Shown here: one piece after another, positions 1 to 64,000 of the stretch
How the letters are laid out: each line of letters opens with the position of its first letter
Position numbering within the stretch: the first letter of the stretch is position 1
Assembly: GCA_016186765.1 (NCBI GenBank)
Contig: JACPLD010000001.1
Location: 42,560-106,559 of the forward strand
DNA length: 64,000 nucleotides
Origin: Candidatus Kaiserbacteria bacterium
GTDB lineage: Bacteria > Patescibacteriota > Minisyncoccia > Phycocordibacterales > UBA2100
Direction of reading: 5' to 3'
Notes under the pieces: model-generated
What the model was told of the DNA's origin: nothing
Database searches by the model: none
The model's input: the letters and a program-made list of their open reading frames with translations, nothing else
Translations under genes and position numbers: made by a program

Positions 1-411
1 TGGCTTGTGACGCGTGTATGGCTAACGCTCTCGAGCGTTGATACATCTCTGAGCTTGCGGCTCATAGAAGAAACGATCCGCGAGCGGGAAAAGCGGCACA
101 TTCAGAACGTGCGCGCAGCCGGTTCGTTCTTCGTGAATCCTGTCGCGCCGCAAGAGGTGCGGGGGCAATTTGAGAAAGAGAAGGGCATAAAGTCGCGCGA
201 AGGACGCGTGCCGGCTGGGTGGCTCATCGAAAAGGTTGGGCTCAAGGGTGCACGTATAGGTGGTGCCGTTGCGAGCGAACAGCACCCCAACTACATCAAA
301 AACGACGACAACGCGACAGCTGCGCAGGTGAAAGAACTCGCCCAAAAGATCAAAGACGCGGTGCGCGAGAAGTTTGGCGTAGAACTTCAGGAAGAAGCTG
401 TTGTCCTCTGA
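1..411 (+). CDS. murB: UDP-N-acetylenolpyruvoylglucosamine reductase MurB, C-terminal fragment (5' truncated by window edge)
   Basis: Translation ...GGAVASEQHPNYIKN..KFGVELQEEAVVL matches the conserved MurB C-terminal region; ORF runs in from the window start. Confidence 0.7.
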   Translation, partial: WLVTRVWLTLSSVDTSLSLRLIEETIREREKRHIQNVRAAGSFFVNPVAPQEVRGQFEKEKGIKSREGRVPAGWLIEKVGLKGARIGGAVASEQHPNYIKNDDNATAAQVKELAQKIKDAVREKFGVELQEEAVVL

Positions 412-456
412 TTCTTGTTTTATACTCCATACGCGATACCTTATACTCCATACGCT

Positions 457-1032
457 ATGTCTTTTGAACCATACGCTGCGCGGACGCACGAGAAGATGAA
501 AGAGGTTCTGATGAATCCCGACGTGCCGGGGCCTGCGATCCACTACTACATGATCCGCGGCGGCTCGGAGAAGCGAAATATCACGATTTGGGAAAGCGGC
601 ACGGTGGGTGGTGAGTACATCAAAACGTACGGACATTACCATGTGGATGAGCTCGATGAGACCTATTGGGTGCTCACGGGCGAAGGCATCATCCTGCAGC
701 AAAAGCTCGCAGATCCGACAGTGCCGGACGTGGTTGAGGAATTCAAGGCCATTCGCGTGAAGGCAGGAGATTCCGTATACATGCCGCCGCAGGTCGGACA
801 CCTTGCCGTGAACATCGGGAAAACGTGGCTCGTCACTGCAGATGATAGTCCCGTGGCCGGTACCGGTGATTCCGCTTCAATGCCGGTCCATGCCGATTAC
901 GAATCAGTAAAGAAAATGTGCGGCTTCGCGTACTACGTTGTCGAAAAAGACGGCAAACCCGTGCTCGTCCCGAACAAGCTCTACAAAGAAATACGGAAAT
1001 CAGATTTCGGCGGAGTGCGTGTCTTGCAATAG
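457..1032 (+). CDS. pgi: cupin-type (archaeal-type) glucose-6-phosphate isomerase
   Basis: Cupin PGI signatures TYGHYHVDELDETYWVL and YMPPQVGHLAVNIG (PPxxxHxxxN), ~190 aa. Start taken at second Met (MSFEPYAART); ORF track extends to 415. Confidence 0.6.
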   Translation: MSFEPYAARTHEKMKEVLMNPDVPGPAIHYYMIRGGSEKRNITIWESGTVGGEYIKTYGHYHVDELDETYWVLTGEGIILQQKLADPTVPDVVEEFKAIRVKAGDSVYMPPQVGHLAVNIGKTWLVTADDSPVAGTGDSASMPVHADYESVKKMCGFAYYVVEKDGKPVLVPNKLYKEIRKSDFGGVRVLQ

Positions 1033-1094
1033 GGCAAGTTATAGTGTATTTCTTTTGAGGGTACATTCCAGTACCGGAATAGGAGTTTCCGCCC

Positions 1095-1403
1095 ATGATC
1101 ATGATCCTTGAGATGAACCCGGATGCCCGCGAGCGCATGAAAGTTGCGCTTGTCGAAGCAGGCTATTCAGTGCGAGGCTTTGACGATAAAGAAGCGCTTA
1201 TCGAAGCCTTGTGCCAAGACCCGCACAGCTGCGAGCTCGTTTTGATCGGAAATGGTAACCAGAGCTCGCTGTTCGACGCGATGAACATGTATTCATTTCT
1301 CGACTCGGTTCCAAGAGCGTCTGTCGGCAAAGCCATACCCGGCGACACGGACAGAAAGGAAAGATTAGTCCGCGTCGTGAAGAGATCCAAAAGAGCACTA
1401 TAA
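1095..1403 (+). CDS. hypothetical protein with degenerate CheY-like receiver fold (no phospho-acceptor Asp; LVLIGNGN in place of the hhhhD motif)
   Basis: Weak receiver-like pattern MKVALVEAGYSV..DDKEALIEAL..CELVLIG; sits between pgi and uvrA. Confidence 0.35.
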   Translation: MIMILEMNPDARERMKVALVEAGYSVRGFDDKEALIEALCQDPHSCELVLIGNGNQSSLFDAMNMYSFLDSVPRASVGKAIPGDTDRKERLVRVVKRSKRAL

Positions 1404-1532
1404 CTTCTCGCGATGGCTGACTTGTTCTCGAGAAGCCCCGAAGGAAACTTTGGGGCTCTCATTTTATGTAAGGCGTTGTGTTATACTTTCGCACTACCTA
1501 CCCCTACTGACCGTGTGGGGAGGGTTTGCGTT

Positions 1533-4160
1533 ATGGAAGACAAAATCATCGTCAAGGGCGCGCGTACGCATAATTTGAAAGATATTACCGTGGAGATACC
1601 GCGCAATAAGATGGTCGTATTTACGGGACTCTCGGGCAGCGGGAAGTCGTCTTTGGCGTTCGACACGATCTTCGCCGAAGGCCAGCGCAAATATGTGGAG
1701 TCGCTCTCGGCGTACGCACGACAATTCCTTCGGCAAATGCAGAAGCCGGATGTCGATGAGATCTCGGGGCTTTCTCCGGCGATCTCGATAGATCAAAAAA
1801 GTCGTTCAAACAATCCACGTTCAACGGTGGCGACTATCACGGAAATCTATGACTACCTGCGCGTCCTCTACGCGCGTATCGGCAAACCACACTGTCTCCT
1901 ATGTGGAAGGGAAGTACGGAAGCGTTCCAACGAGGAAATTCTTGATACGGTGCTCAGGATTGTTGATAAGGCGCTGAAACATCAAGGACCGTCCTCGATG
2001 AAATATAAAGGACGGTCCTTGATATCTAGTGTGTCGAGGACAAAAATTCGCATCGGCGCGCCGCTTATAGTTGGTCGTAAGGGAGAATACTACCAACTGC
2101 TCTACGATCTGCTTAACAAAGGCTTCGAGAAGGTGGTCGTGGATGGGCAGGAGAAATCGCTACGCGAGCGGATAGAGCTCAAGAAACATTTTAAACACTC
2201 GATAGACGTTGTAGTGGACGAGATCTTCGTTTCGGAGTTCAAGGATGATCCGAAGGGAACGCGCGAGCGCGCGTCTGAGGCGATTGAGCGCGCACTACAC
2301 GAATCCGATGGTCTCGTGCGCATTACGGATCCAGACGGCACCGACCACCTTGTTTCCGCCAAATTCATGTGTGCGTACGACGGCTTTTCATTTCCAGAGG
2401 TCGAGCCGCGGCTCTTCTCATTCAACTCTCCCTACGGGGCGTGTCCGGAATGCAAGGGATTGGGCACGAAGTATTTCTTTGGTGATGAACCGTGCGACGT
2501 TTGTAGAGGAGCGCGGCTAAGGCCGGAGTCGCTGAATGTATTTCTCGGGGCTGTCAAGGAGCGCGAGGCGCACGATGGACCGGCAATCGGAACAAATATC
2601 GTGAATCTATCCTCTCTCTCGATCGAGGAAGCGATGGGTTTTTTTAAAAAGCTGAGACTCACGAAAAAAGAAGAAGAGATCTCGTATGTTGTTGTGAAGG
2701 AAATCACGAGTCGCCTGCAGTTCATGCTCAACGTCGGCATCGAATATTTAACGCTCGATCGGAAGGCGAACACACTCTCAGGTGGTGAGGCACAACGCAT
2801 ACGGCTTGCTTCGCAGCTAGGCAGTGGTCTTGTCGGCGCATTGTACGTGCTCGATGAGCCGACGATAGGGCTTCATCAGCGCGACAACGACAAGCTCATC
2901 GAGACCCTGAAGCACTTGCGCGATCTGGGCAACACGGTTCTCGTCGTCGAGCACGACGAAGATACAATCTTCGCCTCCGACTACGTGGTCGACCTTGGTC
3001 CGGGTGCCGGCACGCACGGCGGGAACGTCGTCGTCTCGGGCTGGCTCGACCCGCTCCTTACCGCAAAGTCAAACAGATCGGGCTCGCGCACACTCGCCTA
3101 TTTGCGGGATGAAGTTCGAATCGAGATACCAGAGGGGAGACGGACCGCGGACAAGGGAAAGGTAAAGATACGAGGCGCGTCGAAGTTCAACCTCAACAAA
3201 ATCAACGTCGATGTTCCGCTTGGAAAGTTGATCTGCATCACCGGTGTTTCCGGCTCAGGAAAGTCGACGTTCTTGTATGAGATCCTTCATCGAAATCTGC
3301 AAGCTCGTTTCGACAAGCGCTACCGGAGCGCAAAGACGTACAATGCCGCCGAATTTTCCGGCACAGAGTATCTTGGACGCTCCATACTCATCGATCAATC
3401 GCCGATCGGCCGCACGCCGCGCAGCAATCCTGCGACCTACACAGGAGCGTGGAGTCATATTCGCGACATGTTTGCGATGAGTGAAGAAGCACGTACGCGC
3501 GGATGGGCTCCGGGGCGCTTTTCGTTCAATGTGAAGGGTGGTCGCTGCGAGGCGTGTCAGGGGAACGGTCTCGTCGCTGTCGAAATGCACTTTTTGCCAA
3601 CAGTCTACGTTACATGCGACGTATGCAATGGAAAGCGTTTTATGAAAGAAACCCTCGAGGTGAAATATAAGAAAAAAAGCATTCACGATATTCTGACGAT
3701 GACGGTAGAAGAGGCACTCGCATTCTTCGAGGATATTCCGGCGATCGCCGATCGGCTGCAAACGCTCTCCGACGTGGGCCTCGATTACCTCGAACTCGGT
3801 CAGAGCGCTACGACCTTGAGCGGCGGAGAAGCACAACGCGTGAAGATCGCCTCCGAGCTCTATCGACCGCTCACGACAAAAACCATCTACCTCCTCGATG
3901 AGCCAACGGTGGGGCTTCACTACGACGACGTAGCGAAACTCATTTCTATTCTTCAAAAGCTCGTGGAGCGCGGCAACACGGTCGTGGTTATCGAGCACAA
4001 CCTCGATGTCCTCAAGTCAGCTGATTACATCATCGATCTTGGTCCTGAGGGCGGCGAGCGTGGTGGAACAATAGTTGCACGAGGTACTCCCGAACAGGTA
4101 TCAAAAACGGAGGGTTCCCATACGGGCTTTTATCTCAAGCGGGTTCTGAAGAAACGTTAA
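1533..4160 (+). CDS. uvrA: excinuclease ABC subunit A
   Basis: [66 protein letters not shown], two ABC ATPase modules, zinc-finger Cys pairs. ATG at 1533 is preceded by GGAGGG; the ORF track's upstream extension was discarded. Confidence 0.95.
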
Positions 4161-7100
4161 CTGTGGTACTCATCCCACGCCTTCGCCTTCAAGCCATTTC
4201 TCTTTTGCTCAGCAAGCGCGGTCACGAACGCCTCAGCGAGCTGGCGGTTCGTGATGAGGGGAATGTTCATGTCGACTGCCTTGCGCCGTATGATGAAGCC
4301 GTCGGTATTCTCCCGCTCGTACGCCCGGGTTGGAATATTGATGATGAGATCTACGGCGCCTTCTTCTATGAGCGATAGGACGCTTGGCTCGCGTTTCGAG
4401 CTTATTTTGTACACCTTCTCGCAAGCAACACCGTTTACGGAGAGGAAATCGGCCGTGTGTTCGGTAGCGAACAGTTTGAATTTCAAATCTACCAAGAGCT
4501 GCATCGAGGACAGCAGTTTCAGTTTGTTCTCTTCTTTGCCGAGTGATACGAGGATATTTTTCTTGGGCAGTCTGAAGCCGGAGGCGAGCATGGCTTTAAG
4601 AAGGGCCTCACCGTAGGTATCGCCGAAGCAGGCGACCTCGCCAGTCGAAGCCATTTCCACGAATGAACGGGGGTCTGCGCCCTTGATGCGGCCGTATGAA
4701 AATTGCGGCGACTTGACTGCCACATAATCTAATTCAAGTGTCTGATAGCGTTGATGAATGTCCTCGCCTCGCCCCGTTAGAGAAACACCCCTCTCTAACG
4801 GGGCGAGCATCGCGCGCGTCGCGATATCAATGAAATTGTAACCAGTGACTTTAGAAACGAAAGGAAAGGAACGACTGGCTCGCACATTACATTCGATTAC
4901 TTGCAGGCGATTGTCCTTTGCAATGAATTGCACGTTGAAAGGACCAGTGATCTTGAGCTCGCGGACGATCGCTCTTGCTACGTCTTTGGCGCGCCTTGTA
5001 GTTTCGAGGTAGGTGCGCTGCGGAGGTAAGACAACAGTCGCATCTCCTGAGTGCGTCCCAGCGTTCTCAATGTGCTCAGTGATCGCATAGATCAGGAGCG
5101 ATCCTTGCGTGGCAACACCGTCGATCTCTATTTCACGCGCGTTCTCGATGAACTTCGAAATCACGACAGGATGATCTGGGGAAACATCAGCAGCACGTTG
5201 GAGGTACGTAATGAGCCTCTCGCGATTCAAGGCGACACTCATTGCCGCACCCGAGAGCACATACGAGGGACGTACCAAAACTGGATACCCGATCTTTTCT
5301 GCAGCACGAATGGCTGCACTCGGACTCGTGAGCTCCGCCCACGCCGGCTGATCGATCCCCAATCGGTCGAGCAGCTTTGAGAAGGCGTGACGGTTTTCAG
5401 CACGGTCGATATTGCGCGGGTTTGTTCCAAAGATCTTTATACCGGCTTTTTGAAGCGGAAGCGCGAGGTTGTTCGGTATCTGCCCACCAGTGGAGACGAT
5501 GACGCCTTTGGGTTTTTCGAACTCGACGATATCCAAAACACGCTCGAGCGAGAGTTCCTCGAAATAGAGTCTGTCCGACATATCGTAGTCGGTCGAGACG
5601 GTTTCGGGATTCGAATTTATCATGATGGTCTGGTATCCCTTTTTGGCAAGTGTCGAAAGGGCCTGCACTCCCGACCAATCGAATTCTACTGATGAGCCGA
5701 TTGCATACGGACCGCTTCCCAGGACGATCGCACTGTGCTTTCCGGGTTTGATGTCGTGCTCGCTCCCATGGTAGGTGAGATAGAGGTAGTTCGTCTTCGC
5801 AGGAAACTCCCCGGCGAGTGTGTCTACCTGTTTGATGCTCGGGAGTATGGCGTATTTTTTGCGCAGCGTGCGGATCTTTTCTTCAGAGATTTTCTTAAGC
5901 GTTGCTACCTGCCTATCCGAAAAACCAAGCTTCTTGGCGTCGAGAAGAGCATTCCTACCAAGGTCCGACCTTGATAGAGAGCGGCCGAAGTCGGTTATGT
6001 TTTTCATCTTTTCTAGGAACCACGTGTCGATCCCGGAGAGTGCGTGAATCTTTTGCACAGAGGTTCCTTTCTTGAGCGCTTCTGCTATTGCGAAGATGCG
6101 ACGCGTTGTTGGCTCCCGGATTTCTTTGAGGTATTCGGGCATTTGAAAGTTGTTGCTTCGGTGCGCGGTGAAGCCGTCTGCGCCGATATTCAGCATCCGT
6201 AGGGCCTTTTGGAGCACCTCCTCAAAGCTTCTTCCGATCGCCATTACCTCGCCGACGCTCTTCATCTCGCTCCCTATCGCAGAGCTCGCGTGGTCGAACT
6301 TTGTGATGTCCCAACGGGGGATCTTGAGAACAAGGTAGTCGAGTGCGGGTTCGAAGCACGCCGTTGTCTTTTTCGTCACGGAGTTTTTGAGCTCGGGAAG
6401 CGTATAGCCGAGAGCAAGCATTGCGGCGACAAACGCTAAGGGATAGCCGGTTGCCTTGGAGGCAAGTGCCGAAGAGCGAGAGAGTCTCGCATTCACCTCT
6501 ATCACGCGGTACTCGCCGGTCTTGGAATGCAACGCATACTGGATGTTGCACTCGCCAACGATGCCGAGATGCCGGATGACGCGGATCGCGATCTCGCGGA
6601 GACGGTGATACTCCTCGTTCGTGAGGGTTTGCGAGGGGGCGACGACGATCGAATCTCCGGTGTGGACACCCATCGGATCGATGTTTTCCATGTTGCAGAC
6701 CGTGACGCAGTTGTCGGCCGCGTCGCGCACGACTTCGTATTCGATTTCCTTCCATCCGCCCACGTACTCCTCGATAAGAACTTGCGGCACGGCACGGAAC
6801 ACCTCCTTGAGTTTTTCGGAGAGTGCTGTTCCGTCTCGAACGACACCCGATCCTTCGCCGCCTAAGGCAAATCCAGCGCGCACCATGACAGGATAGCCGA
6901 TCTTCTCCGCCGCCTTCTGCGCTTCCGGAATGGTCGATGCCGCCTGGCTTCGGGGTGTTGCGACGCCGATCTCATTGAGGCAACGAACGAAGAGGTCGCG
7001 ATCTTCGGTGTTGCGGATGGCCGAGACTGGCGTGCCGAGCACACGGACGGCGTACTTCTTGAGGATGCCACGCTCGTCGAGAGCGAGTCCGAGGTTCAGG

Positions 7101-7378
7101 GCTGTTTGGCCTCCAAAGCCTAGGAGAATGCCGTCTGGTCGCTCTTTCTTGATGACGTGCGTTGCGAACTGGAGCGTGAGAGGGAGGAAATAGACGGTGT
7201 CGGCGAACGTCTCGTTCGTCTGAATGGTAGCGATGTTCGGATTGATGAGGACGACTTTTATGCCTTCCTCTTTAAGAGCTTTGATCGCCTGTGAACCGGA
7301 GTAGTCGAACTCACCTGCCTGGCCGATCTTGAGACCACCGGATCCGAGCAGCAATACTTTCTTTGGTTTGGATTTCAT
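4157..7378 (-). CDS. carB: carbamoyl-phosphate synthase large subunit
   Basis: MKSKPKKVLLLGSGGLKIGQAGEFDYSGSQA.. N-terminus, two ATP-grasp halves, MGS-like C-terminus, ~1073 aa. Start 7378 directly follows the carA stop. Its stop overlaps the uvrA stop in a shared TTAA. Confidence 0.95.
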   Translation of the reverse strand: MKSKPKKVLLLGSGGLKIGQAGEFDYSGSQAIKALKEEGIKVVLINPNIATIQTNETFADTVYFLPLTLQFATHVIKKERPDGILLGFGGQTALNLGLALDERGILKKYAVRVLGTPVSAIRNTEDRDLFVRCLNEIGVATPRSQAASTIPEAQKAAEKIGYPVMVRAGFALGGEGSGVVRDGTALSEKLKEVFRAVPQVLIEEYVGGWKEIEYEVVRDAADNCVTVCNMENIDPMGVHTGDSIVVAPSQTLTNEEYHRLREIAIRVIRHLGIVGECNIQYALHSKTGEYRVIEVNARLSRSSALASKATGYPLAFVAAMLALGYTLPELKNSVTKKTTACFEPALDYLVLKIPRWDITKFDHASSAIGSEMKSVGEVMAIGRSFEEVLQKALRMLNIGADGFTAHRSNNFQMPEYLKEIREPTTRRIFAIAEALKKGTSVQKIHALSGIDTWFLEKMKNITDFGRSLSRSDLGRNALLDAKKLGFSDRQVATLKKISEEKIRTLRKKYAILPSIKQVDTLAGEFPAKTNYLYLTYHGSEHDIKPGKHSAIVLGSGPYAIGSSVEFDWSGVQALSTLAKKGYQTIMINSNPETVSTDYDMSDRLYFEELSLERVLDIVEFEKPKGVIVSTGGQIPNNLALPLQKAGIKIFGTNPRNIDRAENRHAFSKLLDRLGIDQPAWAELTSPSAAIRAAEKIGYPVLVRPSYVLSGAAMSVALNRERLITYLQRAADVSPDHPVVISKFIENAREIEIDGVATQGSLLIYAITEHIENAGTHSGDATVVLPPQRTYLETTRRAKDVARAIVRELKITGPFNVQFIAKDNRLQVIECNVRASRSFPFVSKVTGYNFIDIATRAMLAPLERGVSLTGRGEDIHQRYQTLELDYVAVKSPQFSYGRIKGADPRSFVEMASTGEVACFGDTYGEALLKAMLASGFRLPKKNILVSLGKEENKLKLLSSMQLLVDLKFKLFATEHTADFLSVNGVACEKVYKISSKREPSVLSLIEEGAVDLIINIPTRAYERENTDGFIIRRKAVDMNIPLITNRQLAEAFVTALAEQKRNGLKAKAWDEYHS

Positions 7379-8490
7379 ATGTCTGTACTTTTGCCTTTTG
7401 CCCTTTGCCTTTTGAGTTGCTCTACGAATTCGTCGAATATCCATGCCGTATCTGTTGGGCCCGGAGAGGCTTCAGGGTGAAATTGAACGGAGCTCCACGG
7501 CTTCGTTTTATGTCGGATGCCCTCATTGCTGTCGTCGTTTGCGTTCACGAACCATTCCTCCCAGCCGGAGGGCAGGGATTTTCCGTCCACCGCGAAGCCG
7601 TGGTTTTGCGAGGTGATGTAGCAGCGTTTCGTGTTTTGCTCGACACATGGTTGGTTCTGTGAGCGGTGACCGTACTTGAGTTTGTAGGTTTTCCCGCCGG
7701 CGGCGAGCGCGAGTAGCTGATTGCCGAGGCATACGCCGAGGATCGGCTTTCCTCTTTTCATCGCGACGCGTATGTTCTCAATAGTCTTAGCGCACATTGT
7801 CGGATCGCCGGGGCCGTTCGAAAGCAGGAGGCCGTCGTACCTCTCTTTATTGAAATCGTAGTCCCATGGGACGCGAATTACCGTCGCACCTCGAGAAAGA
7901 AGGGAGCGGAGAATATTTTCCTTCATCCCACAGTCGACGGCAACGATCCTCGGCTTCCCGCCTTCGCGGGGCCGTAGCCCGCTTCGGCGAGGCGGAGGCC
8001 CGCCGCGATAGATTTGTTTCTTCTTCGGGCTTACCCGCTCGACGAGATTTTCTTCATTCGGATCTACGAACCCCTTTGGTTTCCCACTATGCACAAGTTC
8101 GCCTAAAAGAACGCCGTGCTCGCGCAATCTCTTTGTGAGCGTGCGTGTGTCGACGCCCGAGATCGCAGGGACGCCTGATTTTTTGAGCCAATCGGCAAGT
8201 GAGCGCACAGCCTTCGCATGCGAGTACTTCTCGGAATACTCCGAAACGACAAGACCGGCGATCTGTACTCTTTGAGATTCGAAAAACTTTTTGGCGGGTA
8301 CACCGTAGTTGCCAATGAGAGGATAGGTGCAGACCAATATTTGTCCCGCGTAGGACGGATCGGTGAATGCTTCAGGGTATCCAACCATGCCCGTGTTGAA
8401 GACAACTTCGCCAGCAACCGATCCGCCAGCTGGCGGAGCGCCGAAGCTCTTTCCCTCGATGACTGTTCCGTCTTTAAGGAATAATTTCAT
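7375..8490 (-). CDS. carA: carbamoyl-phosphate synthase small subunit (glutamine amidotransferase)
   Basis: MKLFLKDGTVIEGKSFGAP.. N-terminal domain plus class I GATase region (GVCLGNQLLALAAGG), 371 aa. Confidence 0.95.
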   Translation of the reverse strand: MKLFLKDGTVIEGKSFGAPPAGGSVAGEVVFNTGMVGYPEAFTDPSYAGQILVCTYPLIGNYGVPAKKFFESQRVQIAGLVVSEYSEKYSHAKAVRSLADWLKKSGVPAISGVDTRTLTKRLREHGVLLGELVHSGKPKGFVDPNEENLVERVSPKKKQIYRGGPPPRRSGLRPREGGKPRIVAVDCGMKENILRSLLSRGATVIRVPWDYDFNKERYDGLLLSNGPGDPTMCAKTIENIRVAMKRGKPILGVCLGNQLLALAAGGKTYKLKYGHRSQNQPCVEQNTKRCYITSQNHGFAVDGKSLPSGWEEWFVNANDDSNEGIRHKTKPWSSVQFHPEASPGPTDTAWIFDEFVEQLKRQRAKGKSTDI

Positions 8491-8574
8491 AATTTGGAGT
8501 GTCCGCCTTCGCCAAGGCTTCGGCGGATTACTTTCTTACTAAAATGCCCGCTAACCGCGGGCACTGAAGGAAAG

Positions 8575-8599
8575 TAAAAAAATACACCCGGGTGGGTGT
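8575..8599 (-). terminator. possible attenuator/terminator hairpin in the carA leader (minus strand: ACACCC-ACCC-GGGTGT followed by a T7-8 tract)
   Basis: 6-bp GC-rich stem followed by TTTTTTTT on the minus strand, ~90 nt upstream of the carA start; no convergent minus-strand gene upstream that it could terminate. Confidence 0.3.
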
Positions 8600-8679
8600 T
8601 CTTGCGGTGGAAACCACTGGAGTCCATTAAAGCCAAACTCTAGCAAATCCATTTTGTACTGTCAAACCGGATGACTTGT

Positions 8680-8724
8680 GTATACCCCATGAGATGGCGG
8701 CTTTGCCTATCTCACGGGGTATAC
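8680..8724. promoter_or_regulatory. 15-bp inverted repeat (GTATACCCCATGAGA ..17 nt.. TCTCACGGGGTATAC, 14/15 match) ending 8 nt upstream of the uvrC GTG start
   Basis: Read directly from the sequence; lies in the divergent carA/uvrC intergenic region, operator-like geometry. Confidence 0.4.
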
Positions 8725-8731
8725 TCTCGCT

Positions 8732-9994
8732 GTGAAGCGAGAGGACATTAAAAAAATCAAGCTACCGGATTCAGCTGGCGTGTATCTCTTCAAGAAGGGG
8801 AGAAAGATCCTGTACATCGGCAAAGCCGCGTCCTTGAAGGATCGCGTCCGCAGCTACTTTGCGACGGATCTCGTACAGGGGAGAGGGACGCGCATTGTGG
8901 GAATGGTGGCCGAGGCGACGTCGGTCTCATGGCAAAAGACGGATTCCGTCCTTGAAGCACTCATGCTCGAAGCGAACCTCATCAAGCATCATCAGCCGCC
9001 GTACAACGTCGACCAAAAAGACAACAAGAGTTGGAACTACGTCGTCATCACAAAGGAGGATTTTCCGCGCGTTCTTGTCGTGCGTGGGCGCGGACTGTTT
9101 CAAAATTATGGGTTTCGTAAACCCTTACATATTAGTGGTTTACGAAACCCCTACATTGTTGGGCCGTACCCGCATGGTGGCCAGCTTCGAGAGGCAGTCA
9201 GAATGGTTCGCCGGATATTTCCATTCAGAGACAAGTGCACTCCACGTGTGGGCAAGTCTTGTTTCAACAGGCAGATCGGTCTCTGCCCGGGGGTGTGCAC
9301 CGGTGAGATATCGAAAGAAGAATACGCTCGAACCATTCGCAGTATTTGCGAACTATTTTCTGGGAACTTTAAGGGCCTCAAACGGCGTCTTGCTCGGGAG
9401 ATGAAGGCAGCAGCAACACGCGAAGATTTTGAACAGGCAGAAAGCTTCCGGCGGCAGATCTCTGCTCTCGAACATGTTCGTGATGTTTCGCTCATCAAAG
9501 ATGAATTCAGGCATTCATACGGCGGCCCTTCGACTTCGCTCAGGGCAAGCGGGACGCGCATTGAGGCGTTTGATGTTGCGCATATGGCCGGGGAAGAGAC
9601 GGTGGGCGTCATGACCGTGGTTGATAATGGCGAGCCGTACAAAGCGGCATATAGAAAATTCAATGTCCGGACCGCGACAAACGACGACGTGGCTGCGCTC
9701 AAAGAAATTTTGTCACGCCGCTTGAATCACACTGAGTGGCCTCTGCCTCGTGTGTTTGTCGTTGACGGAGGCCGTGCGCAGGTATGTGCTGCAGAACGCA
9801 TCTTGGAGAAGGTCGGGGTAATGATTCCAGTTATCGGCGTCGTGAAAAATGAATTCCATCGCCCCGAGCGTCTGATTGGAGACGAACGCGCAATTCAAGC
9901 CTTCGAGCGCGATATTTTACTCGCTAACAGCGAAGCACATCGCTTTGCTGTCGCATATCATAGGAAAAAGCGACAGCAAAGAAGTATCCAATAA
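8732..9994 (+). CDS. uvrC: excinuclease ABC subunit C, short form lacking the C-terminal HhH domain
   Basis: N-terminal GIY-YIG (GVYLFKKGRKILYIGKAASLKDRVRSYF), UvrBC-interaction and RNase H-like endonuclease region (RVFVVDGGRAQV..), 420 aa; GTG start. Confidence 0.85.
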   Translation: MKREDIKKIKLPDSAGVYLFKKGRKILYIGKAASLKDRVRSYFATDLVQGRGTRIVGMVAEATSVSWQKTDSVLEALMLEANLIKHHQPPYNVDQKDNKSWNYVVITKEDFPRVLVVRGRGLFQNYGFRKPLHISGLRNPYIVGPYPHGGQLREAVRMVRRIFPFRDKCTPRVGKSCFNRQIGLCPGVCTGEISKEEYARTIRSICELFSGNFKGLKRRLAREMKAAATREDFEQAESFRRQISALEHVRDVSLIKDEFRHSYGGPSTSLRASGTRIEAFDVAHMAGEETVGVMTVVDNGEPYKAAYRKFNVRTATNDDVAALKEILSRRLNHTEWPLPRVFVVDGGRAQVCAAERILEKVGVMIPVIGVVKNEFHRPERLIGDERAIQAFERDILLANSEAHRFAVAYHRKKRQQRSIQ

Positions 9995-10081
9995 CCAAGA
10001 AACAAGTTCTAGGAAGAATTTGAATAGTTTGGAAACTGTATCTTGGAATTTGGAGCTTCACAAAGTGATATACTTTGTGCT

Positions 10082-11053
10082 ATGGCGCGCACGATCGTCG
10101 GTGTGCTGCGGGGAGGCACGTCGAGCGAGTACCCACTTTCTCTGAAGACGGGAGCTGCGATCGTGGCTGCTCTCCCGCAAGAGCGGTATGAGACGCGCGA
10201 CATACTCATCGACAAGCGCGGAGTGTGGCACCTGCGTGGCATGCCGTCGACTCCCGCTCACGCGCTCAGGCAGGTGGACGTTGTACTGAACGCGCTTCAC
10301 GGTGGCATAGGCGAGGACGGCACTGTGCAGCGGATATTGGAGCGCGCGGGTGTTGCGTATGCCGGTTCGCGCGCTCTTCCTGCAGCCCTATCGCTCAATA
10401 AGATCCGTGCACGCGAAGTCTTTACGGCGGCATCGATCCCGATGCCCCGCGCTGTCGCCTTTAGCTTGCACAATCAGATGGACACGCGCGAGATGGCGGA
10501 TGCCGTTTTCTCTCTCTTTGGCCCGCCATACATCGTGAAGCCGCCCTCTGAGGGTTCGTCGCACGGCATACGGTACGTAGCAACAATAGGAGCTTTGCCT
10601 GATGTGGTGGGAGACGTGCTCGACGAGTACGGTTCCGCGCTCGTTGAGGAGTACGTGCTCGGCGAGCATGCAACTATCGGGCTTATCGAAAATTTTCGTA
10701 ACGAGCAGCTCTACGCTCTGCCGGGAGCGCACATCGATCTTTCGGAAGGAATGCGCTACTTCGATCCAAACCAGGGGGACGAACGAGCACAACATCGTGT
10801 CCCGAGCACCTTTGCGCATGAGGTGAAGCAACGAATTGCAGATGTCGCAAGAAAGGCTCACCAAGCGCTGTCCCTCGCACATTTTTCGGACGCAGACCTC
10901 GTCGTCACCCGCCATGGTGTTTACTTGCTCGAGGTTAATGCTTCTCCGACGCTCCACGAAGACGCTGTCTTCCCGAAAATGCTCGAAGCCGTGGGCTCGT
11001 CGCTTACTGAATTTCTAGAGCATGCAATAGTGCTCGCGCGGAGAGGAATTTAA
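10082..11053 (+). CDS. ddl: D-alanine--D-alanine ligase
   Basis: MARTIVGVLRGGTSSEY.. N-terminus and ATP-grasp body (PPYIVKPPSEGSSHGI, LEVNASPTL); ATG 10082 preferred over the TTG at 10043. Confidence 0.85.
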   Translation: MARTIVGVLRGGTSSEYPLSLKTGAAIVAALPQERYETRDILIDKRGVWHLRGMPSTPAHALRQVDVVLNALHGGIGEDGTVQRILERAGVAYAGSRALPAALSLNKIRAREVFTAASIPMPRAVAFSLHNQMDTREMADAVFSLFGPPYIVKPPSEGSSHGIRYVATIGALPDVVGDVLDEYGSALVEEYVLGEHATIGLIENFRNEQLYALPGAHIDLSEGMRYFDPNQGDERAQHRVPSTFAHEVKQRIADVARKAHQALSLAHFSDADLVVTRHGVYLLEVNASPTLHEDAVFPKMLEAVGSSLTEFLEHAIVLARRGI

Positions 11054-11116
11054 GTTGTCGCAGCGGGAATGGTTTTGCTGCTTTTGTCTTTCGCTGCTAC
11101 ATTGCTGTCGTGAGGG

Positions 11117-11189
11117 GGGCCGGTAGTTCAGTGGTAGAATGCCTCATTTGCAATGAGGATGTCGCGGGTCCGATTCCCGCCCGGTCCAC
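11117..11189 (+). tRNA. tRNA-Ala (anticodon TGC)
   Basis: Manual cloverleaf: acceptor GGGCCGG/CCGGTCC with the G3:U70 Ala identity pair; D-arm GTTCAGTGGTAGAAT; anticodon stem CCTCA/TGAGG with loop TTTGCAA; T-arm GCGGG-TCCGATT-CCCGC; discriminator A. The 3' end is CC then C, so CCA is not fully encoded. Confidence 0.8.
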
Positions 11190-12694
11190 CCGATTTGATT
11201 TGACGAAGAATGCAACCCGCGCGCGGCGGAGCCGCGCGCATGGAGTGGCATTTCCGCAAGGAAATGCCACGGCTTTCCGAATTCCCCCGCCAGAATTCCC
11301 GCCGCTATGCGGCGGTTCGAGCCTATGTCCATCAGAAAATCTTTCATCCCCGAAAGATTTTCTGCCTTAATGAGATTTTCGGCTTGGTTGGCCTCTAAAA
11401 TCCAATTACGCATGAGTTCGAGCCAATGATTGCCTTTGCGTTCAAAATCAGTCAATTTTTCCTCCAGAGTCTTCTTTTCCGACATCAGCGCGTTCTTGCG
11501 CTCCAAGTACTCGCCAAGTTCCAACGCCTCTGCGAGATACGCATCTGTGAGCCGCTCCAAACGCGCTGCAATGGCGGAAATATCATTTTTGAGATTTTGA
11601 ACGAAAAGCCCGGACGATTGGCGGGATTCCGTTTGCTCGCTTTCGAGGCGAGCAATATATTTGTCCCGCCATTCGTCAGGCAAAGAAACTTTTTGACACA
11701 TGGTTTGCACTTGTTTCGCCAATTCTTCTTCCCGCAAAAAGCGAGTTTGGGAACATTTTTGAGTGCGGCTCTTGAAGGTACAGTGGTAGTAGTGATACAC
11801 ACGACCACTCCGTTTAATCTTCCTTTCCGCCGTAATCGCATAGCCGCACTCACCGCACGTTGCAAAACCGAGAAATTGGAAGTTTTTTGGTCCTCGCTTT
11901 TTGCGGGGCTTTCCATTGGCGACAAGTGCTTCCTGTATCTTGTCAAAAAGTTTCTTTGTAATCATTGGCTTGTGCGATCCGGCATGCACCTCGCCCCGAT
12001 AGCGGAAATGGCCGTAGTAAAACGGATTGTCGAGTATGTGAGAAATCGAAGCGAGGGCGAGGGGCTTGCCGGTCTTGCCAACCAAACCGACAAAAAACAT
12101 TTTGCGCTGAATCCCAGTGAGCGTGAACTGCCCCGTAGCAAAAGCCCCTAAACACTCCTTTACTTTGCCAAAGGTTTTTCTATCAGGTTCAATCGTCCGA
12201 AGTCGCGGCTCGTTGAAATATCCGAGAGGGGCTTTTGCCGATAACTCACCACGGCGTATCTTTTGGCGAATACCGCGCAAAATGTTTTCTCGCAAATTGT
12301 CGGTGTAATATTTTGCTTGACCGAACGCCACAGACAACATGAATTTACCCTGTGGCGTCGGCTCAAACCAAAATGTAGGGAATTTTAGCGTGGTAATTTT
12401 GCCAGTGTCCACTAAATAAATCACTCTGCCGCCGTCTACGCTGTTGCGCGCCAATCTATCAGGGTTCCACGCTAAAATTCCCTGTGCGGTGCCTTTTTCA
12501 ATTTCGCCAAGCATTTCGTTAAATACTTCACGACCCGGCTCCTTGGCGGTTTTCGATTCGTAATATTCTTTTACCACGAACAGATTTTGTTGCTTGGCGA
12601 ATTCCCGAAGCTCCGTTAGCTGCGCCTCAATACTCAAAACTTGGCGTTCTTCGTCCTCGCTTGATTTACGGCAATAGATAAAATATTTTGTCAT
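11144..12694 (-). CDS. large serine recombinase (resolvase catalytic domain, recombinase domain, zinc ribbon, coiled coil); 3' end uncertain because the ORF reads through the 133-bp inverted repeat and antisense into tRNA-Ala
   Basis: MTKYFIYCRKSSEDEERQVLSIEAQ.. catalytic Ser region; Cys cluster CGECGYAITAE..YHYYHC; long coiled-coil tail. Start taken at MTKYFIY (12694). The last ~45 codons lie inside inverted-repeat copy A. Confidence 0.85.
   Translation of the reverse strand: MTKYFIYCRKSSEDEERQVLSIEAQLTELREFAKQQNLFVVKEYYESKTAKEPGREVFNEMLGEIEKGTAQGILAWNPDRLARNSVDGGRVIYLVDTGKITTLKFPTFWFEPTPQGKFMLSVAFGQAKYYTDNLRENILRGIRQKIRRGELSAKAPLGYFNEPRLRTIEPDRKTFGKVKECLGAFATGQFTLTGIQRKMFFVGLVGKTGKPLALASISHILDNPFYYGHFRYRGEVHAGSHKPMITKKLFDKIQEALVANGKPRKKRGPKNFQFLGFATCGECGYAITAERKIKRSGRVYHYYHCTFKSRTQKCSQTRFLREEELAKQVQTMCQKVSLPDEWRDKYIARLESEQTESRQSSGLFVQNLKNDISAIAARLERLTDAYLAEALELGEYLERKNALMSEKKTLEEKLTDFERKGNHWLELMRNWILEANQAENLIKAENLSGMKDFLMDIGSNRRIAAGILAGEFGKPWHFLAEMPLHARGSAARGLHSSSNQIGWTGRESDPRHPHCK
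11186..11318. repeat. inverted-repeat copy A (133 bp), a perfect reverse complement of 12856..12988; starts at the CCACC core that ends tRNA-Ala
   Basis: Base-by-base comparison: ccacccgatttgatttgacgaagaatgcaacccgcgcgcggcggagccgcgcgcatgg...ccgccgctatgcggcggttc equals the reverse complement of 12856..12988. Confidence 0.9.
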
Positions 12695-12855
12695 AGCTTC
12701 GGGTTGAAAAAGCACCGCACCTTACACCGACAATTTGCAATCTCATTATATATCAAATCTGATTCGCGTTTCGCCTTTTGCTCTTGGCGAAATGCGAAAC
12801 CGAAATGTATTTTGTCATCGGCTCATGCGCGAAGCGCGTCCCATGCTTGCATGGG

Positions 12856-12988
12856 GAACCGCCGCATAGCGGCGGGAATTCTGGCGGGGGAATTCGGAAA
12901 GCCGTGGCATTTCCTTGCGGAAATGCCACTCCATGCGCGCGGCTCCGCCGCGCGCGGGTTGCATTCTTCGTCAAATCAAATCGGGTGG
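12856..12988. repeat. inverted-repeat copy B (133 bp), perfect reverse complement of 11186..11318; flanks the recombinase gene on its 5' side
   Basis: See copy A; the translated ORFs on both strands (12704..13033+, 12753..12992-) reproduce the same peptide strings as at 11186..11318. Confidence 0.9.
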
Positions 12989-13124
12989 TCATTGTATCAA
13001 AAAGTCAGAACCCACTTCCAGCAGAACCCCTGATTTCGCACGCTCCGCGTGCGTGGTGGTTTGACCCAAAAAAAGTACGCTCCGATCGCCCAGAACCCCG
13101 CCACGCGCGGAGTACCGCGCGTCC
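12984..13124. repeat. inverted-repeat R' (141 bp including a 48-bp insert 13015..13062), reverse complement of 14592..14684; shares the GGTGG/CCACC core with copy B
   Basis: 12984..13014 equals the reverse complement of 14654..14684 (31/31), and 13063..13124 equals the reverse complement of 14592..14653 (62/62). The 48-bp insert carries the palindrome CGCACGC-TCC-GCGTGCG. Confidence 0.85.
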
Positions 13125-13229
13125 GGCGGCAAAGGCGAGGGGCGGCGTCCACTATTCACACCTGTAAATTGCATGAAGAACGTGGTATTGTATTGGTGTA
13201 TTTATTAAATTGTCCCCACCTTTTTATTT

Positions 13230-14246
13230 ATGCAAAATCAACGAGGATACGTCGGTGTCGGAGTTTTGATAGCGATAATTTTGGGTATTGTTGTCGTCGG
13301 TGGTGGCGCATATTACGTCGTGCAACAACAAGCACCGACGCAAACCGTCTCGGAAAATTTTGATGATGTGCAAACATTGCCGACACAAAATACCGCTTCA
13401 AATAATGTATCGAATCCGCAACCTGTTCCAAAAGAGAATCCTTCCAAATCTCCATCTATCCAAGTAGTAGGAGACCTGTCTTTCTCACCGCCCGCATGGA
13501 ATAAGGACGCACAAGGAGCGTTCGTATCGTCCGATTACAAACAGGCCAGCCCTCCTGCAAAATTCGAACTCGGCATGGATTACAATCCTATTGCTAGAGG
13601 CGCCCAAATTGTCGTCTCACACAATGTTACCGAGGTAGCCAGTAACATCGATACATCCGAAGCATACGCGAACTTTCAATTCGCGCTTCTGCAAGATTGC
13701 AGCAATTGCAGTGGTGCGAAAAAAATGTCTATCGACGGAGTTCCGGCGGTCTTTTCTCATACGTCGTTTCCGGATCATGGAGGGTCAACCAGCATCAGCG
13801 GGAGATTCAATCACAAGAACTTCTATATCGCGGTGGTCTACGCGGGTTCGTATGCGGACGTGCAAGCCACATTCGAGCAACTCGTACAGAGCGTCTCCTT
13901 TCGAGGTCCGCGCGATTCCGTCGCTGCAACCGTAAAGCCGTCTGCAACTATCGATTCTCTCGTAATCACTCCCACAAACCGGACTATAACGGGTACAGCG
14001 ACGGGAGTATCGATTGTAAATGTGGGGCTTTATTATAAGTCGTCAGCATCTCCGCTTGGTTGGAAAATGGTTAGCGCAGAGTATTCAGGGCATTCGGAAC
14101 CAGTCGTGAACGGGCGTTGGCAATTCACCGTCTATGGAAGCGATATGGAATTAGTCAATGGCACGACAATTCGCGTCGGAATTGATGAAGGCAATGGCCA
14201 GTTTACTGAACTTGCGTCAGGAACCGTAATCGCAAAGAGTCAGTAG
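13230..14246 (+). CDS. hypothetical membrane-anchored/secreted protein (N-terminal TM anchor, S/T/N/P/Q-rich linker, beta-rich C-terminal domain); cargo of the tRNA-Ala element
   Basis: MQNQRGYVGVGVLIAIILGIVVVGGGAYYVV hydrophobic anchor, then TQNTASNNVSNPQPVPKENPSKSPS linker. Looks lower in GC than the flanks. Bounded by the R'/R inverted repeats. No recognisable family. Confidence 0.55.
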   Translation: MQNQRGYVGVGVLIAIILGIVVVGGGAYYVVQQQAPTQTVSENFDDVQTLPTQNTASNNVSNPQPVPKENPSKSPSIQVVGDLSFSPPAWNKDAQGAFVSSDYKQASPPAKFELGMDYNPIARGAQIVVSHNVTEVASNIDTSEAYANFQFALLQDCSNCSGAKKMSIDGVPAVFSHTSFPDHGGSTSISGRFNHKNFYIAVVYAGSYADVQATFEQLVQSVSFRGPRDSVAATVKPSATIDSLVITPTNRTITGTATGVSIVNVGLYYKSSASPLGWKMVSAEYSGHSEPVVNGRWQFTVYGSDMELVNGTTIRVGIDEGNGQFTELASGTVIAKSQ

Positions 14247-14265
14247 GTGAGCTTTAGCGAGGGAG

Positions 14266-14317
14266 CAGCCCTAGCCGTTTTATAATCGTCCTCAAAATGG
14301 CTAGGGCTGTTTGTGTG
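14266..14317 (+). terminator. intrinsic terminator candidate downstream of the cargo ORF
   Basis: Perfect 11-bp stem CAGCCCTAGCC...GGCTAGGGCTG with a 22-nt loop, followed by TTTGTGTG; begins 20 nt after the stop. Confidence 0.5.
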
Positions 14318-14591
14318 CGCATTGGGCGGGTGGGGCAAGCACATACAGATTTTGCGCCTCGCCATTCCTCAAAAAAAGAATACATGGCGAGGCTCCACTC
14401 TGTATTCCTGATTCTGTGCAAACGGCTCATTTGGTGTATTTGAGCCGTTTGCTCCTTATTGCATTTGAATCCCGCCCGCTTCCTTTTCTTAAAAAAAGGA
14501 AGCGCCGCCCCCCGCCTTTGCCGCCCATTCCTTTTTTCAAATCCCCCCCGCAAAAAATCAGAATGGAGAGGAGCGGCAAGGCGAGAGGGCG

Positions 14592-14684
14592 GGACGCGCG
14601 GTACTCCGCGCGTGGCGGGGTTCTGGGCGATCGGAGCGTACTTTTTTTGGGTCTGGGTTCTGACTTTTTGATACAATGACCACC
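14592..14684. repeat. inverted-repeat R (93 bp), partner of 12984..13124; ends in the CCACC core (14680..14684)
   Basis: See R' entry. Confidence 0.85.
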
Positions 14685-14836
14685 GGAGGAAGCACATTGA
14701 TGTGCTTCCGGCGGGAATCGGACGCCGGAGCGATGTGAGGCCAGTTGGCCGAACAGCGAGGCGGTGCCCAGCCCGAGGCGAGTGGCGACGAGCCGAGAGG
14801 CGAGGGAGATTCCCGCCCGGTCCACATTAATGCCTT

Positions 14837-14854
14837 ATAGGGTCTTTGTTGACG
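14837..14854 (+). repeat. 18-bp direct repeat of the tRNA-Ala 3' end (GATTCCCGCCCGGTCCAC, identical to 11172..11189)
   Basis: Exact 18/18 match, read directly; the flanking bases diverge. Confidence 0.8.
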
Positions 14855-14922
14855 GCTTCTTTTGTACGTGTTACAGAGCTTGTAGGGTCTCAGTGGAGAC
14901 CTGTAACGAGAGGAGTTGAGCC

Positions 14923-15321
14923 ATGCTTAGATTCAAAGTGAAGCTGGCATTAGGATTTCTCCTACTCGCCGGCCTTGGAGGGTTTGGCTTGGAGGAGCTG
15001 CTTTTCGGCGGCGGACTGTATTTAGATCCTCAAACGAAAGCCTTGCTGCCCGAGTCGGTCGCTTCCTCGGTCGCATTCCAAGGAAGGCCGGTCGTCATCG
15101 TTCTTGTCAAGGACCTAAAGGGCAGCGACGAGGTGGCCCGAGAAGTCATCAGGGCACAAATTGAAAGCCTCGAATCTGTCGAGCGTGCGATGGCATTCGA
15201 CGACGGTAGGGGCTTCGAGGTTCGCTTTGACCCCACCTTGACGAATTCTAATGACCTCGCAGACGAGATCGACCGGATCGTCGGAAACGCTCGGAAGACC
15301 TATGCCTATGCCAAAAACTGA
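14923..15321 (+). CDS. hypothetical small exported protein (N-terminal hydrophobic signal)
   Basis: Strong RBS GAGAGGAG 6 nt upstream of the ATG; MLRFKVKLALGFLLLAGLGGFG.. signal-like N-terminus. Confidence 0.5.
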   Translation: MLRFKVKLALGFLLLAGLGGFGLEELLFGGGLYLDPQTKALLPESVASSVAFQGRPVVIVLVKDLKGSDEVAREVIRAQIESLESVERAMAFDDGRGFEVRFDPTLTNSNDLADEIDRIVGNARKTYAYAKN

Positions 15322-15344
15322 CACAGATCTCCTGACTTGCCGTG

Positions 15345-15386
15345 ACCGCCCGCTTCCCACGTTAGGGAGTGCGGGCGGTACTTTTG
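15345..15386 (+). terminator. intrinsic terminator candidate (ACCGCCCGC..GCGGGCGGT stem followed by ACTTTTGG)
   Basis: 9-bp GC stem with a 17-nt loop, 24 nt after the stop of the 14923..15321 gene. Confidence 0.5.
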
Positions 15387-15470
15387 GTGCTTCGTCCAAC
15401 CTTGAGCATTTTGCGAGATCGTTTTGCAATCTTATCGTAGGTGGCCGTGATGGTATCATGGGGGCGTAAA

Positions 15471-15490
15471 CCTGCCTGCCGGCAGGCAGG
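15471..15490. promoter_or_regulatory. perfect 20-bp palindrome CCTGCCTGCCGGCAGGCAGG, ~20 nt upstream of the next start codon
   Basis: Read directly; followed by GGTCGTTTATTA. Could act as a terminator or an operator. Confidence 0.35.
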
Positions 15491-15508
15491 GGTCGTTTAT
15501 TAGACCTT

Positions 15509-15775
15509 TTGAAAACACAAAATATGGCGGAAAAACAGATTGGAACTGTCACCCATTGGTACGACAAGATCGGTGTTGCGGTCGTCAAGCTCACGGGAAA
15601 GCTCGCAAAAGGGGCAGCGGTCAAGGTGAAGAAAGGCGAAGAGGAATTTGAGGACACGGTCTCCTCACTCCAGATCGATCACAAGGACGTCGCCTCGGCG
15701 AAGAAGGGAGACGATGCGGCCATCAAGCTCTCGCAGAAGGCAAAGGAGGGCGCGGGTGTCTATCTCGTTGAGTAA
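15509..15775 (+). CDS. hypothetical small lysine-rich protein (predicted beta-barrel)
   Basis: ORF with start MKTQNM/MAEKQIGTVTHWYDKIGVAVVKL..; no confident family assignment. Confidence 0.45.
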   Translation: MKTQNMAEKQIGTVTHWYDKIGVAVVKLTGKLAKGAAVKVKKGEEEFEDTVSSLQIDHKDVASAKKGDDAAIKLSQKAKEGAGVYLVE

Positions 15776-15820
15776 GATTTCGAATGCTGCATGAGCCTCC
15801 AGGGAGGCAGAATTTATCAT

Positions 15821-16975
15821 ATGAAATTTTTCGTTCCCGCGATCGTGCTTCTCGTCCTTGTCGCGGGAGTTCTTTTTTTGGGAGTCGGTAATGTAGTATC
15901 GCTCGATCCGTTTCGTGCGATATCTATGCCGCCTGCACCAGAAGCGAGTACGACACCTGAGTTCGTGCCCACTTCGGGAGAAGTGTCGCAACGGGTTGAA
16001 GTTACTTCGGATGATGGGAAGCCTGCAGCGAGCACAGAGATATGCATCCCTGCGGATAGCCAAAATTTCGAATGCTATGAGAAGCACTACATCTTGCTCG
16101 TGAAGGAGAAGGGAATTGCTGCGGCATTCAATGACCTAAAAGCGCGATACCCGAAGAATAGCTACATCGTCGCGCAGTGCCATCCGCTTACGCATGTCAT
16201 AGGCCGCGAATCCGCCCTAAAGTTCGAGAACGTGAGCGATGCCTATGCGGAAGGCGACAGTTTCTGCTGGTCGGGCTACTATCACGGTGTCTTGGAGACA
16301 TTCTTAAGCGAAGTGGGGAGAGAGAACCTTGTCGCAGAGATAAACAACATTTGTGCCGGCATCGAGGGCAAGAAACGATACAGCTTCGACTACTACAACT
16401 GTGTGCATGGGCTCGGGCATGGCCTGATGGCGATCACCGAAACGGAGCTCTTCCAGTCGCTCGACTACTGCGACCTCTTGAGGGGGGATTGGGAGCAAAG
16501 ATCCTGCGCAAGTGGTGTCTTTATGGAGAATGTCATCGTAGACAATCTCAATCACTTCACGAAATATTTGAAGCCTGAAGAGCCGCTCTATCCCTGTACC
16601 GCCTCTCCGGAGAAGCACAAAGAAACTTGCTATCTCATGCAGACCTCCTACATTCTCAAGATGAACAATGGTGATTTTGCGGATACCTTCGCGTGGTGTC
16701 GAAAGGTCGAAGGTGCATATCGCGCGACTTGTTTCCAGAGTTTGGGGCGCGATGCATCTGGCCGTACTTCGAGCGATGTTGCCGCGAGCAAGCGGCTCTG
16801 TCTTCTCGGTGCCGACCACTTCGAGCGCAGCAATTGCGTCGTCGGCGCTGTCAAAGATTTCATCTCGTACTTCCATTCAGACAGAGAAGCCGAACAATTT
16901 TGCGCGGCGCTTGAAGAGCCGGAACTGATAGAGATATGTCGCTCCACCAAAATCTCCTACTACGCGCAGTTCTAA
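15821..16975 (+). CDS. hypothetical membrane-anchored cysteine-rich protein
   Basis: MKFFVPAIVLLVLVAGVLFLGVG anchor followed by a large domain with many conserved-looking Cys and His (CHPLTH, HGLGHG). Confidence 0.5.
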   Translation: MKFFVPAIVLLVLVAGVLFLGVGNVVSLDPFRAISMPPAPEASTTPEFVPTSGEVSQRVEVTSDDGKPAASTEICIPADSQNFECYEKHYILLVKEKGIAAAFNDLKARYPKNSYIVAQCHPLTHVIGRESALKFENVSDAYAEGDSFCWSGYYHGVLETFLSEVGRENLVAEINNICAGIEGKKRYSFDYYNCVHGLGHGLMAITETELFQSLDYCDLLRGDWEQRSCASGVFMENVIVDNLNHFTKYLKPEEPLYPCTASPEKHKETCYLMQTSYILKMNNGDFADTFAWCRKVEGAYRATCFQSLGRDASGRTSSDVAASKRLCLLGADHFERSNCVVGAVKDFISYFHSDREAEQFCAALEEPELIEICRSTKISYYAQF

Positions 16976-17046
16976 GCTCGGCAGGCTAGACGCCTCGTAG
17001 AAACCCCTGTACCATTTATCTGTTGATTACTAAGTAACCATTTTCT

Positions 17047-17568
17047 ATGGAGGAGAACACCTCGGTGCAGGGCGTTTCGCGGGTAAAGAACATTAATCCG
17101 AACTTTGCGGCCATAAAAGTCCTGTTCGCGGACATCGGTGTTTCTACGGCTCTTGGATTTATCGTAGGACTTTTTTTGGGGGCTGCAAAATTTACTGCAG
17201 AGGATGTCGCAAACAATCCGTTCTTGCCGATCATCGGACTGCTCGTCTCCGTGTATCTTGCGTATGTGCTGTATAGAAGGTATTCAACCGAACTATCGGC
17301 TTTAATTACGCTGCTTGTTGCTGCGGCGGTCTGGGTGTTGCTCGGCGTGTACGTTTCGGCAACGAACACTGAAGGCTACAATTTTTTTAAGGAGCTCCTT
17401 TTTGCCGCAGCGCAAATTGTCGCATACGTCGTTGGCTGGTATCTCGCAAAGACCACCAGCATGAGTCTCTATATTCCCAAGGAAGGCTGGATAACTGGAG
17501 GCAGCATTCTTGGCGGCATTGTCGTGCTGCTAAGTCTCCTCGGGATGGTCGCGCTCGTCAGCGCGTAA
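17047..17568 (+). CDS. hypothetical integral membrane protein (4-5 predicted TM helices)
   Basis: Hydrophobic segments throughout; no family recognised. Confidence 0.5.
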   Translation: MEENTSVQGVSRVKNINPNFAAIKVLFADIGVSTALGFIVGLFLGAAKFTAEDVANNPFLPIIGLLVSVYLAYVLYRRYSTELSALITLLVAAAVWVLLGVYVSATNTEGYNFFKELLFAAAQIVAYVVGWYLAKTTSMSLYIPKEGWITGGSILGGIVVLLSLLGMVALVSA

Positions 17569-17578
17569 ATTCACGAGC

Positions 17579-18406
17579 ATGAATTTCTCCAAGCAGCAGG
17601 TTCTTGTTGCAGGATTGATCGTGTTGCTTGGCGCGCTCGTGTATGTTGCTGCCACGCAATTTGAGAGCGAACCGGTTGATTTTATTGCTTCGAGTGGTTC
17701 TCGAGGAAAGTGCAACGTCGGGGTTATATCGATAAATGGTCAGCTGGCCACGTACGACTCTCCCGAATCGATAGACTCGCTCCGCATAGCGCAGTCGGTT
17801 CGTGCGCTCGAGAAAGATGTTGGCAAGAAGGCGGCTGTGCTCCTCATCAACTCGTCTGGTGGCTCCGGTCCGGCCGCAGAAGAGATTGGAGATGCGGTAC
17901 AAGATCTCGGTATGCCGAGTGTCGCCTTTATTCGCGAGTATGCCCTCTCGGGCGGGTATTGGGTTGCTGCCTCGACCGACTATATCGTTGCGCTAACCAC
18001 ATCGCTGGTTGGGAATATCGGCGTCACCGGTTCGTACCTCGAAGAAACCGCGCACAACGAGAAAGAAGGATATGTGTATCGTGAGTTTACGTCGGGCGAA
18101 TATAAAGAGGCCGGAAACGTAAATGCGCGAATAAGTCCAAAACAAAGAGAGTTTTTACAAGGCAACGTCAACGATCTCTTTGCGATTTTTAAGGATGTCG
18201 TAAAAAAGTATCGTGGCATGACCGAGCAACAGATAGAGGATATTTCTGACGGTAAGTACTACGTTGCGGAAAAAGCATTGGCGCTCGGTCTTGTCGACGA
18301 AATAGGAGGAATAGAGGAGGTCAAAGCGTACCTCGCAACACGGCTTTCGGTATCTCCGGAAGACTTGCTTTTCTGTGAACCGGAGGAAATCAGCATTATT
18401 GAATAG
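17579..18406 (+). CDS. sppA: S49 family signal peptide peptidase SppA-like (36K type)
   Basis: N-terminal TM segment plus ClpP/crotonase-like fold with LINSSGGS..SGGYWVAAS serine motif. Confidence 0.65.
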   Translation: MNFSKQQVLVAGLIVLLGALVYVAATQFESEPVDFIASSGSRGKCNVGVISINGQLATYDSPESIDSLRIAQSVRALEKDVGKKAAVLLINSSGGSGPAAEEIGDAVQDLGMPSVAFIREYALSGGYWVAASTDYIVALTTSLVGNIGVTGSYLEETAHNEKEGYVYREFTSGEYKEAGNVNARISPKQREFLQGNVNDLFAIFKDVVKKYRGMTEQQIEDISDGKYYVAEKALALGLVDEIGGIEEVKAYLATRLSVSPEDLLFCEPEEISIIE

Positions 18407-18473
18407 ACTACTTGATGTTCGTTCAGTGCCCGCTTGTCTTGGTGTGTTCGGCGATAAGTGATAAGCTTCGAAA

Positions 18474-19682
18474 ATGGCTCAAAAGATGGTAAAAGCGCTC
18501 ACGTTTGATGCGAAAAAGGACGGGTGGGAGACAAGTAAGGGCTTTGTGATGCGCGAGGTTCCGATGCCGACCTTAGACGAAAAAAAGAATCCCGAAGACT
18601 CACTTGCTGTAATTCTCAAGATCAAATATGCGGGCGTGTGCGGGTCTGACAAAGGTTTGTGGTATCGCACGGCATTCCGCGACATGGTGCATGAGTCGCT
18701 TGCGCGCGAAAAAAAGACGCTTCGCATCAACGGTCACGAGTTTGTGGGCGAGATCGTGGAAGTGGGCTCGATAGTATCGCGCCTCTACTACGATCCCGAC
18801 GAGAACAACCCCGTGAAGATAGAGAAGGGAAGTCTGGTATCTGGCGACTCACACGTGACGTGCGGACGTTGCTATCAGTGCCGCATTGGGGAAGCTCATG
18901 TGTGTCTCAACGAAGCCATCCTTGGCATTTCTATCGATGGCATTTTTGCGGAGTACGTGAAGATCCCTGCAAAAAATCTCTGGGCAGTGGACGTGCGGCG
19001 TGTGCGGCCAGAGATCGCGGCGATCTACGATCCGTTCGGGAATGCCGTCCATGCGTGCACTGCGGTGGATTTCCGCGGACAGCGCGTCGCGATATTCGGC
19101 TGCGGCCCGATTGGCATGTTCGCGATACTTCTCGCAAGGAATTTTGGCGCAGCGAAAGTAATCGCTATCGATGTAAATCCTGCGAATCTAAAAATAGCTA
19201 AAGAATTGGGGGCGCATGAGACGATCGTGATTTCAAAAAAGAAAAAGCAGCATGAGTGGCAACAAGACAAGGAAGCCGTGAATCGCGTCATGGAGCTCAC
19301 CTATGGCAAGGGCGTCGATATTTCGATGGAGATGGCAGGGCCGCCTTCCTCTCTCAACAACTGCATCATTAGCACGCGGCGCGGAGGGCACGTCATCGCG
19401 TTTGGCATCAAAGATGGCGATATGACGATTTCGAATTTTTCCCGCACCGTCATTGTACGTGGGCTTACGCTTCACGGCATCATCGGCCGGCGCATCTTCG
19501 GCACGTGGCAGATCGCCCAGCGCGTTCTCTCCGACAAAACGAACGGCATTCAAGACACGATATGGAATATTATTCTAAAGTGCGGTAAAGGCACCATCCT
19601 CGACTTCAAAAAATTCACGCCCGAACGTTTCGAAAAGGCAATGAATGAACATCCCAAGGTTATTTTCAAAATCAACGGCTAG
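18474..19682 (+). CDS. tdh: zinc-dependent alcohol dehydrogenase family, probable L-threonine 3-dehydrogenase
   Basis: GVCGSD, GHEFVGEIVEVG and CGRCYQC zinc motifs; Rossmann GCGPIGM. Directly followed by a Kbl homologue (the tdh-kbl pairing is well established). Confidence 0.6.
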   Translation: MAQKMVKALTFDAKKDGWETSKGFVMREVPMPTLDEKKNPEDSLAVILKIKYAGVCGSDKGLWYRTAFRDMVHESLAREKKTLRINGHEFVGEIVEVGSIVSRLYYDPDENNPVKIEKGSLVSGDSHVTCGRCYQCRIGEAHVCLNEAILGISIDGIFAEYVKIPAKNLWAVDVRRVRPEIAAIYDPFGNAVHACTAVDFRGQRVAIFGCGPIGMFAILLARNFGAAKVIAIDVNPANLKIAKELGAHETIVISKKKKQHEWQQDKEAVNRVMELTYGKGVDISMEMAGPPSSLNNCIISTRRGGHVIAFGIKDGDMTISNFSRTVIVRGLTLHGIIGRRIFGTWQIAQRVLSDKTNGIQDTIWNIILKCGKGTILDFKKFTPERFEKAMNEHPKVIFKING

Positions 19683-19685
19683 GGT

Positions 19686-20870
19686 ATGTACAAGAGTTTG
19701 CAGCCCATCCTAGAAAGTGAGCTCGACGCGGCGAAGAAGGATGGGACATACAAAGAGGAACGGGTTTTGGAATCACCGCAGGGGCGGGAAATCACCGTGC
19801 AAGGGAAGAAGGTTCTCAATTTTTGCGCGAACAATTACCTCGGACTTTCCGGGACGGACATAATGGAAAAAGCATCGGAAGAGGCGGTCAAAAAGTGGGG
19901 GTACGGCCTTGCATCAGTGCGATTCATCTGCGGCACGCAGACAGTGCATAAGGACCTTGAGCGCGCTGTCGCAGAGCTCGTGGGAACAGAAGATGCCGTC
20001 TTATATTCTTCGTGCTTCATGGCCAACGTCGGCCTCTTCCAGACGTTCTTCGGCGAACAGGATGCAATTATCAGCGATGAATTGAACCATGCTTCCATCA
20101 TCGACGCGATCCGGCTCTCGAAAGCGGAGCTGCATGTCTTCAAGCACATGGATATGGCGGACTTAGAGCAGAAGCTCCAAGAAACAAGAAACAAGAGACT
20201 CAAGGTCATTGCGACAGATGGCGTCTTCAGCATGGACGGCGATATTGCGCCGCTAAAAGAGATTTGCGATTTGGCGGAGAAATATAATGCGCTCGTGATG
20301 GTAGATGACGCGCATGCCGTCGGCGTGATGGGGGAAAATGGCAGTGGAACGCCAGAACATTGCGATGTAATCGGGCGCGTTGATTTCATTACGGGAACAT
20401 TCGGGAAAGCACTCGGCGGTGCGGGAGGTGCGTTTACCGCGACACACAAGGAGGCGGCGGATTATCTGCGCAATCGCTCACGCACCTACCTCTTCTCGAA
20501 TTCGCTTGATACGGCGGTGACAGGAGCGTCGCTCTGGCTCATCGGCTACCTCAAATCACATCCCGAATACCGTGAACGGCTTTGGGAAAATACGCGGCTC
20601 TTTCGCGAGCTGATGAAAAAGAACGGGTTTACGGTTTCTGATGCGCAGCACCCCATAACGCCGATAATGCTCGGCGATGAGAAGAAGGCGGTGGACATGG
20701 CGAAAGCCTTGTTCGACGAAGGTATTTATGTGATTGGCTTTGCGTACCCTGTCGTGCCGAAAGGCAAAGCGCGCATCCGCGTTCAGGTCTCCGCCGCGCA
20801 CACGAAGGCAGATATAGAAAAGGCTGTCGAAAAATTTGCTTTCGTGGGCAGGAAGTTTAGAGTCGTGTAG
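19686..20870 (+). CDS. kbl: 2-amino-3-ketobutyrate CoA ligase (glycine C-acetyltransferase), PLP-dependent
   Basis: Alpha-oxoamine synthase family layout (NNYLGLS, GTFGKALGGAGG), 394 aa, adjacent to tdh. Confidence 0.65.
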   Translation: MYKSLQPILESELDAAKKDGTYKEERVLESPQGREITVQGKKVLNFCANNYLGLSGTDIMEKASEEAVKKWGYGLASVRFICGTQTVHKDLERAVAELVGTEDAVLYSSCFMANVGLFQTFFGEQDAIISDELNHASIIDAIRLSKAELHVFKHMDMADLEQKLQETRNKRLKVIATDGVFSMDGDIAPLKEICDLAEKYNALVMVDDAHAVGVMGENGSGTPEHCDVIGRVDFITGTFGKALGGAGGAFTATHKEAADYLRNRSRTYLFSNSLDTAVTGASLWLIGYLKSHPEYRERLWENTRLFRELMKKNGFTVSDAQHPITPIMLGDEKKAVDMAKALFDEGIYVIGFAYPVVPKGKARIRVQVSAAHTKADIEKAVEKFAFVGRKFRVV

Positions 20871-20956
20871 CATCACATTGACAGCGTGTACCGTTCGCAA
20901 TACAAAGGTCACAGGCTGCTCACAGCCTCGTTGATGTTCCAAGAAGGAGTCACGCG

Positions 20957-21283
20957 ATGAGAAGGCCATGCCTGCCCATTAAGAAAGGGGATACGGGACC
21001 TCACATTCAAGTGCTTCAGGGACTCCTCCTCGCGCTTGGATGCACTGTCCCACCGATCTTGCGAGGGAGGTTTGCAGTAAACACCGAAGATGGCGTTAAG
21101 GAGCTGCAAGGGATGCTTGGGTTGGAGCCTACAGGAATATTTGACGACGAGCTTCACCGTGCCTTGGAGGAGCGCGGGATCAACTATTCAAGAATGGTCG
21201 AGTTCGCTCGGATTCGTGCTCCGTACTACGTCGGCGTCTTGCCGGTAGACATCGCGGAGCCCAACTCAAGAAACGTGAAATGA
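20957..21283 (+). CDS. putative peptidoglycan-binding domain protein
   Basis: IKKGDTGPHIQVLQGLL..VNTEDGVKELQGMLGLEPTGIFDDELHRALEE resembles PG_binding_1; candidate -35 TTGACA/-10 TACAAA and RBS AAGGAG upstream. Confidence 0.5.
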   Translation: MRRPCLPIKKGDTGPHIQVLQGLLLALGCTVPPILRGRFAVNTEDGVKELQGMLGLEPTGIFDDELHRALEERGINYSRMVEFARIRAPYYVGVLPVDIAEPNSRNVK

Positions 21284-21290
21284 CGAATAA

Positions 21291-21330
21291 GCCGCGGGCG
21301 AGCATCATGCTTGCCCGCGGCAAAAATTTT
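21291..21330 (+). terminator. terminator-like hairpin (GCCGCGGGC..GCCCGCGGC stem) followed by AAAAATTTT
   Basis: 9-bp GC stem with a palindromic loop, 8 nt after the stop of the PG-binding gene. Confidence 0.45.
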
Positions 21331-21430
21331 AATACGGACGCTGTTTTTTCAGATCATCCGAATACTTTCCTTGAGTAGCCAACGAGTTCATTTTTGAACG
21401 AAAGAGGAGGACAGGAAGGATGGTGACAGA

Positions 21431-21700
21431 TTATTTATATGCGCTGCCGCGGTAGTCTATGGTGTCGACGAATACGTCTCGTGCATGAAAGTTTATCGAA
21501 AAGATAATGCGGATCTTGCCCTTTCGGATACGGTAGAAACCTTTCCATTTCCCAGAAAGTCTCTTGATATCGATTGCGATGTTCTCTCCCGACAGTTTCC
21601 TGGCAGCGCGGCTCAACGGTTCGACAACAAAATTTTCAGACAGATGTTGCTTATCGAGAAACCGTTGCGCCTGGTCTGATAGTCCAATCTGCCAGTCCAC
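21431..21700 (-). CDS. type II toxin, RelE/ParE family
   Basis: C-terminal KIRIIFSIN..VFVDTIDYRGSAYK typical of RelE/ParE; GTG start at 21700, 8 nt after the antitoxin stop; ~89 aa. Confidence 0.6.
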   Translation of the reverse strand: MDWQIGLSDQAQRFLDKQHLSENFVVEPLSRAARKLSGENIAIDIKRLSGKWKGFYRIRKGKIRIIFSINFHARDVFVDTIDYRGSAYK

Positions 21701-21707
21701 AGAAGTG

Positions 21708-21899
21708 TTAGAATCGTGCACGGATCGTCTGTACGACCCTCCGAGACGGCTTTTTGTACGCTTTTTCAATAGCTCGCTGTTCTTTTGTGGATACGAGTGG
21801 CAACAGAGATGCACGAATGCGCATCATTTCGGCCTCTACGGCCTCTTGCACACTTTTACGAGCTAGTCTCTTTATTTCACTTTTTAGTGCAGTGGTCAT
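21708..21899 (-). CDS. putative antitoxin (small DNA-binding protein) paired with the RelE-like toxin
   Basis: 63-aa ORF immediately upstream and co-oriented; antitoxin-upstream, toxin-downstream organisation. Confidence 0.5.
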   Translation of the reverse strand: MTTALKSEIKRLARKSVQEAVEAEMMRIRASLLPLVSTKEQRAIEKAYKKPSRRVVQTIRARF

Positions 21900-22041
21900 G
21901 CAGTAAGCATATCATAAGTTCAAAAGTTCACCGAAGTCGGCAAGAAGTTTGGGGTTGTCTAGTTGTATTCCGAAAGGATAATCGAGCATCGGGTGTTCAC
22001 AATCGCGCATTGTAGCCTCCCGCGATGCGGGTGATACTGCG

Positions 22042-23100
22042 GTGATGAGGTGGTCGTCAAAGAACCTCTTGGTTGGCGCGATGCTAGCCGGGTCTCTACT
22101 GTTTGCTTCTTCGCTTGCTTCAGCGCAGGAAACGACCAAGGCAAAAACAAAAACACTACAACTGCAGCCGATTCCTTGCACACCCGGGAAAGGTCCGCGA
22201 GCTGGCGTCTCACCGATGATGGTTTGTGCCAGGGGCGTATCCATCAAAGAGGTGGGAAAGGACGTAAAGACAAATAGCGTTGTGCGAATCGAGACTGACG
22301 GACAGATTGAAGTGTGCAGTGATCCGGTCGCTCTAGACCTGAACTGTAAGCCAAAACACAATGGAAAAATCGCACTCTGTGGGCTTTCTCTGGACGGGAC
22401 GTGCAGCATATTCGAAAAAGACGAAGATACGTCAGTGAATTTCGAGGCACTCGCAAAGGCTGCCGCAGACCCCGAGGCTGTCAAGGATTTCGTCGTAGAC
22501 GCCAAGGCGGCTGCTCTTGCAGAGCGGATGCGTTACGAACTCGCGCGGGGTTCCGGGAATGGTGCGACGAGCGCTTCATTCGACGATCCATGGGGAGTAC
22601 TGGAGAGTATGGAAGGGGAGATTCAGAATGCCGGGCGACGGATTGTGACGCTTCCAGCTGATCGGATTTCCGATCTTATCCACGGTAACGACCTATCTTC
22701 TGCTGCGCGAAAGCTGGTCGAAGCATCTGGGCAAGGAGGGGTACCCCTGCCTCTCAATCCAGTCCTGGAAGCAGCCCCTCCCGTACGTTATGCTTCCGAA
22801 CCCCTCGCGGAGTATTTCACTGATAGCGGTTCAGCTATTACATTGTATCAATCTCCGACAATCCTGAACAAGGATTTCCTGCGTGATGTGCCACTGCCTC
22901 CTTCTGAGGGAGCACTGTATCCACCATTGCCACGGAATTACGGGGATTCTACCTTTGTTCCGCCCCTGGTGCCTACAGTGCCAATCGTGCCTGCAGTTCG
23001 CTCGCCTGAGTTCATACAGATTGCACAAAAACCGAGCTGGAAATGGCCTCAGCCGCTGTTGGACATGGCAACAAAGGTAAAAGCCCTGCTACGAATTTGA
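22042..23100 (+). CDS. hypothetical secreted protein with Sec signal peptide
   Basis: MMRWSSKNLLVGAMLAGSLLFASSLASA-QE signal peptide with AXA site; proline-rich C-terminal region. Confidence 0.55.
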   Translation: MMRWSSKNLLVGAMLAGSLLFASSLASAQETTKAKTKTLQLQPIPCTPGKGPRAGVSPMMVCARGVSIKEVGKDVKTNSVVRIETDGQIEVCSDPVALDLNCKPKHNGKIALCGLSLDGTCSIFEKDEDTSVNFEALAKAAADPEAVKDFVVDAKAAALAERMRYELARGSGNGATSASFDDPWGVLESMEGEIQNAGRRIVTLPADRISDLIHGNDLSSAARKLVEASGQGGVPLPLNPVLEAAPPVRYASEPLAEYFTDSGSAITLYQSPTILNKDFLRDVPLPPSEGALYPPLPRNYGDSTFVPPLVPTVPIVPAVRSPEFIQIAQKPSWKWPQPLLDMATKVKALLRI

Positions 23101-23117
23101 GATGTCCAGAGTAGACC

Positions 23118-24146
23118 TTAGTACGGACGGTCTTTTTCCATTTCATCGGAGTACTTGCCTTGCGTGGCAAGCGCATTCATCTTGGAGCGGAAAAGGAGGG
23201 TGTCTTGAGCGGCTTTCACATTAGCTGCGGGATTCTCGGCCCACTTTTTGAGCACAGGATTCTGAATGGCACGAGAGTAGGAGAAGGAGAGAGGCCACGG
23301 TTGCTTACCGGATTGATTCATTTTGTTGAGGTGCGCAGTCGCCTGCTCGTCGCCTTGTCCTCCCGAGAGGAAGACGACACCGGCGAGATTTTTTGGTACG
23401 GTCGCGTTTAAGACGCGTAGCGTTGCCTCGGCAACTTCTTCCACAGAGGATTGCTTCGGAGACTTTTTACCGGCAATGACCATGCTTGCTTTCAAAATCG
23501 TCCCTTCGGGAGCAACGCCTTCCCGGTTAAGCTCCTCAAAGACTTCCTCGAGCGTCGTTTCGGTGACCTCGTAACAGCGTTCGATAGTATGGTCACCATC
23601 GATAAGCACCTCCGGCTCAACTATTGGAACAATATCTGTTTCTTGGCAAAGCGCTGCGTAGCGAGCCAAGGCGTGGGCGTTTGCAAAGATGCATGCCTCG
23701 GACGGAATATTTTCGCCGATGGTGATGACGGCACGCCACTTTGCGAATTTTGCACCGAAGCCCTTGTATTCCGCGAGCCGCTCACGAAGCCCATCCAAAC
23801 CCTCGGTGACCTTTTCGTCAGGATGGAGCGCGAGATCCTTTGCACCTGCGTCTACCTTTATCCCCGGGAGAATTCCCTTCTTCGAGAGAATCTCCGATAC
23901 AGCAGTTCCATCACTTCCTTTCTGACGGATGGTTTCGTCATAGAGAATGACACCGCTGACGAATTGTTCAAGACTGGGAGTTTCGAACATCATCGTCCGG
24001 TACAAGCGTCGATTCTCTTCAGTGCACTCCACTCCGACGGCGTCGAACCGCTTCTTGCAGGTGCCTGAGCTCTCATCCGCGGCAATAATTCCTTTCCCGG
24101 GAGCAACCATCTGTTTCGCAATTTTTTTCAAAACATCGAGATTCAT
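23118..24146 (-). CDS. fba: fructose-bisphosphate aldolase, class I
   Basis: GKGIIAADESSGT, GILPGIKVD and LSGGQ motifs of class I aldolase, 342 aa. Confidence 0.85.
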   Translation of the reverse strand: MNLDVLKKIAKQMVAPGKGIIAADESSGTCKKRFDAVGVECTEENRRLYRTMMFETPSLEQFVSGVILYDETIRQKGSDGTAVSEILSKKGILPGIKVDAGAKDLALHPDEKVTEGLDGLRERLAEYKGFGAKFAKWRAVITIGENIPSEACIFANAHALARYAALCQETDIVPIVEPEVLIDGDHTIERCYEVTETTLEEVFEELNREGVAPEGTILKASMVIAGKKSPKQSSVEEVAEATLRVLNATVPKNLAGVVFLSGGQGDEQATAHLNKMNQSGKQPWPLSFSYSRAIQNPVLKKWAENPAANVKAAQDTLLFRSKMNALATQGKYSDEMEKDRPY

Positions 24147-24150
24147 AATT

Positions 24151-24170
24151 CCCTAGTGGCTAGTGGCTAA
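24151..24170. promoter_or_regulatory. family-1 promoter-proximal motif (CCCTAGTGGCTAGTGGCTAA; reads TTAGCCACTAGCCACTAGGG in the fba sense)
   Basis: Same motif family as 31061..31138, 35253..35302 and 55037..55115, all directly upstream of start codons in the gene's sense orientation. Confidence 0.5.
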
Positions 24171-24180
24171 TTCCTAATGA

Positions 24181-25143
24181 CTATGTACCGATGTGCCGCG
24201 TATTAATATACCGTATTGTCCTCGGATTCGAGGTCATCACGACCGAATGCGTATTTGTGTATGCCGCGCCGATCGTGACGCCTTTCACGAGAGGACCGGT
24301 CATGACCCCTGTGGCTGTGAAGCTCAAATCCTCGCCTTTCGCGAGGTCGTGCGAGCGAAACACCGTTGAAAAATCGACGATCCCGGCAGAGTTCAGCCGC
24401 GCGACGTGCTTCTCATCTTTCGGCTTCCAGCGGCAGAGTATCTCGCCGCCGAGGCACCGGAGCGCGGCTGCGCTGATAACGGCCTCAGCGCTTCCGCCGA
24501 TGCCCATAAGTATATCTACCGCCGAGCTTCCCTTGCATGTCGCGATCGCCATGGCAATATCGCCATCGGTAAAAAGCTGCACGCGCGCGCCTGTCGCGCG
24601 GACTTCGGCAATGAGAGCCTCGTGACGCGGTCGCTCGAGAATCGCCACCGTAATCTCCGAAATTTCCTTGCCGAGTGCTGAAGCTACCTTCCGCACGTTC
24701 TCTGAGGGCGTGAAATCAATGTCGATGACGGATGCTGCGCCGGGACCCACTGCAATCTTTTCCATGTATGAATCCGCAGCGCGGTATAGCGAGCCCTCGG
24801 GGCCTGTTGCGATGACCGAAATAGCATTTGTGCGCCCATACGCAACGGAGTTGGTACACTCGAGGGGATCAACCGCGATGTCAAAACGCGCTCCCGCGCC
24901 GCGACCAAGTTTCTCGCCAATGTAGAGCTCAGCGGCCTCGTCTTTGGCTCCTTCACCAATGACGATCTCGCCCCGAAAATCGATGGTGTTGAAGTACTCG
25001 CGCATCGCGTCCACCGCCGCCTGGTCGGCGGCCTTGCCGTCGCCTTTGCCGATCCATCGCGACGCCGCGATGGCGCCGACTTCTGTTACGCGCACGAACT
25101 CAAGTGCGACGTTTGCAAACACCGAGCCATTTTTTTCCGCCAT
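24181..25143 (-). CDS. glpX: fructose-1,6-bisphosphatase class II (GlpX family)
   Basis: GlpX-like sequence along its whole length (VIGEGAKDEAAELYIGEKLG, DPLECT, DGDIAMAI). Confidence 0.8.
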   Translation of the reverse strand: MAEKNGSVFANVALEFVRVTEVGAIAASRWIGKGDGKAADQAAVDAMREYFNTIDFRGEIVIGEGAKDEAAELYIGEKLGRGAGARFDIAVDPLECTNSVAYGRTNAISVIATGPEGSLYRAADSYMEKIAVGPGAASVIDIDFTPSENVRKVASALGKEISEITVAILERPRHEALIAEVRATGARVQLFTDGDIAMAIATCKGSSAVDILMGIGGSAEAVISAAALRCLGGEILCRWKPKDEKHVARLNSAGIVDFSTVFRSHDLAKGEDLSFTATGVMTGPLVKGVTIGAAYTNTHSVVMTSNPRTIRYINTRHIGT

Positions 25144-25336
25144 GGGTTCGACACATTATACACGTTTGCTCGAGCGTGTAAGGTAGGCGCAAACAGTCGT
25201 ATGCTATTGACAACGTCTTGAGTGCACGTATGATTCGCGGCGAATGTATGGTTCCAGTGCGCTGAGGGTTGTATAGACCGCAAGTGGCAGGGAAAGGGCG
25301 ATATACATCATTAGAGGAATACAACCCAACAATACA

Positions 25337-25645
25337 ATGGCTAAGAAGCTTTATGTCGGTGGTTTGCCCTACAGCACTACCGATGAAGAGTTGCGCGACG
25401 CGTTTGCGCAGGCCGGAGCTGTTTCGAGCGCCGTCGTCATCATGGACAAAATGAGTGGTCGTTCGAAGGGTTTCGGTTTCGTCGAATTTGCCAACGATGA
25501 CGACGCTACAAAGGCGATCGACATGTGGAACGGCAAAGATTTCGGCGGCCGGACCTTGACCGTGAACGAAGCTCGTCCGATGGAGCCCCGCCGCGATTCC
25601 CGCGGAGGTGGCGGCTACGGCGGTGGCAGGGGCGGCAGATGGTAA
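25337..25645 (+). CDS. RNA-binding protein with RRM domain and glycine-rich tail
   Basis: KLYVGGLPYSTTDEELRDAF (RNP2) and KGFGFVEF (RNP1); C-terminal GGGGYGGGRGG. Confidence 0.85.
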   Translation: MAKKLYVGGLPYSTTDEELRDAFAQAGAVSSAVVIMDKMSGRSKGFGFVEFANDDDATKAIDMWNGKDFGGRTLTVNEARPMEPRRDSRGGGGYGGGRGGRW

Positions 25646-25747
25646 AGACAGTGTCTTTTCGGCGCCTCGGCTCGGAAATGCATGAGCAAGACTCCTGCAT
25701 TTCCCTCGCTCTACGTTGCCGATAACAATTTGCGTCAGCGCGAATTT

Positions 25748-25788
25748 GGCAATGGCCGCGTCTCAAGACGCGGCCATTGCTTTTGTGT
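25748..25788 (+). terminator. intrinsic terminator (perfect 14-bp stem GCAATGGCCGCGTC-TCAA-GACGCGGCCATTGC plus TTTTGTGTC)
   Basis: Read directly; ~100 nt downstream of the RRM gene stop. Confidence 0.7.
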
Positions 25789-25962
25789 CGCTTTCGGCAG
25801 GCAGGCTATCCACACGGCGTGAGCGAATAAAGCTGTTCGTCGTCCATAATGGTGCGTATGGGTTTGCGCGTTGTGCCACTTCTCGGCTGGGGTATTGCGA
25901 TATACGCGGTGATGTTTCTGCTCGCATCCATATTTGCAACGTATAATTTTCAAGGAGTAACG

Positions 25963-26232
25963 ATGCGATTAGTTAGCCTTGCTGTACTTCTCACAACAGG
26001 AATCATCGCCGGCCACTCGCTCCCTGTGCATTCGTGGCGGGATATCCTCCCGTATTCGCTCTCGTGGGCTATCATTGCAGCAGTCATCGATGGGGTCATG
26101 CTCCTGCCACTTACCGGCTGGCAGGTGTATGCGAATTGGAGCGTGTGGCTCGGGTACGCGCTTGTTGTGATCGCGCCTCTGCTTGCGCACTATCCACGAT
26201 TCAACAGATTCAGCCTATCCCCCGGCGTGTGA
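25963..26232 (+). CDS. hypothetical small membrane protein
   Basis: RBS AAGGAG 7 nt upstream of ATG 25963, and a TATAAT box at 25942..25947; hydrophobic helices. Confidence 0.5.
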   Translation: MRLVSLAVLLTTGIIAGHSLPVHSWRDILPYSLSWAIIAAVIDGVMLLPLTGWQVYANWSVWLGYALVVIAPLLAHYPRFNRFSLSPGV

Positions 26233-26278
26233 ACCCCGTTGGAAAATCACGAACGCGTATTTCTTCTGTCATGCCTCT

Positions 26279-27472
26279 ATGAGCCTTTCTAACGGGGTGA
26301 ACGAATCAGCACTCCACGCGCACCGCTTTCTGCTTCGCACCGGGCTCTCGCTCGTACATGCATTTGCCTGGGTATTTATCTTTGAGTACTTTTACCTGCT
26401 TTCGACAAGCGTAGCGCGCGCGCTAGAGAGTGTAGTGCTTCTCTACGCCTTTGCACAATTTATAACGATCGTCACAACGCCAGTTTCAGCCGCCCATCTC
26501 GCAAAGGGGACGCGACGTTCTCTCGTCGTGGGCGCGCTCACTGCCGCATGCGCGTTCGTTGTGCTCGGTGCTTCATTCAGCGGGTTCTTCAATTCACCAG
26601 CGCTGTGGGGTCTCGCCCTCTTCGCAACACTGCTTGGCCTCTATCGAGCGCTCTACTTTGTACCGTACAAGCTCGTAAGTGCAGGGCCGAGCACTATCGC
26701 GCATGCACACACCTATTTCGAAGTGCTGCTCGCGCTCATGCCGCTCTTCGCCGGCCTCACCCTTGTTGGCACGCAATCTGCGCCAGCGCGGCTTCTATTC
26801 GGAGCAGGAGCAATCATCGTGCTTGCCTCGGTCATTGCGTATTTGATCCCCGACACGCGTGAGCGATTTTCATGGCCATACATATACACGTTCAAGCAGC
26901 TTTTTAGAAAGAAGAATCAGGAGCTCGTCTTGCAGTCGCTCTTAGAAGGTATGCAAGGCGCGGCGCTCTTTCTCATCTGGCCGCTCGCCATCTTTCTCAT
27001 CGTCGAGTGGTCATATGTCATGCTGGGAGTAGTCTTTAGCGTGACGCTGCTTGCGATCTTGCTCATGCGACGCTTCTATCTTTGGTTTTCTCATCGGATT
27101 AGTGTCCACGATTCACCGATCGTACACACGGTCGTTGCTGTTTCTGGATGGATCGCGAGACTTGCTGCGGGAACGCCAGTTGGCATCATCATCGCAGACG
27201 TGTACTCGTACTCAACGCTTCCCGAGCGCGGTACTCGCGTTGATCCGACGACCTTTGAGCACGTAAGCGACAGGGGTGCGTTTCTCGACGAATACACGGC
27301 ACTCAAAGAAATCGGACTCGCACTCGGACGAATCATGCTCTGCGTGCTCGTGTTCTTCCTTGCATTCGCATTTGTGCTTCCGGTCGTCCTTGCAATTGCG
27401 CTCTCGATTGCGGCCGTTGCCTCCGGGATCTCGGTCTTGGTTGCGCGACGCGGTCTTGCTCCTGCATACTAG
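26279..27472 (+). CDS. hypothetical polytopic membrane protein (transporter-like)
   Basis: ~10-12 hydrophobic segments; start taken at MSLSNGV. Confidence 0.5.
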   Translation: MSLSNGVNESALHAHRFLLRTGLSLVHAFAWVFIFEYFYLLSTSVARALESVVLLYAFAQFITIVTTPVSAAHLAKGTRRSLVVGALTAACAFVVLGASFSGFFNSPALWGLALFATLLGLYRALYFVPYKLVSAGPSTIAHAHTYFEVLLALMPLFAGLTLVGTQSAPARLLFGAGAIIVLASVIAYLIPDTRERFSWPYIYTFKQLFRKKNQELVLQSLLEGMQGAALFLIWPLAIFLIVEWSYVMLGVVFSVTLLAILLMRRFYLWFSHRISVHDSPIVHTVVAVSGWIARLAAGTPVGIIIADVYSYSTLPERGTRVDPTTFEHVSDRGAFLDEYTALKEIGLALGRIMLCVLVFFLAFAFVLPVVLAIALSIAAVASGISVLVARRGLAPAY

Positions 27473-27478
27473 CGGGCG

Positions 27479-28018
27479 ATGGCTCGCGTACTCCGCAGGA
27501 ACTTTTTTGAGCGGCGGCCGCAAACTGTCGCCCGTGAGCTTCTTGGTAAGTTCCTCGTCCGCAGGGTGGGCGGCAAGACGCGCGCGTACGTGATTACGGA
27601 AACGGAAGCCTACGATGGGACGCATGATCTCGCATGCCATGCCTCGAAGGGGCGAACCAGGCGCACGGAGGTCATGTTCGGCCCTGCGGGCTACTGGTAC
27701 GTTTATTTCGTCTACGGCATGTACGACATGCTCAACATCGTGACCGGACTGAAAGGCTACCCGTCGGCGGTTCTCATCCGCGCGTGTCAAGGTAAGACCT
27801 TGACATTGGATGGGCCGGGAAAGCTTACGCGCGAGCTTGGCATTACGCACATGATGAACGGAAAACCGGCTGTGAAATCATCAGGATTGTGGGTTGAAGA
27901 TCGTGGAGTTGAGATCAAGCTGGGAGATATAAAACGAACTCCCCGAATAGGTGTTGCCTACGCGGGGAGTTATGCCGACAAACTATGGAGGTTCGTTCTT
28001 CACAAGAGGAGAAATTGA
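27479..28018 (+). CDS. mpg: DNA-3-methyladenine glycosylase (Mpg/AAG family)
   Basis: FFERRPQTVARELLGKFLV..AYVITETEAYDG..DLACHASKGRT..MFGPAGYWYVYFVYGMYDMLNIV matches the MPG family. Confidence 0.8.
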   Translation: MARVLRRNFFERRPQTVARELLGKFLVRRVGGKTRAYVITETEAYDGTHDLACHASKGRTRRTEVMFGPAGYWYVYFVYGMYDMLNIVTGLKGYPSAVLIRACQGKTLTLDGPGKLTRELGITHMMNGKPAVKSSGLWVEDRGVEIKLGDIKRTPRIGVAYAGSYADKLWRFVLHKRRN

Positions 28019-28410
28019 CCCTTATGCTTCGGATCCTCCGGATGCTCCGTCGGCTTCGGCTTCGGCGGTACTTCACGACCTGCCGCTCGCTTGCGTGCGT
28101 CCGCGCCGCGCTTCTGTACACTGCGGTCGCTCAGGATTTTCATGACGGCACCTTTATACGCTTCAATCTTGGGTGCGCGTTCCTTGTCCTTGAGCGGAAT
28201 TGCTTCACGGACCACAGTCGCCGCAAGGAAGGGGAGAATCGTTTTCGGACTTCGACGCTCCAGCGTCGTGTTGACGAGAACACGAAGCATGTCTCGATCG
28301 ACATCCTTCGCATATTCCTTTCTTGCATACGCAACACCTACGTCAAGCTCGTAATCGCTTACGGGCTCGAAGCCAACCTCCTCTGTTTCGAGGACAGGTC
28401 TCTGGGCCAT
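28000..28410 (-). CDS. hypothetical protein
   Basis: 136-aa ORF convergent with mpg (overlapping 3' ends by 19 nt); charged, no family recognised. Confidence 0.35.
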   Translation of the reverse strand: MAQRPVLETEEVGFEPVSDYELDVGVAYARKEYAKDVDRDMLRVLVNTTLERRSPKTILPFLAATVVREAIPLKDKERAPKIEAYKGAVMKILSDRSVQKRGADARKRAAGREVPPKPKPTEHPEDPKHKGQFLLL

Positions 28411-28507
28411 TTGACACTCCTTGGATTCGAGTTGTCGGAAACACCGTACTACGCTCCCAGTATTTTGCCATCAAAATAGTCTCTTGTAAAGTTACGTTTA
28501 TTTAGCT

Positions 28508-28981
28508 CTAAGAAGTAAGAAGCTTTTGTACTACCTCTTTCACATCGTTGCCGTCGGCGCGGCCGGCGAATTCTTTCATCACGGCGCCAGTGAGCTTGCC
28601 CGCCTTCGCCGAGACTTCGGCGGGCGAGCCTGCTTCCATACCGAGTTCCTGCATTTTCTGGCGAGCGACTTCCTCGATTTCTTCGCGGCTCGCCATCTGA
28701 GGCAGATACTCCTCAATTATTTTCAGTTCTTTATTTTCTTTCTCGGCAAGCTCCGCGCGGCCGCCCTTTTCATACACCTCGGCGGCTTCCTTGCGCTGCT
28801 TCGCGAGACGCTTGAGGACAGCAACTGCGTCGGCATCAGATATTTCCTCCGTTGGTTTTCGTCCTTTGGCTACGAGCTCGTTTACGAACGCCGCGAGCGC
28901 GCCGCGCAGCGTCTGCACGCGAAGATCGTCCCTCGCTTTCATTGCGGCCGTCATGTCGGCGCGGATTTTTTGCGCAAGCAT
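28508..28981 (-). CDS. GatB/YqeY domain-containing protein
   Basis: MLAQKIRADMTAAMKARDDLRVQTLRGALAAF..; size ~157 aa typical of YqeY. Confidence 0.75.
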   Translation of the reverse strand: MLAQKIRADMTAAMKARDDLRVQTLRGALAAFVNELVAKGRKPTEEISDADAVAVLKRLAKQRKEAAEVYEKGGRAELAEKENKELKIIEEYLPQMASREEIEEVARQKMQELGMEAGSPAEVSAKAGKLTGAVMKEFAGRADGNDVKEVVQKLLTS

Positions 28982-29015
28982 GGTGCGAGTATAACACGGG
29001 TGCTAGAATCGCCGC

Positions 29016-30092
29016 ATGGATTGGCTCATTATCGTACTCTTGTTTGCGGTACTCAGCGCTCTTCTGTATCTGCTTTGGGGTAGAAACCAGACACAGGATA
29101 CACAGGGGATGCTCTTGCTTCAGCAGAGGATTCAGGAGCTTGAGAAGACGCTCGAAAACAAGCTTGGAGAGGGAACAACGAGAATGTTCGAGAGCATGCG
29201 CGCGCAGTTCGAGCAATCTCAACGACTCGTTACCGACACCCGTGATCTCGTGCATCGGCAACTCTCCGAAGTGGTTCGCGGTGTAGCCGAGACGAAGGAG
29301 TCCACAAAACAGGTCTTTACTATCGCCGAGCAGCTCCAGAATCTCGAAAAAGTGCTTACGCATCAAAAGCAACGAGGGAATCTCGGCGAGGCATCGCTCG
29401 AACTCGTCCTTTCGAACATCCTTCCGCCCGGAACGTACAAAATGCAGCATGAGTTTCCCGGAGGAGAGACGGTAGATGCAATCATACAGACGAAAGAGGG
29501 CATCATACCGATAGATGCGAAATTCTCCCTCGACAACTACAATCGGCTCGTAAACGCAGTCGACGACAGACAACGCGAAGAACTGGAGAAGCTGTTCAAG
29601 AATGACCTCAAGCTACGCATCGATGAATGCGCAAAATATGTGCGGCCGAAGGACGGGACGCTTCCGTTCGCATTCATGTACATCCCGGCGGAGGCGATTT
29701 ATTACGACCTTCTCGTGAACGAGGTGGGTGCGGTGAAAGTGAACACGAGAAACCTCATCGATTACGCATACAACGAGAAAAGGGTCATTATCGTCTCGCC
29801 AACCACCTTTGCCGCCTACCTTCAGTCGGTCCTGTACGGATTCAAAGCGTTCAAGATCGAAGAGACAGCAAAAGACATCGCGAAGAACGTTGAGAATCTC
29901 TCGCGACATCTCAAAGCCTATGAGGATTACTACAAGCGCCTTGGGAACTCGCTTTCAACGACAGTCGGCCACTACAACGCAGGCTCTAAAGAACTCGGTA
30001 AGATAGATAAAGACGTGCTTCGCATTACGGGTACCTCTGTGGAGCTTGAGTCGCCTCTTCTTGAGAAACCTTCTCTTGCGATTGATGAATAG
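29016..30092 (+). CDS. rmuC: DNA recombination protein RmuC
   Basis: N-terminal TM, coiled coil, conserved RmuC C-terminal region (FAFMYIPAEAIYYDLL..VIIVSPTTFAAYLQSV). Confidence 0.8.
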   Translation: MDWLIIVLLFAVLSALLYLLWGRNQTQDTQGMLLLQQRIQELEKTLENKLGEGTTRMFESMRAQFEQSQRLVTDTRDLVHRQLSEVVRGVAETKESTKQVFTIAEQLQNLEKVLTHQKQRGNLGEASLELVLSNILPPGTYKMQHEFPGGETVDAIIQTKEGIIPIDAKFSLDNYNRLVNAVDDRQREELEKLFKNDLKLRIDECAKYVRPKDGTLPFAFMYIPAEAIYYDLLVNEVGAVKVNTRNLIDYAYNEKRVIIVSPTTFAAYLQSVLYGFKAFKIEETAKDIAKNVENLSRHLKAYEDYYKRLGNSLSTTVGHYNAGSKELGKIDKDVLRITGTSVELESPLLEKPSLAIDE

Positions 30093-30114
30093 ACACGGTA
30101 TAGTGCCGCGACTT

Positions 30115-30432
30115 ATGGCAAAGATCGCCATCATCGAGACGGGCGGGAAGCAGTATGTTGTCACAAAGGACAGCGTTTTGAGCGTCGAGAAACTCGATGT
30201 TTCAGAAAAAGGGGATAAAGTCACGTTTGATAAAGTTTTGCTCACTGACGACGGGAGCGAGACGAAAGTTGGTTCGCCCTACATCAGTGGCGCAAAGGTC
30301 TCCGCAGAACTCATCGAAGCAGGCAAAGGTGACAAGGTGACCGTCATTCGCTACCGCCAGAAGAGTCGACATTTCGTAAAGAAGGGACACCGCCAACCGT
30401 ACGCGAAAGTGCGCATTACTGGCTTGCCCTGA
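30115..30432 (+). CDS. rplU: 50S ribosomal protein L21
   Basis: MAKIAIIETGGKQYVVTKDSVLSVEKL..VIRYRQKSRHFVKKGHRQPYAKVRI. Confidence 0.9.
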   Translation: MAKIAIIETGGKQYVVTKDSVLSVEKLDVSEKGDKVTFDKVLLTDDGSETKVGSPYISGAKVSAELIEAGKGDKVTVIRYRQKSRHFVKKGHRQPYAKVRITGLP

Positions 30433-30454
30433 GCGCAGTCGAAAGGGCGCTGCC

Positions 30455-31048
30455 CTAGCGCCTGCTTTCGAGCGCGCTCTTGAGGGTCTCCGCGTCCGCA
30501 TACTCAAGTTCGCTCCCGGTTGAAAGGCCGCGGCCCAGCGATGTAACAGTGAGTTTAAATGGACTAATTTCTTCCCGAAGCCGGACAGCTGTTGCATCAC
30601 CTTCAGGGTTGGCAGGGAAGGCGAGGATGACCTCCTTTAATCCATTTTTGGTGCGAGAGGGAAGCGAATCGAGTAGCTGTTTGATGCGCAGTCCGTTAGT
30701 TTTCTCCGACGCGAGCGAGATCGTGCCGCCTAAGACGAAATAGCTGCCTTTGTAGGTGCCGCTCTTTTCGAGCGCTGTAAGATCCGCGTTGGAGGCGACG
30801 ATCGCGAGGTGCTGCGTATCGCGCTGTGTATCCGAACAAATCGAACAGACCTTTGTTTTTGCCGAGTGGTAGCGCATGCATTCCGGGCATTGACGGACGT
30901 TCGTACCGAGAGAACGGGTTGAGTCGATAAGTTCGCGCCGAAGGGAGGGTGAGGCGCGCAGAAGGAATTGCACGAATCGCTGCGCCTGCCGAGGGCCGAT
31001 ACCGGGGAATTTCTCAAAGAGGGAAGTCAACCGCTCGATTGCATCCAT
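30455..31048 (-). CDS. recR: recombination protein RecR
   Basis: LTSLFEKFPGIGPRQAQR (HhH), C4 zinc finger CPECMRYHSAKTKVCSIC, Toprim region. Confidence 0.9.
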   Translation of the reverse strand: MDAIERLTSLFEKFPGIGPRQAQRFVQFLLRASPSLRRELIDSTRSLGTNVRQCPECMRYHSAKTKVCSICSDTQRDTQHLAIVASNADLTALEKSGTYKGSYFVLGGTISLASEKTNGLRIKQLLDSLPSRTKNGLKEVILAFPANPEGDATAVRLREEISPFKLTVTSLGRGLSTGSELEYADAETLKSALESRR

Positions 31049-31060
31049 ACGTTAGTTGTT

Positions 31061-31138
31061 AGCCAATAGGGTATAGCCAATAGGAAAACATGAAAAACAT
31101 CCCAATCACTATACCCTAAACCCTAGTGGCTAGTGGCT
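31061..31138. promoter_or_regulatory. family-1 inverted-repeat promoter module upstream of recR (arms AGCCAATAGGGTATAGCCAATAGG / TATACCCTAAACCCTAGTGGCTAGTGGCT)
   Basis: Read directly; occupies the recR-dnaB intergenic gap; in the recR sense it reads AGCCACTAGCCACTAGGGTTTAGGGTATAGTG then CCTATTGGCTATACCCTATTGGCTAA before the ATG. Confidence 0.5.
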
Positions 31139-31141
31139 GAT

Positions 31142-32524
31142 TTAAAACGGTGCTTCCTGCTCCACTTCCGCCTCCGGCGTAAAGTCGCCGAAGTCACTCT
31201 TGTCGATGGAGAGGAAGGTCGTACGCTGCTCGTCGAAGCGAAGCTCGATCCTCCCGGTAGGACCGTTCCGATGTTTTTCTACCAAAATCTCGGCGATGCC
31301 GGGACGGTCGGAATTTTCGTTCATTTTGTCGTCGCGGTGAATGAACATTACGACATCGGAGTCCTGCTCGAGGGAACCCGAGTCGCGAAGGTCTGAAAGA
31401 CGCGGCCGCCCGCGCCGCTGCTCGACGGCGCGCGAAAGCTGTGAGAGCGCAAGCACTGGCACATCGAGCTCTCGCGCCATCGCCTTAAGCGAGCGCGAAA
31501 TTTCTGTGACCTGCTGCACCATCGAGTCGCTGACTCGTGTGTACGAGGGTGTGATGAGCTGGAGATAATCGATGATGACAAGGCCGAGGTCCCGTTCCAC
31601 CTTGAGGCGGCGTGCCACCGAGCGCATCTGCAGGACGGTCGAGGAGGGCTTGTCGTCGATGTAGATCGGGGCCTCTGAAAGTACGCTCAAGCCCGCCTGA
31701 AGACGTCCGAATTCCTCGTCGCTCCTAATTTTTCCCGTGCGCAACTTCCACGAATCGACGCCGGCTTGCGCCGCAAGCATGCGATCGACGAGCTGCTGCG
31801 AACTCATTTCGAGACTAAAGATCCCAACCGATGTGCCGTGCTTCGTTGCCGTCTTTCGCGCGATGTCGAGGGCAAGTGCGGTCTTTCCCATGGAAGGGCG
31901 TGCCGCGAGGAGAATGAGATCGGACTTCTGCAAGCCAGCGAGAAGATTGTCGAGCTGCGTGAAGCCAGTAGGAATGCCGCGCAAAGTTGCTTCGTGCTTC
32001 TGCAGATGCTCGAGCCGCTCCCACGCTTCGGTGAGCTCGTCTTTGATCGCGCGGAACGAGCGGAGCATCGGTGTTTGCGAGACGCTGAAGACGGCCGACT
32101 GCGCCTCGTCGAGCGTCGTTGCAATGTCCTTATCTTCCTCGAAGCCGAGCTCATGGATTTTCGCAGCTGCATCGATGAGGCTACGCAACACGAACTTCGT
32201 CTGCACGACCTCGGCATAGTGGCGGGCGCTTCCGGGTGAGGCAGCGGCAGAAACGAGCTCGGAAAGGTAGGCTGCGCCGCCGATCTCCCCGAGAAGTTTG
32301 CGCTGCTTGAGCTTACCCGAGACTGTCACCACGTCGATGGGCTCGCCCTTGCTGTGTAGGCTAAGCATCGCATCGTAGATGGTGCGGTGCTTGCCCACGT
32401 AGAAGGAGTCAACACCGACGACGTCGGCGACTTCGTACATCGCGTTTTGGTTTAGCATGAGTGCGCCAAGCAGCGCACGCTCGGTTTCGGTGTCTTGCGG
32501 CGGGACGCGCAAAGGCTTGTTCAT
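31142..32524 (-). CDS. dnaB: replicative DNA helicase DnaB
   Basis: N-terminal DnaB domain (PPQDTETERALLGALMLN), RecA-like core with Walker A (ARPSMGKTALAL), 460 aa, no intein. Confidence 0.9.
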   Translation of the reverse strand: MNKPLRVPPQDTETERALLGALMLNQNAMYEVADVVGVDSFYVGKHRTIYDAMLSLHSKGEPIDVVTVSGKLKQRKLLGEIGGAAYLSELVSAAASPGSARHYAEVVQTKFVLRSLIDAAAKIHELGFEEDKDIATTLDEAQSAVFSVSQTPMLRSFRAIKDELTEAWERLEHLQKHEATLRGIPTGFTQLDNLLAGLQKSDLILLAARPSMGKTALALDIARKTATKHGTSVGIFSLEMSSQQLVDRMLAAQAGVDSWKLRTGKIRSDEEFGRLQAGLSVLSEAPIYIDDKPSSTVLQMRSVARRLKVERDLGLVIIDYLQLITPSYTRVSDSMVQQVTEISRSLKAMARELDVPVLALSQLSRAVEQRRGRPRLSDLRDSGSLEQDSDVVMFIHRDDKMNENSDRPGIAEILVEKHRNGPTGRIELRFDEQRTTFLSIDKSDFGDFTPEAEVEQEAPF

Positions 32525-32589
32525 GAGAGCATCGTACCACGCGTATTTTCCGCTGCTCGTTCACCGATGGAGGCAGCTTTGTTCCTTTT

Positions 32590-33702
32590 GTGTGGAAAAG
32601 GGTTGTGGACTTGACCAGTTGTGTTGCTTTTGATACAACGTATGCCACACTATCACGGATAGTCAAATGCGCTGTATTTATGCTATCTTTTGCCCCGAAA
32701 ACGGTCACCAAAGAATTGCTCGCAGGTCTTCCTGAGCGCTCGCGGAAAGTTCTCATTGATCGTTACGGCCTTTCTCCAAAAGGAGAGCGACGCACACTAG
32801 ATGCTATCGGGAAGGAGTATGGCATTACTCGCGAGCGTATTCGGCAGATCGAGAACCACAGCCTTTCGGTGGTGCGGGAATCAGAGAGCTATGCGGCGCA
32901 GGTGGTCGCGCTGGAGGACCTGAAACGCGCGCTGCATACGCTCGGCGGCATCATTGCCGAGCAAACGATTCTTGAGCACGTCCCAAAGGGCGAGTCTGAC
33001 CACAATCACGTCATTTTCCTCCTCACGGTCGGCCATCATTTCGCCGACCGTCGCGAAGACGCAAATTTCAAAGCGCGATGGCACGTCGACGAGCAGCTCG
33101 CCGAGGCAGTTGAGCGCGCACTCTCCGCTCTCTACGAATCGATCGAAACGAGCCGCCTCATGCCTGAGGAAGAATTCGTCGAATTCTTCGCAAAGCACCT
33201 GCGCGAACAGGGAATAAAGAACCGCTCCCCGGAGGTGATGCTCCGCTGGCTTTCGATATCGAAGCGCATAGGAAAGAACCCGCTCGGCGAGTGGGGCAGG
33301 ATCGAATCGCCACACGTGCGCATCAAGAATACGCGCGACTTTGCCTATCTGACGTTGAAGCGGCACGGCTCTCCGATGCACTTCACCGAGGTCGCGAAGA
33401 GTGTTGAGAAGCTCTTCAACCGTCCTGCGCATCCTGCGACGACCCACAACGAACTCATCAAGGACAACCGATTCGTTCTGGTCGGCCGCGGCCTCTATGC
33501 GCTTCGGGAGTGGGGCTACGAGCCCGGTGTAGTGCGCGATGTTATCAAAGGAATCCTCGCCCGCGACGGCGCACTCTCGCGCGAAGAAATTGTTGAGCGG
33601 GTGAAACGCGAGCGCTACGTGAAGGATGCAACGATCGCCGTAAATCTCCAGAATCCGATGTTTGTACGACTTCCCGACGGCAAATACACACTTTCAAAGT
33701 AA
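32590..33702 (+). CDS. putative transcription regulator with an N-terminal sigma-70 region-4-like HTH and a C-terminal HARE-HTH-like domain
   Basis: LLAGLPERSRKVLIDRYGL..RTLDAIGKEYGITRERIRQIE resembles sigma region 4; the C-terminal FTEVAKSVEKLF..LVGRGLYALREWGY resembles HARE-HTH; the true start may be the internal Met at 32680. Confidence 0.45.
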   Translation: MWKRVVDLTSCVAFDTTYATLSRIVKCAVFMLSFAPKTVTKELLAGLPERSRKVLIDRYGLSPKGERRTLDAIGKEYGITRERIRQIENHSLSVVRESESYAAQVVALEDLKRALHTLGGIIAEQTILEHVPKGESDHNHVIFLLTVGHHFADRREDANFKARWHVDEQLAEAVERALSALYESIETSRLMPEEEFVEFFAKHLREQGIKNRSPEVMLRWLSISKRIGKNPLGEWGRIESPHVRIKNTRDFAYLTLKRHGSPMHFTEVAKSVEKLFNRPAHPATTHNELIKDNRFVLVGRGLYALREWGYEPGVVRDVIKGILARDGALSREEIVERVKRERYVKDATIAVNLQNPMFVRLPDGKYTLSK

Positions 33703-33764
33703 TGACCAAATTCCAAGAGACAATAACCAAAGGAACTCTTTCCGTGTTTTCCTCATTTTGGTGA

Positions 33765-35249
33765 TTGTTTCTTGAGTTTTGGAGCTTCCTCAATGATAGT
33801 ATTGAGGTCATGGCTTTTCAAATTCCTGGCGTCGGGGAGGAGCGAGAGCGACAGCAGCAGTGGGGACTTGGCTCGCATGTCCTGCGCGGTATCGTTGCCG
33901 AGATAGTCAGCCTCGATCTAAAGGTATTCGTCGAAGGAACGATCGGTAACCTCCTCGGCATCTCGCGCGGCACCTTCCTCACTTCGATTTTTATCGGACT
34001 CCTCTTATCGCTCTGGGGCTTGATCCCGAATCTTCCGTTCTTCATCTTCGCGTGGGTAGTGGGGACTATGCCGATCTGGATCTTGCCTGCAGCAGTAGGT
34101 GGCGCTTGGAAGGCCTGGATCTGGTACGTGCAGGCATACTTTATTACTCGCCGAGAGCCCTTACTCCTTGAAGTAAAAATGCCTCGCGAGCTCGTCAAAT
34201 CTCCTCGCGGGATGGAGCTCGCGCTTGCACAGCTGTGGATACTCTCTGGCGAGACGACGTATTTCCACCGTAAGTGGCTCGGCCAGGTGCGTCCCGTCTT
34301 CTCTTTCGAGATCGTGAGCTTCGGCGGCGATGTTCGCTTTTACATCTGGCTGTGGAAAGCGTACCGGAAGGTCGTCGAATCGGCCATCTATGCGCAGTAC
34401 CCTGAAGTAGAAATCGTCGAGGCGGAGGACTACGCGATGAAGTACGTCTACGATCCTTCGAAACACGCGGTATTCTGCACCGACTACCGCTACGAACCAC
34501 GCAATGACGCCTATCCAATAAAGACCTACATCGAGTTCGAGCTCGATGAGGATCCGAAGGAAGAATATAAGGTTGACCCGCTCGCACAGGTGATCGAGCG
34601 CCTAAGCTCACTCGGGCCCGACGAGCAGATCTGGCTTCAGATTGTTATCTCGTTGGACAACGAACAGAGACGGAAGCCGGGGGGACGATATTGGGAGACG
34701 GAACCCCGCTTCCGAGGTATTGCGGAGGCAGAAGTCGACAAGCTCCGCAAGTCGATCATAGGAGATTTTGAGAAGCCGGGGCAGGAATGGAGACGCTACT
34801 CGCGCGTGGCACTGTATCGCGTTACCGAACAGATCAAAGCGATCGAGCGCAATATGGGTAAACATCCCTACCACGTCGGGATGCGCGGAGTATGGATCTC
34901 GAATCCGGAGAATTTTGGCCCGCAAGGCTTTAACAGCATGCGTTGGATCTGGCTTCCCATGGGGAATCCGCAATACCTGAATCAAATGCGTCCACGTCGC
35001 TGGCACACACCCTTCGACTATCCTTACCAGGATCTCTGGGACTTTCGTTGGAACCTTCACGCCGAGCGTTTTTTTGATTGCTACCGCAGACGCGCGCACT
35101 TCTATGCGCCGTACACGCTTCCCGACAATGTTATGTCGACGGAAGTTATAGCAACATTCTGGCATCCCATCTCGACAGCGATCGCATCGCCCGGCGTGCA
35201 GCGAATTCCGGCGAAGAAAGCGCAGCCGCCACCGAATTTGCCAAAGTAA
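33765..35249 (+). CDS. hypothetical membrane protein (N-terminal TM helices plus a large Trp/Tyr/Arg-rich soluble domain)
   Basis: Long ORF, hydrophobic N-terminal third, no recognisable domain. Confidence 0.5.
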   Translation: MFLEFWSFLNDSIEVMAFQIPGVGEERERQQQWGLGSHVLRGIVAEIVSLDLKVFVEGTIGNLLGISRGTFLTSIFIGLLLSLWGLIPNLPFFIFAWVVGTMPIWILPAAVGGAWKAWIWYVQAYFITRREPLLLEVKMPRELVKSPRGMELALAQLWILSGETTYFHRKWLGQVRPVFSFEIVSFGGDVRFYIWLWKAYRKVVESAIYAQYPEVEIVEAEDYAMKYVYDPSKHAVFCTDYRYEPRNDAYPIKTYIEFELDEDPKEEYKVDPLAQVIERLSSLGPDEQIWLQIVISLDNEQRRKPGGRYWETEPRFRGIAEAEVDKLRKSIIGDFEKPGQEWRRYSRVALYRVTEQIKAIERNMGKHPYHVGMRGVWISNPENFGPQGFNSMRWIWLPMGNPQYLNQMRPRRWHTPFDYPYQDLWDFRWNLHAERFFDCYRRRAHFYAPYTLPDNVMSTEVIATFWHPISTAIASPGVQRIPAKKAQPPPNLPK

Positions 35250-35252
35250 GTT

Positions 35253-35302
35253 AGCCACTAGCCATTAGGGTTTAGGGTATAGTGTATTTCACTAGTGGCT
35301 AA
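35253..35302. promoter_or_regulatory. family-1 promoter module upstream of mltG (AGCCACTAGCCATTAGGGTTTAGGGTATAGTG ... CACTAGTGGCTAA), with a -10-like TATAGT 28 nt before the ATG
   Basis: Read directly. Confidence 0.5.
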
Positions 35303-35310
35303 TTATCTTC

Positions 35311-36345
35311 ATGCAGTCTTTCAAGGAATCTCTCGAGCACTTCTTCGATCGAAGCAGCGCCTCCCTCCTACACATCTCCGAGCGGTGGCGGGTCCACGCG
35401 AATCGCCGCACGCTGCTTGCCCTCATCTTCGGAGGTACGATCGTGCTCACGCTCTACATTGGTGTGGTGCAGCCGCCGGAGAGGTTTCCTGTCGATACGC
35501 TCGTGACGATCCCGCAGGGAGCTACGCTTTCGGAAACAGCCGAATCGTTCCAAAGAGAAGGAGTTGTCCGCTCCAGCGTCGCGCTAAAATTTCTCCTCAC
35601 GCTTTCGGGAAAACAGGACGAGATACATGCGGGCGACTACCTGTTCAAGGAGCCAAAGAACATGTTCGTTGTTGCGCGCGCGATCGTTATTGGCGCCTAC
35701 GGTCTTGAGCCCACGCGCATCCGCGTTCCAGAGGGTGCGACAACCGCGAAGATGGCAAGAATCTTTGGATCGCAACTTCAGCGATTCGACGAAGAACGCT
35801 TTCTCAAGAACGCCCAGCCGCAGGAAGGGTACCTCTTTCCCGACACGTACTTCTTTCTTCCCAACGCAACCGACGAGCTTGTTCTCCTGACGATGCGACA
35901 GAATTTCGACGCGCACGTAGCGACGATCCAAGGAGTGCTCGAAACCTTCGGGAAACCGCTCAACGACATTGTCATCATGGCGTCGCTCCTCGAACGAGAA
36001 GCCGAGAACACAGAGGATCGCCGCAAGATCGCCGGTGTCTTGTGGAACCGCCTCGATCGCGACATGCTTTTGCAGGTCGACGCTGCCTTTATTTACACGC
36101 TCGGAAAGGGAAGTTTCGAGCTAACGATTGAAGACCTTTCGAGCGACGATCCATACAACACGTACGTGTATAAGGGGCTACCGCCTGGTGCAATCGGCTC
36201 GCCCTCGCTCGATTCCTTGCTTGCCGCCGTGACGCCGGTCGAGCACAACTACTTGTACTATCTCGCCGATCGGAACCATGTCACGCACTACTCGAAAACG
36301 TACCAAGAACATCTGCGGAAGAAGAGGTTGTATTTGGGATCGTAA
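35311..36345 (+). CDS. mltG: endolytic murein transglycosylase MltG (YceG-like)
   Basis: N-terminal TM segment, then YceG domain motifs (LLEREAENTEDRRKIAGVLWNRL, DDPYNTYVYKGLPPGAIGSP). Confidence 0.8.
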   Translation: MQSFKESLEHFFDRSSASLLHISERWRVHANRRTLLALIFGGTIVLTLYIGVVQPPERFPVDTLVTIPQGATLSETAESFQREGVVRSSVALKFLLTLSGKQDEIHAGDYLFKEPKNMFVVARAIVIGAYGLEPTRIRVPEGATTAKMARIFGSQLQRFDEERFLKNAQPQEGYLFPDTYFFLPNATDELVLLTMRQNFDAHVATIQGVLETFGKPLNDIVIMASLLEREAENTEDRRKIAGVLWNRLDRDMLLQVDAAFIYTLGKGSFELTIEDLSSDDPYNTYVYKGLPPGAIGSPSLDSLLAAVTPVEHNYLYYLADRNHVTHYSKTYQEHLRKKRLYLGS

Positions 36346-36422
36346 AAGACACAAGAGACAAGATACAATAACCAAACTAGTTTGGAGCTTGTTTCTTGGT
36401 GTTTGGTTATTACACTGTGCCG

Positions 36423-37475
36423 ATGGCAACAGTGTTTGTAGGACTTTCGGGTGGCGTCGATAGCGCGGTTGCGGCCGCGATTCTCAAACAGCAAGGCCAC
36501 GATGTCACTGGCGTGTTCATAAAAATTTGGCAACCCGAATTTATCGAGTGCACCTGGCGAGAAGATAGACTCGACGCGATGCGGGTAGCCGCCACTCTCG
36601 GCATCCCACTGCGCGAAGTGGACTTCTCCGAAGAATATAAACGGGAAGTCGTGGAAAACATGATCGCAGATTATGCGCGAGGCATCACACCGAACCCCGA
36701 CGTCGTTTGCAATCGTGCGATCAAATTCGGGCAATTCGCCATGTGGGCTCGTGAGAATGGTGCCGAGTACGTGGCAACGGGGCACTACGCCCGCCTACGC
36801 CAAGGCTCCGGCGGGCAAGCCCGCGTGGAATTGTTGCGAGGTGCAGATAGAAACAAAGACCAGTCGTACTTTCTCTACGTGCTAACGCAGGAGAATCTCA
36901 CGCGCACCTTATTTCCTATCGGCGAGCTCACGAAGCATCAGGTGCGCTCGCTCGCAAAAAAGTTCAGATTGCCAAATGCCGAGAAGCCTGACAGTCAGGG
37001 CATTTGCTTTCTCGGAGATGTCACGATGGACGAATTTCTTGCCCGATTCATTCCGCTTGAGCGAGGGGTTGTGCTCGACATGACAGGTACCATAATCGGG
37101 GAGCACCAGGGTGCCGCGCTCTACACGGTAGGGCAGCGGCATGGGTTTATGGCTCGAAGTTCGGAGGAAAAGGCAAGAGAGCACTACGTTGTTGCAACTG
37201 ACACTCGCGCAAATACCGTCACCGTATCTCCGAATCGATCCGATGCCGCGCGCAAGGAGGTAGCTTTGGAGCACGTGTACTGGATAGAGCCGCAGCAACT
37301 CCCGCTTACGGCGGATGCACAGGCACGATATCGAGAAGCACCGGTTCGAGTACGTGTCGAAGAAAGAGCCGAAAAAATGAGCGCTATTTTTTTCGAACCC
37401 CACATTGCAGCGCCGGGTCAGTCACTTGTCCTCTACGAAGGAGAGCGCTGTCTCGGAGGCGGAATCATTTGCTAG
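36423..37475 (+). CDS. mnmA: tRNA-specific 2-thiouridylase MnmA
   Basis: VFVGLSGGVDSAVAA PP-loop and the conserved MnmA body (NPDVVCNRAIKFG, YVATGHYARL). Confidence 0.85.
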   Translation: MATVFVGLSGGVDSAVAAAILKQQGHDVTGVFIKIWQPEFIECTWREDRLDAMRVAATLGIPLREVDFSEEYKREVVENMIADYARGITPNPDVVCNRAIKFGQFAMWARENGAEYVATGHYARLRQGSGGQARVELLRGADRNKDQSYFLYVLTQENLTRTLFPIGELTKHQVRSLAKKFRLPNAEKPDSQGICFLGDVTMDEFLARFIPLERGVVLDMTGTIIGEHQGAALYTVGQRHGFMARSSEEKAREHYVVATDTRANTVTVSPNRSDAARKEVALEHVYWIEPQQLPLTADAQARYREAPVRVRVEERAEKMSAIFFEPHIAAPGQSLVLYEGERCLGGGIIC

Positions 37476-37484
37476 AATGTATCC

Positions 37485-38348
37485 ATGAGTACTGTGGGAT
37501 TCGCGGGCCGTTCGCTGCGTGCGCCGGTGAATGTGCTGATAACAAAGGCTGACGGTGAACAGGAACCCTTCGACCCGGAGAAATTACTCGCATCGCTGGA
37601 ACACTCCGGCGCATCCGCAGCAATCTGCGATCGCATTGTCTCCCACATCTTGGAAGAGTTGCGTCCCGGTATGACAACGGAGGAGATCTATCGACACGCG
37701 TACGAGATGCTGCGAAGGGAGGAAGAGCAGCCTGTTGCTGCGCGTTATTCGGTAAAGCGAGCGCTCTTCGCACTTGGCCCCTCCGGTTTTCCGTTCGAGC
37801 AATTTTTAGCGGAAGTTCTGCGCGCGCATGGATGGAGCGTACGCACGGGCGTTGCGCTCACGGGACGTTGTGCGCCGCACGAAGTCGACGTGTTCGCAGA
37901 GAAGGGTGGGCGGCGTGTAGGTATTGAGGCGAAATTCCACAATGAGCCCGGCGGAAAAACCGATATCAAAGACGCGCTCTACGTGAAAGCACGGTACGAA
38001 GATCTTCGCAACTCTCCCGATACCTCGTCGCGGGTAGACGAAGGCTGGCTCGTCACCAACACGACGTTCACTCGAAACGCGATCCGCTACGCGCAATGCT
38101 CGAACCTCACGCTCATTGCATGGGATTATCCGCGTGAGAACAACCTCATGCAGATGATAGAAGAAGCACGTGTGCATCCACTCACCTGTCTCACCACGCT
38201 CACCGAGGGCGAAAAGCACAGACTCCTCGACAATAAGATCGTGCTATGCAAAAGCATTTCCTCACCGCACCTCTTGAGCGAATACGGTGTAAAGCCCGCA
38301 CGCATTCCACAGGTTCTCTACGAAGCACAACGCCTGTGTGGCGTTTGA
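37485..38348 (+). CDS. ATP-cone domain fused to a restriction-endonuclease-like (PD-(D/E)xK) domain
   Basis: N-terminal ITKADGEQEPFDPEKLLASLEHSG..ICDRIVSHILEEL resembles ATP-cone (NrdR/RNR-like); central HEVDVFAEKGGRRVGIEAKF resembles an Mrr/PD-(D/E)xK catalytic core. Confidence 0.5.
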   Translation: MSTVGFAGRSLRAPVNVLITKADGEQEPFDPEKLLASLEHSGASAAICDRIVSHILEELRPGMTTEEIYRHAYEMLRREEEQPVAARYSVKRALFALGPSGFPFEQFLAEVLRAHGWSVRTGVALTGRCAPHEVDVFAEKGGRRVGIEAKFHNEPGGKTDIKDALYVKARYEDLRNSPDTSSRVDEGWLVTNTTFTRNAIRYAQCSNLTLIAWDYPRENNLMQMIEEARVHPLTCLTTLTEGEKHRLLDNKIVLCKSISSPHLLSEYGVKPARIPQVLYEAQRLCGV

Positions 38349-38397
38349 ATTCACACATTTGCCTTTTGCCCTTTGCTTTTTGCCTTAGAATTAAGGT

Positions 38398-38922
38398 ATG
38401 CCTACTCCCGAAAGCTTCTTGGATCCGAACATTGTCGTTTTTGGGAAACTTCTGCTTGCGATGGTGCTCGGCGGCATCATCGGGACTGAGCGCGCCGTCA
38501 TCGCCAAGCAAGCTGCGGGCACGCGCACGTTTGGGCTCGTCTCGCTCGGCGCATGTCTTTTTATCGTTGTAGGGAGCTATGTCGACACCGCCTACCTCGG
38601 GATTCTTTCTTTTGATCCGCTGCGCATCGGCGCGGCCGTTATTATGGGCATCGGCTTTTTGGGCGGGGGGCTCATTATCTTTCGAGGCGACTCACTCCAT
38701 GGCGTGACGACAGCCGCGGGCCTCTGGATCGTCTCTGGGATCGGCATGGCCGTGGGTTTTGGCATGTACAGCGTTTCCATCTTCGCGACACTCCTCGCGC
38801 TCATCATGTTCACCGGCATGTGGTACGTGGAAAATCGCTTCAAGCACTGGTTCGAAGATCACGAGCTCGTACGGCCAGATCATCAGAACGAGACACAAAA
38901 TCACACTACTAGCACGTCATAA
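38398..38922 (+). CDS. mgtC: MgtC/SapB family membrane protein
   Basis: LLLAMVLGGIIGTERAVIAKQAAGTRTFGLVSLGACLF, typical MgtC N-terminal domain. Confidence 0.75.
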   Translation: MPTPESFLDPNIVVFGKLLLAMVLGGIIGTERAVIAKQAAGTRTFGLVSLGACLFIVVGSYVDTAYLGILSFDPLRIGAAVIMGIGFLGGGLIIFRGDSLHGVTTAAGLWIVSGIGMAVGFGMYSVSIFATLLALIMFTGMWYVENRFKHWFEDHELVRPDHQNETQNHTTSTS

Positions 38923-38946
38923 GTCTCGAGTACTTCCACTTACGAA

Positions 38947-39762
38947 GTGCGGCGAACGGGTTATACTTCGCTGATGCCGAGAGGATACGTGCGCCGCACG
39001 AGAGGGCTTTATAATCCGAAAGACGGTGAGCCGTTTCGCATAAGCCGCTCGAAGATCGATCTCTTTTTGGAATGCCCACGCTGCTTCTGGCTCGATCAGC
39101 GTCTTGGCGTGAAGCGCCCGGAGTGGCCCGCATTTTCCTTAAACAATGCCGTCGACGAGCTTTTGAAGCGAGAGTTCGACATCCATCGCGCCAAAGGCGA
39201 GCCTCACCCTCTCATGAAGACTTACAAGGTTGATGCGATCCCGCTCAAGGACCCGCGCATGGACGAGTGGCGCGATGCGATGCGCCGCGGCGTTCAGTTC
39301 CACCATGCGCGGACGAATTTGATACTCCGCGGCGGCGTGGACGATGTGTGGGTCACGCCCCAAAACGAGCTCGTCGTCGTCGATTACAAGGCGACAAGCA
39401 AGAAGGAGGAAGTCTCGCTCGATGGCTACTGGCAGCAAGCGTATAAGCGACAGGTTGAAGTGTACCAATGGCTCTTACGTAAGAATGGGCTCACGGTCTC
39501 CGATACCGCATACTTTGTCTACGTGAACGCAAAGAGCGACGTAGCAGCTTTCGACGGCAGACTTGAGTTTGACGTAAGGCTTCTTTCGTACAAAGGCGAT
39601 GATTCGTGGATCGAGCCGACGATTCTTAAACTCGCGGAGTGCCTCCGTTCAGAATCTATTCCCGAGCGCTCCAAAACATGCGAATACTGTGGGTATCGGG
39701 AAGAAGCGGGCAAAGAGTTGCAAGCGCGTGTGAAGAGAGAAACCAAAAGTCTTGGCATATAA
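38947..39762 (+). CDS. PD-(D/E)xK nuclease superfamily protein, Cas4/RecB-exonuclease-like with Cys cluster
   Basis: N-terminal CPRC plus C-terminal C..C.YC cysteines (Fe-S-like spacing); central VVVDYKAT..QVEVYQWLL nuclease core. Confidence 0.5.
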   Translation: MRRTGYTSLMPRGYVRRTRGLYNPKDGEPFRISRSKIDLFLECPRCFWLDQRLGVKRPEWPAFSLNNAVDELLKREFDIHRAKGEPHPLMKTYKVDAIPLKDPRMDEWRDAMRRGVQFHHARTNLILRGGVDDVWVTPQNELVVVDYKATSKKEEVSLDGYWQQAYKRQVEVYQWLLRKNGLTVSDTAYFVYVNAKSDVAAFDGRLEFDVRLLSYKGDDSWIEPTILKLAECLRSESIPERSKTCEYCGYREEAGKELQARVKRETKSLGI

Positions 39763-39770
39763 TCATAACG

Positions 39771-40031
39771 ATGAAGACGTTTGCAGAAAGGGTTCGCGCA
39801 GTCGTTCGTAAAATCTCGAAAGGGAAGACCATGACCTACGCGCAAGTCGCGCGTGCCGCCGGTAGGCCCCGAGCTGCTCGGGGGGTAGGTGCTATCATGC
39901 GAAGCAATTACGACGAACGCATTCCGTGCCATCGTGTCGTTCGCTCGGATGGCAAGCTCGGTGGATACAATCGCGGTGGCACGGGACGCAAGCGAACGAT
40001 TTTGAAGAAAGAAGGTGTGTATGAGTGGTGA
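39771..40031 (+). CDS. MGMT family protein (methylated-DNA-protein-cysteine methyltransferase DNA-binding domain)
   Basis: MTYAQVARAAGRPRAARGVGAIMRSN..IPCHRVV active-site region. Confidence 0.7.
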   Translation: MKTFAERVRAVVRKISKGKTMTYAQVARAAGRPRAARGVGAIMRSNYDERIPCHRVVRSDGKLGGYNRGGTGRKRTILKKEGVYEW

Positions 40032-40614
40032 GAAGTACGAGAAGATGAAACAGATTCGGGATGAGGTGGTCGCGCTTCAAGGTGGACTGGCGGATTACCG
40101 GCGGGAGAACAACTACCACGCGGTCTTGGGGGAGGGAAGCCATGATGCGAAAATTATGTTCATCGGTGAAGCGCCGGGACAGAACGAGGCGAAAACGGGG
40201 CGACCTTTTTGTGGCGCTGCGGGCAAACTTCTCGATCAATTGCTCGAAGGAATAGGCGTCCCACGCGATAGTGTCTACATCACCAACATCGTGAAGGATA
40301 GGCCGCCGGGAAATCGCGATCCCTTGCCAAGCGAGATCGAGCTCTACGCGCCCTTCCTCGACAGGCAGATCGAAATTATCCAGCCAAAGTGCATCTCGAC
40401 GCTCGGCCGCTTCTCGATGGAGTACATCATGCGAAAGTTTGGTCTCTCATTCGAGCTCGAGCCCATCAGCCGCGCGCATGGCAAAAGCTACGAAGCAGAG
40501 ACCTCGTGGGGCCCGATGAAAATCGTCCCCCAATACCATCCCGCCGCCGCGATTTATAACCAATCCCTCGTCGAAACCCTCAAAAAAGATTTTCAGATCC
40601 TAAAAACCATCTAG
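40021..40614 (+). CDS. udg: uracil-DNA glycosylase, family 4
   Basis: IMFIGEAPGQNE..GRPFCGAAGKLL..HPAAAIY motifs of type-4 UDG. Confidence 0.8.
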   Translation: MSGEKYEKMKQIRDEVVALQGGLADYRRENNYHAVLGEGSHDAKIMFIGEAPGQNEAKTGRPFCGAAGKLLDQLLEGIGVPRDSVYITNIVKDRPPGNRDPLPSEIELYAPFLDRQIEIIQPKCISTLGRFSMEYIMRKFGLSFELEPISRAHGKSYEAETSWGPMKIVPQYHPAAAIYNQSLVETLKKDFQILKTI

Positions 40615-40619
40615 CCACT

Positions 40620-40647
40620 ATATTCTAATTCGCGCGAATTAGAATAT
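40620..40647. repeat. perfect 28-bp palindrome CTATATTCTAATTCGCGCGAATTAGAATATAG between convergent genes
   Basis: Read directly; no adjoining U-tract, so it is a bidirectional terminator or a protein-binding site. Confidence 0.4.
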
Positions 40648-40755
40648 AGGCATGAATACCTCCGCAAGGATTTTCAGGTGTTGAAAGAGATATAAAAAGC
40701 CACCCCCTCGCGCAAGACGAGAGTTTGGCTCTTTGTCCCGCGAGGGGGATATGGA

Positions 40756-41031
40756 TCACGCCGTTTGCTGTCTGCGTTTCGCTAATCGCGCGTTCATGGC
40801 GTCCGCGTCAATGTTACCGGAGAGTGGTGCGATAGGCACTTCCGTAACTTCGGCAAGTGCCTGCTTCGCAGCGTCTTCGTCGGGGAAGTAATAACATGAG
40901 CATCCCCATGTTCCGCCCAACTGTAGGTAATCTGCGAATTCGCTAACGCTGCGGCTCACATAGAATTTGCCAACCAGGGCAGCGATGCCACTCGGCGCAC
41001 GCCTGACTCGCGGTTTGTCTCTGTTACACAT
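40756..41031 (-). CDS. hypothetical protein
   Basis: ORF MCNRDKPRVRRAPSGIAALVGKFYVS..; no family recognised. Confidence 0.35.
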   Translation of the reverse strand: MCNRDKPRVRRAPSGIAALVGKFYVSRSVSEFADYLQLGGTWGCSCYYFPDEDAAKQALAEVTEVPIAPLSGNIDADAMNARLAKRRQQTA

Positions 41032-41164
41032 GGCCGTATCCTCCGTTTGCCGCGCAGATAGTACAACACGGTGCAACGTTCGTCAACCAAAACTCCTCTG
41101 CAAGGATTTGAGGATGTTGACGAAAGTGCTTGGAGTTACCGCGTAGTCGAGGTATAAAGTCGCC

Positions 41165-41338
41165 ATGAACTGGAACCTGTTTGGCCTGAACCCGAAGTTC
41201 AAGGATTTCATCGAGAAATATCCCAATAAAACTGTTTTAGGAGTTGCTTGGGCGATGTATTGGCGGTTCCTGGTACTAGTACTGGCACTTGAGATGATTA
41301 TTGGAATTATTTTTGTCCTTTCGAATATTATTTTCTGA
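41165..41338 (+). CDS. possible small membrane protein (57 aa), not in the ORF track
   Basis: ATG..TGA ORF MNWNLFGLNPKFKDFIEKYPNKTVLGVAWAMYWRFLVLVLALEMIIGIIFVLSNIIF with a clear TM helix; its 3' end overlaps the convergent peptidase gene. Confidence 0.3.
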   Translation: MNWNLFGLNPKFKDFIEKYPNKTVLGVAWAMYWRFLVLVLALEMIIGIIFVLSNIIF

Positions 41339-42599
41339 GAAGGGTGAGTGATGCATCCTTATTTGTGTGCGGGCCGATGATGGCGAGGTTGAGGCGCTCG
41401 GTACGTAGCAGGTCGCGGGCGACGCGTTCTATGTCGGCGGCGGAGACAGTGTCAATGCCTTCGAGCATCTCTTCGAGCAGGCGGACGCGAGCGAGATTGA
41501 TCATCGAGGTCGCCGCGTGATTCGCTATCTCGTCGCTCGTTTCAAGCGAGAGCGTCATGGTGCCCTTGATGTACTGCTTTGCTTTCGCAAGCTCCGCCGC
41601 CGACACCTTCGTCTTCTTTATCTTCTTAAACTCATCGAGAATCGTCTTCACCGTCTTCTCGAGCTTCGCGTGCTCGACGCCGGCTTGTACGGCGAGATAG
41701 CCGGTGTCGGGGTAGCGTTCCACCCACGCGTGCACGGAGTAGGCGAGACCGCGCTTCTCACGCACTTCGAGGAAGAGGCGGCTGCTCATGCCCGCGCCGA
41801 GGATGGTCGAGAGCACCGCGAGCGCGTATTCATCTTTGTGTAAATACGGATACGCCGGCACGCCGAGGATGAAGTGCGTCTGGTCAGTCTTCTTTTCTTT
41901 TATCGAGACTCTTGGTTCATTCTGTTCCGAGACGAACGCGATGAAGTTCGGAGGATTGCCATGCGGGAGCCTCCCGAAGTCTTTCTTTATTCTCGCGAGC
42001 ACTTTCTTTTCGTCGAATGAGCCGGCGATACAAACGACCGTATTGAGCGGCGTGTAGTTGCGCTTCAGGTAGGCAGCAAAATCTTTGCGCGTGAACGAGC
42101 GAATGTTCTCCTTTGGCCCAAGGATTGTTCGCCCGAGCGGATGCTCTTTGCCGAAAAGGAGTGCCTCGAACACATTGTCCACTGTGCGCATCGGCATGTC
42201 TTCGTACATGTCTATCTCTTGAATAATTGCACCGCGCTCCTTCGTTATTTCCTTTTCAGGCAGCCTCGAGTTGAGAAAGATGTCGCTAATGACGTCGAGT
42301 GCAGTATCAAGGTATTGCTCCGAGACTTTGGCAAAGTAGGCGGTGCGCTCTTTGGCAGTAAAGGCGTTGTAGACTGCACCAATGCCGTCGAGCTCCTCGC
42401 TGATAGCTTTTGCGCTCGGCCGCTTTTGGGTGCCTTTGAAAAACATGTGCTCCAAAAAGTGCGCGAGGCCGTTCTCATGACCGTTTTCATAGCGTGAGCC
42501 CGTGCCCGTCATCACGATTACTGTCGCCGTCCTGTTCTCCGGCATTGGTGCGAGCACGATACGCAAGCCGTTTTTCAACGTATGAGCGATGTATTGCAT
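41328..42599 (-). CDS. M16 family zinc peptidase (insulinase-like)
   Basis: HFLEHMFFKGT inverted zinc-binding motif (HxxEH), ~424 aa. Confidence 0.8.
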   Translation of the reverse strand: MQYIAHTLKNGLRIVLAPMPENRTATVIVMTGTGSRYENGHENGLAHFLEHMFFKGTQKRPSAKAISEELDGIGAVYNAFTAKERTAYFAKVSEQYLDTALDVISDIFLNSRLPEKEITKERGAIIQEIDMYEDMPMRTVDNVFEALLFGKEHPLGRTILGPKENIRSFTRKDFAAYLKRNYTPLNTVVCIAGSFDEKKVLARIKKDFGRLPHGNPPNFIAFVSEQNEPRVSIKEKKTDQTHFILGVPAYPYLHKDEYALAVLSTILGAGMSSRLFLEVREKRGLAYSVHAWVERYPDTGYLAVQAGVEHAKLEKTVKTILDEFKKIKKTKVSAAELAKAKQYIKGTMTLSLETSDEIANHAATSMINLARVRLLEEMLEGIDTVSAADIERVARDLLRTERLNLAIIGPHTNKDASLTLLRK

Positions 42600-42680
42600 T
42601 GCTGCGCATAGTATCGCCTCGTCCATCTTACAGCAACAAAATCTCGCCATTCCTCGGAGGCAGTGATAAACTCATGGTCA

Positions 42681-44582
42681 ATGACGGTCAACGAAATTCG
42701 GGCAAAGTACCTCGAGTTCTTTGAGAAGCGCGGACACTTCATCATCTCCTCCGCTTCGCTCGTGCCCCACAACGATCCGACGACGCTCTTTACGGGAAGC
42801 GGCATGCAGCCTCTCATCCCATATCTCCTCGGCAAAGACCATCCCGCCGGAAAACGCCTCGCTAATTCACAGAAGAGCTTCCGCACCGAAGACATCGAGG
42901 AGGTGGGCGACAACCGCCACACGACCTTTTTCGAGATGCTCGGCAACTGGTCTTTGGGCGACTACTTTAAGAAAGAAGAACTTCCGTGGCTGTTTGAATT
43001 CCTTACCGACGAGATCGACCTCGATCCCTCGAAGCTCTACGTAACCGCATTCGCTGGCGACGAAAGGCTCAAACTTTCTCGTGACACCGAATCAGCGGCC
43101 ATTTGGAAAGAGCTTTTCGCGAAGAAGGGAATTGATGCGAGAGACGTCGTCATCGGTTCGCAAGAAGACGGTGCTCGCCTCGGGATGCAAGGTGGACGCA
43201 TTTTTTATTACGATGCAACCAAGAACTGGTGGAGTAGAGCGGGCGCGCCGGAGAACATGCCCGCTGGAGAGCCGGGAGGACCGGACTCGGAAATTTTCTA
43301 CGATTTTGGTCTGCCGCATGATGCCCGCTTCGGCGACGAGTGTCATCCGAATTGCGACTGCGGACGCTTCCTCGAGATCGGGAATTCGGTCTTCATGCAG
43401 TACATCAAGAAGAGTTTGCCAGCTCCCGAGGGTTCCTTCGGCCTCTTGCCGAAGCAGAACGTCGACTTTGGCGGAGGCTTAGAGCGCATCGCAGCGGCTT
43501 CCGAGAACAGTGCAGACATCTTCGCCATAGATGTTTTTTCCGACATCATCGGGCTCCTCATTCACTTCTCCAAAAAGGAGTATACCGACAGCCGCTATGC
43601 ACGGAGCTTCCGCATCATCGCCGATCACATCCGCGCGGCAACCTTCATCATTAGCGACGGTGTGAAGCCTTCGAATACCGAGCGCGGCTACGTGCTTCGC
43701 CGTCTCATCCGCCGCGCAGCCCAGCACGCTCTCAAGCTATCGGTGGGCGACAAAGACAAAGAAGACAGCATGCTCGTGCGGGCAGCTGTCGTCACGATCG
43801 AGAAATACAAGGAGGTGTATCCCGAGCTCGATGGCGAGGCGGCCTACAAGGAGATCACCGAGACGATCTGGAACGAGGAGAAACAATTCGCGCTTACGCT
43901 CGAGCGTGGCATGCGTGAGTTCGAGCGGATCGCTTCGACAGGGCACATCGAAGCGAGCGAGGCGTATACGCTCTTCACGACACACGGCTTTCCGTTCGAG
44001 ATGACACTCGAGCTCGCGAAAGAGCGCGGCATCGATGTTGACGAAGAAGGTTTTAAGAGGGAAATGAAGAAACACCAAGAAATTTCGCGTGCGGGCGTCA
44101 CCCAGAAATTCAGGGGAGGTCTTGCCGATACTTCGGAGAAAACGACACGCCTCCACACCGCGCATCACCTTCTTCTGAAAGCACTCCAGGTCGTGCTTGG
44201 TGCGCATGTGAAGCAACGTGGATCCAACATTACACAAGAACGCCTCCGCATCGATTTTTCACATGGCGAAAAAATGAGCAAAGAGCAACTTGCCGAGGTG
44301 GAGCGCATCGTGAATGAGAAGATACAGGAAGGCATACCGGTCATCCGGACAGAGATGTCAAAAGAGGAGGCCGAGAAACTGGGTGCCGAACACGAGTTCG
44401 GCGCAAAATATCCCGAGCGCGTATCCGTGTACTCCGTCGGCCCCCTCGATAAGGCCTTCTCAATAGAGTATTGCGGCGGCCCGCACGTTTCTAATACGAG
44501 CGAACTCAAAGGTACATTCAAAATACAAAAAGAAGAGGCGGTTGCGGCCGGTATCAGGAGAATCAAGGCTGTTCTCCAGTGA
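42681..44582 (+). CDS. alaS: alanine--tRNA ligase, short form lacking the C-terminal C-Ala domain
   Basis: MTVNEIRAKYLEFFEKRGHFIISSASLVPHNDPTTLFTGSGMQP class II AlaRS N-terminus; editing-domain HxxxH and CGGPHV motifs present; ~633 aa. Confidence 0.85.
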   Translation: MTVNEIRAKYLEFFEKRGHFIISSASLVPHNDPTTLFTGSGMQPLIPYLLGKDHPAGKRLANSQKSFRTEDIEEVGDNRHTTFFEMLGNWSLGDYFKKEELPWLFEFLTDEIDLDPSKLYVTAFAGDERLKLSRDTESAAIWKELFAKKGIDARDVVIGSQEDGARLGMQGGRIFYYDATKNWWSRAGAPENMPAGEPGGPDSEIFYDFGLPHDARFGDECHPNCDCGRFLEIGNSVFMQYIKKSLPAPEGSFGLLPKQNVDFGGGLERIAAASENSADIFAIDVFSDIIGLLIHFSKKEYTDSRYARSFRIIADHIRAATFIISDGVKPSNTERGYVLRRLIRRAAQHALKLSVGDKDKEDSMLVRAAVVTIEKYKEVYPELDGEAAYKEITETIWNEEKQFALTLERGMREFERIASTGHIEASEAYTLFTTHGFPFEMTLELAKERGIDVDEEGFKREMKKHQEISRAGVTQKFRGGLADTSEKTTRLHTAHHLLLKALQVVLGAHVKQRGSNITQERLRIDFSHGEKMSKEQLAEVERIVNEKIQEGIPVIRTEMSKEEAEKLGAEHEFGAKYPERVSVYSVGPLDKAFSIEYCGGPHVSNTSELKGTFKIQKEEAVAAGIRRIKAVLQ

Positions 44583-44660
44583 ACAGAAAACATCAAACAG
44601 AGAACAGAAAATCCCAAAGTATTATCCCTTGTCCACTGTTCACTGTTCTCTGTTCTCTGT
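44582..44660. promoter_or_regulatory. family-2 inverted-repeat module (AACAGAAAACATCAAACAGAGAACAG ... CCACTGTTCACTGTTCTCTGTTCTCTG) ending at TATACT, 9 nt before the next ATG
   Basis: Read directly; a paralogous module lies at 48487..48574 upstream of rpsD. Confidence 0.5.
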
Positions 44661-44673
44661 ATACTGACTGACG

Positions 44674-45828
44674 ATGTTCCGCCTCACGGGGAAACAGAGT
44701 GGAAGGACGGTCGCCGTTGCCGATATCGGGAGCAGCAGTGTTGCTGTTGGTATCGTGCGCGTCGTGCCGCATGGAGGAGCTCGCGTGCTTGTTGCGGAGC
44801 GCGCAACCCTTCCTGTAAGCGAGCGGAGTTTGGAGGCGACCGCTACCGGAGTTATCTCCCTGCTAGAAGAAACGGCCACAAAAGTGCTCGCTACATATGC
44901 AGGAGCAGCGGAAAGGCCGAAGCATGTAGAAGCGGCGTACGCTGTCATTCATTCGCCTTGGACGCGCTCGAAAACGATCCGCGCCACATTGCAGCTTCCG
45001 GAAGAGTTGCGCATCGAGCGGGGGATGATCAGCAATCTTGCGCAAGAGGCACTACAGGCCGATGCCGAATATCAGCACGACAAAGTTCTTGAAGCCGGCG
45101 TTATCCGAGTGGAGTTGAATGGATATCCAACGCTAAAGCCTGTCGGGAAGCGCGCGCATCATGTCGCTGCCTCCGCACTTCTTTCGGAGTGCGACCCTCG
45201 CATTCGCGCGGGTGTCGCAGAGGTGCTTGCAAAGGTATTCGCATGTCCACCACCCACGCTTCGATCGGACACACGAGCCCTTCTCTCGGTCACGCGCGAG
45301 AGCTCTACACTTCCGAAAGAGGCGCTCATTGTCAATATGACGTACGAGGCGACCAACATTGTCGTTGTGCGAAAGGGTATCATTGCTGAAACGGCACTCG
45401 TTGCCGAAGGCATCGGCTCGATCTTGCGTCGCATTGCGGGGGAGAAAATGCCCGAAGAGACGCTTGCGCTGATACGGCTACTCGCGCTCGACCAGTGCGA
45501 CTCCGACGCATGCGAAGCGACAAAAGCGGCGATCGCTCGTGCCGAACCGGAGCTTGCGAGAATCTTCGGCGAAACGTTCGGTCACTTGAGTGCCTCGCGG
45601 CGCCTGCCTAACAGGCTCGTCCTTGTGGCCCATGAGGACCTCGCGGGATGGCTTTCGCGTTTTTTCGATCGCATTGACTTCGCGCCGTTCACGGTGACAA
45701 CGCGCCCATTCCTGCCAGTTCCGCTTTCGTTGGAAAGTATTAAAGAACTCGCCGTCTTCGAGAATGCGTCGGGAGACGTCTCGCTTGGCATTGCAGCCGC
45801 GCTTGTCAACATGGAAGAATACGTATGA
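44674..45828 (+). CDS. hypothetical protein, possibly ASKHA (actin/FtsA/PilM-like) fold
   Basis: N-terminal VAVADIGSSSVAVGIV resembles a phosphate-1 loop; otherwise unassigned. Confidence 0.4.
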   Translation: MFRLTGKQSGRTVAVADIGSSSVAVGIVRVVPHGGARVLVAERATLPVSERSLEATATGVISLLEETATKVLATYAGAAERPKHVEAAYAVIHSPWTRSKTIRATLQLPEELRIERGMISNLAQEALQADAEYQHDKVLEAGVIRVELNGYPTLKPVGKRAHHVAASALLSECDPRIRAGVAEVLAKVFACPPPTLRSDTRALLSVTRESSTLPKEALIVNMTYEATNIVVVRKGIIAETALVAEGIGSILRRIAGEKMPEETLALIRLLALDQCDSDACEATKAAIARAEPELARIFGETFGHLSASRRLPNRLVLVAHEDLAGWLSRFFDRIDFAPFTVTTRPFLPVPLSLESIKELAVFENASGDVSLGIAAALVNMEEYV

Positions 45829-45920
45829 GATATAGGGCACGGAGTATAGGGTATAATGCGAACCAATGGTAAATCCTTTTTCTTGCCGCCGTACGCGACA
45901 CTCCATACACGATACTTCTT

Positions 45921-47273
45921 ATGGCTAAGGATTACTTCCAGGACATTACGCCGCCCTCTCCTGACACGCCGCGTTCGCTCAAAGTAAACTCCGCTGCGGG
46001 AGAGACGGCGTCTCCTGATCCGCCACCGTCCTCTTCAGCAGATAGTGGCGAGAGAAGCATCCGCAATATTCAAGTGCCCATTAGGTCGCGCCGCATTCCC
46101 GATATCAGAGAAAATGCCACTGCCGCTCCGCCTCGCCGCGTAGAGCGCATGTGGCTGTGGGGAGGCTCTGCACTCGCGCTCCTCGTCTTGGGAGCGCTCG
46201 CGCTCGTGGCGCTTCGGCCGACGACCGTGACCGTCATTCCACGCTCGCACACCGTGTTCTTCGACGATACAGCACGATTCGTCGCCTACGCTGCGGACAC
46301 GGCGGCTACCGGCACGCTCTCGTTCACGATCGAGGAGAGCACGTATGAAGATTCACAATTGGTCGCGGCGAAGGGCGTGGAACGCGTAGAAGAGCGCGCA
46401 AGTGGCAACGTCACCGTCTACAATGAATACTCGAGCGCCCCCGTGAGGCTTCTGAAGAACACCCGTTTCGAAACGCCAGACGGACTCATTTTTCGTGCTC
46501 CCGCTGAAGTGCTCGTTCCCGGCCGCAAAGGAACTACGCCGGGAGAGATCACTATCACCGTCTTTGCAGACGCCCCGGGAGAGAAGTACAACGTCGGTCC
46601 GATCTCACGCTTCACGCTTCCCGGACTGAAATCGTCCAGCATGTATAGCAAAGTTTATGCGCGCTCGACAAGCGCGATGAGCGGCGGCTTTGCAGGAGAG
46701 CGCCCCGCTGCAGAAAAGAGCGCGCTCGACGCCGCGGTTTCGGAAATTCGCGGTCGCCTCGAGGAAAAAGCGCGCGCGGCTGTAGGGGAAGTTGGCGCGG
46801 ACGAGGCAGCGTTCTTCGATCTCGCTCGTCTCACGTATGAAAGCCTCCCGGCAACAATGGAGGGAGAGGGCAATGTCCGCATCACCGAGCGCCTTCGCGT
46901 CGAACTCCCGATATTTCCCGGGGACATGTTCGCGCATGTCGTTGCGGAGAGCGTTTCCGCAGGCGCCGAGGAAGGAAGCATCGTCTTGAAGCCGCTTGAG
47001 GGTCTCTCCGCACACACGGAAACGAAGATATTCTCGGCGACTTCGCCGCTCACGTTCGCGCTTTCAGGTCAGGCACAGCTCGTGTGGAAGGTTGACACGG
47101 AGGAGCTCGCGCAGGCGCTCGCCGGCCGCGACGAATCGGCATTTCAAACGATCGTGGAGGGTTTTTCGAGCATTGAAGAGGCGCACGCACGAATCGAACC
47201 GTTCTGGAGCAACTCGTTCCCGAACGATCCGAGTGACATCAAAATCAAAGTGAAAGAGCCCGACGCCAGGTAA
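45921..47273 (+). CDS. hypothetical single-pass membrane protein with a Pro/Ser-rich N-terminal region
   Basis: One TM helix (WLWGGSALALLVLGALALVAL) then a large extracytoplasmic domain. Confidence 0.5.
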   Translation: MAKDYFQDITPPSPDTPRSLKVNSAAGETASPDPPPSSSADSGERSIRNIQVPIRSRRIPDIRENATAAPPRRVERMWLWGGSALALLVLGALALVALRPTTVTVIPRSHTVFFDDTARFVAYAADTAATGTLSFTIEESTYEDSQLVAAKGVERVEERASGNVTVYNEYSSAPVRLLKNTRFETPDGLIFRAPAEVLVPGRKGTTPGEITITVFADAPGEKYNVGPISRFTLPGLKSSSMYSKVYARSTSAMSGGFAGERPAAEKSALDAAVSEIRGRLEEKARAAVGEVGADEAAFFDLARLTYESLPATMEGEGNVRITERLRVELPIFPGDMFAHVVAESVSAGAEEGSIVLKPLEGLSAHTETKIFSATSPLTFALSGQAQLVWKVDTEELAQALAGRDESAFQTIVEGFSSIEEAHARIEPFWSNSFPNDPSDIKIKVKEPDAR

Positions 47274-47278
47274 AAAAA

Positions 47279-47307
47279 TTGACTCGCTCTCTCTAGTCTG
47301 CTATTGT
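47279..47307 (+). promoter_or_regulatory. sigma-70-like promoter candidate for the infA/ribosomal cluster (-35 TTGACT, 17-bp spacer, -10 TATTGT)
   Basis: Read directly; the predicted TSS is only ~7 nt upstream of infA ATG 47321. Confidence 0.45.
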
Positions 47308-47320
47308 TTTGCCGCACGTT

Positions 47321-47527
47321 ATGCAAGAGCCGCAGCTCGTTGAGGGAGTCATCGAAGAAGCACTCCCCAACACCCTCTTCCGCGTGAAAACGAAAGAGGG
47401 GGAAACGATGCTTGCCTACTTGGCGGGAAAGATGCGGCTCCATCGGATCAAGGTGCTCGTCGGTGACAAAGTCACGTTGCAGCTTGATCCATACGGTGGC
47501 CGAGCCCGGATCATTCGAAGGGTGTAG
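47321..47527 (+). CDS. infA: translation initiation factor IF-1
   Basis: VEGVIEEALPNTLFRVKTKEGETMLAYLAGKMRLHRIKVLVGDKVTLQLDPY, S1-like; ATG 47321 preferred over the TTG at 47309. Confidence 0.85.
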   Translation: MQEPQLVEGVIEEALPNTLFRVKTKEGETMLAYLAGKMRLHRIKVLVGDKVTLQLDPYGGRARIIRRV

Positions 47528-47539
47528 CGTGCATAGACC

Positions 47540-47653
47540 ATGAAAGTAAAAGCTTCAGTCAAGAAGATTTGCATGAACTGCCGCGTCGTCCGAAGGCGCG
47601 GCCGCGTGTGGGTTATTTGTACGAACCCCCGCCACAAACAGCGGCAGGGCTAA
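47540..47653 (+). CDS. rpmJ: 50S ribosomal protein L36
   Basis: [37 protein letters not shown] (37 aa); below the ORF-track size cutoff. Confidence 0.85.
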
Positions 47654-47658
47654 GTAGT

Positions 47659-48039
47659 ATGCGTATTGCAGGAGTCACCATACCGGATGGGAAACGCTTG
47701 GAGATAGCACTCACCGCGATTTACGGCGTCGGCAGACCGCGCGCACTTTCGACACTCGAGACTCTCGGGATCAATCCGGGGAAGCGCTCGTCTGAATTGA
47801 GTGCGAAAGAAGAGAGCTCTCTGCGCGAGGCGATAGAGAAATTCAAGATCGAAGGCGAACTGCGCCGCGAGATAAGCGGGAACGTCCGTCGCCTCAAAGA
47901 TATCAAGACATACCGAGGTGTGCGACACACAAAGAAACTTCCCGTGCGCGGCCAGCGCACGCGAACAAACTCGCGAACCGTTCGCGGCAATGTGCGAAAG
48001 ACCATGACATCGGGTCGCCGCAAGCTCGAAAAGACATAA
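47659..48039 (+). CDS. rpsM: 30S ribosomal protein S13
   Basis: MRIAGVTIPDGKRLEIALTAIYGVGR.. Confidence 0.9.
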   Translation: MRIAGVTIPDGKRLEIALTAIYGVGRPRALSTLETLGINPGKRSSELSAKEESSLREAIEKFKIEGELRREISGNVRRLKDIKTYRGVRHTKKLPVRGQRTRTNSRTVRGNVRKTMTSGRRKLEKT

Positions 48040-48043
48040 ACCT

Positions 48044-48478
48044 ATGGGGAAAAAACGAATCATCAGAAAATCCGGCGGTACCGTCGATCAGGGACTCAAG
48101 TCCCGATCGCTGGCGCGTGTCGCGAAAAAGAATATCATCGCGGGCACACTGCACATTCACGCAACCTACAACAACACGAAAGTGCTGCTCTCCGATAAAG
48201 AGGGCAACGCGGTTGCGTGGTCATCCTCTGGGGCGCTCGGGTTCTCAGGTGCAAAGAAAGGAACGCCCTTTGCTGCAGCGAAAGTAGGCGAGCTCGTCGG
48301 CGACAAGGCGAATATCATCGGTGTCAAAGAAGTCGATGTCGTCATTCGCGGCGTCGGGGCAGGAAGAGAATCTGCACTTCGCGGTTTTGCGGGAAAGGGC
48401 ATCGAGATCAGCCGCATCGCCGATCAGACCCCCGTACCGCACAACGGTCCGCGACCGCCGAAACCCCGAAGGGTCTAG
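48044..48478 (+). CDS. rpsK: 30S ribosomal protein S11
   Basis: AGTLHIHATYNNTKVLLSDKEGNAVAWSSSGALGFSGAKKGTPFAA.. Confidence 0.9.
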   Translation: MGKKRIIRKSGGTVDQGLKSRSLARVAKKNIIAGTLHIHATYNNTKVLLSDKEGNAVAWSSSGALGFSGAKKGTPFAAAKVGELVGDKANIIGVKEVDVVIRGVGAGRESALRGFAGKGIEISRIADQTPVPHNGPRPPKPRRV

Positions 48479-48486
48479 TTATCAGC

Positions 48487-48574
48487 AAACAGAAAACAGA
48501 GAACAGTATGAATGCGGCAAGAAAATTATCGTACGATCAGAGTTTCTGTTCACTGTTCACTGTCCACTGTTCAC
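48487..48574. promoter_or_regulatory. family-2 inverted-repeat module upstream of rpsD (AACAGAAAACAGAGAACAG ... CTGTTCACTGTTCACTGTCCACTGTTCAC)
   Basis: Read directly; paralogue of 44582..44660. Confidence 0.5.
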
Positions 48575-48583
48575 TATCCTGAT

Positions 48584-49189
48584 ATGTTGCCGATAAAATC
48601 GAAATACAAGATCGCGAAGAGACTGGGACCTGCGATTTTTGAGCAAACGCAAACGCAGAAATTCGCGCTCTCGGACGCCCGTGCGAAAAAGTCTCGGCCG
48701 CGCCGCCGCGGCGCTTCTGATTACGGTCGGCAGCTGCTCGAGAAGCAGCGCGTTCGCTACACGTATGGCATCACCGAGTCGCAGCTCGCAAACTACGTAA
48801 AAAAGGCTTACACGACAGCTGATCCTTCCACGAGCCTCCACAAGATGCTCGAGATGCGTGCAGACTCGATTGTCTACCGCGCAGCGCTCGCGCCCACGCG
48901 GCGCGCGGCGCGACAGCTTGTGAGTCACGGCCATATCCTCGTGGGCAGCGTACGCATCACGACTCCTTCCTACCGTCTCAACAAGGGAGATACGCTCAGT
49001 GTTCGGGAGGGAAGCCGCCGAGGGCCGCTCTTTGCGGTTCAAAGCGAGGAAGGTGAGACGCGGCAGGTGCCACAGTGGCTTTCGGTAGACCGGGAGACAC
49101 TCTCGATAAAGGTGACAGGCGAGCCTCTGTATGGTCCGGCCGAAACGACTCTCGACTACAAAACAGTATTTGAGTTTTACAGTCGATAA
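48584..49189 (+). CDS. rpsD: 30S ribosomal protein S4
   Basis: MLPIKSKYKIAKRLGPAIFEQTQ.. with an S4 RNA-binding domain. Confidence 0.9.
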   Translation: MLPIKSKYKIAKRLGPAIFEQTQTQKFALSDARAKKSRPRRRGASDYGRQLLEKQRVRYTYGITESQLANYVKKAYTTADPSTSLHKMLEMRADSIVYRAALAPTRRAARQLVSHGHILVGSVRITTPSYRLNKGDTLSVREGSRRGPLFAVQSEEGETRQVPQWLSVDRETLSIKVTGEPLYGPAETTLDYKTVFEFYSR

Positions 49190-49259
49190 GTGTTGGTGTA
49201 TACTTCTCGCCGTTTTTTATTCGAATGTGTTCTAATACCAACAGGTCTGCAATGAACAT

Positions 49260-50225
49260 ATGTCTGATTACTATATAGCGCTTCCTTCGAAGCCGCGCGT
49301 GGTTTCAGAGTCGGAGCGCTGTGGCACCTACGAGGTAGATGGTCTCTACCCGGGCTATGGCTATACGCTTGGCAACTCGCTCCGGCGCATTATCCTCTCG
49401 TCGCTCCCCGGCGCCGCCATCATCCACGTCAAGATCCCCGGCGTCTCCCACGAGTTCTCGACGATCGAGGGCGTGAAGGAAGACGTCGTTACCCTCCTCC
49501 TTAACATCCGCAAGATCCGCATCAAAATCGCGGTCGATGAGCCACAAACCCTCACGCTTTCTGTAAAAGGTCCTCGCGTCATCACTGCCGCGGATCTCAA
49601 GGTGCCCGGGCAGGTCGAATTGCTGAATCCAGAGAGCTACATTGCGGAAATCACCGGCAAAGGCACGCTCGAGATCGAAATGCGGGCCGAGCGAGGATTA
49701 GGTTACGTGCCGAAGGAGGCTCATCAGAAAGAACGCGTCGAGGTCGGCGTGATCGCGCTCGACGCCATCTTCTCGCCGATACGCCGTGTGAACTACGAGG
49801 TAGAGAACATGCGCGTAGGCGACAGGACCGACTTCAACCGCCTTCGCATCCTTATCGAAACCGACGGCGCACTTTCGCCGCGCGAGGCGCTGGAGCGCTC
49901 CATCGAGACCATGATCCACCAGCTGAAGGCAATTGTCGGCTTCAAAGAAGAGGAGGTGATTGAGCTCGGTGCGAGAGCACCCGAGGTATTGCCCGAGCGG
50001 CCGGATCGCTCCGCGCCTGATTCCGAGATCCTCAAGACACGCGTATCGGAATTAAACCTTCCGCAGCGCGTTGAAGCGGCGCTCGACAATGCATCTATTC
50101 GTACCGTCGGAGGCTTGGTACGAAAACGCGAAGATGATCTGCTCGCGATCGAGGGCTTAGGGCAAAAAGGATTGCAAGAAGTGAAGCGAGCGTTGTCGAA
50201 TCTTGGACTTACCTTGAGACAATAG
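49260..50225 (+). CDS. rpoA: DNA-directed RNA polymerase subunit alpha
   Basis: GYGYTLGNSLRRIILSSLPGAAI.. N-terminal domain plus C-terminal alpha-CTD. Confidence 0.9.
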   Translation: MSDYYIALPSKPRVVSESERCGTYEVDGLYPGYGYTLGNSLRRIILSSLPGAAIIHVKIPGVSHEFSTIEGVKEDVVTLLLNIRKIRIKIAVDEPQTLTLSVKGPRVITAADLKVPGQVELLNPESYIAEITGKGTLEIEMRAERGLGYVPKEAHQKERVEVGVIALDAIFSPIRRVNYEVENMRVGDRTDFNRLRILIETDGALSPREALERSIETMIHQLKAIVGFKEEEVIELGARAPEVLPERPDRSAPDSEILKTRVSELNLPQRVEAALDNASIRTVGGLVRKREDDLLAIEGLGQKGLQEVKRALSNLGLTLRQ

Positions 50226-50228
50226 CCT

Positions 50229-50579
50229 ATGCGTCACCACGACCGCAACAAAAAGCTCGGCCGCGTCAAACGACAGCGCACAGCACTTCTACGAAGCCTC
50301 GCGCGCTCCCTCATCCTGCATGAGGGCATCACGACAACGGAGGGGAAGGCGAAAGCATTGCGCCCGTTTGTGGAGCGGCTCGTGACCATGAGTAAAAACG
50401 GCTCTCTTTCCCACACGCGCACGGTCGCAAAGCGGCTCGACTCCGCGCAAGCAAGTAAAAAGCTGAGTGAGCTCGCGAAACGCTACGAGAAACGTGCAGG
50501 CGGCTACACGCGCATCGTGCGGCTCGGCAGAGTGGGAAAGCGCGTCGGAGAAATGTCTCGGATTGAATTCGTCAAATAG
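50229..50579 (+). CDS. rplQ: 50S ribosomal protein L17
   Basis: MRHHDRNKKLGRVKRQRTALLRSLARSLILHEGITTTEGKAKALRPFVERLVT. Confidence 0.9.
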   Translation: MRHHDRNKKLGRVKRQRTALLRSLARSLILHEGITTTEGKAKALRPFVERLVTMSKNGSLSHTRTVAKRLDSAQASKKLSELAKRYEKRAGGYTRIVRLGRVGKRVGEMSRIEFVK

Positions 50580-50582
50580 CAT

Positions 50583-50930
50583 ATGAAAGAGTACACGATA
50601 GATGCTGCAGGAAAAACACTCGGAAGGGTTGCTTCGGAAGCTGCGAAAGCTCTGATGGGAAAAACCTCTGCCGATTACACGCCGCACATACGCTCGGAGG
50701 TGCGCGTGAAGATCGTAAATGTTGGCAAACTGTACATGCGCGCGCGCAAACGCTCGACCAAAACCTACACCACCTACTCTGGCTATCCGAGTGGTCGGAA
50801 AGTGGAGACCTACGCCGCACTTTCTTCGCGACGTGGCGCCGATGTTCCGCTTCGCCACGCGATCCGCCGCATGCTGCCGCGCAACACATTCTTGAAGGCA
50901 CGGATGAGACAGCTTGAGATCTCACTCTAA
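50583..50930 (+). CDS. rplM: 50S ribosomal protein L13
   Basis: L13 family sequence, 115 aa, upstream of rpsI as in the conserved L13-S9 operon. Confidence 0.8.
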   Translation: MKEYTIDAAGKTLGRVASEAAKALMGKTSADYTPHIRSEVRVKIVNVGKLYMRARKRSTKTYTTYSGYPSGRKVETYAALSSRRGADVPLRHAIRRMLPRNTFLKARMRQLEISL

Positions 50931-50934
50931 TTTT

Positions 50935-51330
50935 ATGGCAAAAGCACACGCGTACACGGAGGCAACGGGGCGTCGCAAGACGGCGACCGCGCGCGTTCGC
51001 ATCGCAGAGGCGAAAAATGCTTCGATGGTCGTGAACGGTAAGCCCGCCGAGCAATACTTTCCGCTCCCCCTGATGCTGAAGACCGCTTACGCGCCAATGC
51101 AAACGCTCTCTGCCACATACACCGTATCAGTCAAAGTGCAGGGAGGAGGGCTCAAAGCGCAAGCCGAAGCCGTTCGTCATGGACTTTCTCGCGCGATTGC
51201 AGAGCTCGTGCCCGAACAACGCAAGGACCTGAAAGTACACGGCTTCTTGAAACGCGACCCGCGCGCGAAGGAGCGGAAGAAATTCGGCCTCAAGGCAGCC
51301 CGAAGAGCGCCGCAATGGTCGAAGCGTTAG
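50935..51330 (+). CDS. rpsI: 30S ribosomal protein S9
   Basis: C-terminal ..HGFLKRDPRAKERKKFGLKAARRAPQWSKR; start taken at MAKAHAY. Confidence 0.9.
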   Translation: MAKAHAYTEATGRRKTATARVRIAEAKNASMVVNGKPAEQYFPLPLMLKTAYAPMQTLSATYTVSVKVQGGGLKAQAEAVRHGLSRAIAELVPEQRKDLKVHGFLKRDPRAKERKKFGLKAARRAPQWSKR

Positions 51331-51448
51331 CTTCGATCATTGCGGCAAGGAGAGGGTCGGGGAACCTGCTGGTTCCCCGTGGAGGAAGGAATGGGAAAAC
51401 CGTGGGTTTCCCAGAACCGCGAGTGGAGTAAACGATAGTCCCAACTGT

Positions 51449-51457
51449 GGTATAATC
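51449..51457 (+). promoter_or_regulatory. extended -10 element TGgTATAAT, 8 nt upstream of the grpE ATG (near-leaderless transcript)
   Basis: Read directly; preceded by two GC hairpins (GGGGAACC-TGCT-GGTTCCCC and GGGAAAACC-GTG-GGTTTCCC); no CIRCE inverted repeat was found. Confidence 0.4.
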
Positions 51458-51465
51458 CCGCCGCT

Positions 51466-52008
51466 ATGGCGGAGGACGATGTGCGTTTTGAAGCAGAAGA
51501 GGATCTCGGCGATGTTGCGGCGGCAAAAGCGAAGCTGAAAAAGCTGCGTGATGAGCTCGAGCGAGTGAAAAAAGAGCGGCAAGAGTACCTCGACGGTTGG
51601 CAGCGCTGCAAAGCCGACAGCATCAATCTCAAAAAAGAAGCTGAATCCCGTGCATCACGCACGGCCGAGCTGCTTCGCGAGGAGCTCATCCACGACATTA
51701 TTCCTGCGCTCGACAGCTTTGACATGGCGGCAGGAAGCGAGGCGTGGGCCTCTGTTTCCGACGGCTGGAAAAGCGGCATGGAATTGGTCCGCGACCAGCT
51801 CCTCGACGCGCTTTCGCGCCACGGCATTGAGCGGATAGGCAAGGTAGGGGAGTCGCTCGACCATGCGCGGCATGCGATCCTTGAGGAGCGAGATGATGTT
51901 GCTGGCGAAGAGGGAACGGTGGCGCGTGTCATCCGCTACGGCTACAAAACAAAAGATAGGGTCTTGCGTCCCGCGCAGGTTGTATTAAAATCTTCGCGCG
52001 CAAAATAA
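51466..52008 (+). CDS. grpE: nucleotide exchange factor GrpE
   Basis: Coiled-coil N-terminus and GrpE C-terminal domain (..TVARVIRYGYKTKDRVLRPAQVVL). Confidence 0.9.
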   Translation: MAEDDVRFEAEEDLGDVAAAKAKLKKLRDELERVKKERQEYLDGWQRCKADSINLKKEAESRASRTAELLREELIHDIIPALDSFDMAAGSEAWASVSDGWKSGMELVRDQLLDALSRHGIERIGKVGESLDHARHAILEERDDVAGEEGTVARVIRYGYKTKDRVLRPAQVVLKSSRAK

Positions 52009-52023
52009 ATTCATGAACGTTAT

Positions 52024-53889
52024 ATGGCACGAATCCTGGGCATAGATTTAGGAACAACGAACTCCGCGATGGCGGCCGTTATGGTGGGCGAGCCCGAGAT
52101 CATTGAGAACGCCGAGGGCGCACGCACGACGCCCTCCGTCGTCGCGATCTCAAAGACCGGCGAAAAACTCGTCGGTCTCCTTGCGAAACGCCAGGCGGTC
52201 ACAAACCCGAAAAACACGGTCTATCAGATCAAACGCTTCATCGGACACACCTTCGACGAACCGGGTGTTGCGAAAGACCGCGAATCAGTGCCATTCGAAG
52301 TACGTAAATCGGATGGGGGTATCCAGGTGCAAATGGGTGAGAAATGGTACCGACCGGAAGAAATTTCTGCGATGATCCTCCAAAAGTTGAAGCAGGACGC
52401 CGAAGCGCGTCTCGGCGAGACGATCACCGAAGCCGTCATCACCGTCCCTGCCTACTTCAACGACTCTCAGCGACAGGCCACCAAAGATGCGGGCAGGATC
52501 GCGGGATTGGACGTAAAGCGCATCATCAACGAGCCTACCGCGGCCGCGCTCGCGTACGGCTTCAACAAAAAGAAAAATGAGAAAATCGTCGTCTTCGACT
52601 TCGGCGGCGGCACCTTTGACATCTCGGTGCTGGAAGTGGGAGACGACGTCATCGAAGTTCGCTCGACCGACGGCGATTCACATCTCGGCGGCAAGGATTT
52701 GGACCAAAAAATCATGAATTGGATCGCCGACGAGTTCAAAAAAGAAAGCGGCATTGATGTACGCAACGACCCACTCGCGCGCCAGCGCCTCGATGAGGCT
52801 GCTGAGAAGGCAAAAATCGAGCTCTCGACGGCGCTCGAAAGCGAGATAAACATCCCATTCATCACCTCTGACGCTTCTGGACCCCGACACCTCTTGATCA
52901 AGATGACACGGGCAAAACTCGAAGAGCTCGCCAGCGAATTCATTGAGCGCGCGATGGCGATTACGAAGCGCGCCATGGACGCATCGCCCTTTGCTGTAGG
53001 CGATATCAACGAAGTCGTCCTCGTCGGCGGCCAAACGCGCATGCCAGCACTTCAGAAGTCTGTTGAACAATTTTTCGCAAAGAAACCGCACATGGGCGTG
53101 AACCCGGATGAAGTCGTCGCAATTGGTGCGGCAATACAGGGAGGAATACTGCGGGGCGATGTGAAGGACGTGCTCCTTCTCGATGTCATCCCGCTCTCAC
53201 TCGGCATTGAAACCCTCGGCGGTGTGGCGACCAAACTCATCGAACGAAACACCACGATCCCGACCTCACGCGCACAGACCTTCTCGACCGCATCGGACAA
53301 TCAACCTTCGGTCGAGATCCATGTGGTGCAAGGCGAGCGCCCAATGGCCGCCGACAACAAATCGCTCGGTCGCTTCAACCTCGACGGCATTCCTCCTGCG
53401 CCGCGCGGCATGCCCCAGATCGAAGTCAGCTTCGACATCGACGCAAACGGTATCCTCACGGTGAAAGCGAAGGATAAAACAACGAACAAGGAGCAATCTA
53501 TCCGCATCGAGGGCTCGTCTGGCCTCTCGGAAACCGACATCGAGAAGATGCGTAAGGATGCCGAAGCGAACGCCGAAGCCGATCGGAAAAAGAAAGAGCT
53601 CGTCGAGGCACAGAATGCCGCCGATCAACTCGTCTACGCGGCAGAGAAAGCGCTCAAAGAGCACGGGGGGAAGGTGGGCGATGATATTAGGAAAAATGTG
53701 CAGGAGAAAATCGACGCGCTCAAAACTATACGTGGTCGTTCCGACGTACATGCCATCAAGTCTGGCTCCGATGCACTCTCAAGCGCGATGAGTGCGATAG
53801 GCGAAGCGATGTCCAAAAGGGAGCAGCCTCCACCGAGCGACCAACCCGGGCGTCCAGGCGAATCCGGTGATGAGCCACCAAAGCCATAA
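52024..53889 (+). CDS. dnaK: molecular chaperone DnaK (Hsp70)
   Basis: [41 protein letters not shown] and other Hsp70 signatures. Confidence 0.97.
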
Positions 53890-53941
53890 GAATGAAGAGG
53901 TGCCTTTGCATTGCTCCTTGGGCTGTCTATAATGGGACGCG

Positions 53942-55027
53942 ATGAAAGATTATTACTCCATCCTCGGCGTTTCCAAGACGGCAACAGAAGAAGAAATAAA
54001 GAGTGCGTTCAGAAAACTAGCACATAAGTATCACCCCGACAAGAAAGGCGGCGATGAGAAGAAATTCAAAGAGGTAAGTGAGGCTTACGCGGTTCTTTCC
54101 GACAAAAAGAAGCGCGCCGAATACGACACCCACGGCCGCACCTTCGCAGGCGGAGGGCCGGGAAGCGGGGGTTTTGCTGGCTTCGACTTCGCCGACTTCG
54201 CTCGACGCGGCGGGTTCGAGAGTTTCCCGGGAGGCGGTCAGGCGTTTGAGTTTGATCTCGGCGATATCTTTGGCGAATTTTTCGGCGGTTCACCCCGAGC
54301 AAAGTCGAGGGGCAGGGATATCTCGATCGATATAGAGTTACCCTTCCGCGAGAGCGTGTTCGGCACGGAGCGCCGCATTCTCATCGCAAAGCAAGCCGTG
54401 TGTGCGACCTGCGGCGGCGGAGGTGCGAAAAAAGGATCGAAGCTCATCACCTGCACAACGTGCAATGGCAAAGGCGATATCCGCGAAACGCGCAGCTCAT
54501 TCTTCGGCACGTTCACGACAAGCCGCACGTGTCCACGCTGCAACGGCCGCGGCGAAGTACCAGAAATGCCTTGTGAGACGTGTCGCGGCGAAGGCGTAAC
54601 GAAGCGCGAAGAGGAGATACGCGTGGTGGTCCCCGCCGGCGTTGAAGACGGTGAAATGATCCGCATGCCGCGTATGGGAGAAGTGGCTCCCGGCGGAGCC
54701 TCCGGCGACCTCTATGTGAAGGTCCATGTGCGTGCGGATCGTGCATTCGCGCGCGACGGCAACAATCTCGTCACGGTGCTGCCTATCAGGCTCACCGACG
54801 CGCTGCTTGGGGGCGAATACCGCATCAAATCGCTCGACGGAGAGGAGCTGCTCACGGTTCCAGCAGGCGTTTCTCACGGAGAGATACTTCGCATACGCGG
54901 GAAGGGCGTCCCATTCGACAGAGGCATGCGCGGCGATCTCTTGGTTCGCATCGACATAGAATTCCCAAAACGACTCTCGAAGAGCGCACGCGATCTGATA
55001 GAAAAACTGCGCAAGGAGGGGTTGTAG
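53942..55027 (+). CDS. dnaJ: molecular chaperone DnaJ
   Basis: J domain with HPD (KYHPDKK), Gly/Phe region, four CxxCxGxG zinc repeats. Confidence 0.95.
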   Translation: MKDYYSILGVSKTATEEEIKSAFRKLAHKYHPDKKGGDEKKFKEVSEAYAVLSDKKKRAEYDTHGRTFAGGGPGSGGFAGFDFADFARRGGFESFPGGGQAFEFDLGDIFGEFFGGSPRAKSRGRDISIDIELPFRESVFGTERRILIAKQAVCATCGGGGAKKGSKLITCTTCNGKGDIRETRSSFFGTFTTSRTCPRCNGRGEVPEMPCETCRGEGVTKREEEIRVVVPAGVEDGEMIRMPRMGEVAPGGASGDLYVKVHVRADRAFARDGNNLVTVLPIRLTDALLGGEYRIKSLDGEELLTVPAGVSHGEILRIRGKGVPFDRGMRGDLLVRIDIEFPKRLSKSARDLIEKLRKEGL

Positions 55028-55036
55028 TCAGCTCAT

Positions 55037-55115
55037 AGCCACTAGCCAATAGGGTTTAGGGTTGCGGTATACTTTAGGCAATGGATTTCTCTAGTGGCTA
55101 TACCCTAGTGGCTAA
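55037..55115. promoter_or_regulatory. family-1 inverted-repeat promoter module (AGCCACTAGCCAATAGGGTTTAGGGTT..GGTATACT ... CTAGTGGCTATACCCTAGTGGCTAA) overlapping the called start of the next gene
   Basis: Read directly; the ATG at 55081 lies inside the module, so the true start of the downstream gene may lie further downstream. Confidence 0.45.
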
Positions 55116-55584
55116 TTTCTTTTCCGCTATTCCGACTGATTGGTTCATCATCGGCGGCATTGTGCTTCTCTCTGCATTCGATTGCGTCCGCACAGGAGTG
55201 CGGCGCGTCTCACAGATCGCGCTTGCCTTCCCGCTTTCAGCACTCCTCATGCAAAACCTTCCAAAAGCGTTCATTCTCGGCGAAGCGGCAGCGCAATTCT
55301 CCACACCCCTCATGCAAGCACTGCTACTTGGCTTTGTGTTCGCCGTTCTCTACGTGCTCATCGGACGCATTGGCATTTCGTGGGGAGGCGAGGAAGGGCA
55401 GCCGATTCAAGCAGCGCTCGCCGGCGTGGCGAGCGCAGGCATCGTCACGACTATGTGGATCGCGACGCCCGCGCTCGACTCGCTGTGGCATTTTGGCCCA
55501 CAGGTGCAAGAGATTTTCGGGGAAGCCTATCGTTTCTGGTGGCTCTTGGGCTCGCTTGCAGCACTTGCCTACGTGCGAGGCTAA
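55081..55584 (+). CDS. hypothetical membrane protein (CvpA-like size and topology)
   Basis: Several hydrophobic helices; start uncertain (see the overlapping module). Confidence 0.45.
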   Translation: MDFSSGYTLVANFFSAIPTDWFIIGGIVLLSAFDCVRTGVRRVSQIALAFPLSALLMQNLPKAFILGEAAAQFSTPLMQALLLGFVFAVLYVLIGRIGISWGGEEGQPIQAALAGVASAGIVTTMWIATPALDSLWHFGPQVQEIFGEAYRFWWLLGSLAALAYVRG

Positions 55585-55692
55585 AAGAATCCGGGGACTG
55601 TCCGGGTTTAGTGATCTTGCCTGCCGTGTGCAGACGTGGCATATTCAGTCGGGCAATAACATAGAGCAACAACATAGAACAGAGAGGATGAG

Positions 55693-56310
55693 ATGTTCAA
55701 CCCTGCCTTTTGGGGACAGGCGGCGGGACTTCTCAATCTTGCCGCCTTTGTTCCATACGTCTTGGCAATATTCGGATGGGGAATTGGACTGAACAGCCGA
55801 GTTCTCCGCCAAATTGAGCCGACAAAACCCAACAGAGCCACGTGGTTCATCTGGGCCTTCGTCGGAGCGGTAATGCTTCCCGCCTACTCCCAATCGGGAG
55901 CAGAGGAAACGATTTGGGTACCAGCTGCGTTGACAGCCGGACCCCTCATCGTGGCGCTGCTTTCGCTGAAGTGGGGAGAAGGAGGGTGGACGCGCTTCGA
56001 TCAAGCGTGCCTCGCTGGCGCCTGCGTGAGCGTTGCCATGTGGTACATCACCGGATCACCCATCGTTGGACTTCTGTTCATTCTAGCGACGGACGGGTTC
56101 GGTGCGCTAGCGACGATACGCCACGCGTATCGTCGTCCCGAGGAGGAAAACCGACTCGCATGGACACTCTTTCTCGTCGGCGACGTGGCCAACCTCCTTG
56201 CCGTGACCGACTGGTCGTGGTCGGCATTCCCAATCTGGTGTCTGCCCGTCGCACTGGTTGTGTACACGGCTCCCGTCACTATGCTTCTGTACGGGAAGAG
56301 AAAAACTTGA
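55693..56310 (+). CDS. hypothetical integral membrane protein
   Basis: Hydrophobic throughout; no family recognised. Confidence 0.5.
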   Translation: MFNPAFWGQAAGLLNLAAFVPYVLAIFGWGIGLNSRVLRQIEPTKPNRATWFIWAFVGAVMLPAYSQSGAEETIWVPAALTAGPLIVALLSLKWGEGGWTRFDQACLAGACVSVAMWYITGSPIVGLLFILATDGFGALATIRHAYRRPEEENRLAWTLFLVGDVANLLAVTDWSWSAFPIWCLPVALVVYTAPVTMLLYGKRKT

Positions 56311-56341
56311 CCCGCTGGCGTGGAATCCAGCGGGTCATTTC

Positions 56342-56863
56342 TTAATCGCGTGCGCATAGCACGAGCATGCAGAGCGCAACTGCGCTCACCCACACGTCAC
56401 CTCCTGGATGCCGTATGGATGCTGCGGCAGCTTCGATGTTCTCGAGCTCGAGGTCGGCGATCTTGCAGCCGAACTTGACCTCAAACATTTCTCTCGCGAG
56501 CCACTGCGCAGTTCGCGCGGCATCTTCCCTGCTCGACGCATGGCCGTGGTATTCCGAAAGATACCCGGCGCGATTTGGATCCTTCGGCTTCACGACGCCG
56601 ACCGAAGCCGACGCCCACCTGTCGGGCACGTCGGTATCTTCACGAGCCATCACGCAAAACGTGATGGCACCGAGCTTCAGCATAGCGAAGCCCTCTCCCG
56701 GCGTGATGATTTTGCATCCCGCCGGCAAAATGCTGGAAACCGCGACAAGGTTGTGCGCGATCGGACCAGCATTGAGAAGCGCATTTTCGAAGGCGTGCAG
56801 CCGGTTTAGATGTGTCCCGGTGCCAGCCACGAAAAAAGCATATTGCGGCACGAGGTTCATCAC
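56342..56863 (-). CDS. pdaD: pyruvoyl-dependent arginine decarboxylase
   Basis: PdaD family with the self-cleavage region NLVAVSSILPAG (Ser-Ser site), ~170 aa. Confidence 0.7.
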   Translation of the reverse strand: MMNLVPQYAFFVAGTGTHLNRLHAFENALLNAGPIAHNLVAVSSILPAGCKIITPGEGFAMLKLGAITFCVMAREDTDVPDRWASASVGVVKPKDPNRAGYLSEYHGHASSREDAARTAQWLAREMFEVKFGCKIADLELENIEAAAASIRHPGGDVWVSAVALCMLVLCARD

Positions 56864-56947
56864 GAGCCTCCTTCTTGCTTGACCCTGTGATCGCTCGACT
56901 CTTTCTGCTTGGCAGTGAACGTGCGAGCCGTGCGTACTATACAGGTA

Positions 56948-58684
56948 TTAAGTCAGTTTGCCAGTCTTCTTGCCTACGAGATAATCACCGAGTGCGAGGT
57001 AATCTATTTCAGTGTGCTGAAAGGTTCTTATTGCGTCCCCGGGAGTGCAAACGATTGGTTCGTTATCGTTGAATGAGGTGTTCAAGACGATGGGGACTCC
57101 GGTCAATTTGTAGAATCGGCTAATTAGTTTGTGGTAGAGAGAATTTGTCTTCCTATCCACAAGCTGGGCCCGTGCAGTGCCGTCGACGTGCGTAACAGCG
57201 GGGATTCGATTCTTTTTATTTGCCTTCACATCAAAGTTGATAATCATGAACTCGGAGGAAAGGGAACGTGATTTCTTCGAGATTGAAAACCATGTACGGG
57301 CTTTCTCCGCAAGAACACTCGGTGCGAATGGACGAAACGGCTCGCGCCGTTTGATCCGCTCGTTCAATATCATTTTCATGTCGGGCCACCTCGGATCCGC
57401 AAGGAGAGAACGGTTCCCGAGAGCACGCGGACCCCATTCGACCCGGCCCTGAAACCATCCGATGATGTGTCCCTCAGCAAGACGAGAAGCAACTTCCTTT
57501 GTGATGTCTTTCATCTTCTTATAGTTTGTTACTCTCGCTCTTTTTAGTGCCCGTCGAATATCAGCGTCAGAAAACCGTGGACCCCAATAGGGATGTCGTA
57601 AGACGAAATTCCGCTTTTTGCCAAGCACACTGTTCCAAATGTAGTATGCGGCGCCAAGCGCCGTACCGGCATCGTTTGCGGCAGGCTGAATGTAGAGACG
57701 CTTGAACAATCCGCTCCTCGCAAGAAGGCCATTAGACACGCAGTTCAACGCGACCCCCCCGGCAAGGCACAAATTTTCCGATTTCGTCTTCTGCCTCAAG
57801 AAGCGCGCGACGTGGAGCACCACATCGTCTGTAACCTTTTGGAGCGCGGCAGCGATATCCTCTTGGTCGCGGCGGATGAGCGAGGGAGAGGTAATGCGCA
57901 AAACACCAAAGAGCTTCTCCAGCTGCGAAAAGTCGTCGACGCGCACCCGCAATATTTCATTGTCAACTATAAATTCACCATTGGGTCTCAAAGAAACGAT
58001 CCGCTGAAATGCCGGATAAAAACGATTTGTGTCTCCATATGCGGCAAGACCCATCACCTTTGAGGAATCATATTCCGTAAAGCCAAGGTATTTGGAAATC
58101 TTCTCCCAAAGAAAACCGATCGAGTGCGGATAGCCGATCTCTTTCAGGCGTTGAAGGTTTGTATCGACGCCGTGCCCCATCCATGTCGAGGTAAATTCGC
58201 CAATACCGTCCATCGAGAGCACGGCGGCTTCTCTAAAGGGCGACACCAAGAATGCACTCGCGGCGTGCGCCACATGGTGTGGAACCCACACGATCTTTCC
58301 ATTCATATTCTCGCGGGCAAGGCGATTCAAAAGCGTTGGGACCTTCCTGATTTTCGTGTAAAAGAGTTTCTCTCCCTTTTCAGAACCCCAGTCTCCCTCC
58401 ACGAAATATTTGTCCGCGTTGATGTTTTTGAGCCGATCCTCCGGCAGAAACGAAAGCCCGATGTGATCAACGTCCTTTAGCTCGATGCCTGCCGTCTTAA
58501 GGCAGAAGCGAATCGATTCGCGCGGAAGAACGTCGGGGTTGCTCACGAGCGCTTTTTTTCCGCGCTTGATGCGTGAAAACCGCTCTTCCTCGATGGCAGC
58601 CAGCAAGCGGCCGTTCTTTATGATGCAGGCCGAGAGTTCGTGATAGGCAAAATTGAGCCCTAAAATATAGCGGTGCCTATCCAT
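56948..58684 (-). CDS. carbamoyltransferase, NodU/CmcH (HypF-like) family
   Basis: N-terminal YILGLNFAYHELSACII (ASKHA-like Carbam_trans_N), HHVAHAASAF metal-binding motif, C-terminal carbamoyltransferase domain. Confidence 0.75.
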   Translation of the reverse strand: MDRHRYILGLNFAYHELSACIIKNGRLLAAIEEERFSRIKRGKKALVSNPDVLPRESIRFCLKTAGIELKDVDHIGLSFLPEDRLKNINADKYFVEGDWGSEKGEKLFYTKIRKVPTLLNRLARENMNGKIVWVPHHVAHAASAFLVSPFREAAVLSMDGIGEFTSTWMGHGVDTNLQRLKEIGYPHSIGFLWEKISKYLGFTEYDSSKVMGLAAYGDTNRFYPAFQRIVSLRPNGEFIVDNEILRVRVDDFSQLEKLFGVLRITSPSLIRRDQEDIAAALQKVTDDVVLHVARFLRQKTKSENLCLAGGVALNCVSNGLLARSGLFKRLYIQPAANDAGTALGAAYYIWNSVLGKKRNFVLRHPYWGPRFSDADIRRALKRARVTNYKKMKDITKEVASRLAEGHIIGWFQGRVEWGPRALGNRSLLADPRWPDMKMILNERIKRREPFRPFAPSVLAEKARTWFSISKKSRSLSSEFMIINFDVKANKKNRIPAVTHVDGTARAQLVDRKTNSLYHKLISRFYKLTGVPIVLNTSFNDNEPIVCTPGDAIRTFQHTEIDYLALGDYLVGKKTGKLT

Positions 58685-58754
58685 AGTGGAGCTTTGACGC
58701 CTTACAAGCGCACTTTATAATGATAGCAATAGGTAAGACGGATTCGCAAGAACC

Positions 58755-59579
58755 ATGAAGACGAACCTTACAATACGAGTTCTCGCACTAAATTACATCG
58801 CTGCGGTCGTCGTTACGCTCATTGTCCTCTTTTTTGGGTTGCGTGGGACACTCTGGAGTGACTTATATGGAGTTTTGTTCCTGGGATTTATTCCAGTGTT
58901 CGGGGGCATACATGGGATTACCTTGGCAAAGGCATGGGGTGGATTTCAAAGTGCAGTCGGAAGGGGCATTATGTTGCTGTCCCTCGGTCTGATTTCATGG
59001 GGGATAGGCACCTATATTTTCTCCGGCGTGTACAATTTTATCCTCAGCGTCGAAGTTCCATACCCATCACTCGCAGATGTGGGATACATACTTGCACTCC
59101 CTCTCTGGGCAGCTGCGATGATACAGCTCTCGCGCGCGACCGGTGCAAAATATGGTCTTCGAAAGGGAAGTGGTAAGATCGCATTGCTCGCAATTCCTAC
59201 AGTTGTCATACTTATCTCATACTATCTACTCGTGGTCGTCGCACGAGGTGGAGCAATTCCCACTTCAGATGAAGGACTTCTCAAGTTGTTCTTCGACCTC
59301 GCTTACCCAATAGGCGATGTTGTTATTCTCACGCTCGCAACGCTCGTGTACGGTCTCTCGTACAGCTACTTTGGAGGCATGTACAAAAAAGCCATTTACA
59401 CTATTCTCTTTGGGTTCGTGCTCATGTATGTTGCCGACTTCTCTTTTTCATATACAACAACCTTGGAAACCTGGTATCCTGGTGATTGGGTAGACCTTCT
59501 GTTCACCACCGCGGTTCTTACTCTTGCACTCGGTGTTGCAATGCTCGATCCTCGAGCCCAACCCCAAACGAGAACGTAA
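58755..59579 (+). CDS. hypothetical integral membrane protein (7-8 TM)
   Basis: Hydrophobic profile only. Confidence 0.5.
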   Translation: MKTNLTIRVLALNYIAAVVVTLIVLFFGLRGTLWSDLYGVLFLGFIPVFGGIHGITLAKAWGGFQSAVGRGIMLLSLGLISWGIGTYIFSGVYNFILSVEVPYPSLADVGYILALPLWAAAMIQLSRATGAKYGLRKGSGKIALLAIPTVVILISYYLLVVVARGGAIPTSDEGLLKLFFDLAYPIGDVVILTLATLVYGLSYSYFGGMYKKAIYTILFGFVLMYVADFSFSYTTTLETWYPGDWVDLLFTTAVLTLALGVAMLDPRAQPQTRT

Positions 59580-59585
59580 AAAACT

Positions 59586-59870
59586 ATGTCAATGCTTGAT
59601 ACAGTGGCAACAAAAATCATTCGCGAGCAGGAGCTCGTCATCGGCCCCCTCGCATGGAGCGAGGCGGCAAAAGTAGCGGGGATGCGAGTAGATCCAGCGC
59701 GAAGAGGAGTAACGATTTCAAATGGAGATCCAAAAGCAACCGTTGACCGGCTCGTCGGTCAATACGAGCGACTCTTTGGGCGTGCATCACAAGAGGTGTG
59801 CAAGGAAGCGGCGGCAAGTCTTATCACAAGTCTGGCAAAAACAGAGGTTCCGGTCAGTCTACTCGCATAG
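59586..59870 (+). CDS. hypothetical small protein
   Basis: 94-aa ORF between the membrane protein and the histidine kinase. Confidence 0.35.
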   Translation: MSMLDTVATKIIREQELVIGPLAWSEAAKVAGMRVDPARRGVTISNGDPKATVDRLVGQYERLFGRASQEVCKEAAASLITSLAKTEVPVSLLA

Positions 59871-59884
59871 GTTAGAATAGACCT

Positions 59885-60700
59885 ATGATGAGCGGCTCTC
59901 AAGCCAAAACGAAGAGCACTTCAGAGTACGAAGCCGAGCTCAAGGCCGCAAACGAGATCGTCTACAAACACTCGCTCGAGCTCGCACAGCTCACCAAACA
60001 GCTCGAACTCGCAAATAGAGAGCAGGAATCGCTCCTCCACTTCATCAGCCACGAAGTGAAGGGCTACCTCACGGAGAGCGAGGCAGGATTCGCCTCCATT
60101 GCTGAAGGTGACTACGGCGCAATTCCCGAGAAACTTCGGACGATGTCGAAAGAAGCGCTTGCGAACGTGCGACGCGGGGTTTCGACCGTGTTGGAAATAC
60201 TCGACGCATCGAACTTCAAAAAGGGAACCGTGCAATACGCAAAAAAGCCATTCGATCTCCGCAAAGCTATCACTGAAGTGGTCGGAGAACTAAAACCCCT
60301 TGCAGAAGAAAAGGACATAACGATCAATCTCGATATCGAGAAGGGTGAGTACGAATTCGTCGGAGACGAAGATAAGCTCCGCCGGCACGTGCTGCGCAAC
60401 CTCATAGATAATGCCATTAGGTACACTCTAGGGGGAGCGATAAACATTGAACTCACCGATGGTAAGGTTCTGCGTTTCAGCGTCAAAGATAATGGCGTCG
60501 GCATCACGCCGGAAGACATGAAAAATCTTTTTACCGAGGGCGGACACGGTAAAGATTCGATCAAGATAAATGTTCACTCCACAGGCTATGGGCTTTTTAT
60601 CGCGAAGCAGGTCGTCGAAGCTCACGGCGGGAAGATCTGGGCAGAATCGGAGGGGCAGGGGAAGGGCGCGACTTTCATCGTCGAATTCCCAACGAAGTAG
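59885..60700 (+). CDS. cytoplasmic sensor histidine kinase (HisKA plus HATPase_c, no TM or sensor domain)
   Basis: H-box LHFISHEVKG; N box LRNLIDNAIRYT; G boxes DNGVGI and GYGLFIAKQ. Confidence 0.8.
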   Translation: MMSGSQAKTKSTSEYEAELKAANEIVYKHSLELAQLTKQLELANREQESLLHFISHEVKGYLTESEAGFASIAEGDYGAIPEKLRTMSKEALANVRRGVSTVLEILDASNFKKGTVQYAKKPFDLRKAITEVVGELKPLAEEKDITINLDIEKGEYEFVGDEDKLRRHVLRNLIDNAIRYTLGGAINIELTDGKVLRFSVKDNGVGITPEDMKNLFTEGGHGKDSIKINVHSTGYGLFIAKQVVEAHGGKIWAESEGQGKGATFIVEFPTK

Positions 60701-60721
60701 GTTTTCTGCTATATTTATTCA

Positions 60722-61657
60722 ATGCAGAAGCTATTTACCGGTCTTCAGCCCTCGGGCTCGCTCCACATTGGCAACTATTTTGGCGCACTGAAACCGGCGG
60801 TTGAGATGTGCAAGGCCTACAACGGCATGCTCATGATCGCCGACTACCACGCGCTCACCACCCTTAAAGACCCGCGTGCGATGCGCGAGAACATCATGAG
60901 CGTTGTGAAGGATTACCTCGCCGCAGGCCTCGATCCTACGCGTACTACCATCTTCAAGCAATCCGACGTGCCGGAGCACACCGAACTTAGCTGGATTTTC
61001 CAATGCCTCGTCACCACTGCCTTCCTAGAACTCTCGCACGCGTACAAAGACAAAGTGGCAAAGGGACTCGAAGCAAACGCCGGCCTCTTCGCATATCCGA
61101 TACTCATGGCTGCCGACATCTTGCTCTACGACACGGATGTCGTCCCGGTAGGAGAGGATCAGCGGCAGCACCTCGAATATGCGCGCGAGACGGCCGCGAA
61201 GTTCAACAATACCTTCGGCCAGACATTCAAGGAACCAAAGGAGATGATCATAGAATCTGTCGCGGTCATTCCGGGTACGGATGGGAGAAAAATGAGCAAG
61301 AGTTACAACAACATCATCCCGCTCTTCGGCTCGAAGGACGAAATCGCGAAAGCCGTCATGTCGATTGTCACCGATTCGAAGGGCAAACGACCGGAAAACG
61401 TTTTTGCGATACACCGTGCATTCAAGCGCGAAGAGGAAATCGCGCCGCTGTATGAGAGGAGCAAAAGCAACTACAAAGCGATTAAAGAAGCGCTCATCGA
61501 GGACATCGAAGCCCTCATCGGCCCGATGCGTGCAAAACGCGATTCGATCTCCGATGATGACGCAAGACGCGTACTTGAGGGTGGCGGAGAGCGGGCTCGA
61601 AAGCGGGCGTCAAAGAAAATGCTCGATGTGCGGGAGAAAATCGGCGTCACCATATGA
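60722..61657 (+). CDS. trpS: tryptophan--tRNA ligase
   Basis: HIGH-type LHIGNY and KMSKS motifs, ~311 aa class Ic size. Confidence 0.8.
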   Translation: MQKLFTGLQPSGSLHIGNYFGALKPAVEMCKAYNGMLMIADYHALTTLKDPRAMRENIMSVVKDYLAAGLDPTRTTIFKQSDVPEHTELSWIFQCLVTTAFLELSHAYKDKVAKGLEANAGLFAYPILMAADILLYDTDVVPVGEDQRQHLEYARETAAKFNNTFGQTFKEPKEMIIESVAVIPGTDGRKMSKSYNNIIPLFGSKDEIAKAVMSIVTDSKGKRPENVFAIHRAFKREEEIAPLYERSKSNYKAIKEALIEDIEALIGPMRAKRDSISDDDARRVLEGGGERARKRASKKMLDVREKIGVTI

Positions 61658-62967
61658 GTGCGCGCACGCTCAATAGAGATCTGCCAAAGAACGTCGGGAG
61701 GGTAGCGACGGTCGCTGGTTGGGTGGAGGTTCGGCGTGACCACGGCAAATTGATTTTTCTCGACATCCGTGACCGCTCCGGCATCGTCCAAGTTGTTGTG
61801 ACGCCGAAGACAAAAGAGGTACTCAAGATTGCCGCAACGGTGCGCCCCCAGTGGGTCGTCGAGCTTGAGGGCGAGGTGAAGGAGCGTCCAGCGGACATGA
61901 AAACCCAGAAGCCGCTGGGCGACATCGAGCTGGTCGTCCAAAGAATCTCAATCCTCGCCCAGGCAGACGAGCTTCCTTTCGATCTTTCGACCGAACTCAA
62001 CCTCGATACGTATCTCGACCACCTTCCGCTCACGCTGCGCACAAAACGAGCTCGCGACATATTCACGCTCCAGGAAACCATCATCGAGGGCTTCCGCGAG
62101 GCACTCCGTGCACAGGAATTCCGAGAATTTCAAGCACCGACGCTCGTCGGCGGCGACGCCGAAGGCGGCGCAGCCGCGTTCAAGGTCGGGTACTATTACG
62201 ACAAGCACGCCTATCTTGCCACTTCTCCCCAGCTCTACAAGCAGATTATGGTCGGCGTCTACGAGAGGGTATTTTCTACACCAAAGGTGTTCCGCGGCGA
62301 GAAGCACGCGACGACGCGACACCTTTCCGAATACAGCTCGATGGACTTTGAAATGGGTTTTATCAACGATCACCTCGACGTCATGCGCGTTGTCGAGCAC
62401 GCGATGCGACACATCGTCGGACAGGTTGGAAAAATACACGGAGACCTCTTGAGACGCTTCTCGGTCGAGATGCCTGCGATGGCGTCAAGCATGCCATCCC
62501 TCAAACTCCGCGAAGCGCAAAAGATACTCGGCGTCGGTGAGACGCCGGACCTCGAGCCGGAGCACGAGCGCGAGATATGCGCGTGGGCGAGGAATGAGAA
62601 GAGTTCCGATTTTCTGTTCATTACGCACTACCCGGTAAAAAAGCGTCCCTTCTACACCTACGAAGACGAGGCAGATCCTGGCTATACCAAGAGTTTCGAT
62701 CTCTTGTTCCGCGGACTTGAGATCACAACCGGCGGCCAGCGGATCCATGAGTACAAGCTACTCGTCGAGCGGATTCGCGAGTGGAACCTCGATCCCGAGC
62801 AATTTTCTTATTACCTCCAAGCATTCAAGTATGGAATGCCGCCGCACGGCGGCTCAGCAACGGGCCTCGAGCGTCTCACCGCGCGTATGCTCGGCCTCGC
62901 GAACATAAAAGAGGCCACGCTCTTTCCGCGCGATCTCAACCGCATCGACACACAGCTCTCCAAATAG
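61654..62967 (+). CDS. aspS: aspartate--tRNA ligase, archaeal/type-2 short form (possibly non-discriminating); AsnRS not excluded
   Basis: N-terminal OB anticodon-binding domain (GWVEVRRDHGKLIFLDIRDRSG), class IIb motifs (FRGEKHATTRHLSEYSSMDFEM, GGSATGLERL), 437 aa. Confidence 0.6.
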   Translation: MSARTLNRDLPKNVGRVATVAGWVEVRRDHGKLIFLDIRDRSGIVQVVVTPKTKEVLKIAATVRPQWVVELEGEVKERPADMKTQKPLGDIELVVQRISILAQADELPFDLSTELNLDTYLDHLPLTLRTKRARDIFTLQETIIEGFREALRAQEFREFQAPTLVGGDAEGGAAAFKVGYYYDKHAYLATSPQLYKQIMVGVYERVFSTPKVFRGEKHATTRHLSEYSSMDFEMGFINDHLDVMRVVEHAMRHIVGQVGKIHGDLLRRFSVEMPAMASSMPSLKLREAQKILGVGETPDLEPEHEREICAWARNEKSSDFLFITHYPVKKRPFYTYEDEADPGYTKSFDLLFRGLEITTGGQRIHEYKLLVERIREWNLDPEQFSYYLQAFKYGMPPHGGSATGLERLTARMLGLANIKEATLFPRDLNRIDTQLSK

Positions 62968-62984
62968 GTGATACCATTTTCCAC

Positions 62985-63707
62985 ATGAGTAGGTTTTCGG
63001 TTGAAACCGCCGGCTTCTCGGGACCGCTTGAAGCACTTCTCAATCTCATTGAAGAGCGGAAGCTCTCTATCTCGCAAGTATCGCTCGCGGAGGTGACCGA
63101 TGCCTACCTTACCTACGTTGAAAAGCTCCCGCAGCTCCCTTTGGGAGAGACAGCGCAATTCGTCCTCGTCGCCTCAACGCTGCTCCTCATCAAATCTCGC
63201 ACCCTGCTGCCATCGCTTACGCTCACCGAAGAAGAACGCGAGAGTGTGCAGGAGCTTGAGCGAAGGTTGGCGCGCTACGCGCTCATTAGGAAAGCCGCGA
63301 GGAGCTTGCGCAAGGAGTGGGGAAAGCGCCCGCTCCTCTTCCCGAAGCACGCGCCGGAAACGCCGGCGGTCTTCAGCCCAGCAGAGACTTCCCTCGGCGC
63401 AATCGCGGAAGCGGCGCGAAGACTCGTGAGCATCCTTCCGAAGCCGGAGGAGCTCGCAAAAGCAGCCGTTGCGCCCGTGCTCGCGCTCGAAGACGTGATC
63501 ATCCACCTCAAGAAGCGACTCTCGTCGGCGATCATCGCTCGTTTTTCGGAGCTGACGCACTCGCGCGACAAGCATGAGACCATCGTCTATTTCTTAGCAA
63601 CACTCGAGCTCGTTCGCGCAGGTTCGATCTCCGTGACGCAGGAGCGTCTCTTCGCAGATATCACGCTTGAAGCCGAACATACTGGGGTCCCTCGCTATGG
63701 AACATGA
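62985..63707 (+). CDS. scpA: segregation and condensation protein A
   Basis: FSGPLEALLNLIEERKLSISQVSLAEVTDAYLTYVEK.. Confidence 0.8.
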   Translation: MSRFSVETAGFSGPLEALLNLIEERKLSISQVSLAEVTDAYLTYVEKLPQLPLGETAQFVLVASTLLLIKSRTLLPSLTLTEEERESVQELERRLARYALIRKAARSLRKEWGKRPLLFPKHAPETPAVFSPAETSLGAIAEAARRLVSILPKPEELAKAAVAPVLALEDVIIHLKKRLSSAIIARFSELTHSRDKHETIVYFLATLELVRAGSISVTQERLFADITLEAEHTGVPRYGT

Positions 63708-63740
63708 ATAGGTTATAGGGACTAGGTTCTAGGTTTTAGC

Positions 63741-64000
63741 ATGACCCAAAACGTAACAACTGAAGACTTGGCAAAGAGGGCAGCGGCATTCCTGTTTGCC
63801 GAGGGAGGGGAGATACCACGAAAGAAACTCGCCTCGCTCGTCAGCTGCAAGGAGGAGGCAGAACTAAAGAGCATACTCGGAAGCGTGAGGAATCGCCTGA
63901 AGGGAAGCGGGATTGGATTAATAGAAACAGATACAGCGGTCAGTCTCGCGGTTTCGGAAGATACCAGTGGTGTTGTGCAAGAGGCCTTGAAGCGCGAGCT
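63741..64000 (+). CDS. scpB: segregation and condensation protein B, N-terminal fragment (3' truncated by window edge)
   Basis: MTQNVTTEDLAKRAAAFLFAEGGEIPRKKLASLV.. typical ScpB start, following scpA. Confidence 0.6.
   Translation, partial: MTQNVTTEDLAKRAAAFLFAEGGEIPRKKLASLVSCKEEAELKSILGSVRNRLKGSGIGLIETDTAVSLAVSEDTSGVVQEALKRE

Follow-up and report, generated by a model that had tools for sequence, protein, structure and literature searches.

By Pfam assignment, the 64-kb window, that is, the whole stretch of DNA analysed, carries the gene order alaS, two proteins without a family, infA, rpsM, rpsK, rpsD, rpoA and rplQ, in agreement with the gene context given in a preliminary description. 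Two of its intergenic regions, alaS to a hypothetical gene (locus 1) and rpsK to rpsD (locus 2), each pair (G/A)AACAG-N units in the left arm with CTGTTC-N units in the right, all in a strict 7-nt register. At locus 1, a 5′ arm of four degenerate heptamers, ACAGAAA ACATCAA ACAGAGA ACAGAAA (44583..44611, + strand as for all features of both loci), directly follows the alaS stop codon TGA (44580-82); then come the spacer TCCCAAAGTATTATCCC (44612..44628), unique in the DNA compared and partly conserved in the relative L005, and the 3′ arm TTGTCCA CTGTTCA CTGTTCT CTGTTCT CTG (44629..44659). The latter abuts a leaderless-type -10 hexamer, TATACT (44660..44665), which is separated by 8 nt from the start codon (ATG 44674) of the hypothetical gene (384 aa); the hexamer was correctly named earlier, with its distance misjudged as 9 nt. 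At locus 2, the 5′ arm CAAACAG AAAACAG AGAACAG (48486..48506) begins 7 nt 3′ of the rpsK stop TAG (48476-78) and is separated by a 39-nt spacer (48507..48545), again unique in the DNA compared, from the 3′ arm CTGTTCA CTGTTCA CTGTCCA CTGTTCA CTATCCT (48546..48580), after which only the 3 nt GAT remain before the rpsD ATG (48584). Inverted arms around a spacer were thus rightly described, but the spacer range of 20–35 nt is exceeded at locus 2. Both modules follow one plan, 3–5 GAACAG-N units, a unique 17–39 nt spacer and 4–5 CTGTTC-N units with imperfect foldback, and each fills its gap whole, from the upstream stop codon to 3–8 nt short of the next start.

The observation of two inverted-arm sites is confirmed, including the CTGTTC(A/T) heptamers common to both. 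Allowing ≤2 mismatches, CTGTTCACTGTTC gave 10 matches versus 1.29 expected, a number reached in 0 of 100 shuffles, and 9 of the 10 fall in the two loci, while AACAGAGAACAG at ≤1 mismatch gave 8 matches versus 0.27 expected. TRF reported period-7 arrays in all four arms. Two independent Logan assemblies match the rpsK–rpsD stretch at every base of the 141 nt aligned, and the module is therefore not an assembly artefact.

A TATAMT/TACAAT hexamer is kept 6–8 nt before the ATG orthologous to that of locus 1 in about 12 relatives, with or without the module, and TAnnnT has a genome-wide peak at 6–8 nt before starts. Of 67 genes, 4 have Shine-Dalgarno-like cores, and -10 hexamers of the leaderless type occur often. 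The TATACT ahead of ATG 44674, earlier described as -10-like, is very probably a genuine -10, conserved in position and belonging to a leaderless promoter. The earlier term "promoter-proximal" holds for only about one-third of the modules, since no more than these adjoin a -10, and genes at large in this genome have such a hexamer about as often. At locus 1 the module directly adjoins, on the 5′ side, an independent conserved -10; at locus 2 it is inserted within an operon.

Period 7 was the sole enriched tandem period in the window, with 5 regions where every other period in the range 4–12 had 0, and 10 of 12 arrays lie in non-coding DNA, which makes up 7% of the window (P about 2e-10). About 10 further intergenic regions are built likewise from other units (TAGCCAC/CTAGTGG, TTTGCCT, AAGACAC), giving at least four unrelated unit families. 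Paired modules were found between two minus-strand genes (TAGCCAA TAGGGTA ... CTATACC CTAAACC CTAGTGG CTAGTGG; 31059..31139, −), in a 61-nt gap that is filled before ATG 35311 (TAGCCAC TAGCCAT TAGGGTT TAGGGTA ... CTAGTGG CTAA; 35251..35302, +), at 36346..36412 (+; AAGACAC/AAGAGAC ... CTTGTTT/CTTGGTG) and 3′ of dnaJ (55036..55117, +). At the dnaJ site, the 5′ arm TAGCCAC TAGCCAA TAGGGTT TAGGGTT precedes a TATACT (55068-73) followed by 7 nt and ATG 55081, and the 3′ arm CTAGTGG CTATACC CTAGTGG falls within codons 4–12 of a 167-aa membrane protein. Solitary or direct arrays include CTAGTGG CTAGTGG CTAATTC CTAATGA (24150..24180, −), which fills the gap before a minus-strand aldolase-like gene starting at 24146; four TTTGCCT units (38359..38386, +) abutting TAGAAT (38386-91), 6 nt before ATG 38398; and TAGGTTA TAGGGAC TAGGTTC TAGGTTT (63709..63737, +), ending 3 nt before ATG 63741. 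Some arrays invade gene ends, as in the membrane protein start and in carA, whose C-terminal tail is encoded by four CTTTTGC units (GCAAAAG on the gene strand; 7387..7414, −) ending 9 nt before the carB start. The purine-rich arm is 5′ in all modules on either strand, while array orientation relative to the gene varies within the window. The CTGTTC/GAACAG pair is thus no private family but a local example of mirrored 7-base tandem repeats that fill many short intergenic gaps of this Kaiserbacteria genome, a member of the candidate phyla radiation (CPR).

Heptamer modules also occur in other Kaiserbacteria/CPR loci (L005, L014, L019, L067, L069, L079 and L086). Further copies and conservation in relatives do exist for the two modules themselves, L005 carrying both and L086 the rpsD one; within the same clade, the rpsK–rpsD module is absent from L083, L003, L084 and L088. 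The closest relatives, and 22 of 24 from metagenomes, show a short gap in its place, 4–7 nt in the closest ones. Where the site is occupied, the consensus unit before rpsD is CTGTTCA, CTGTCAA or CTATTCG in the three genomes, each array being internally uniform, and one core change is mirrored in the opposite arm (GAACAG/CTGTTC in the window vs. GAATAG/CTATTC in L005). Similarly, the alaS site carries a CTGTTCA hairpin, a TTTGCCT direct array (before the alaS-neighbour gene in L084/L085) or nothing, and the dnaJ site TAGCCAC, ACTGTAA, TCAGTTG or GTAGTAC units, depending on the lineage, and some unit families recur at non-orthologous sites across genomes. The locus-2 spacer is weakly homologous to the same-site spacers of L005 and L086 (TATGA..TG.CG.CA..TCGTAC). 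At the locus-1 gap, 70 of 100 aligned columns are identical between the window and L005 (77% without gaps), above the saturated four-fold degenerate sites (34–50% identity), with flanks not unusually similar, which points to constraint, although the promoter accounts for part of this similarity and the alignment of same-unit arrays inflates another part.

No array copy-number difference was seen in three comparisons of near-identical strains (window vs. L001/L002, 100%; L086 vs. L087, 99.98%; L084 vs. L085, 99.07%, the last with 86 substitutions and no array indel), indicating that the arrays are not hypermutable on that time scale. In viral contigs, exact 18-mers of the CTGTTC-type unit were about as frequent (36) as those of permuted control units (26 and 30), so that heptamer arrays of any unit are a general phenomenon.

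The best explanation, which we hold at about even confidence, is that the modules are heptanucleotide simple-sequence arrays of the STRR/LSSR type, arranged in convergent pairs, probably born by slippage and template switching and tolerated between genes. In its favour count the exclusive enrichment of period 7, the mostly non-coding placement, the coexisting unit families here and in other CPR loci, the patchy occupation and changing units of orthologous sites, the spill into gene ends, the lack of any preference for the sense RNA fold and the frequency of permuted units in viral contigs. Heptamers are the commonest long simple-sequence repeat, and polymerase slippage has been proposed for them (Mrazek 2007, in the passages of PMC4679880 and PMC4692102 that cite it). 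Here, the arrays would arise and be kept internally uniform through replication slippage in the 7-nt register, and intra-module template switching would maintain arm complementarity; together these would make the two arms of a site evolve in concert, as with CTGTTCA, CTGTCAA and CTATTCG before rpsD. Hairpin-mediated deletion may repeatedly remove modules, which would persist only where they are harmless, in the roughly 7% non-coding DNA of a compact genome and occasionally in variable gene ends. Transcribed, the locus-2 module would give an imperfect stem of about 25–30 bp, at the base of which the rpsK stop and the rpsD start come to lie near each other. Against this reading stand the constraint suggested at the locus-1 gap, the stable copy numbers between near-identical strains, the uniform arm polarity, for which it offers no explanation, and the recurrence of a few unit families at non-orthologous sites, which pure de novo slippage would not predict.

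A tentative alternative, which we regard as rather unlikely, is that the modules are functional intercistronic RNA stem-loops, independent of sequence, that replace the 4–7 nt coupled junction of the relatives. They might be processing sites (of RNase III type, or cleaved just 3′ of the stem) that leave a near-leaderless internal cistron, might protect the upstream mRNA 3′-end, or might keep the stop codon next to the start codon for re-initiation. Consistent with such roles, modules end 3–9 nt before rpsD, rplM, rplQ, rpsM, rpmJ, tuf and other genes in several CPR genomes, Shine-Dalgarno-like cores are scarce and leaderless-type hexamers many, and the predicted stem at both loci includes the stop codon in its base and stops 8 nt short of the ATG. 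In addition, position is kept while sequence turns over, as expected if structure alone matters, the locus-1 gap is conserved beyond the neutral level, and the locus-1 fold has a z-score of −3.05. By analogy, TAACTGA heptamers also lie just upstream of starts without Shine-Dalgarno sites, ribosomal protein genes included (PMC4679880). However, the locus-2 fold is not better than shuffles (z-score −1.14), sense RNA is stabler than antisense in only 10 of 24 modules, and both loci fold much better as antisense (−34.2 vs. −20.8 and −32.6 vs. −24.8 kcal/mol). The covariation term, from 3 sequences, is not supportive (+1.89), and sister lineages dispense with the module. Moreover, transcription from the leaderless promoter located within or behind the module at locus 1 and the dnaJ site would yield an mRNA without the hairpin.

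Binding of double-stranded DNA by a dimeric regulator, or by a nucleoid-associated protein polymerising along the repeats and acting on the adjacent promoter, is very improbable. The inverted arrangement with spacer, the several phased copies and the independence of gene orientation would suit it, and at locus 1 the right arm spans −45 to −15 of a real promoter in a phase identical in the window and L005 (TGTTCA-N17-TATACT). However, a separate protein would be required for each of the at least four unrelated unit families present in 64 kb, and CPR bacteria are a reduced-genome lineage. Neither does the site of one dimeric regulator, as earlier envisaged, agree with a unit that changes at the orthologous rpsD position, with modules within operons and coding ends, with a 7-bp spacing that puts successive sites on different helix faces, or with -10 adjacency at the genome-wide rate.

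The preliminary description had also likened the modules to MITEs, and non-autonomous mobile foldback elements with terminal inverted repeats made of subrepeats are very improbable. Presence or absence at one site among close relatives, arm families common to several non-orthologous sites and genomes, and the uniform polarity, as if whole units were copied, would be expected of them. However, the internal sequence of neither module has a second copy in the DNA compared, and same-site spacers are related between genomes (weakly at locus 2), which points to vertical descent at each site. Further, the arms are without fixed ends, and neither the two loci themselves nor a comparison with the empty sites of L003 and L083 showed a target-site duplication.

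An S4-binding autoregulatory leader, raised in the preliminary description and favoured by a foldable module directly before rpsD, is effectively refuted, since no Rfam family matched at E ≤ 1 (S4 leaders and Alpha_RBS included), the fold is no better than those of shuffles, most relatives are without the module, its sequence is unconserved where present, and the same architecture precedes many unrelated genes.

The heptamer arrays represent a repeat type already known from Xanthomonas and cyanobacteria, not a special S4 control element; the locus-2 module is not a sequence-specific operator, nor is it an S4 leader. The closest systems are the 7-nt tandem units GGGAATC of Xanthomonas and GGGGA(C/T)T of Nostoc/Anabaena (Rehm et al., 2015; PMC4692102), mostly of about 4 units, roughly 90% intergenic (89–93% for GGGAATC), mainly between co-directional genes and with no function found. 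As here, many form convergent pairs able to adopt stem-loops or cruciforms (70–75 pairs in Xanthomonas), and they recur in the same gene gaps of related species, two in Xanthomonas, with varying length and sequence (PMC4692102). In contrast to the modules of the window, the Xanthomonas arrays lie nearer to the upstream than to the downstream gene (28 nt vs. 160 nt on average; PMC4692102). Their units are also G-rich, quadruplex-forming and dominated by one per genome, whereas those here are not G-rich, belong to several unrelated families and fill very short gaps whole, ending a few nt from the start codon.

The short tandemly repeated repetitive (STRR) heptamers of heterocystous cyanobacteria, reportedly described by Mazel et al. 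in 1990, likewise are heptanucleotide arrays scattered through non-coding DNA, and a single genome holds several unit families, although their hosts belong to a different phylum with a much larger genome. The complement ACTGTTG of STRR3 (CAACAGT) is one base off the ACTGTTC found here, a similarity probably without meaning because permuted control units are as common in viral contigs. Where PMC4692102 cites STRR heptamers, it is as three tandem heptanucleotides in Calothrix PCC 7601. TAACTGA repeats of marine Beggiatoaceae, some Cyanobacteria and Bacteroidetes (MacGregor, 2015; PMC4679880) resemble the present arrays in lying a few nt before starts, where 2–6 copies precede genes without Shine-Dalgarno sites and without a common function, and TAACTGA-like units occur in the relatives L003, L086 and L079. 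However, nearly all of them repeat a single unit directly and in the forward sense (169 direct sets, one indirect; PMC4679880), while both loci described here are inverted pairs of another unit. The REP/BIME and REPIN elements of proteobacteria are also short, palindromic, extragenic, hairpin-capable, found inside operons and variably present among relatives, but each is a copy of a single conserved palindrome that RAYT transposases spread and that has no 7-nt internal periodicity, whereas here only the periodic arms recur, with units that differ between sites.

The first module (locus 1) fills the gap between the alaS stop codon (TGA, 44580-82) and the ATG at 44674 of a hypothetical gene with a 384-aa product. 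It consists of the left arm ACAGAAA ACATCAA ACAGAGA ACAGAAA, a 17-nt spacer and the right arm TTGTCCA CTGTTCA CTGTTCT CTGTTCT CTG, followed by TATACT, 8 nt and the ATG. The second (locus 2), between the rpsK stop (TAG, 48476-78) and the rpsD ATG at 48584, reads TTATCAG, CAAACAG AAAACAG AGAACAG, a 39-nt spacer, CTGTTCA CTGTTCA CTGTCCA CTGTTCA CTATCCT, GAT and the ATG. Tandem Repeats Finder reported period 7 with 3.4–4.4 copies for all four arms, and the two arm motifs matched 10 and 8 times in the window vs. 1.29 and 0.27 expected, neither count being reached by any shuffle. Pfam confirmed alaS, infA, rpsM, rpsK, rpsD, rpoA and rplQ around both loci. The two proteins encoded after alaS had no Pfam family, and a search at E ≤ 1 with these and a 167-aa protein gave no usable match. 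The rpsK–rpsD gap was the same in two independent assemblies (141 nt aligned), and the S4 protein of the window is identical to that of one Candidatus Kaiserbacteria MAG. The arrays end 3 nt before the rpsD start and 14 nt before the locus-1 start, with the −10 hexamer in between at the latter, and no Shine-Dalgarno (SD) motif was present at either. Inverted heptamer arms, motif counts far above chance and gene context all bear out the preliminary description; its architecture holds, but not its spacings, as TATACT and the ATG are 8 and not 9 nt apart and the locus-2 spacer exceeds the claimed 20–35 nt.

Upstream extension, at times through the repeat module, was seen in mechanical ORFs and in some S4 database entries (214–223 aa). 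Such modules generate false N-terminal extensions in gene calls, and one of them can be taken for an operator, a riboswitch-like leader or a MITE. An rpmJ (L36) gene, ATGAAAGTAAAAGCTTCAGTCAAGAAGATTTGC..., at 47543–47660 between infA and rpsM, is hidden in a mechanical 156-aa 'rpsM' ORF.

In an autocorrelation scan of the window over periods 4–12 at equal stringency, period 7 gave five strong regions and every other period gave none; the period-7 excess was also seen in several relatives. Every intergenic gap of the window was then read for other unit families. Paired modules with the architecture of the two loci were found at 31059–31139, 35251–35302 and 55036–55117 (TAGCCAC/TAGGGTA ... CTAGTGG/CTATACC) and at 36346–36412 (AAGACAC ... 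CTTGTTT), as were a solitary array of the TAGCCAC/CTAGTGG type (24150–24180), direct TTTGCCT arrays (38359–38386 and 7387–7414) and a TAGGTTC array (63709–63737). The two loci are therefore not a private family; the same architecture occurs with other units in gaps of the window, which holds six paired, i.e. convergent, modules. Ten of the 12 arrays sit in the 7% non-coding share of the window (P ~2e-10). Two, the 7387 array in the carA tail and the 3′ arm of the module downstream of dnaJ, extend into gene ends. Array orientation relative to the gene differs among arrays in the window.

At the carA tail a heptamer array has been turned into coding sequence: the frame reads through a GCAAAAG array (7379–7420, minus strand) encoding the tail KRQRAKGKSTDI, and the carA stop and carB start overlap (ATGA). 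The other coding-sequence array is (CAAGAAA)x3, in frame at 20176–20200 (…LEQKLQETRNKRLKVIATDGVFSMDGD…). Downstream of dnaJ, the 3′ arm CTAGTGG CTATACC CTAGTGG lies inside codons 4–12 of the 167-aa membrane protein gene (55081–55117), whose own TATACT, 7 nt and ATG are all in the module spacer; one 7-nt unit gained or lost would shift the frame. Polarity was uniform in every paired module of the window and the relatives' loci, a purine-rich or TAG-type arm lying 5′ and a CTGTTC- or CTAGTGG-type arm 3′ on whichever strand, with no reversed case among them.

Relatives (loci numbered L001 onward, from other Kaiserbacteria and CPR genomes) were drawn from species-representative genomes, metagenomes and S4 homologues, and the gene cluster was conserved in many Kaiserbacteria and Paceibacteria. 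The comparison of rpsK–rpsD regions called for in the preliminary description located modules at the same site in the near-identical pair L086/87 (unit CTGTCAA) and in L005 (CTATTCG), compared with CTGTTCA in the window, and showed most relatives to be without one. The gap is only 4–7 nt in the closest relatives L003, L083, L084/85 and L088, and is short and module-free in 22/24 metagenome relatives. Each array at this site is internally uniform, and the left arm of L005 carries matching changes (GAATAG, GCGAA). More distant loci bear rpsK–rpsD modules of unrelated units (TAGCCAC/CTAGTGG in L014, TCTAAAC/GTTTAGA in L006, GTATTTG/CAAATAC in L019), or of period 9 in L021. The L021 gap (3430–3542), with the same sequence in L108, contains inverted 9-nt-period arrays (ACATGTTCT / ACAACANNT), and L021 has four period-9 and zero period-7 regions. 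In a neighbour-joining tree from five ribosomal and RNA polymerase proteins, the module was distributed patchily, the window (with module) being sister to L083 (without), L086 (with) sister to L003 (without), and L005 (with) falling outside, which implies several losses or several gains.

Downstream of alaS, L005 has a CTGTTCA hairpin as in the window and L084/85 a direct TTTGCCT array, a family also present in the window; in L086 and L083 the alaS-downstream gene adjoins no array and has an upstream gap of 19–20 nt, with two genes separating it from alaS in L083. Arrays of four different units occupy the dnaJ-downstream junction in the window, L005, L086, L003 and L016. Hence the same three junctions are occupied in relatives, with variable length and sequence. 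Other CPR loci carry period-7 arrays sporadically but often (nine in 20 kb of L079, seven in L067), and a few unit families recur among Kaiserbacteria loci. Direct TAACTAA or TAACTGA-like arrays ending in AACTACC(C) were found in one Nomurabacteria and one Kaiserbacteria genome (L079 381–415, 4628–4668 and 16204–16239; L086 250–287), where they stop 3–10 nt upstream of the ATG starts of unrelated genes.

Three near-identical strain pairs (100%, 99.98%, and 99.07% identity), one with 86 substitutions over 10 kb, showed no array indel, a small sample of short imperfect arrays with which slower slippage is still compatible. Contingency-locus hypermutability was rejected, as copy number did not differ within these pairs. 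Between the window and L005, four-fold degenerate sites were saturated (34–50% identity), and 70/100 aligned columns of the locus-1 gap were identical with ordinary flanks. Recent horizontal transfer was rejected as the source, since flank identity was not raised. No other result hints so strongly at constraint as this conservation, of which the promoter makes up one part and the trivial alignability of same-unit arrays another. It and the copy-number stability both count against a purely neutral picture.

The hexamer TAnnnT lies exactly 6–8 nt before the start in 14/57 window genes of at least 120 aa, e.g. at 8719–8724, 28982–28993 (minus strand), 29004–29009, 37473–37478, 38386–38391, 53928–53933 and 59873–59878, and SD-like cores are nearly absent. 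Independent gene calls in four relatives gave a TAnnnT peak at 6–9 nt (23/67 genes) and an SD core in 4/67. This spacing is the geometry of leaderless transcripts, and the genome looks, from sequence, largely leaderless and SD-poor. Some 12 relatives retain TATACT, TATAAT or TACAAT 6–8 nt ahead of the start of the gene that follows alaS, regardless of other gap content, so the predicted leaderless-type sigma-70 −10 element of locus 1 (TATACT, 44660-65, noted as a −10-like hexamer in the preliminary description) is well supported and independent of the module. The hexamers proposed before rpsD did not hold up, TATCCT being 3 nt from the ATG and CACTAT, at 6 nt, only a 3-of-6 match; since relatives' gaps are also too short to hold a promoter, rpsD is best read as operon-internal. 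Nor is proximity to promoters a general trait, because only about a third of the window modules adjoin a −10, roughly the genome-wide rate. As for a −35, TGTTCA at 17 nt matched at only 3/6 positions, and the arrays do not supply one because their 7-nt period puts no unit at 16–18 nt.

A second palindromic module, non-heptameric and tied to promoters, was seen at 8680–8724 (GTATACCCCATGAGAT ... ATCTCACGGGGTATAC(T), 6 nt, GTG 8732) and at 9107–9153. Several relatives repeat its right half, ATCTCAC(G/A)GGGTATA(A/C)T, ahead of leaderless starts (after alaS in L007, L008, L012 and L020; before rpsD in L094/L095), and the left half is an inverted copy. The rpsD–rpoA gap (49190–49259; also L084, L086 and L088) shows, in four genomes, a conserved YYAACAGGTCC ~10 nt upstream of the rpoA start and contains a hairpin (GTTGGTGTAT / ATACCAAC), with a good sigma-70-type site, TTTACA-17-TATACT, at 49176–49204; it may be a leader or regulatory element of rpoA. 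At 40618–40649, between convergent genes, is a perfect 32-bp palindrome, CTATATTCTAATTCGCGCGAATTAGAATATAG, of which the orthologous place in L086 (2620–2655) keeps a copy with few changes.

With respect to origin, slippage would create the arrays and keep them uniform, template switching inside the module would preserve the complementarity of the arms, and hairpin-mediated deletion would remove modules, which would survive only where harmless. The main rival to such tolerated slippage products takes the stems as intercistronic RNA elements under selection, whatever their sequence, in a genome lacking SD sites, an idea akin to MacGregor's TAACTGA arrays upstream of start codons without SD sites (PMC4679880). 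The folds speak to it in part: locus 1 folded at −25.3 kcal/mol (z −3.05) and locus 2 at −24.8 kcal/mol (z −1.14), and of 24 modules folded across the window and the relatives' loci the sense strand was more stable in only 10, both loci folding better as antisense, which gives no indication that the transcribed strand is under selection. RNAalifold gave four compensatory pairs with covariation +1.89 for three orthologous rpsD modules, and zero pairs with −0.75 for two alaS modules, too few sequences to be informative. This rival is regarded as possible but doubtful.

Still more speculative, and in our view unlikely, is an extended form of it: in CPR lineages with SD pairing largely abandoned and many AUG-start mRNAs, heptamer-array stem-loops of any sequence would be a selected intercistronic class, cleaved, or serving as a structural bridge, so that a cistron within an operon, for instance rpsD, would have a 5′ end or a re-initiating ribosome placed beside its AUG. 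They would be swappable with the 4–7 nt coupled junction, and hence conserved in position and free in sequence turnover; the start-codon arrays of Beggiatoaceae, cyanobacteria and Bacteroidetes would be the same solution. An RNase III gene was not found by tblastn within the window. An intrinsic (Rho-independent) terminator was rejected, the modules being without a G+C-rich stem and T run: none was called on the gene strand at either module, the single call there being a small minus-strand hairpin (44586–44569) across the alaS end and first heptamer, and canonical terminators occur elsewhere in the window, e.g. 25749–25780 followed by TTTTGTGT.

The convergent arms had suggested a dimeric-regulator operator, which fits poorly and is improbable, as the unit is CTGTTCA, CTGTCAA or CTATTCG at one orthologous site, and that site is inside the rpsM–rplQ operon. 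Exact 18-mers of CTGTTCA arrays were found in 36 viral contigs (IMG/VR), often as inverted pairs, and those of two permuted control units in 26 and 30, of CTAGTGG in 18 and of CTGTCAA in 19. Heptamer arrays of any unit are thus common and CTGTTCA is not special, and a universal preference for ACTGT-type units, prompted by likeness to STRR3 and TAACTGA, was rejected on the same controls. Further candidate readings were LexA/Cheo-box sites (GAAC/GTTC), DNA-uptake sequences, Rho utilisation sites, heptamer footprints of cold-shock proteins and three-frame stop codons for TAG-containing units, none of which accounts for every unit family.

A MITE or foldback element, suggested by the same inverted arms, is quite improbable, since copies with common internal sequence and defined ends were not found. 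In BLAST searches of the window and all collected relatives' DNA, both spacers and both full modules matched only themselves and same-genome contigs, and spacers at one site were related between genomes, weakly at locus 2, which indicates descent at each site and not transposition; no target-site duplication was visible by eye between filled and empty sites. An S4 leader is very improbable, as the fold before rpsD advised in the preliminary description was no more stable than chance, the covariation term of the rpsD modules (+1.89, three sequences) lent no support, the module is absent in L003, L083, L084, L088 and nearly all metagenome relatives, and an Rfam scan of the 16 kb around both loci (40000–56000) returned no S4-leader or alpha-operon match, only a chance miRNA match (E 0.83).

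Cyanobacterial intergenic heptamer repeats have been on record since about 1990, and those of Xanthomonas and Beggiatoaceae were described later, all with no accepted function. The phenomenon is thus known from other phyla; a full-text literature search gave no paper on heptamer arrays in CPR/Patescibacteria. In very small CPR genomes the same architecture fills whole gene junctions, including junctions within the ribosomal protein operon, next to leaderless, SD-poor expression, a compact setting for weighing a tolerated slippage product against a structural signal for internal cistrons.

The heptameric simple-sequence repeats (SSRs) of Xanthomonas and Nostoc are ~90% intergenic, mostly of four units, with 70–75 convergent pairs; they lie between the same genes in related species with variable length and sequence, their function was not found, and the Xanthomonas pairs are also described as convergent without exception (PMC4692102). 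The Mrazek 2007 survey, as cited in PMC4692102 and PMC4679880, has heptamers as the commonest long SSR and proposes polymerase slippage. The window arrays also match the older cyanobacterial STRRs. Of the traits of heptanucleotide long SSRs and STRR-type arrays they show at least three head-to-tail 7-nt units, the period-7 excess, non-coding bias, convergent pairs of the Xanthomonas type and same-junction variability, but no copy-number instability between the close strains compared. Compared with TAACTGA-type arrays (PMC4679880), which are direct repeats in forward orientation, CTGTTCA occurs here in inverted pairs; common to both is an array end near a start codon without an SD site, and the AACTACC(C)-ending arrays of L079 and L086 closely resemble MacGregor's. 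Since the modules match the Xanthomonas/Nostoc repeats in anatomy, distribution and evolutionary behaviour, we read them, with moderate confidence, as CPR members of the heptanucleotide SSR class, probably made by slippage and tolerated.
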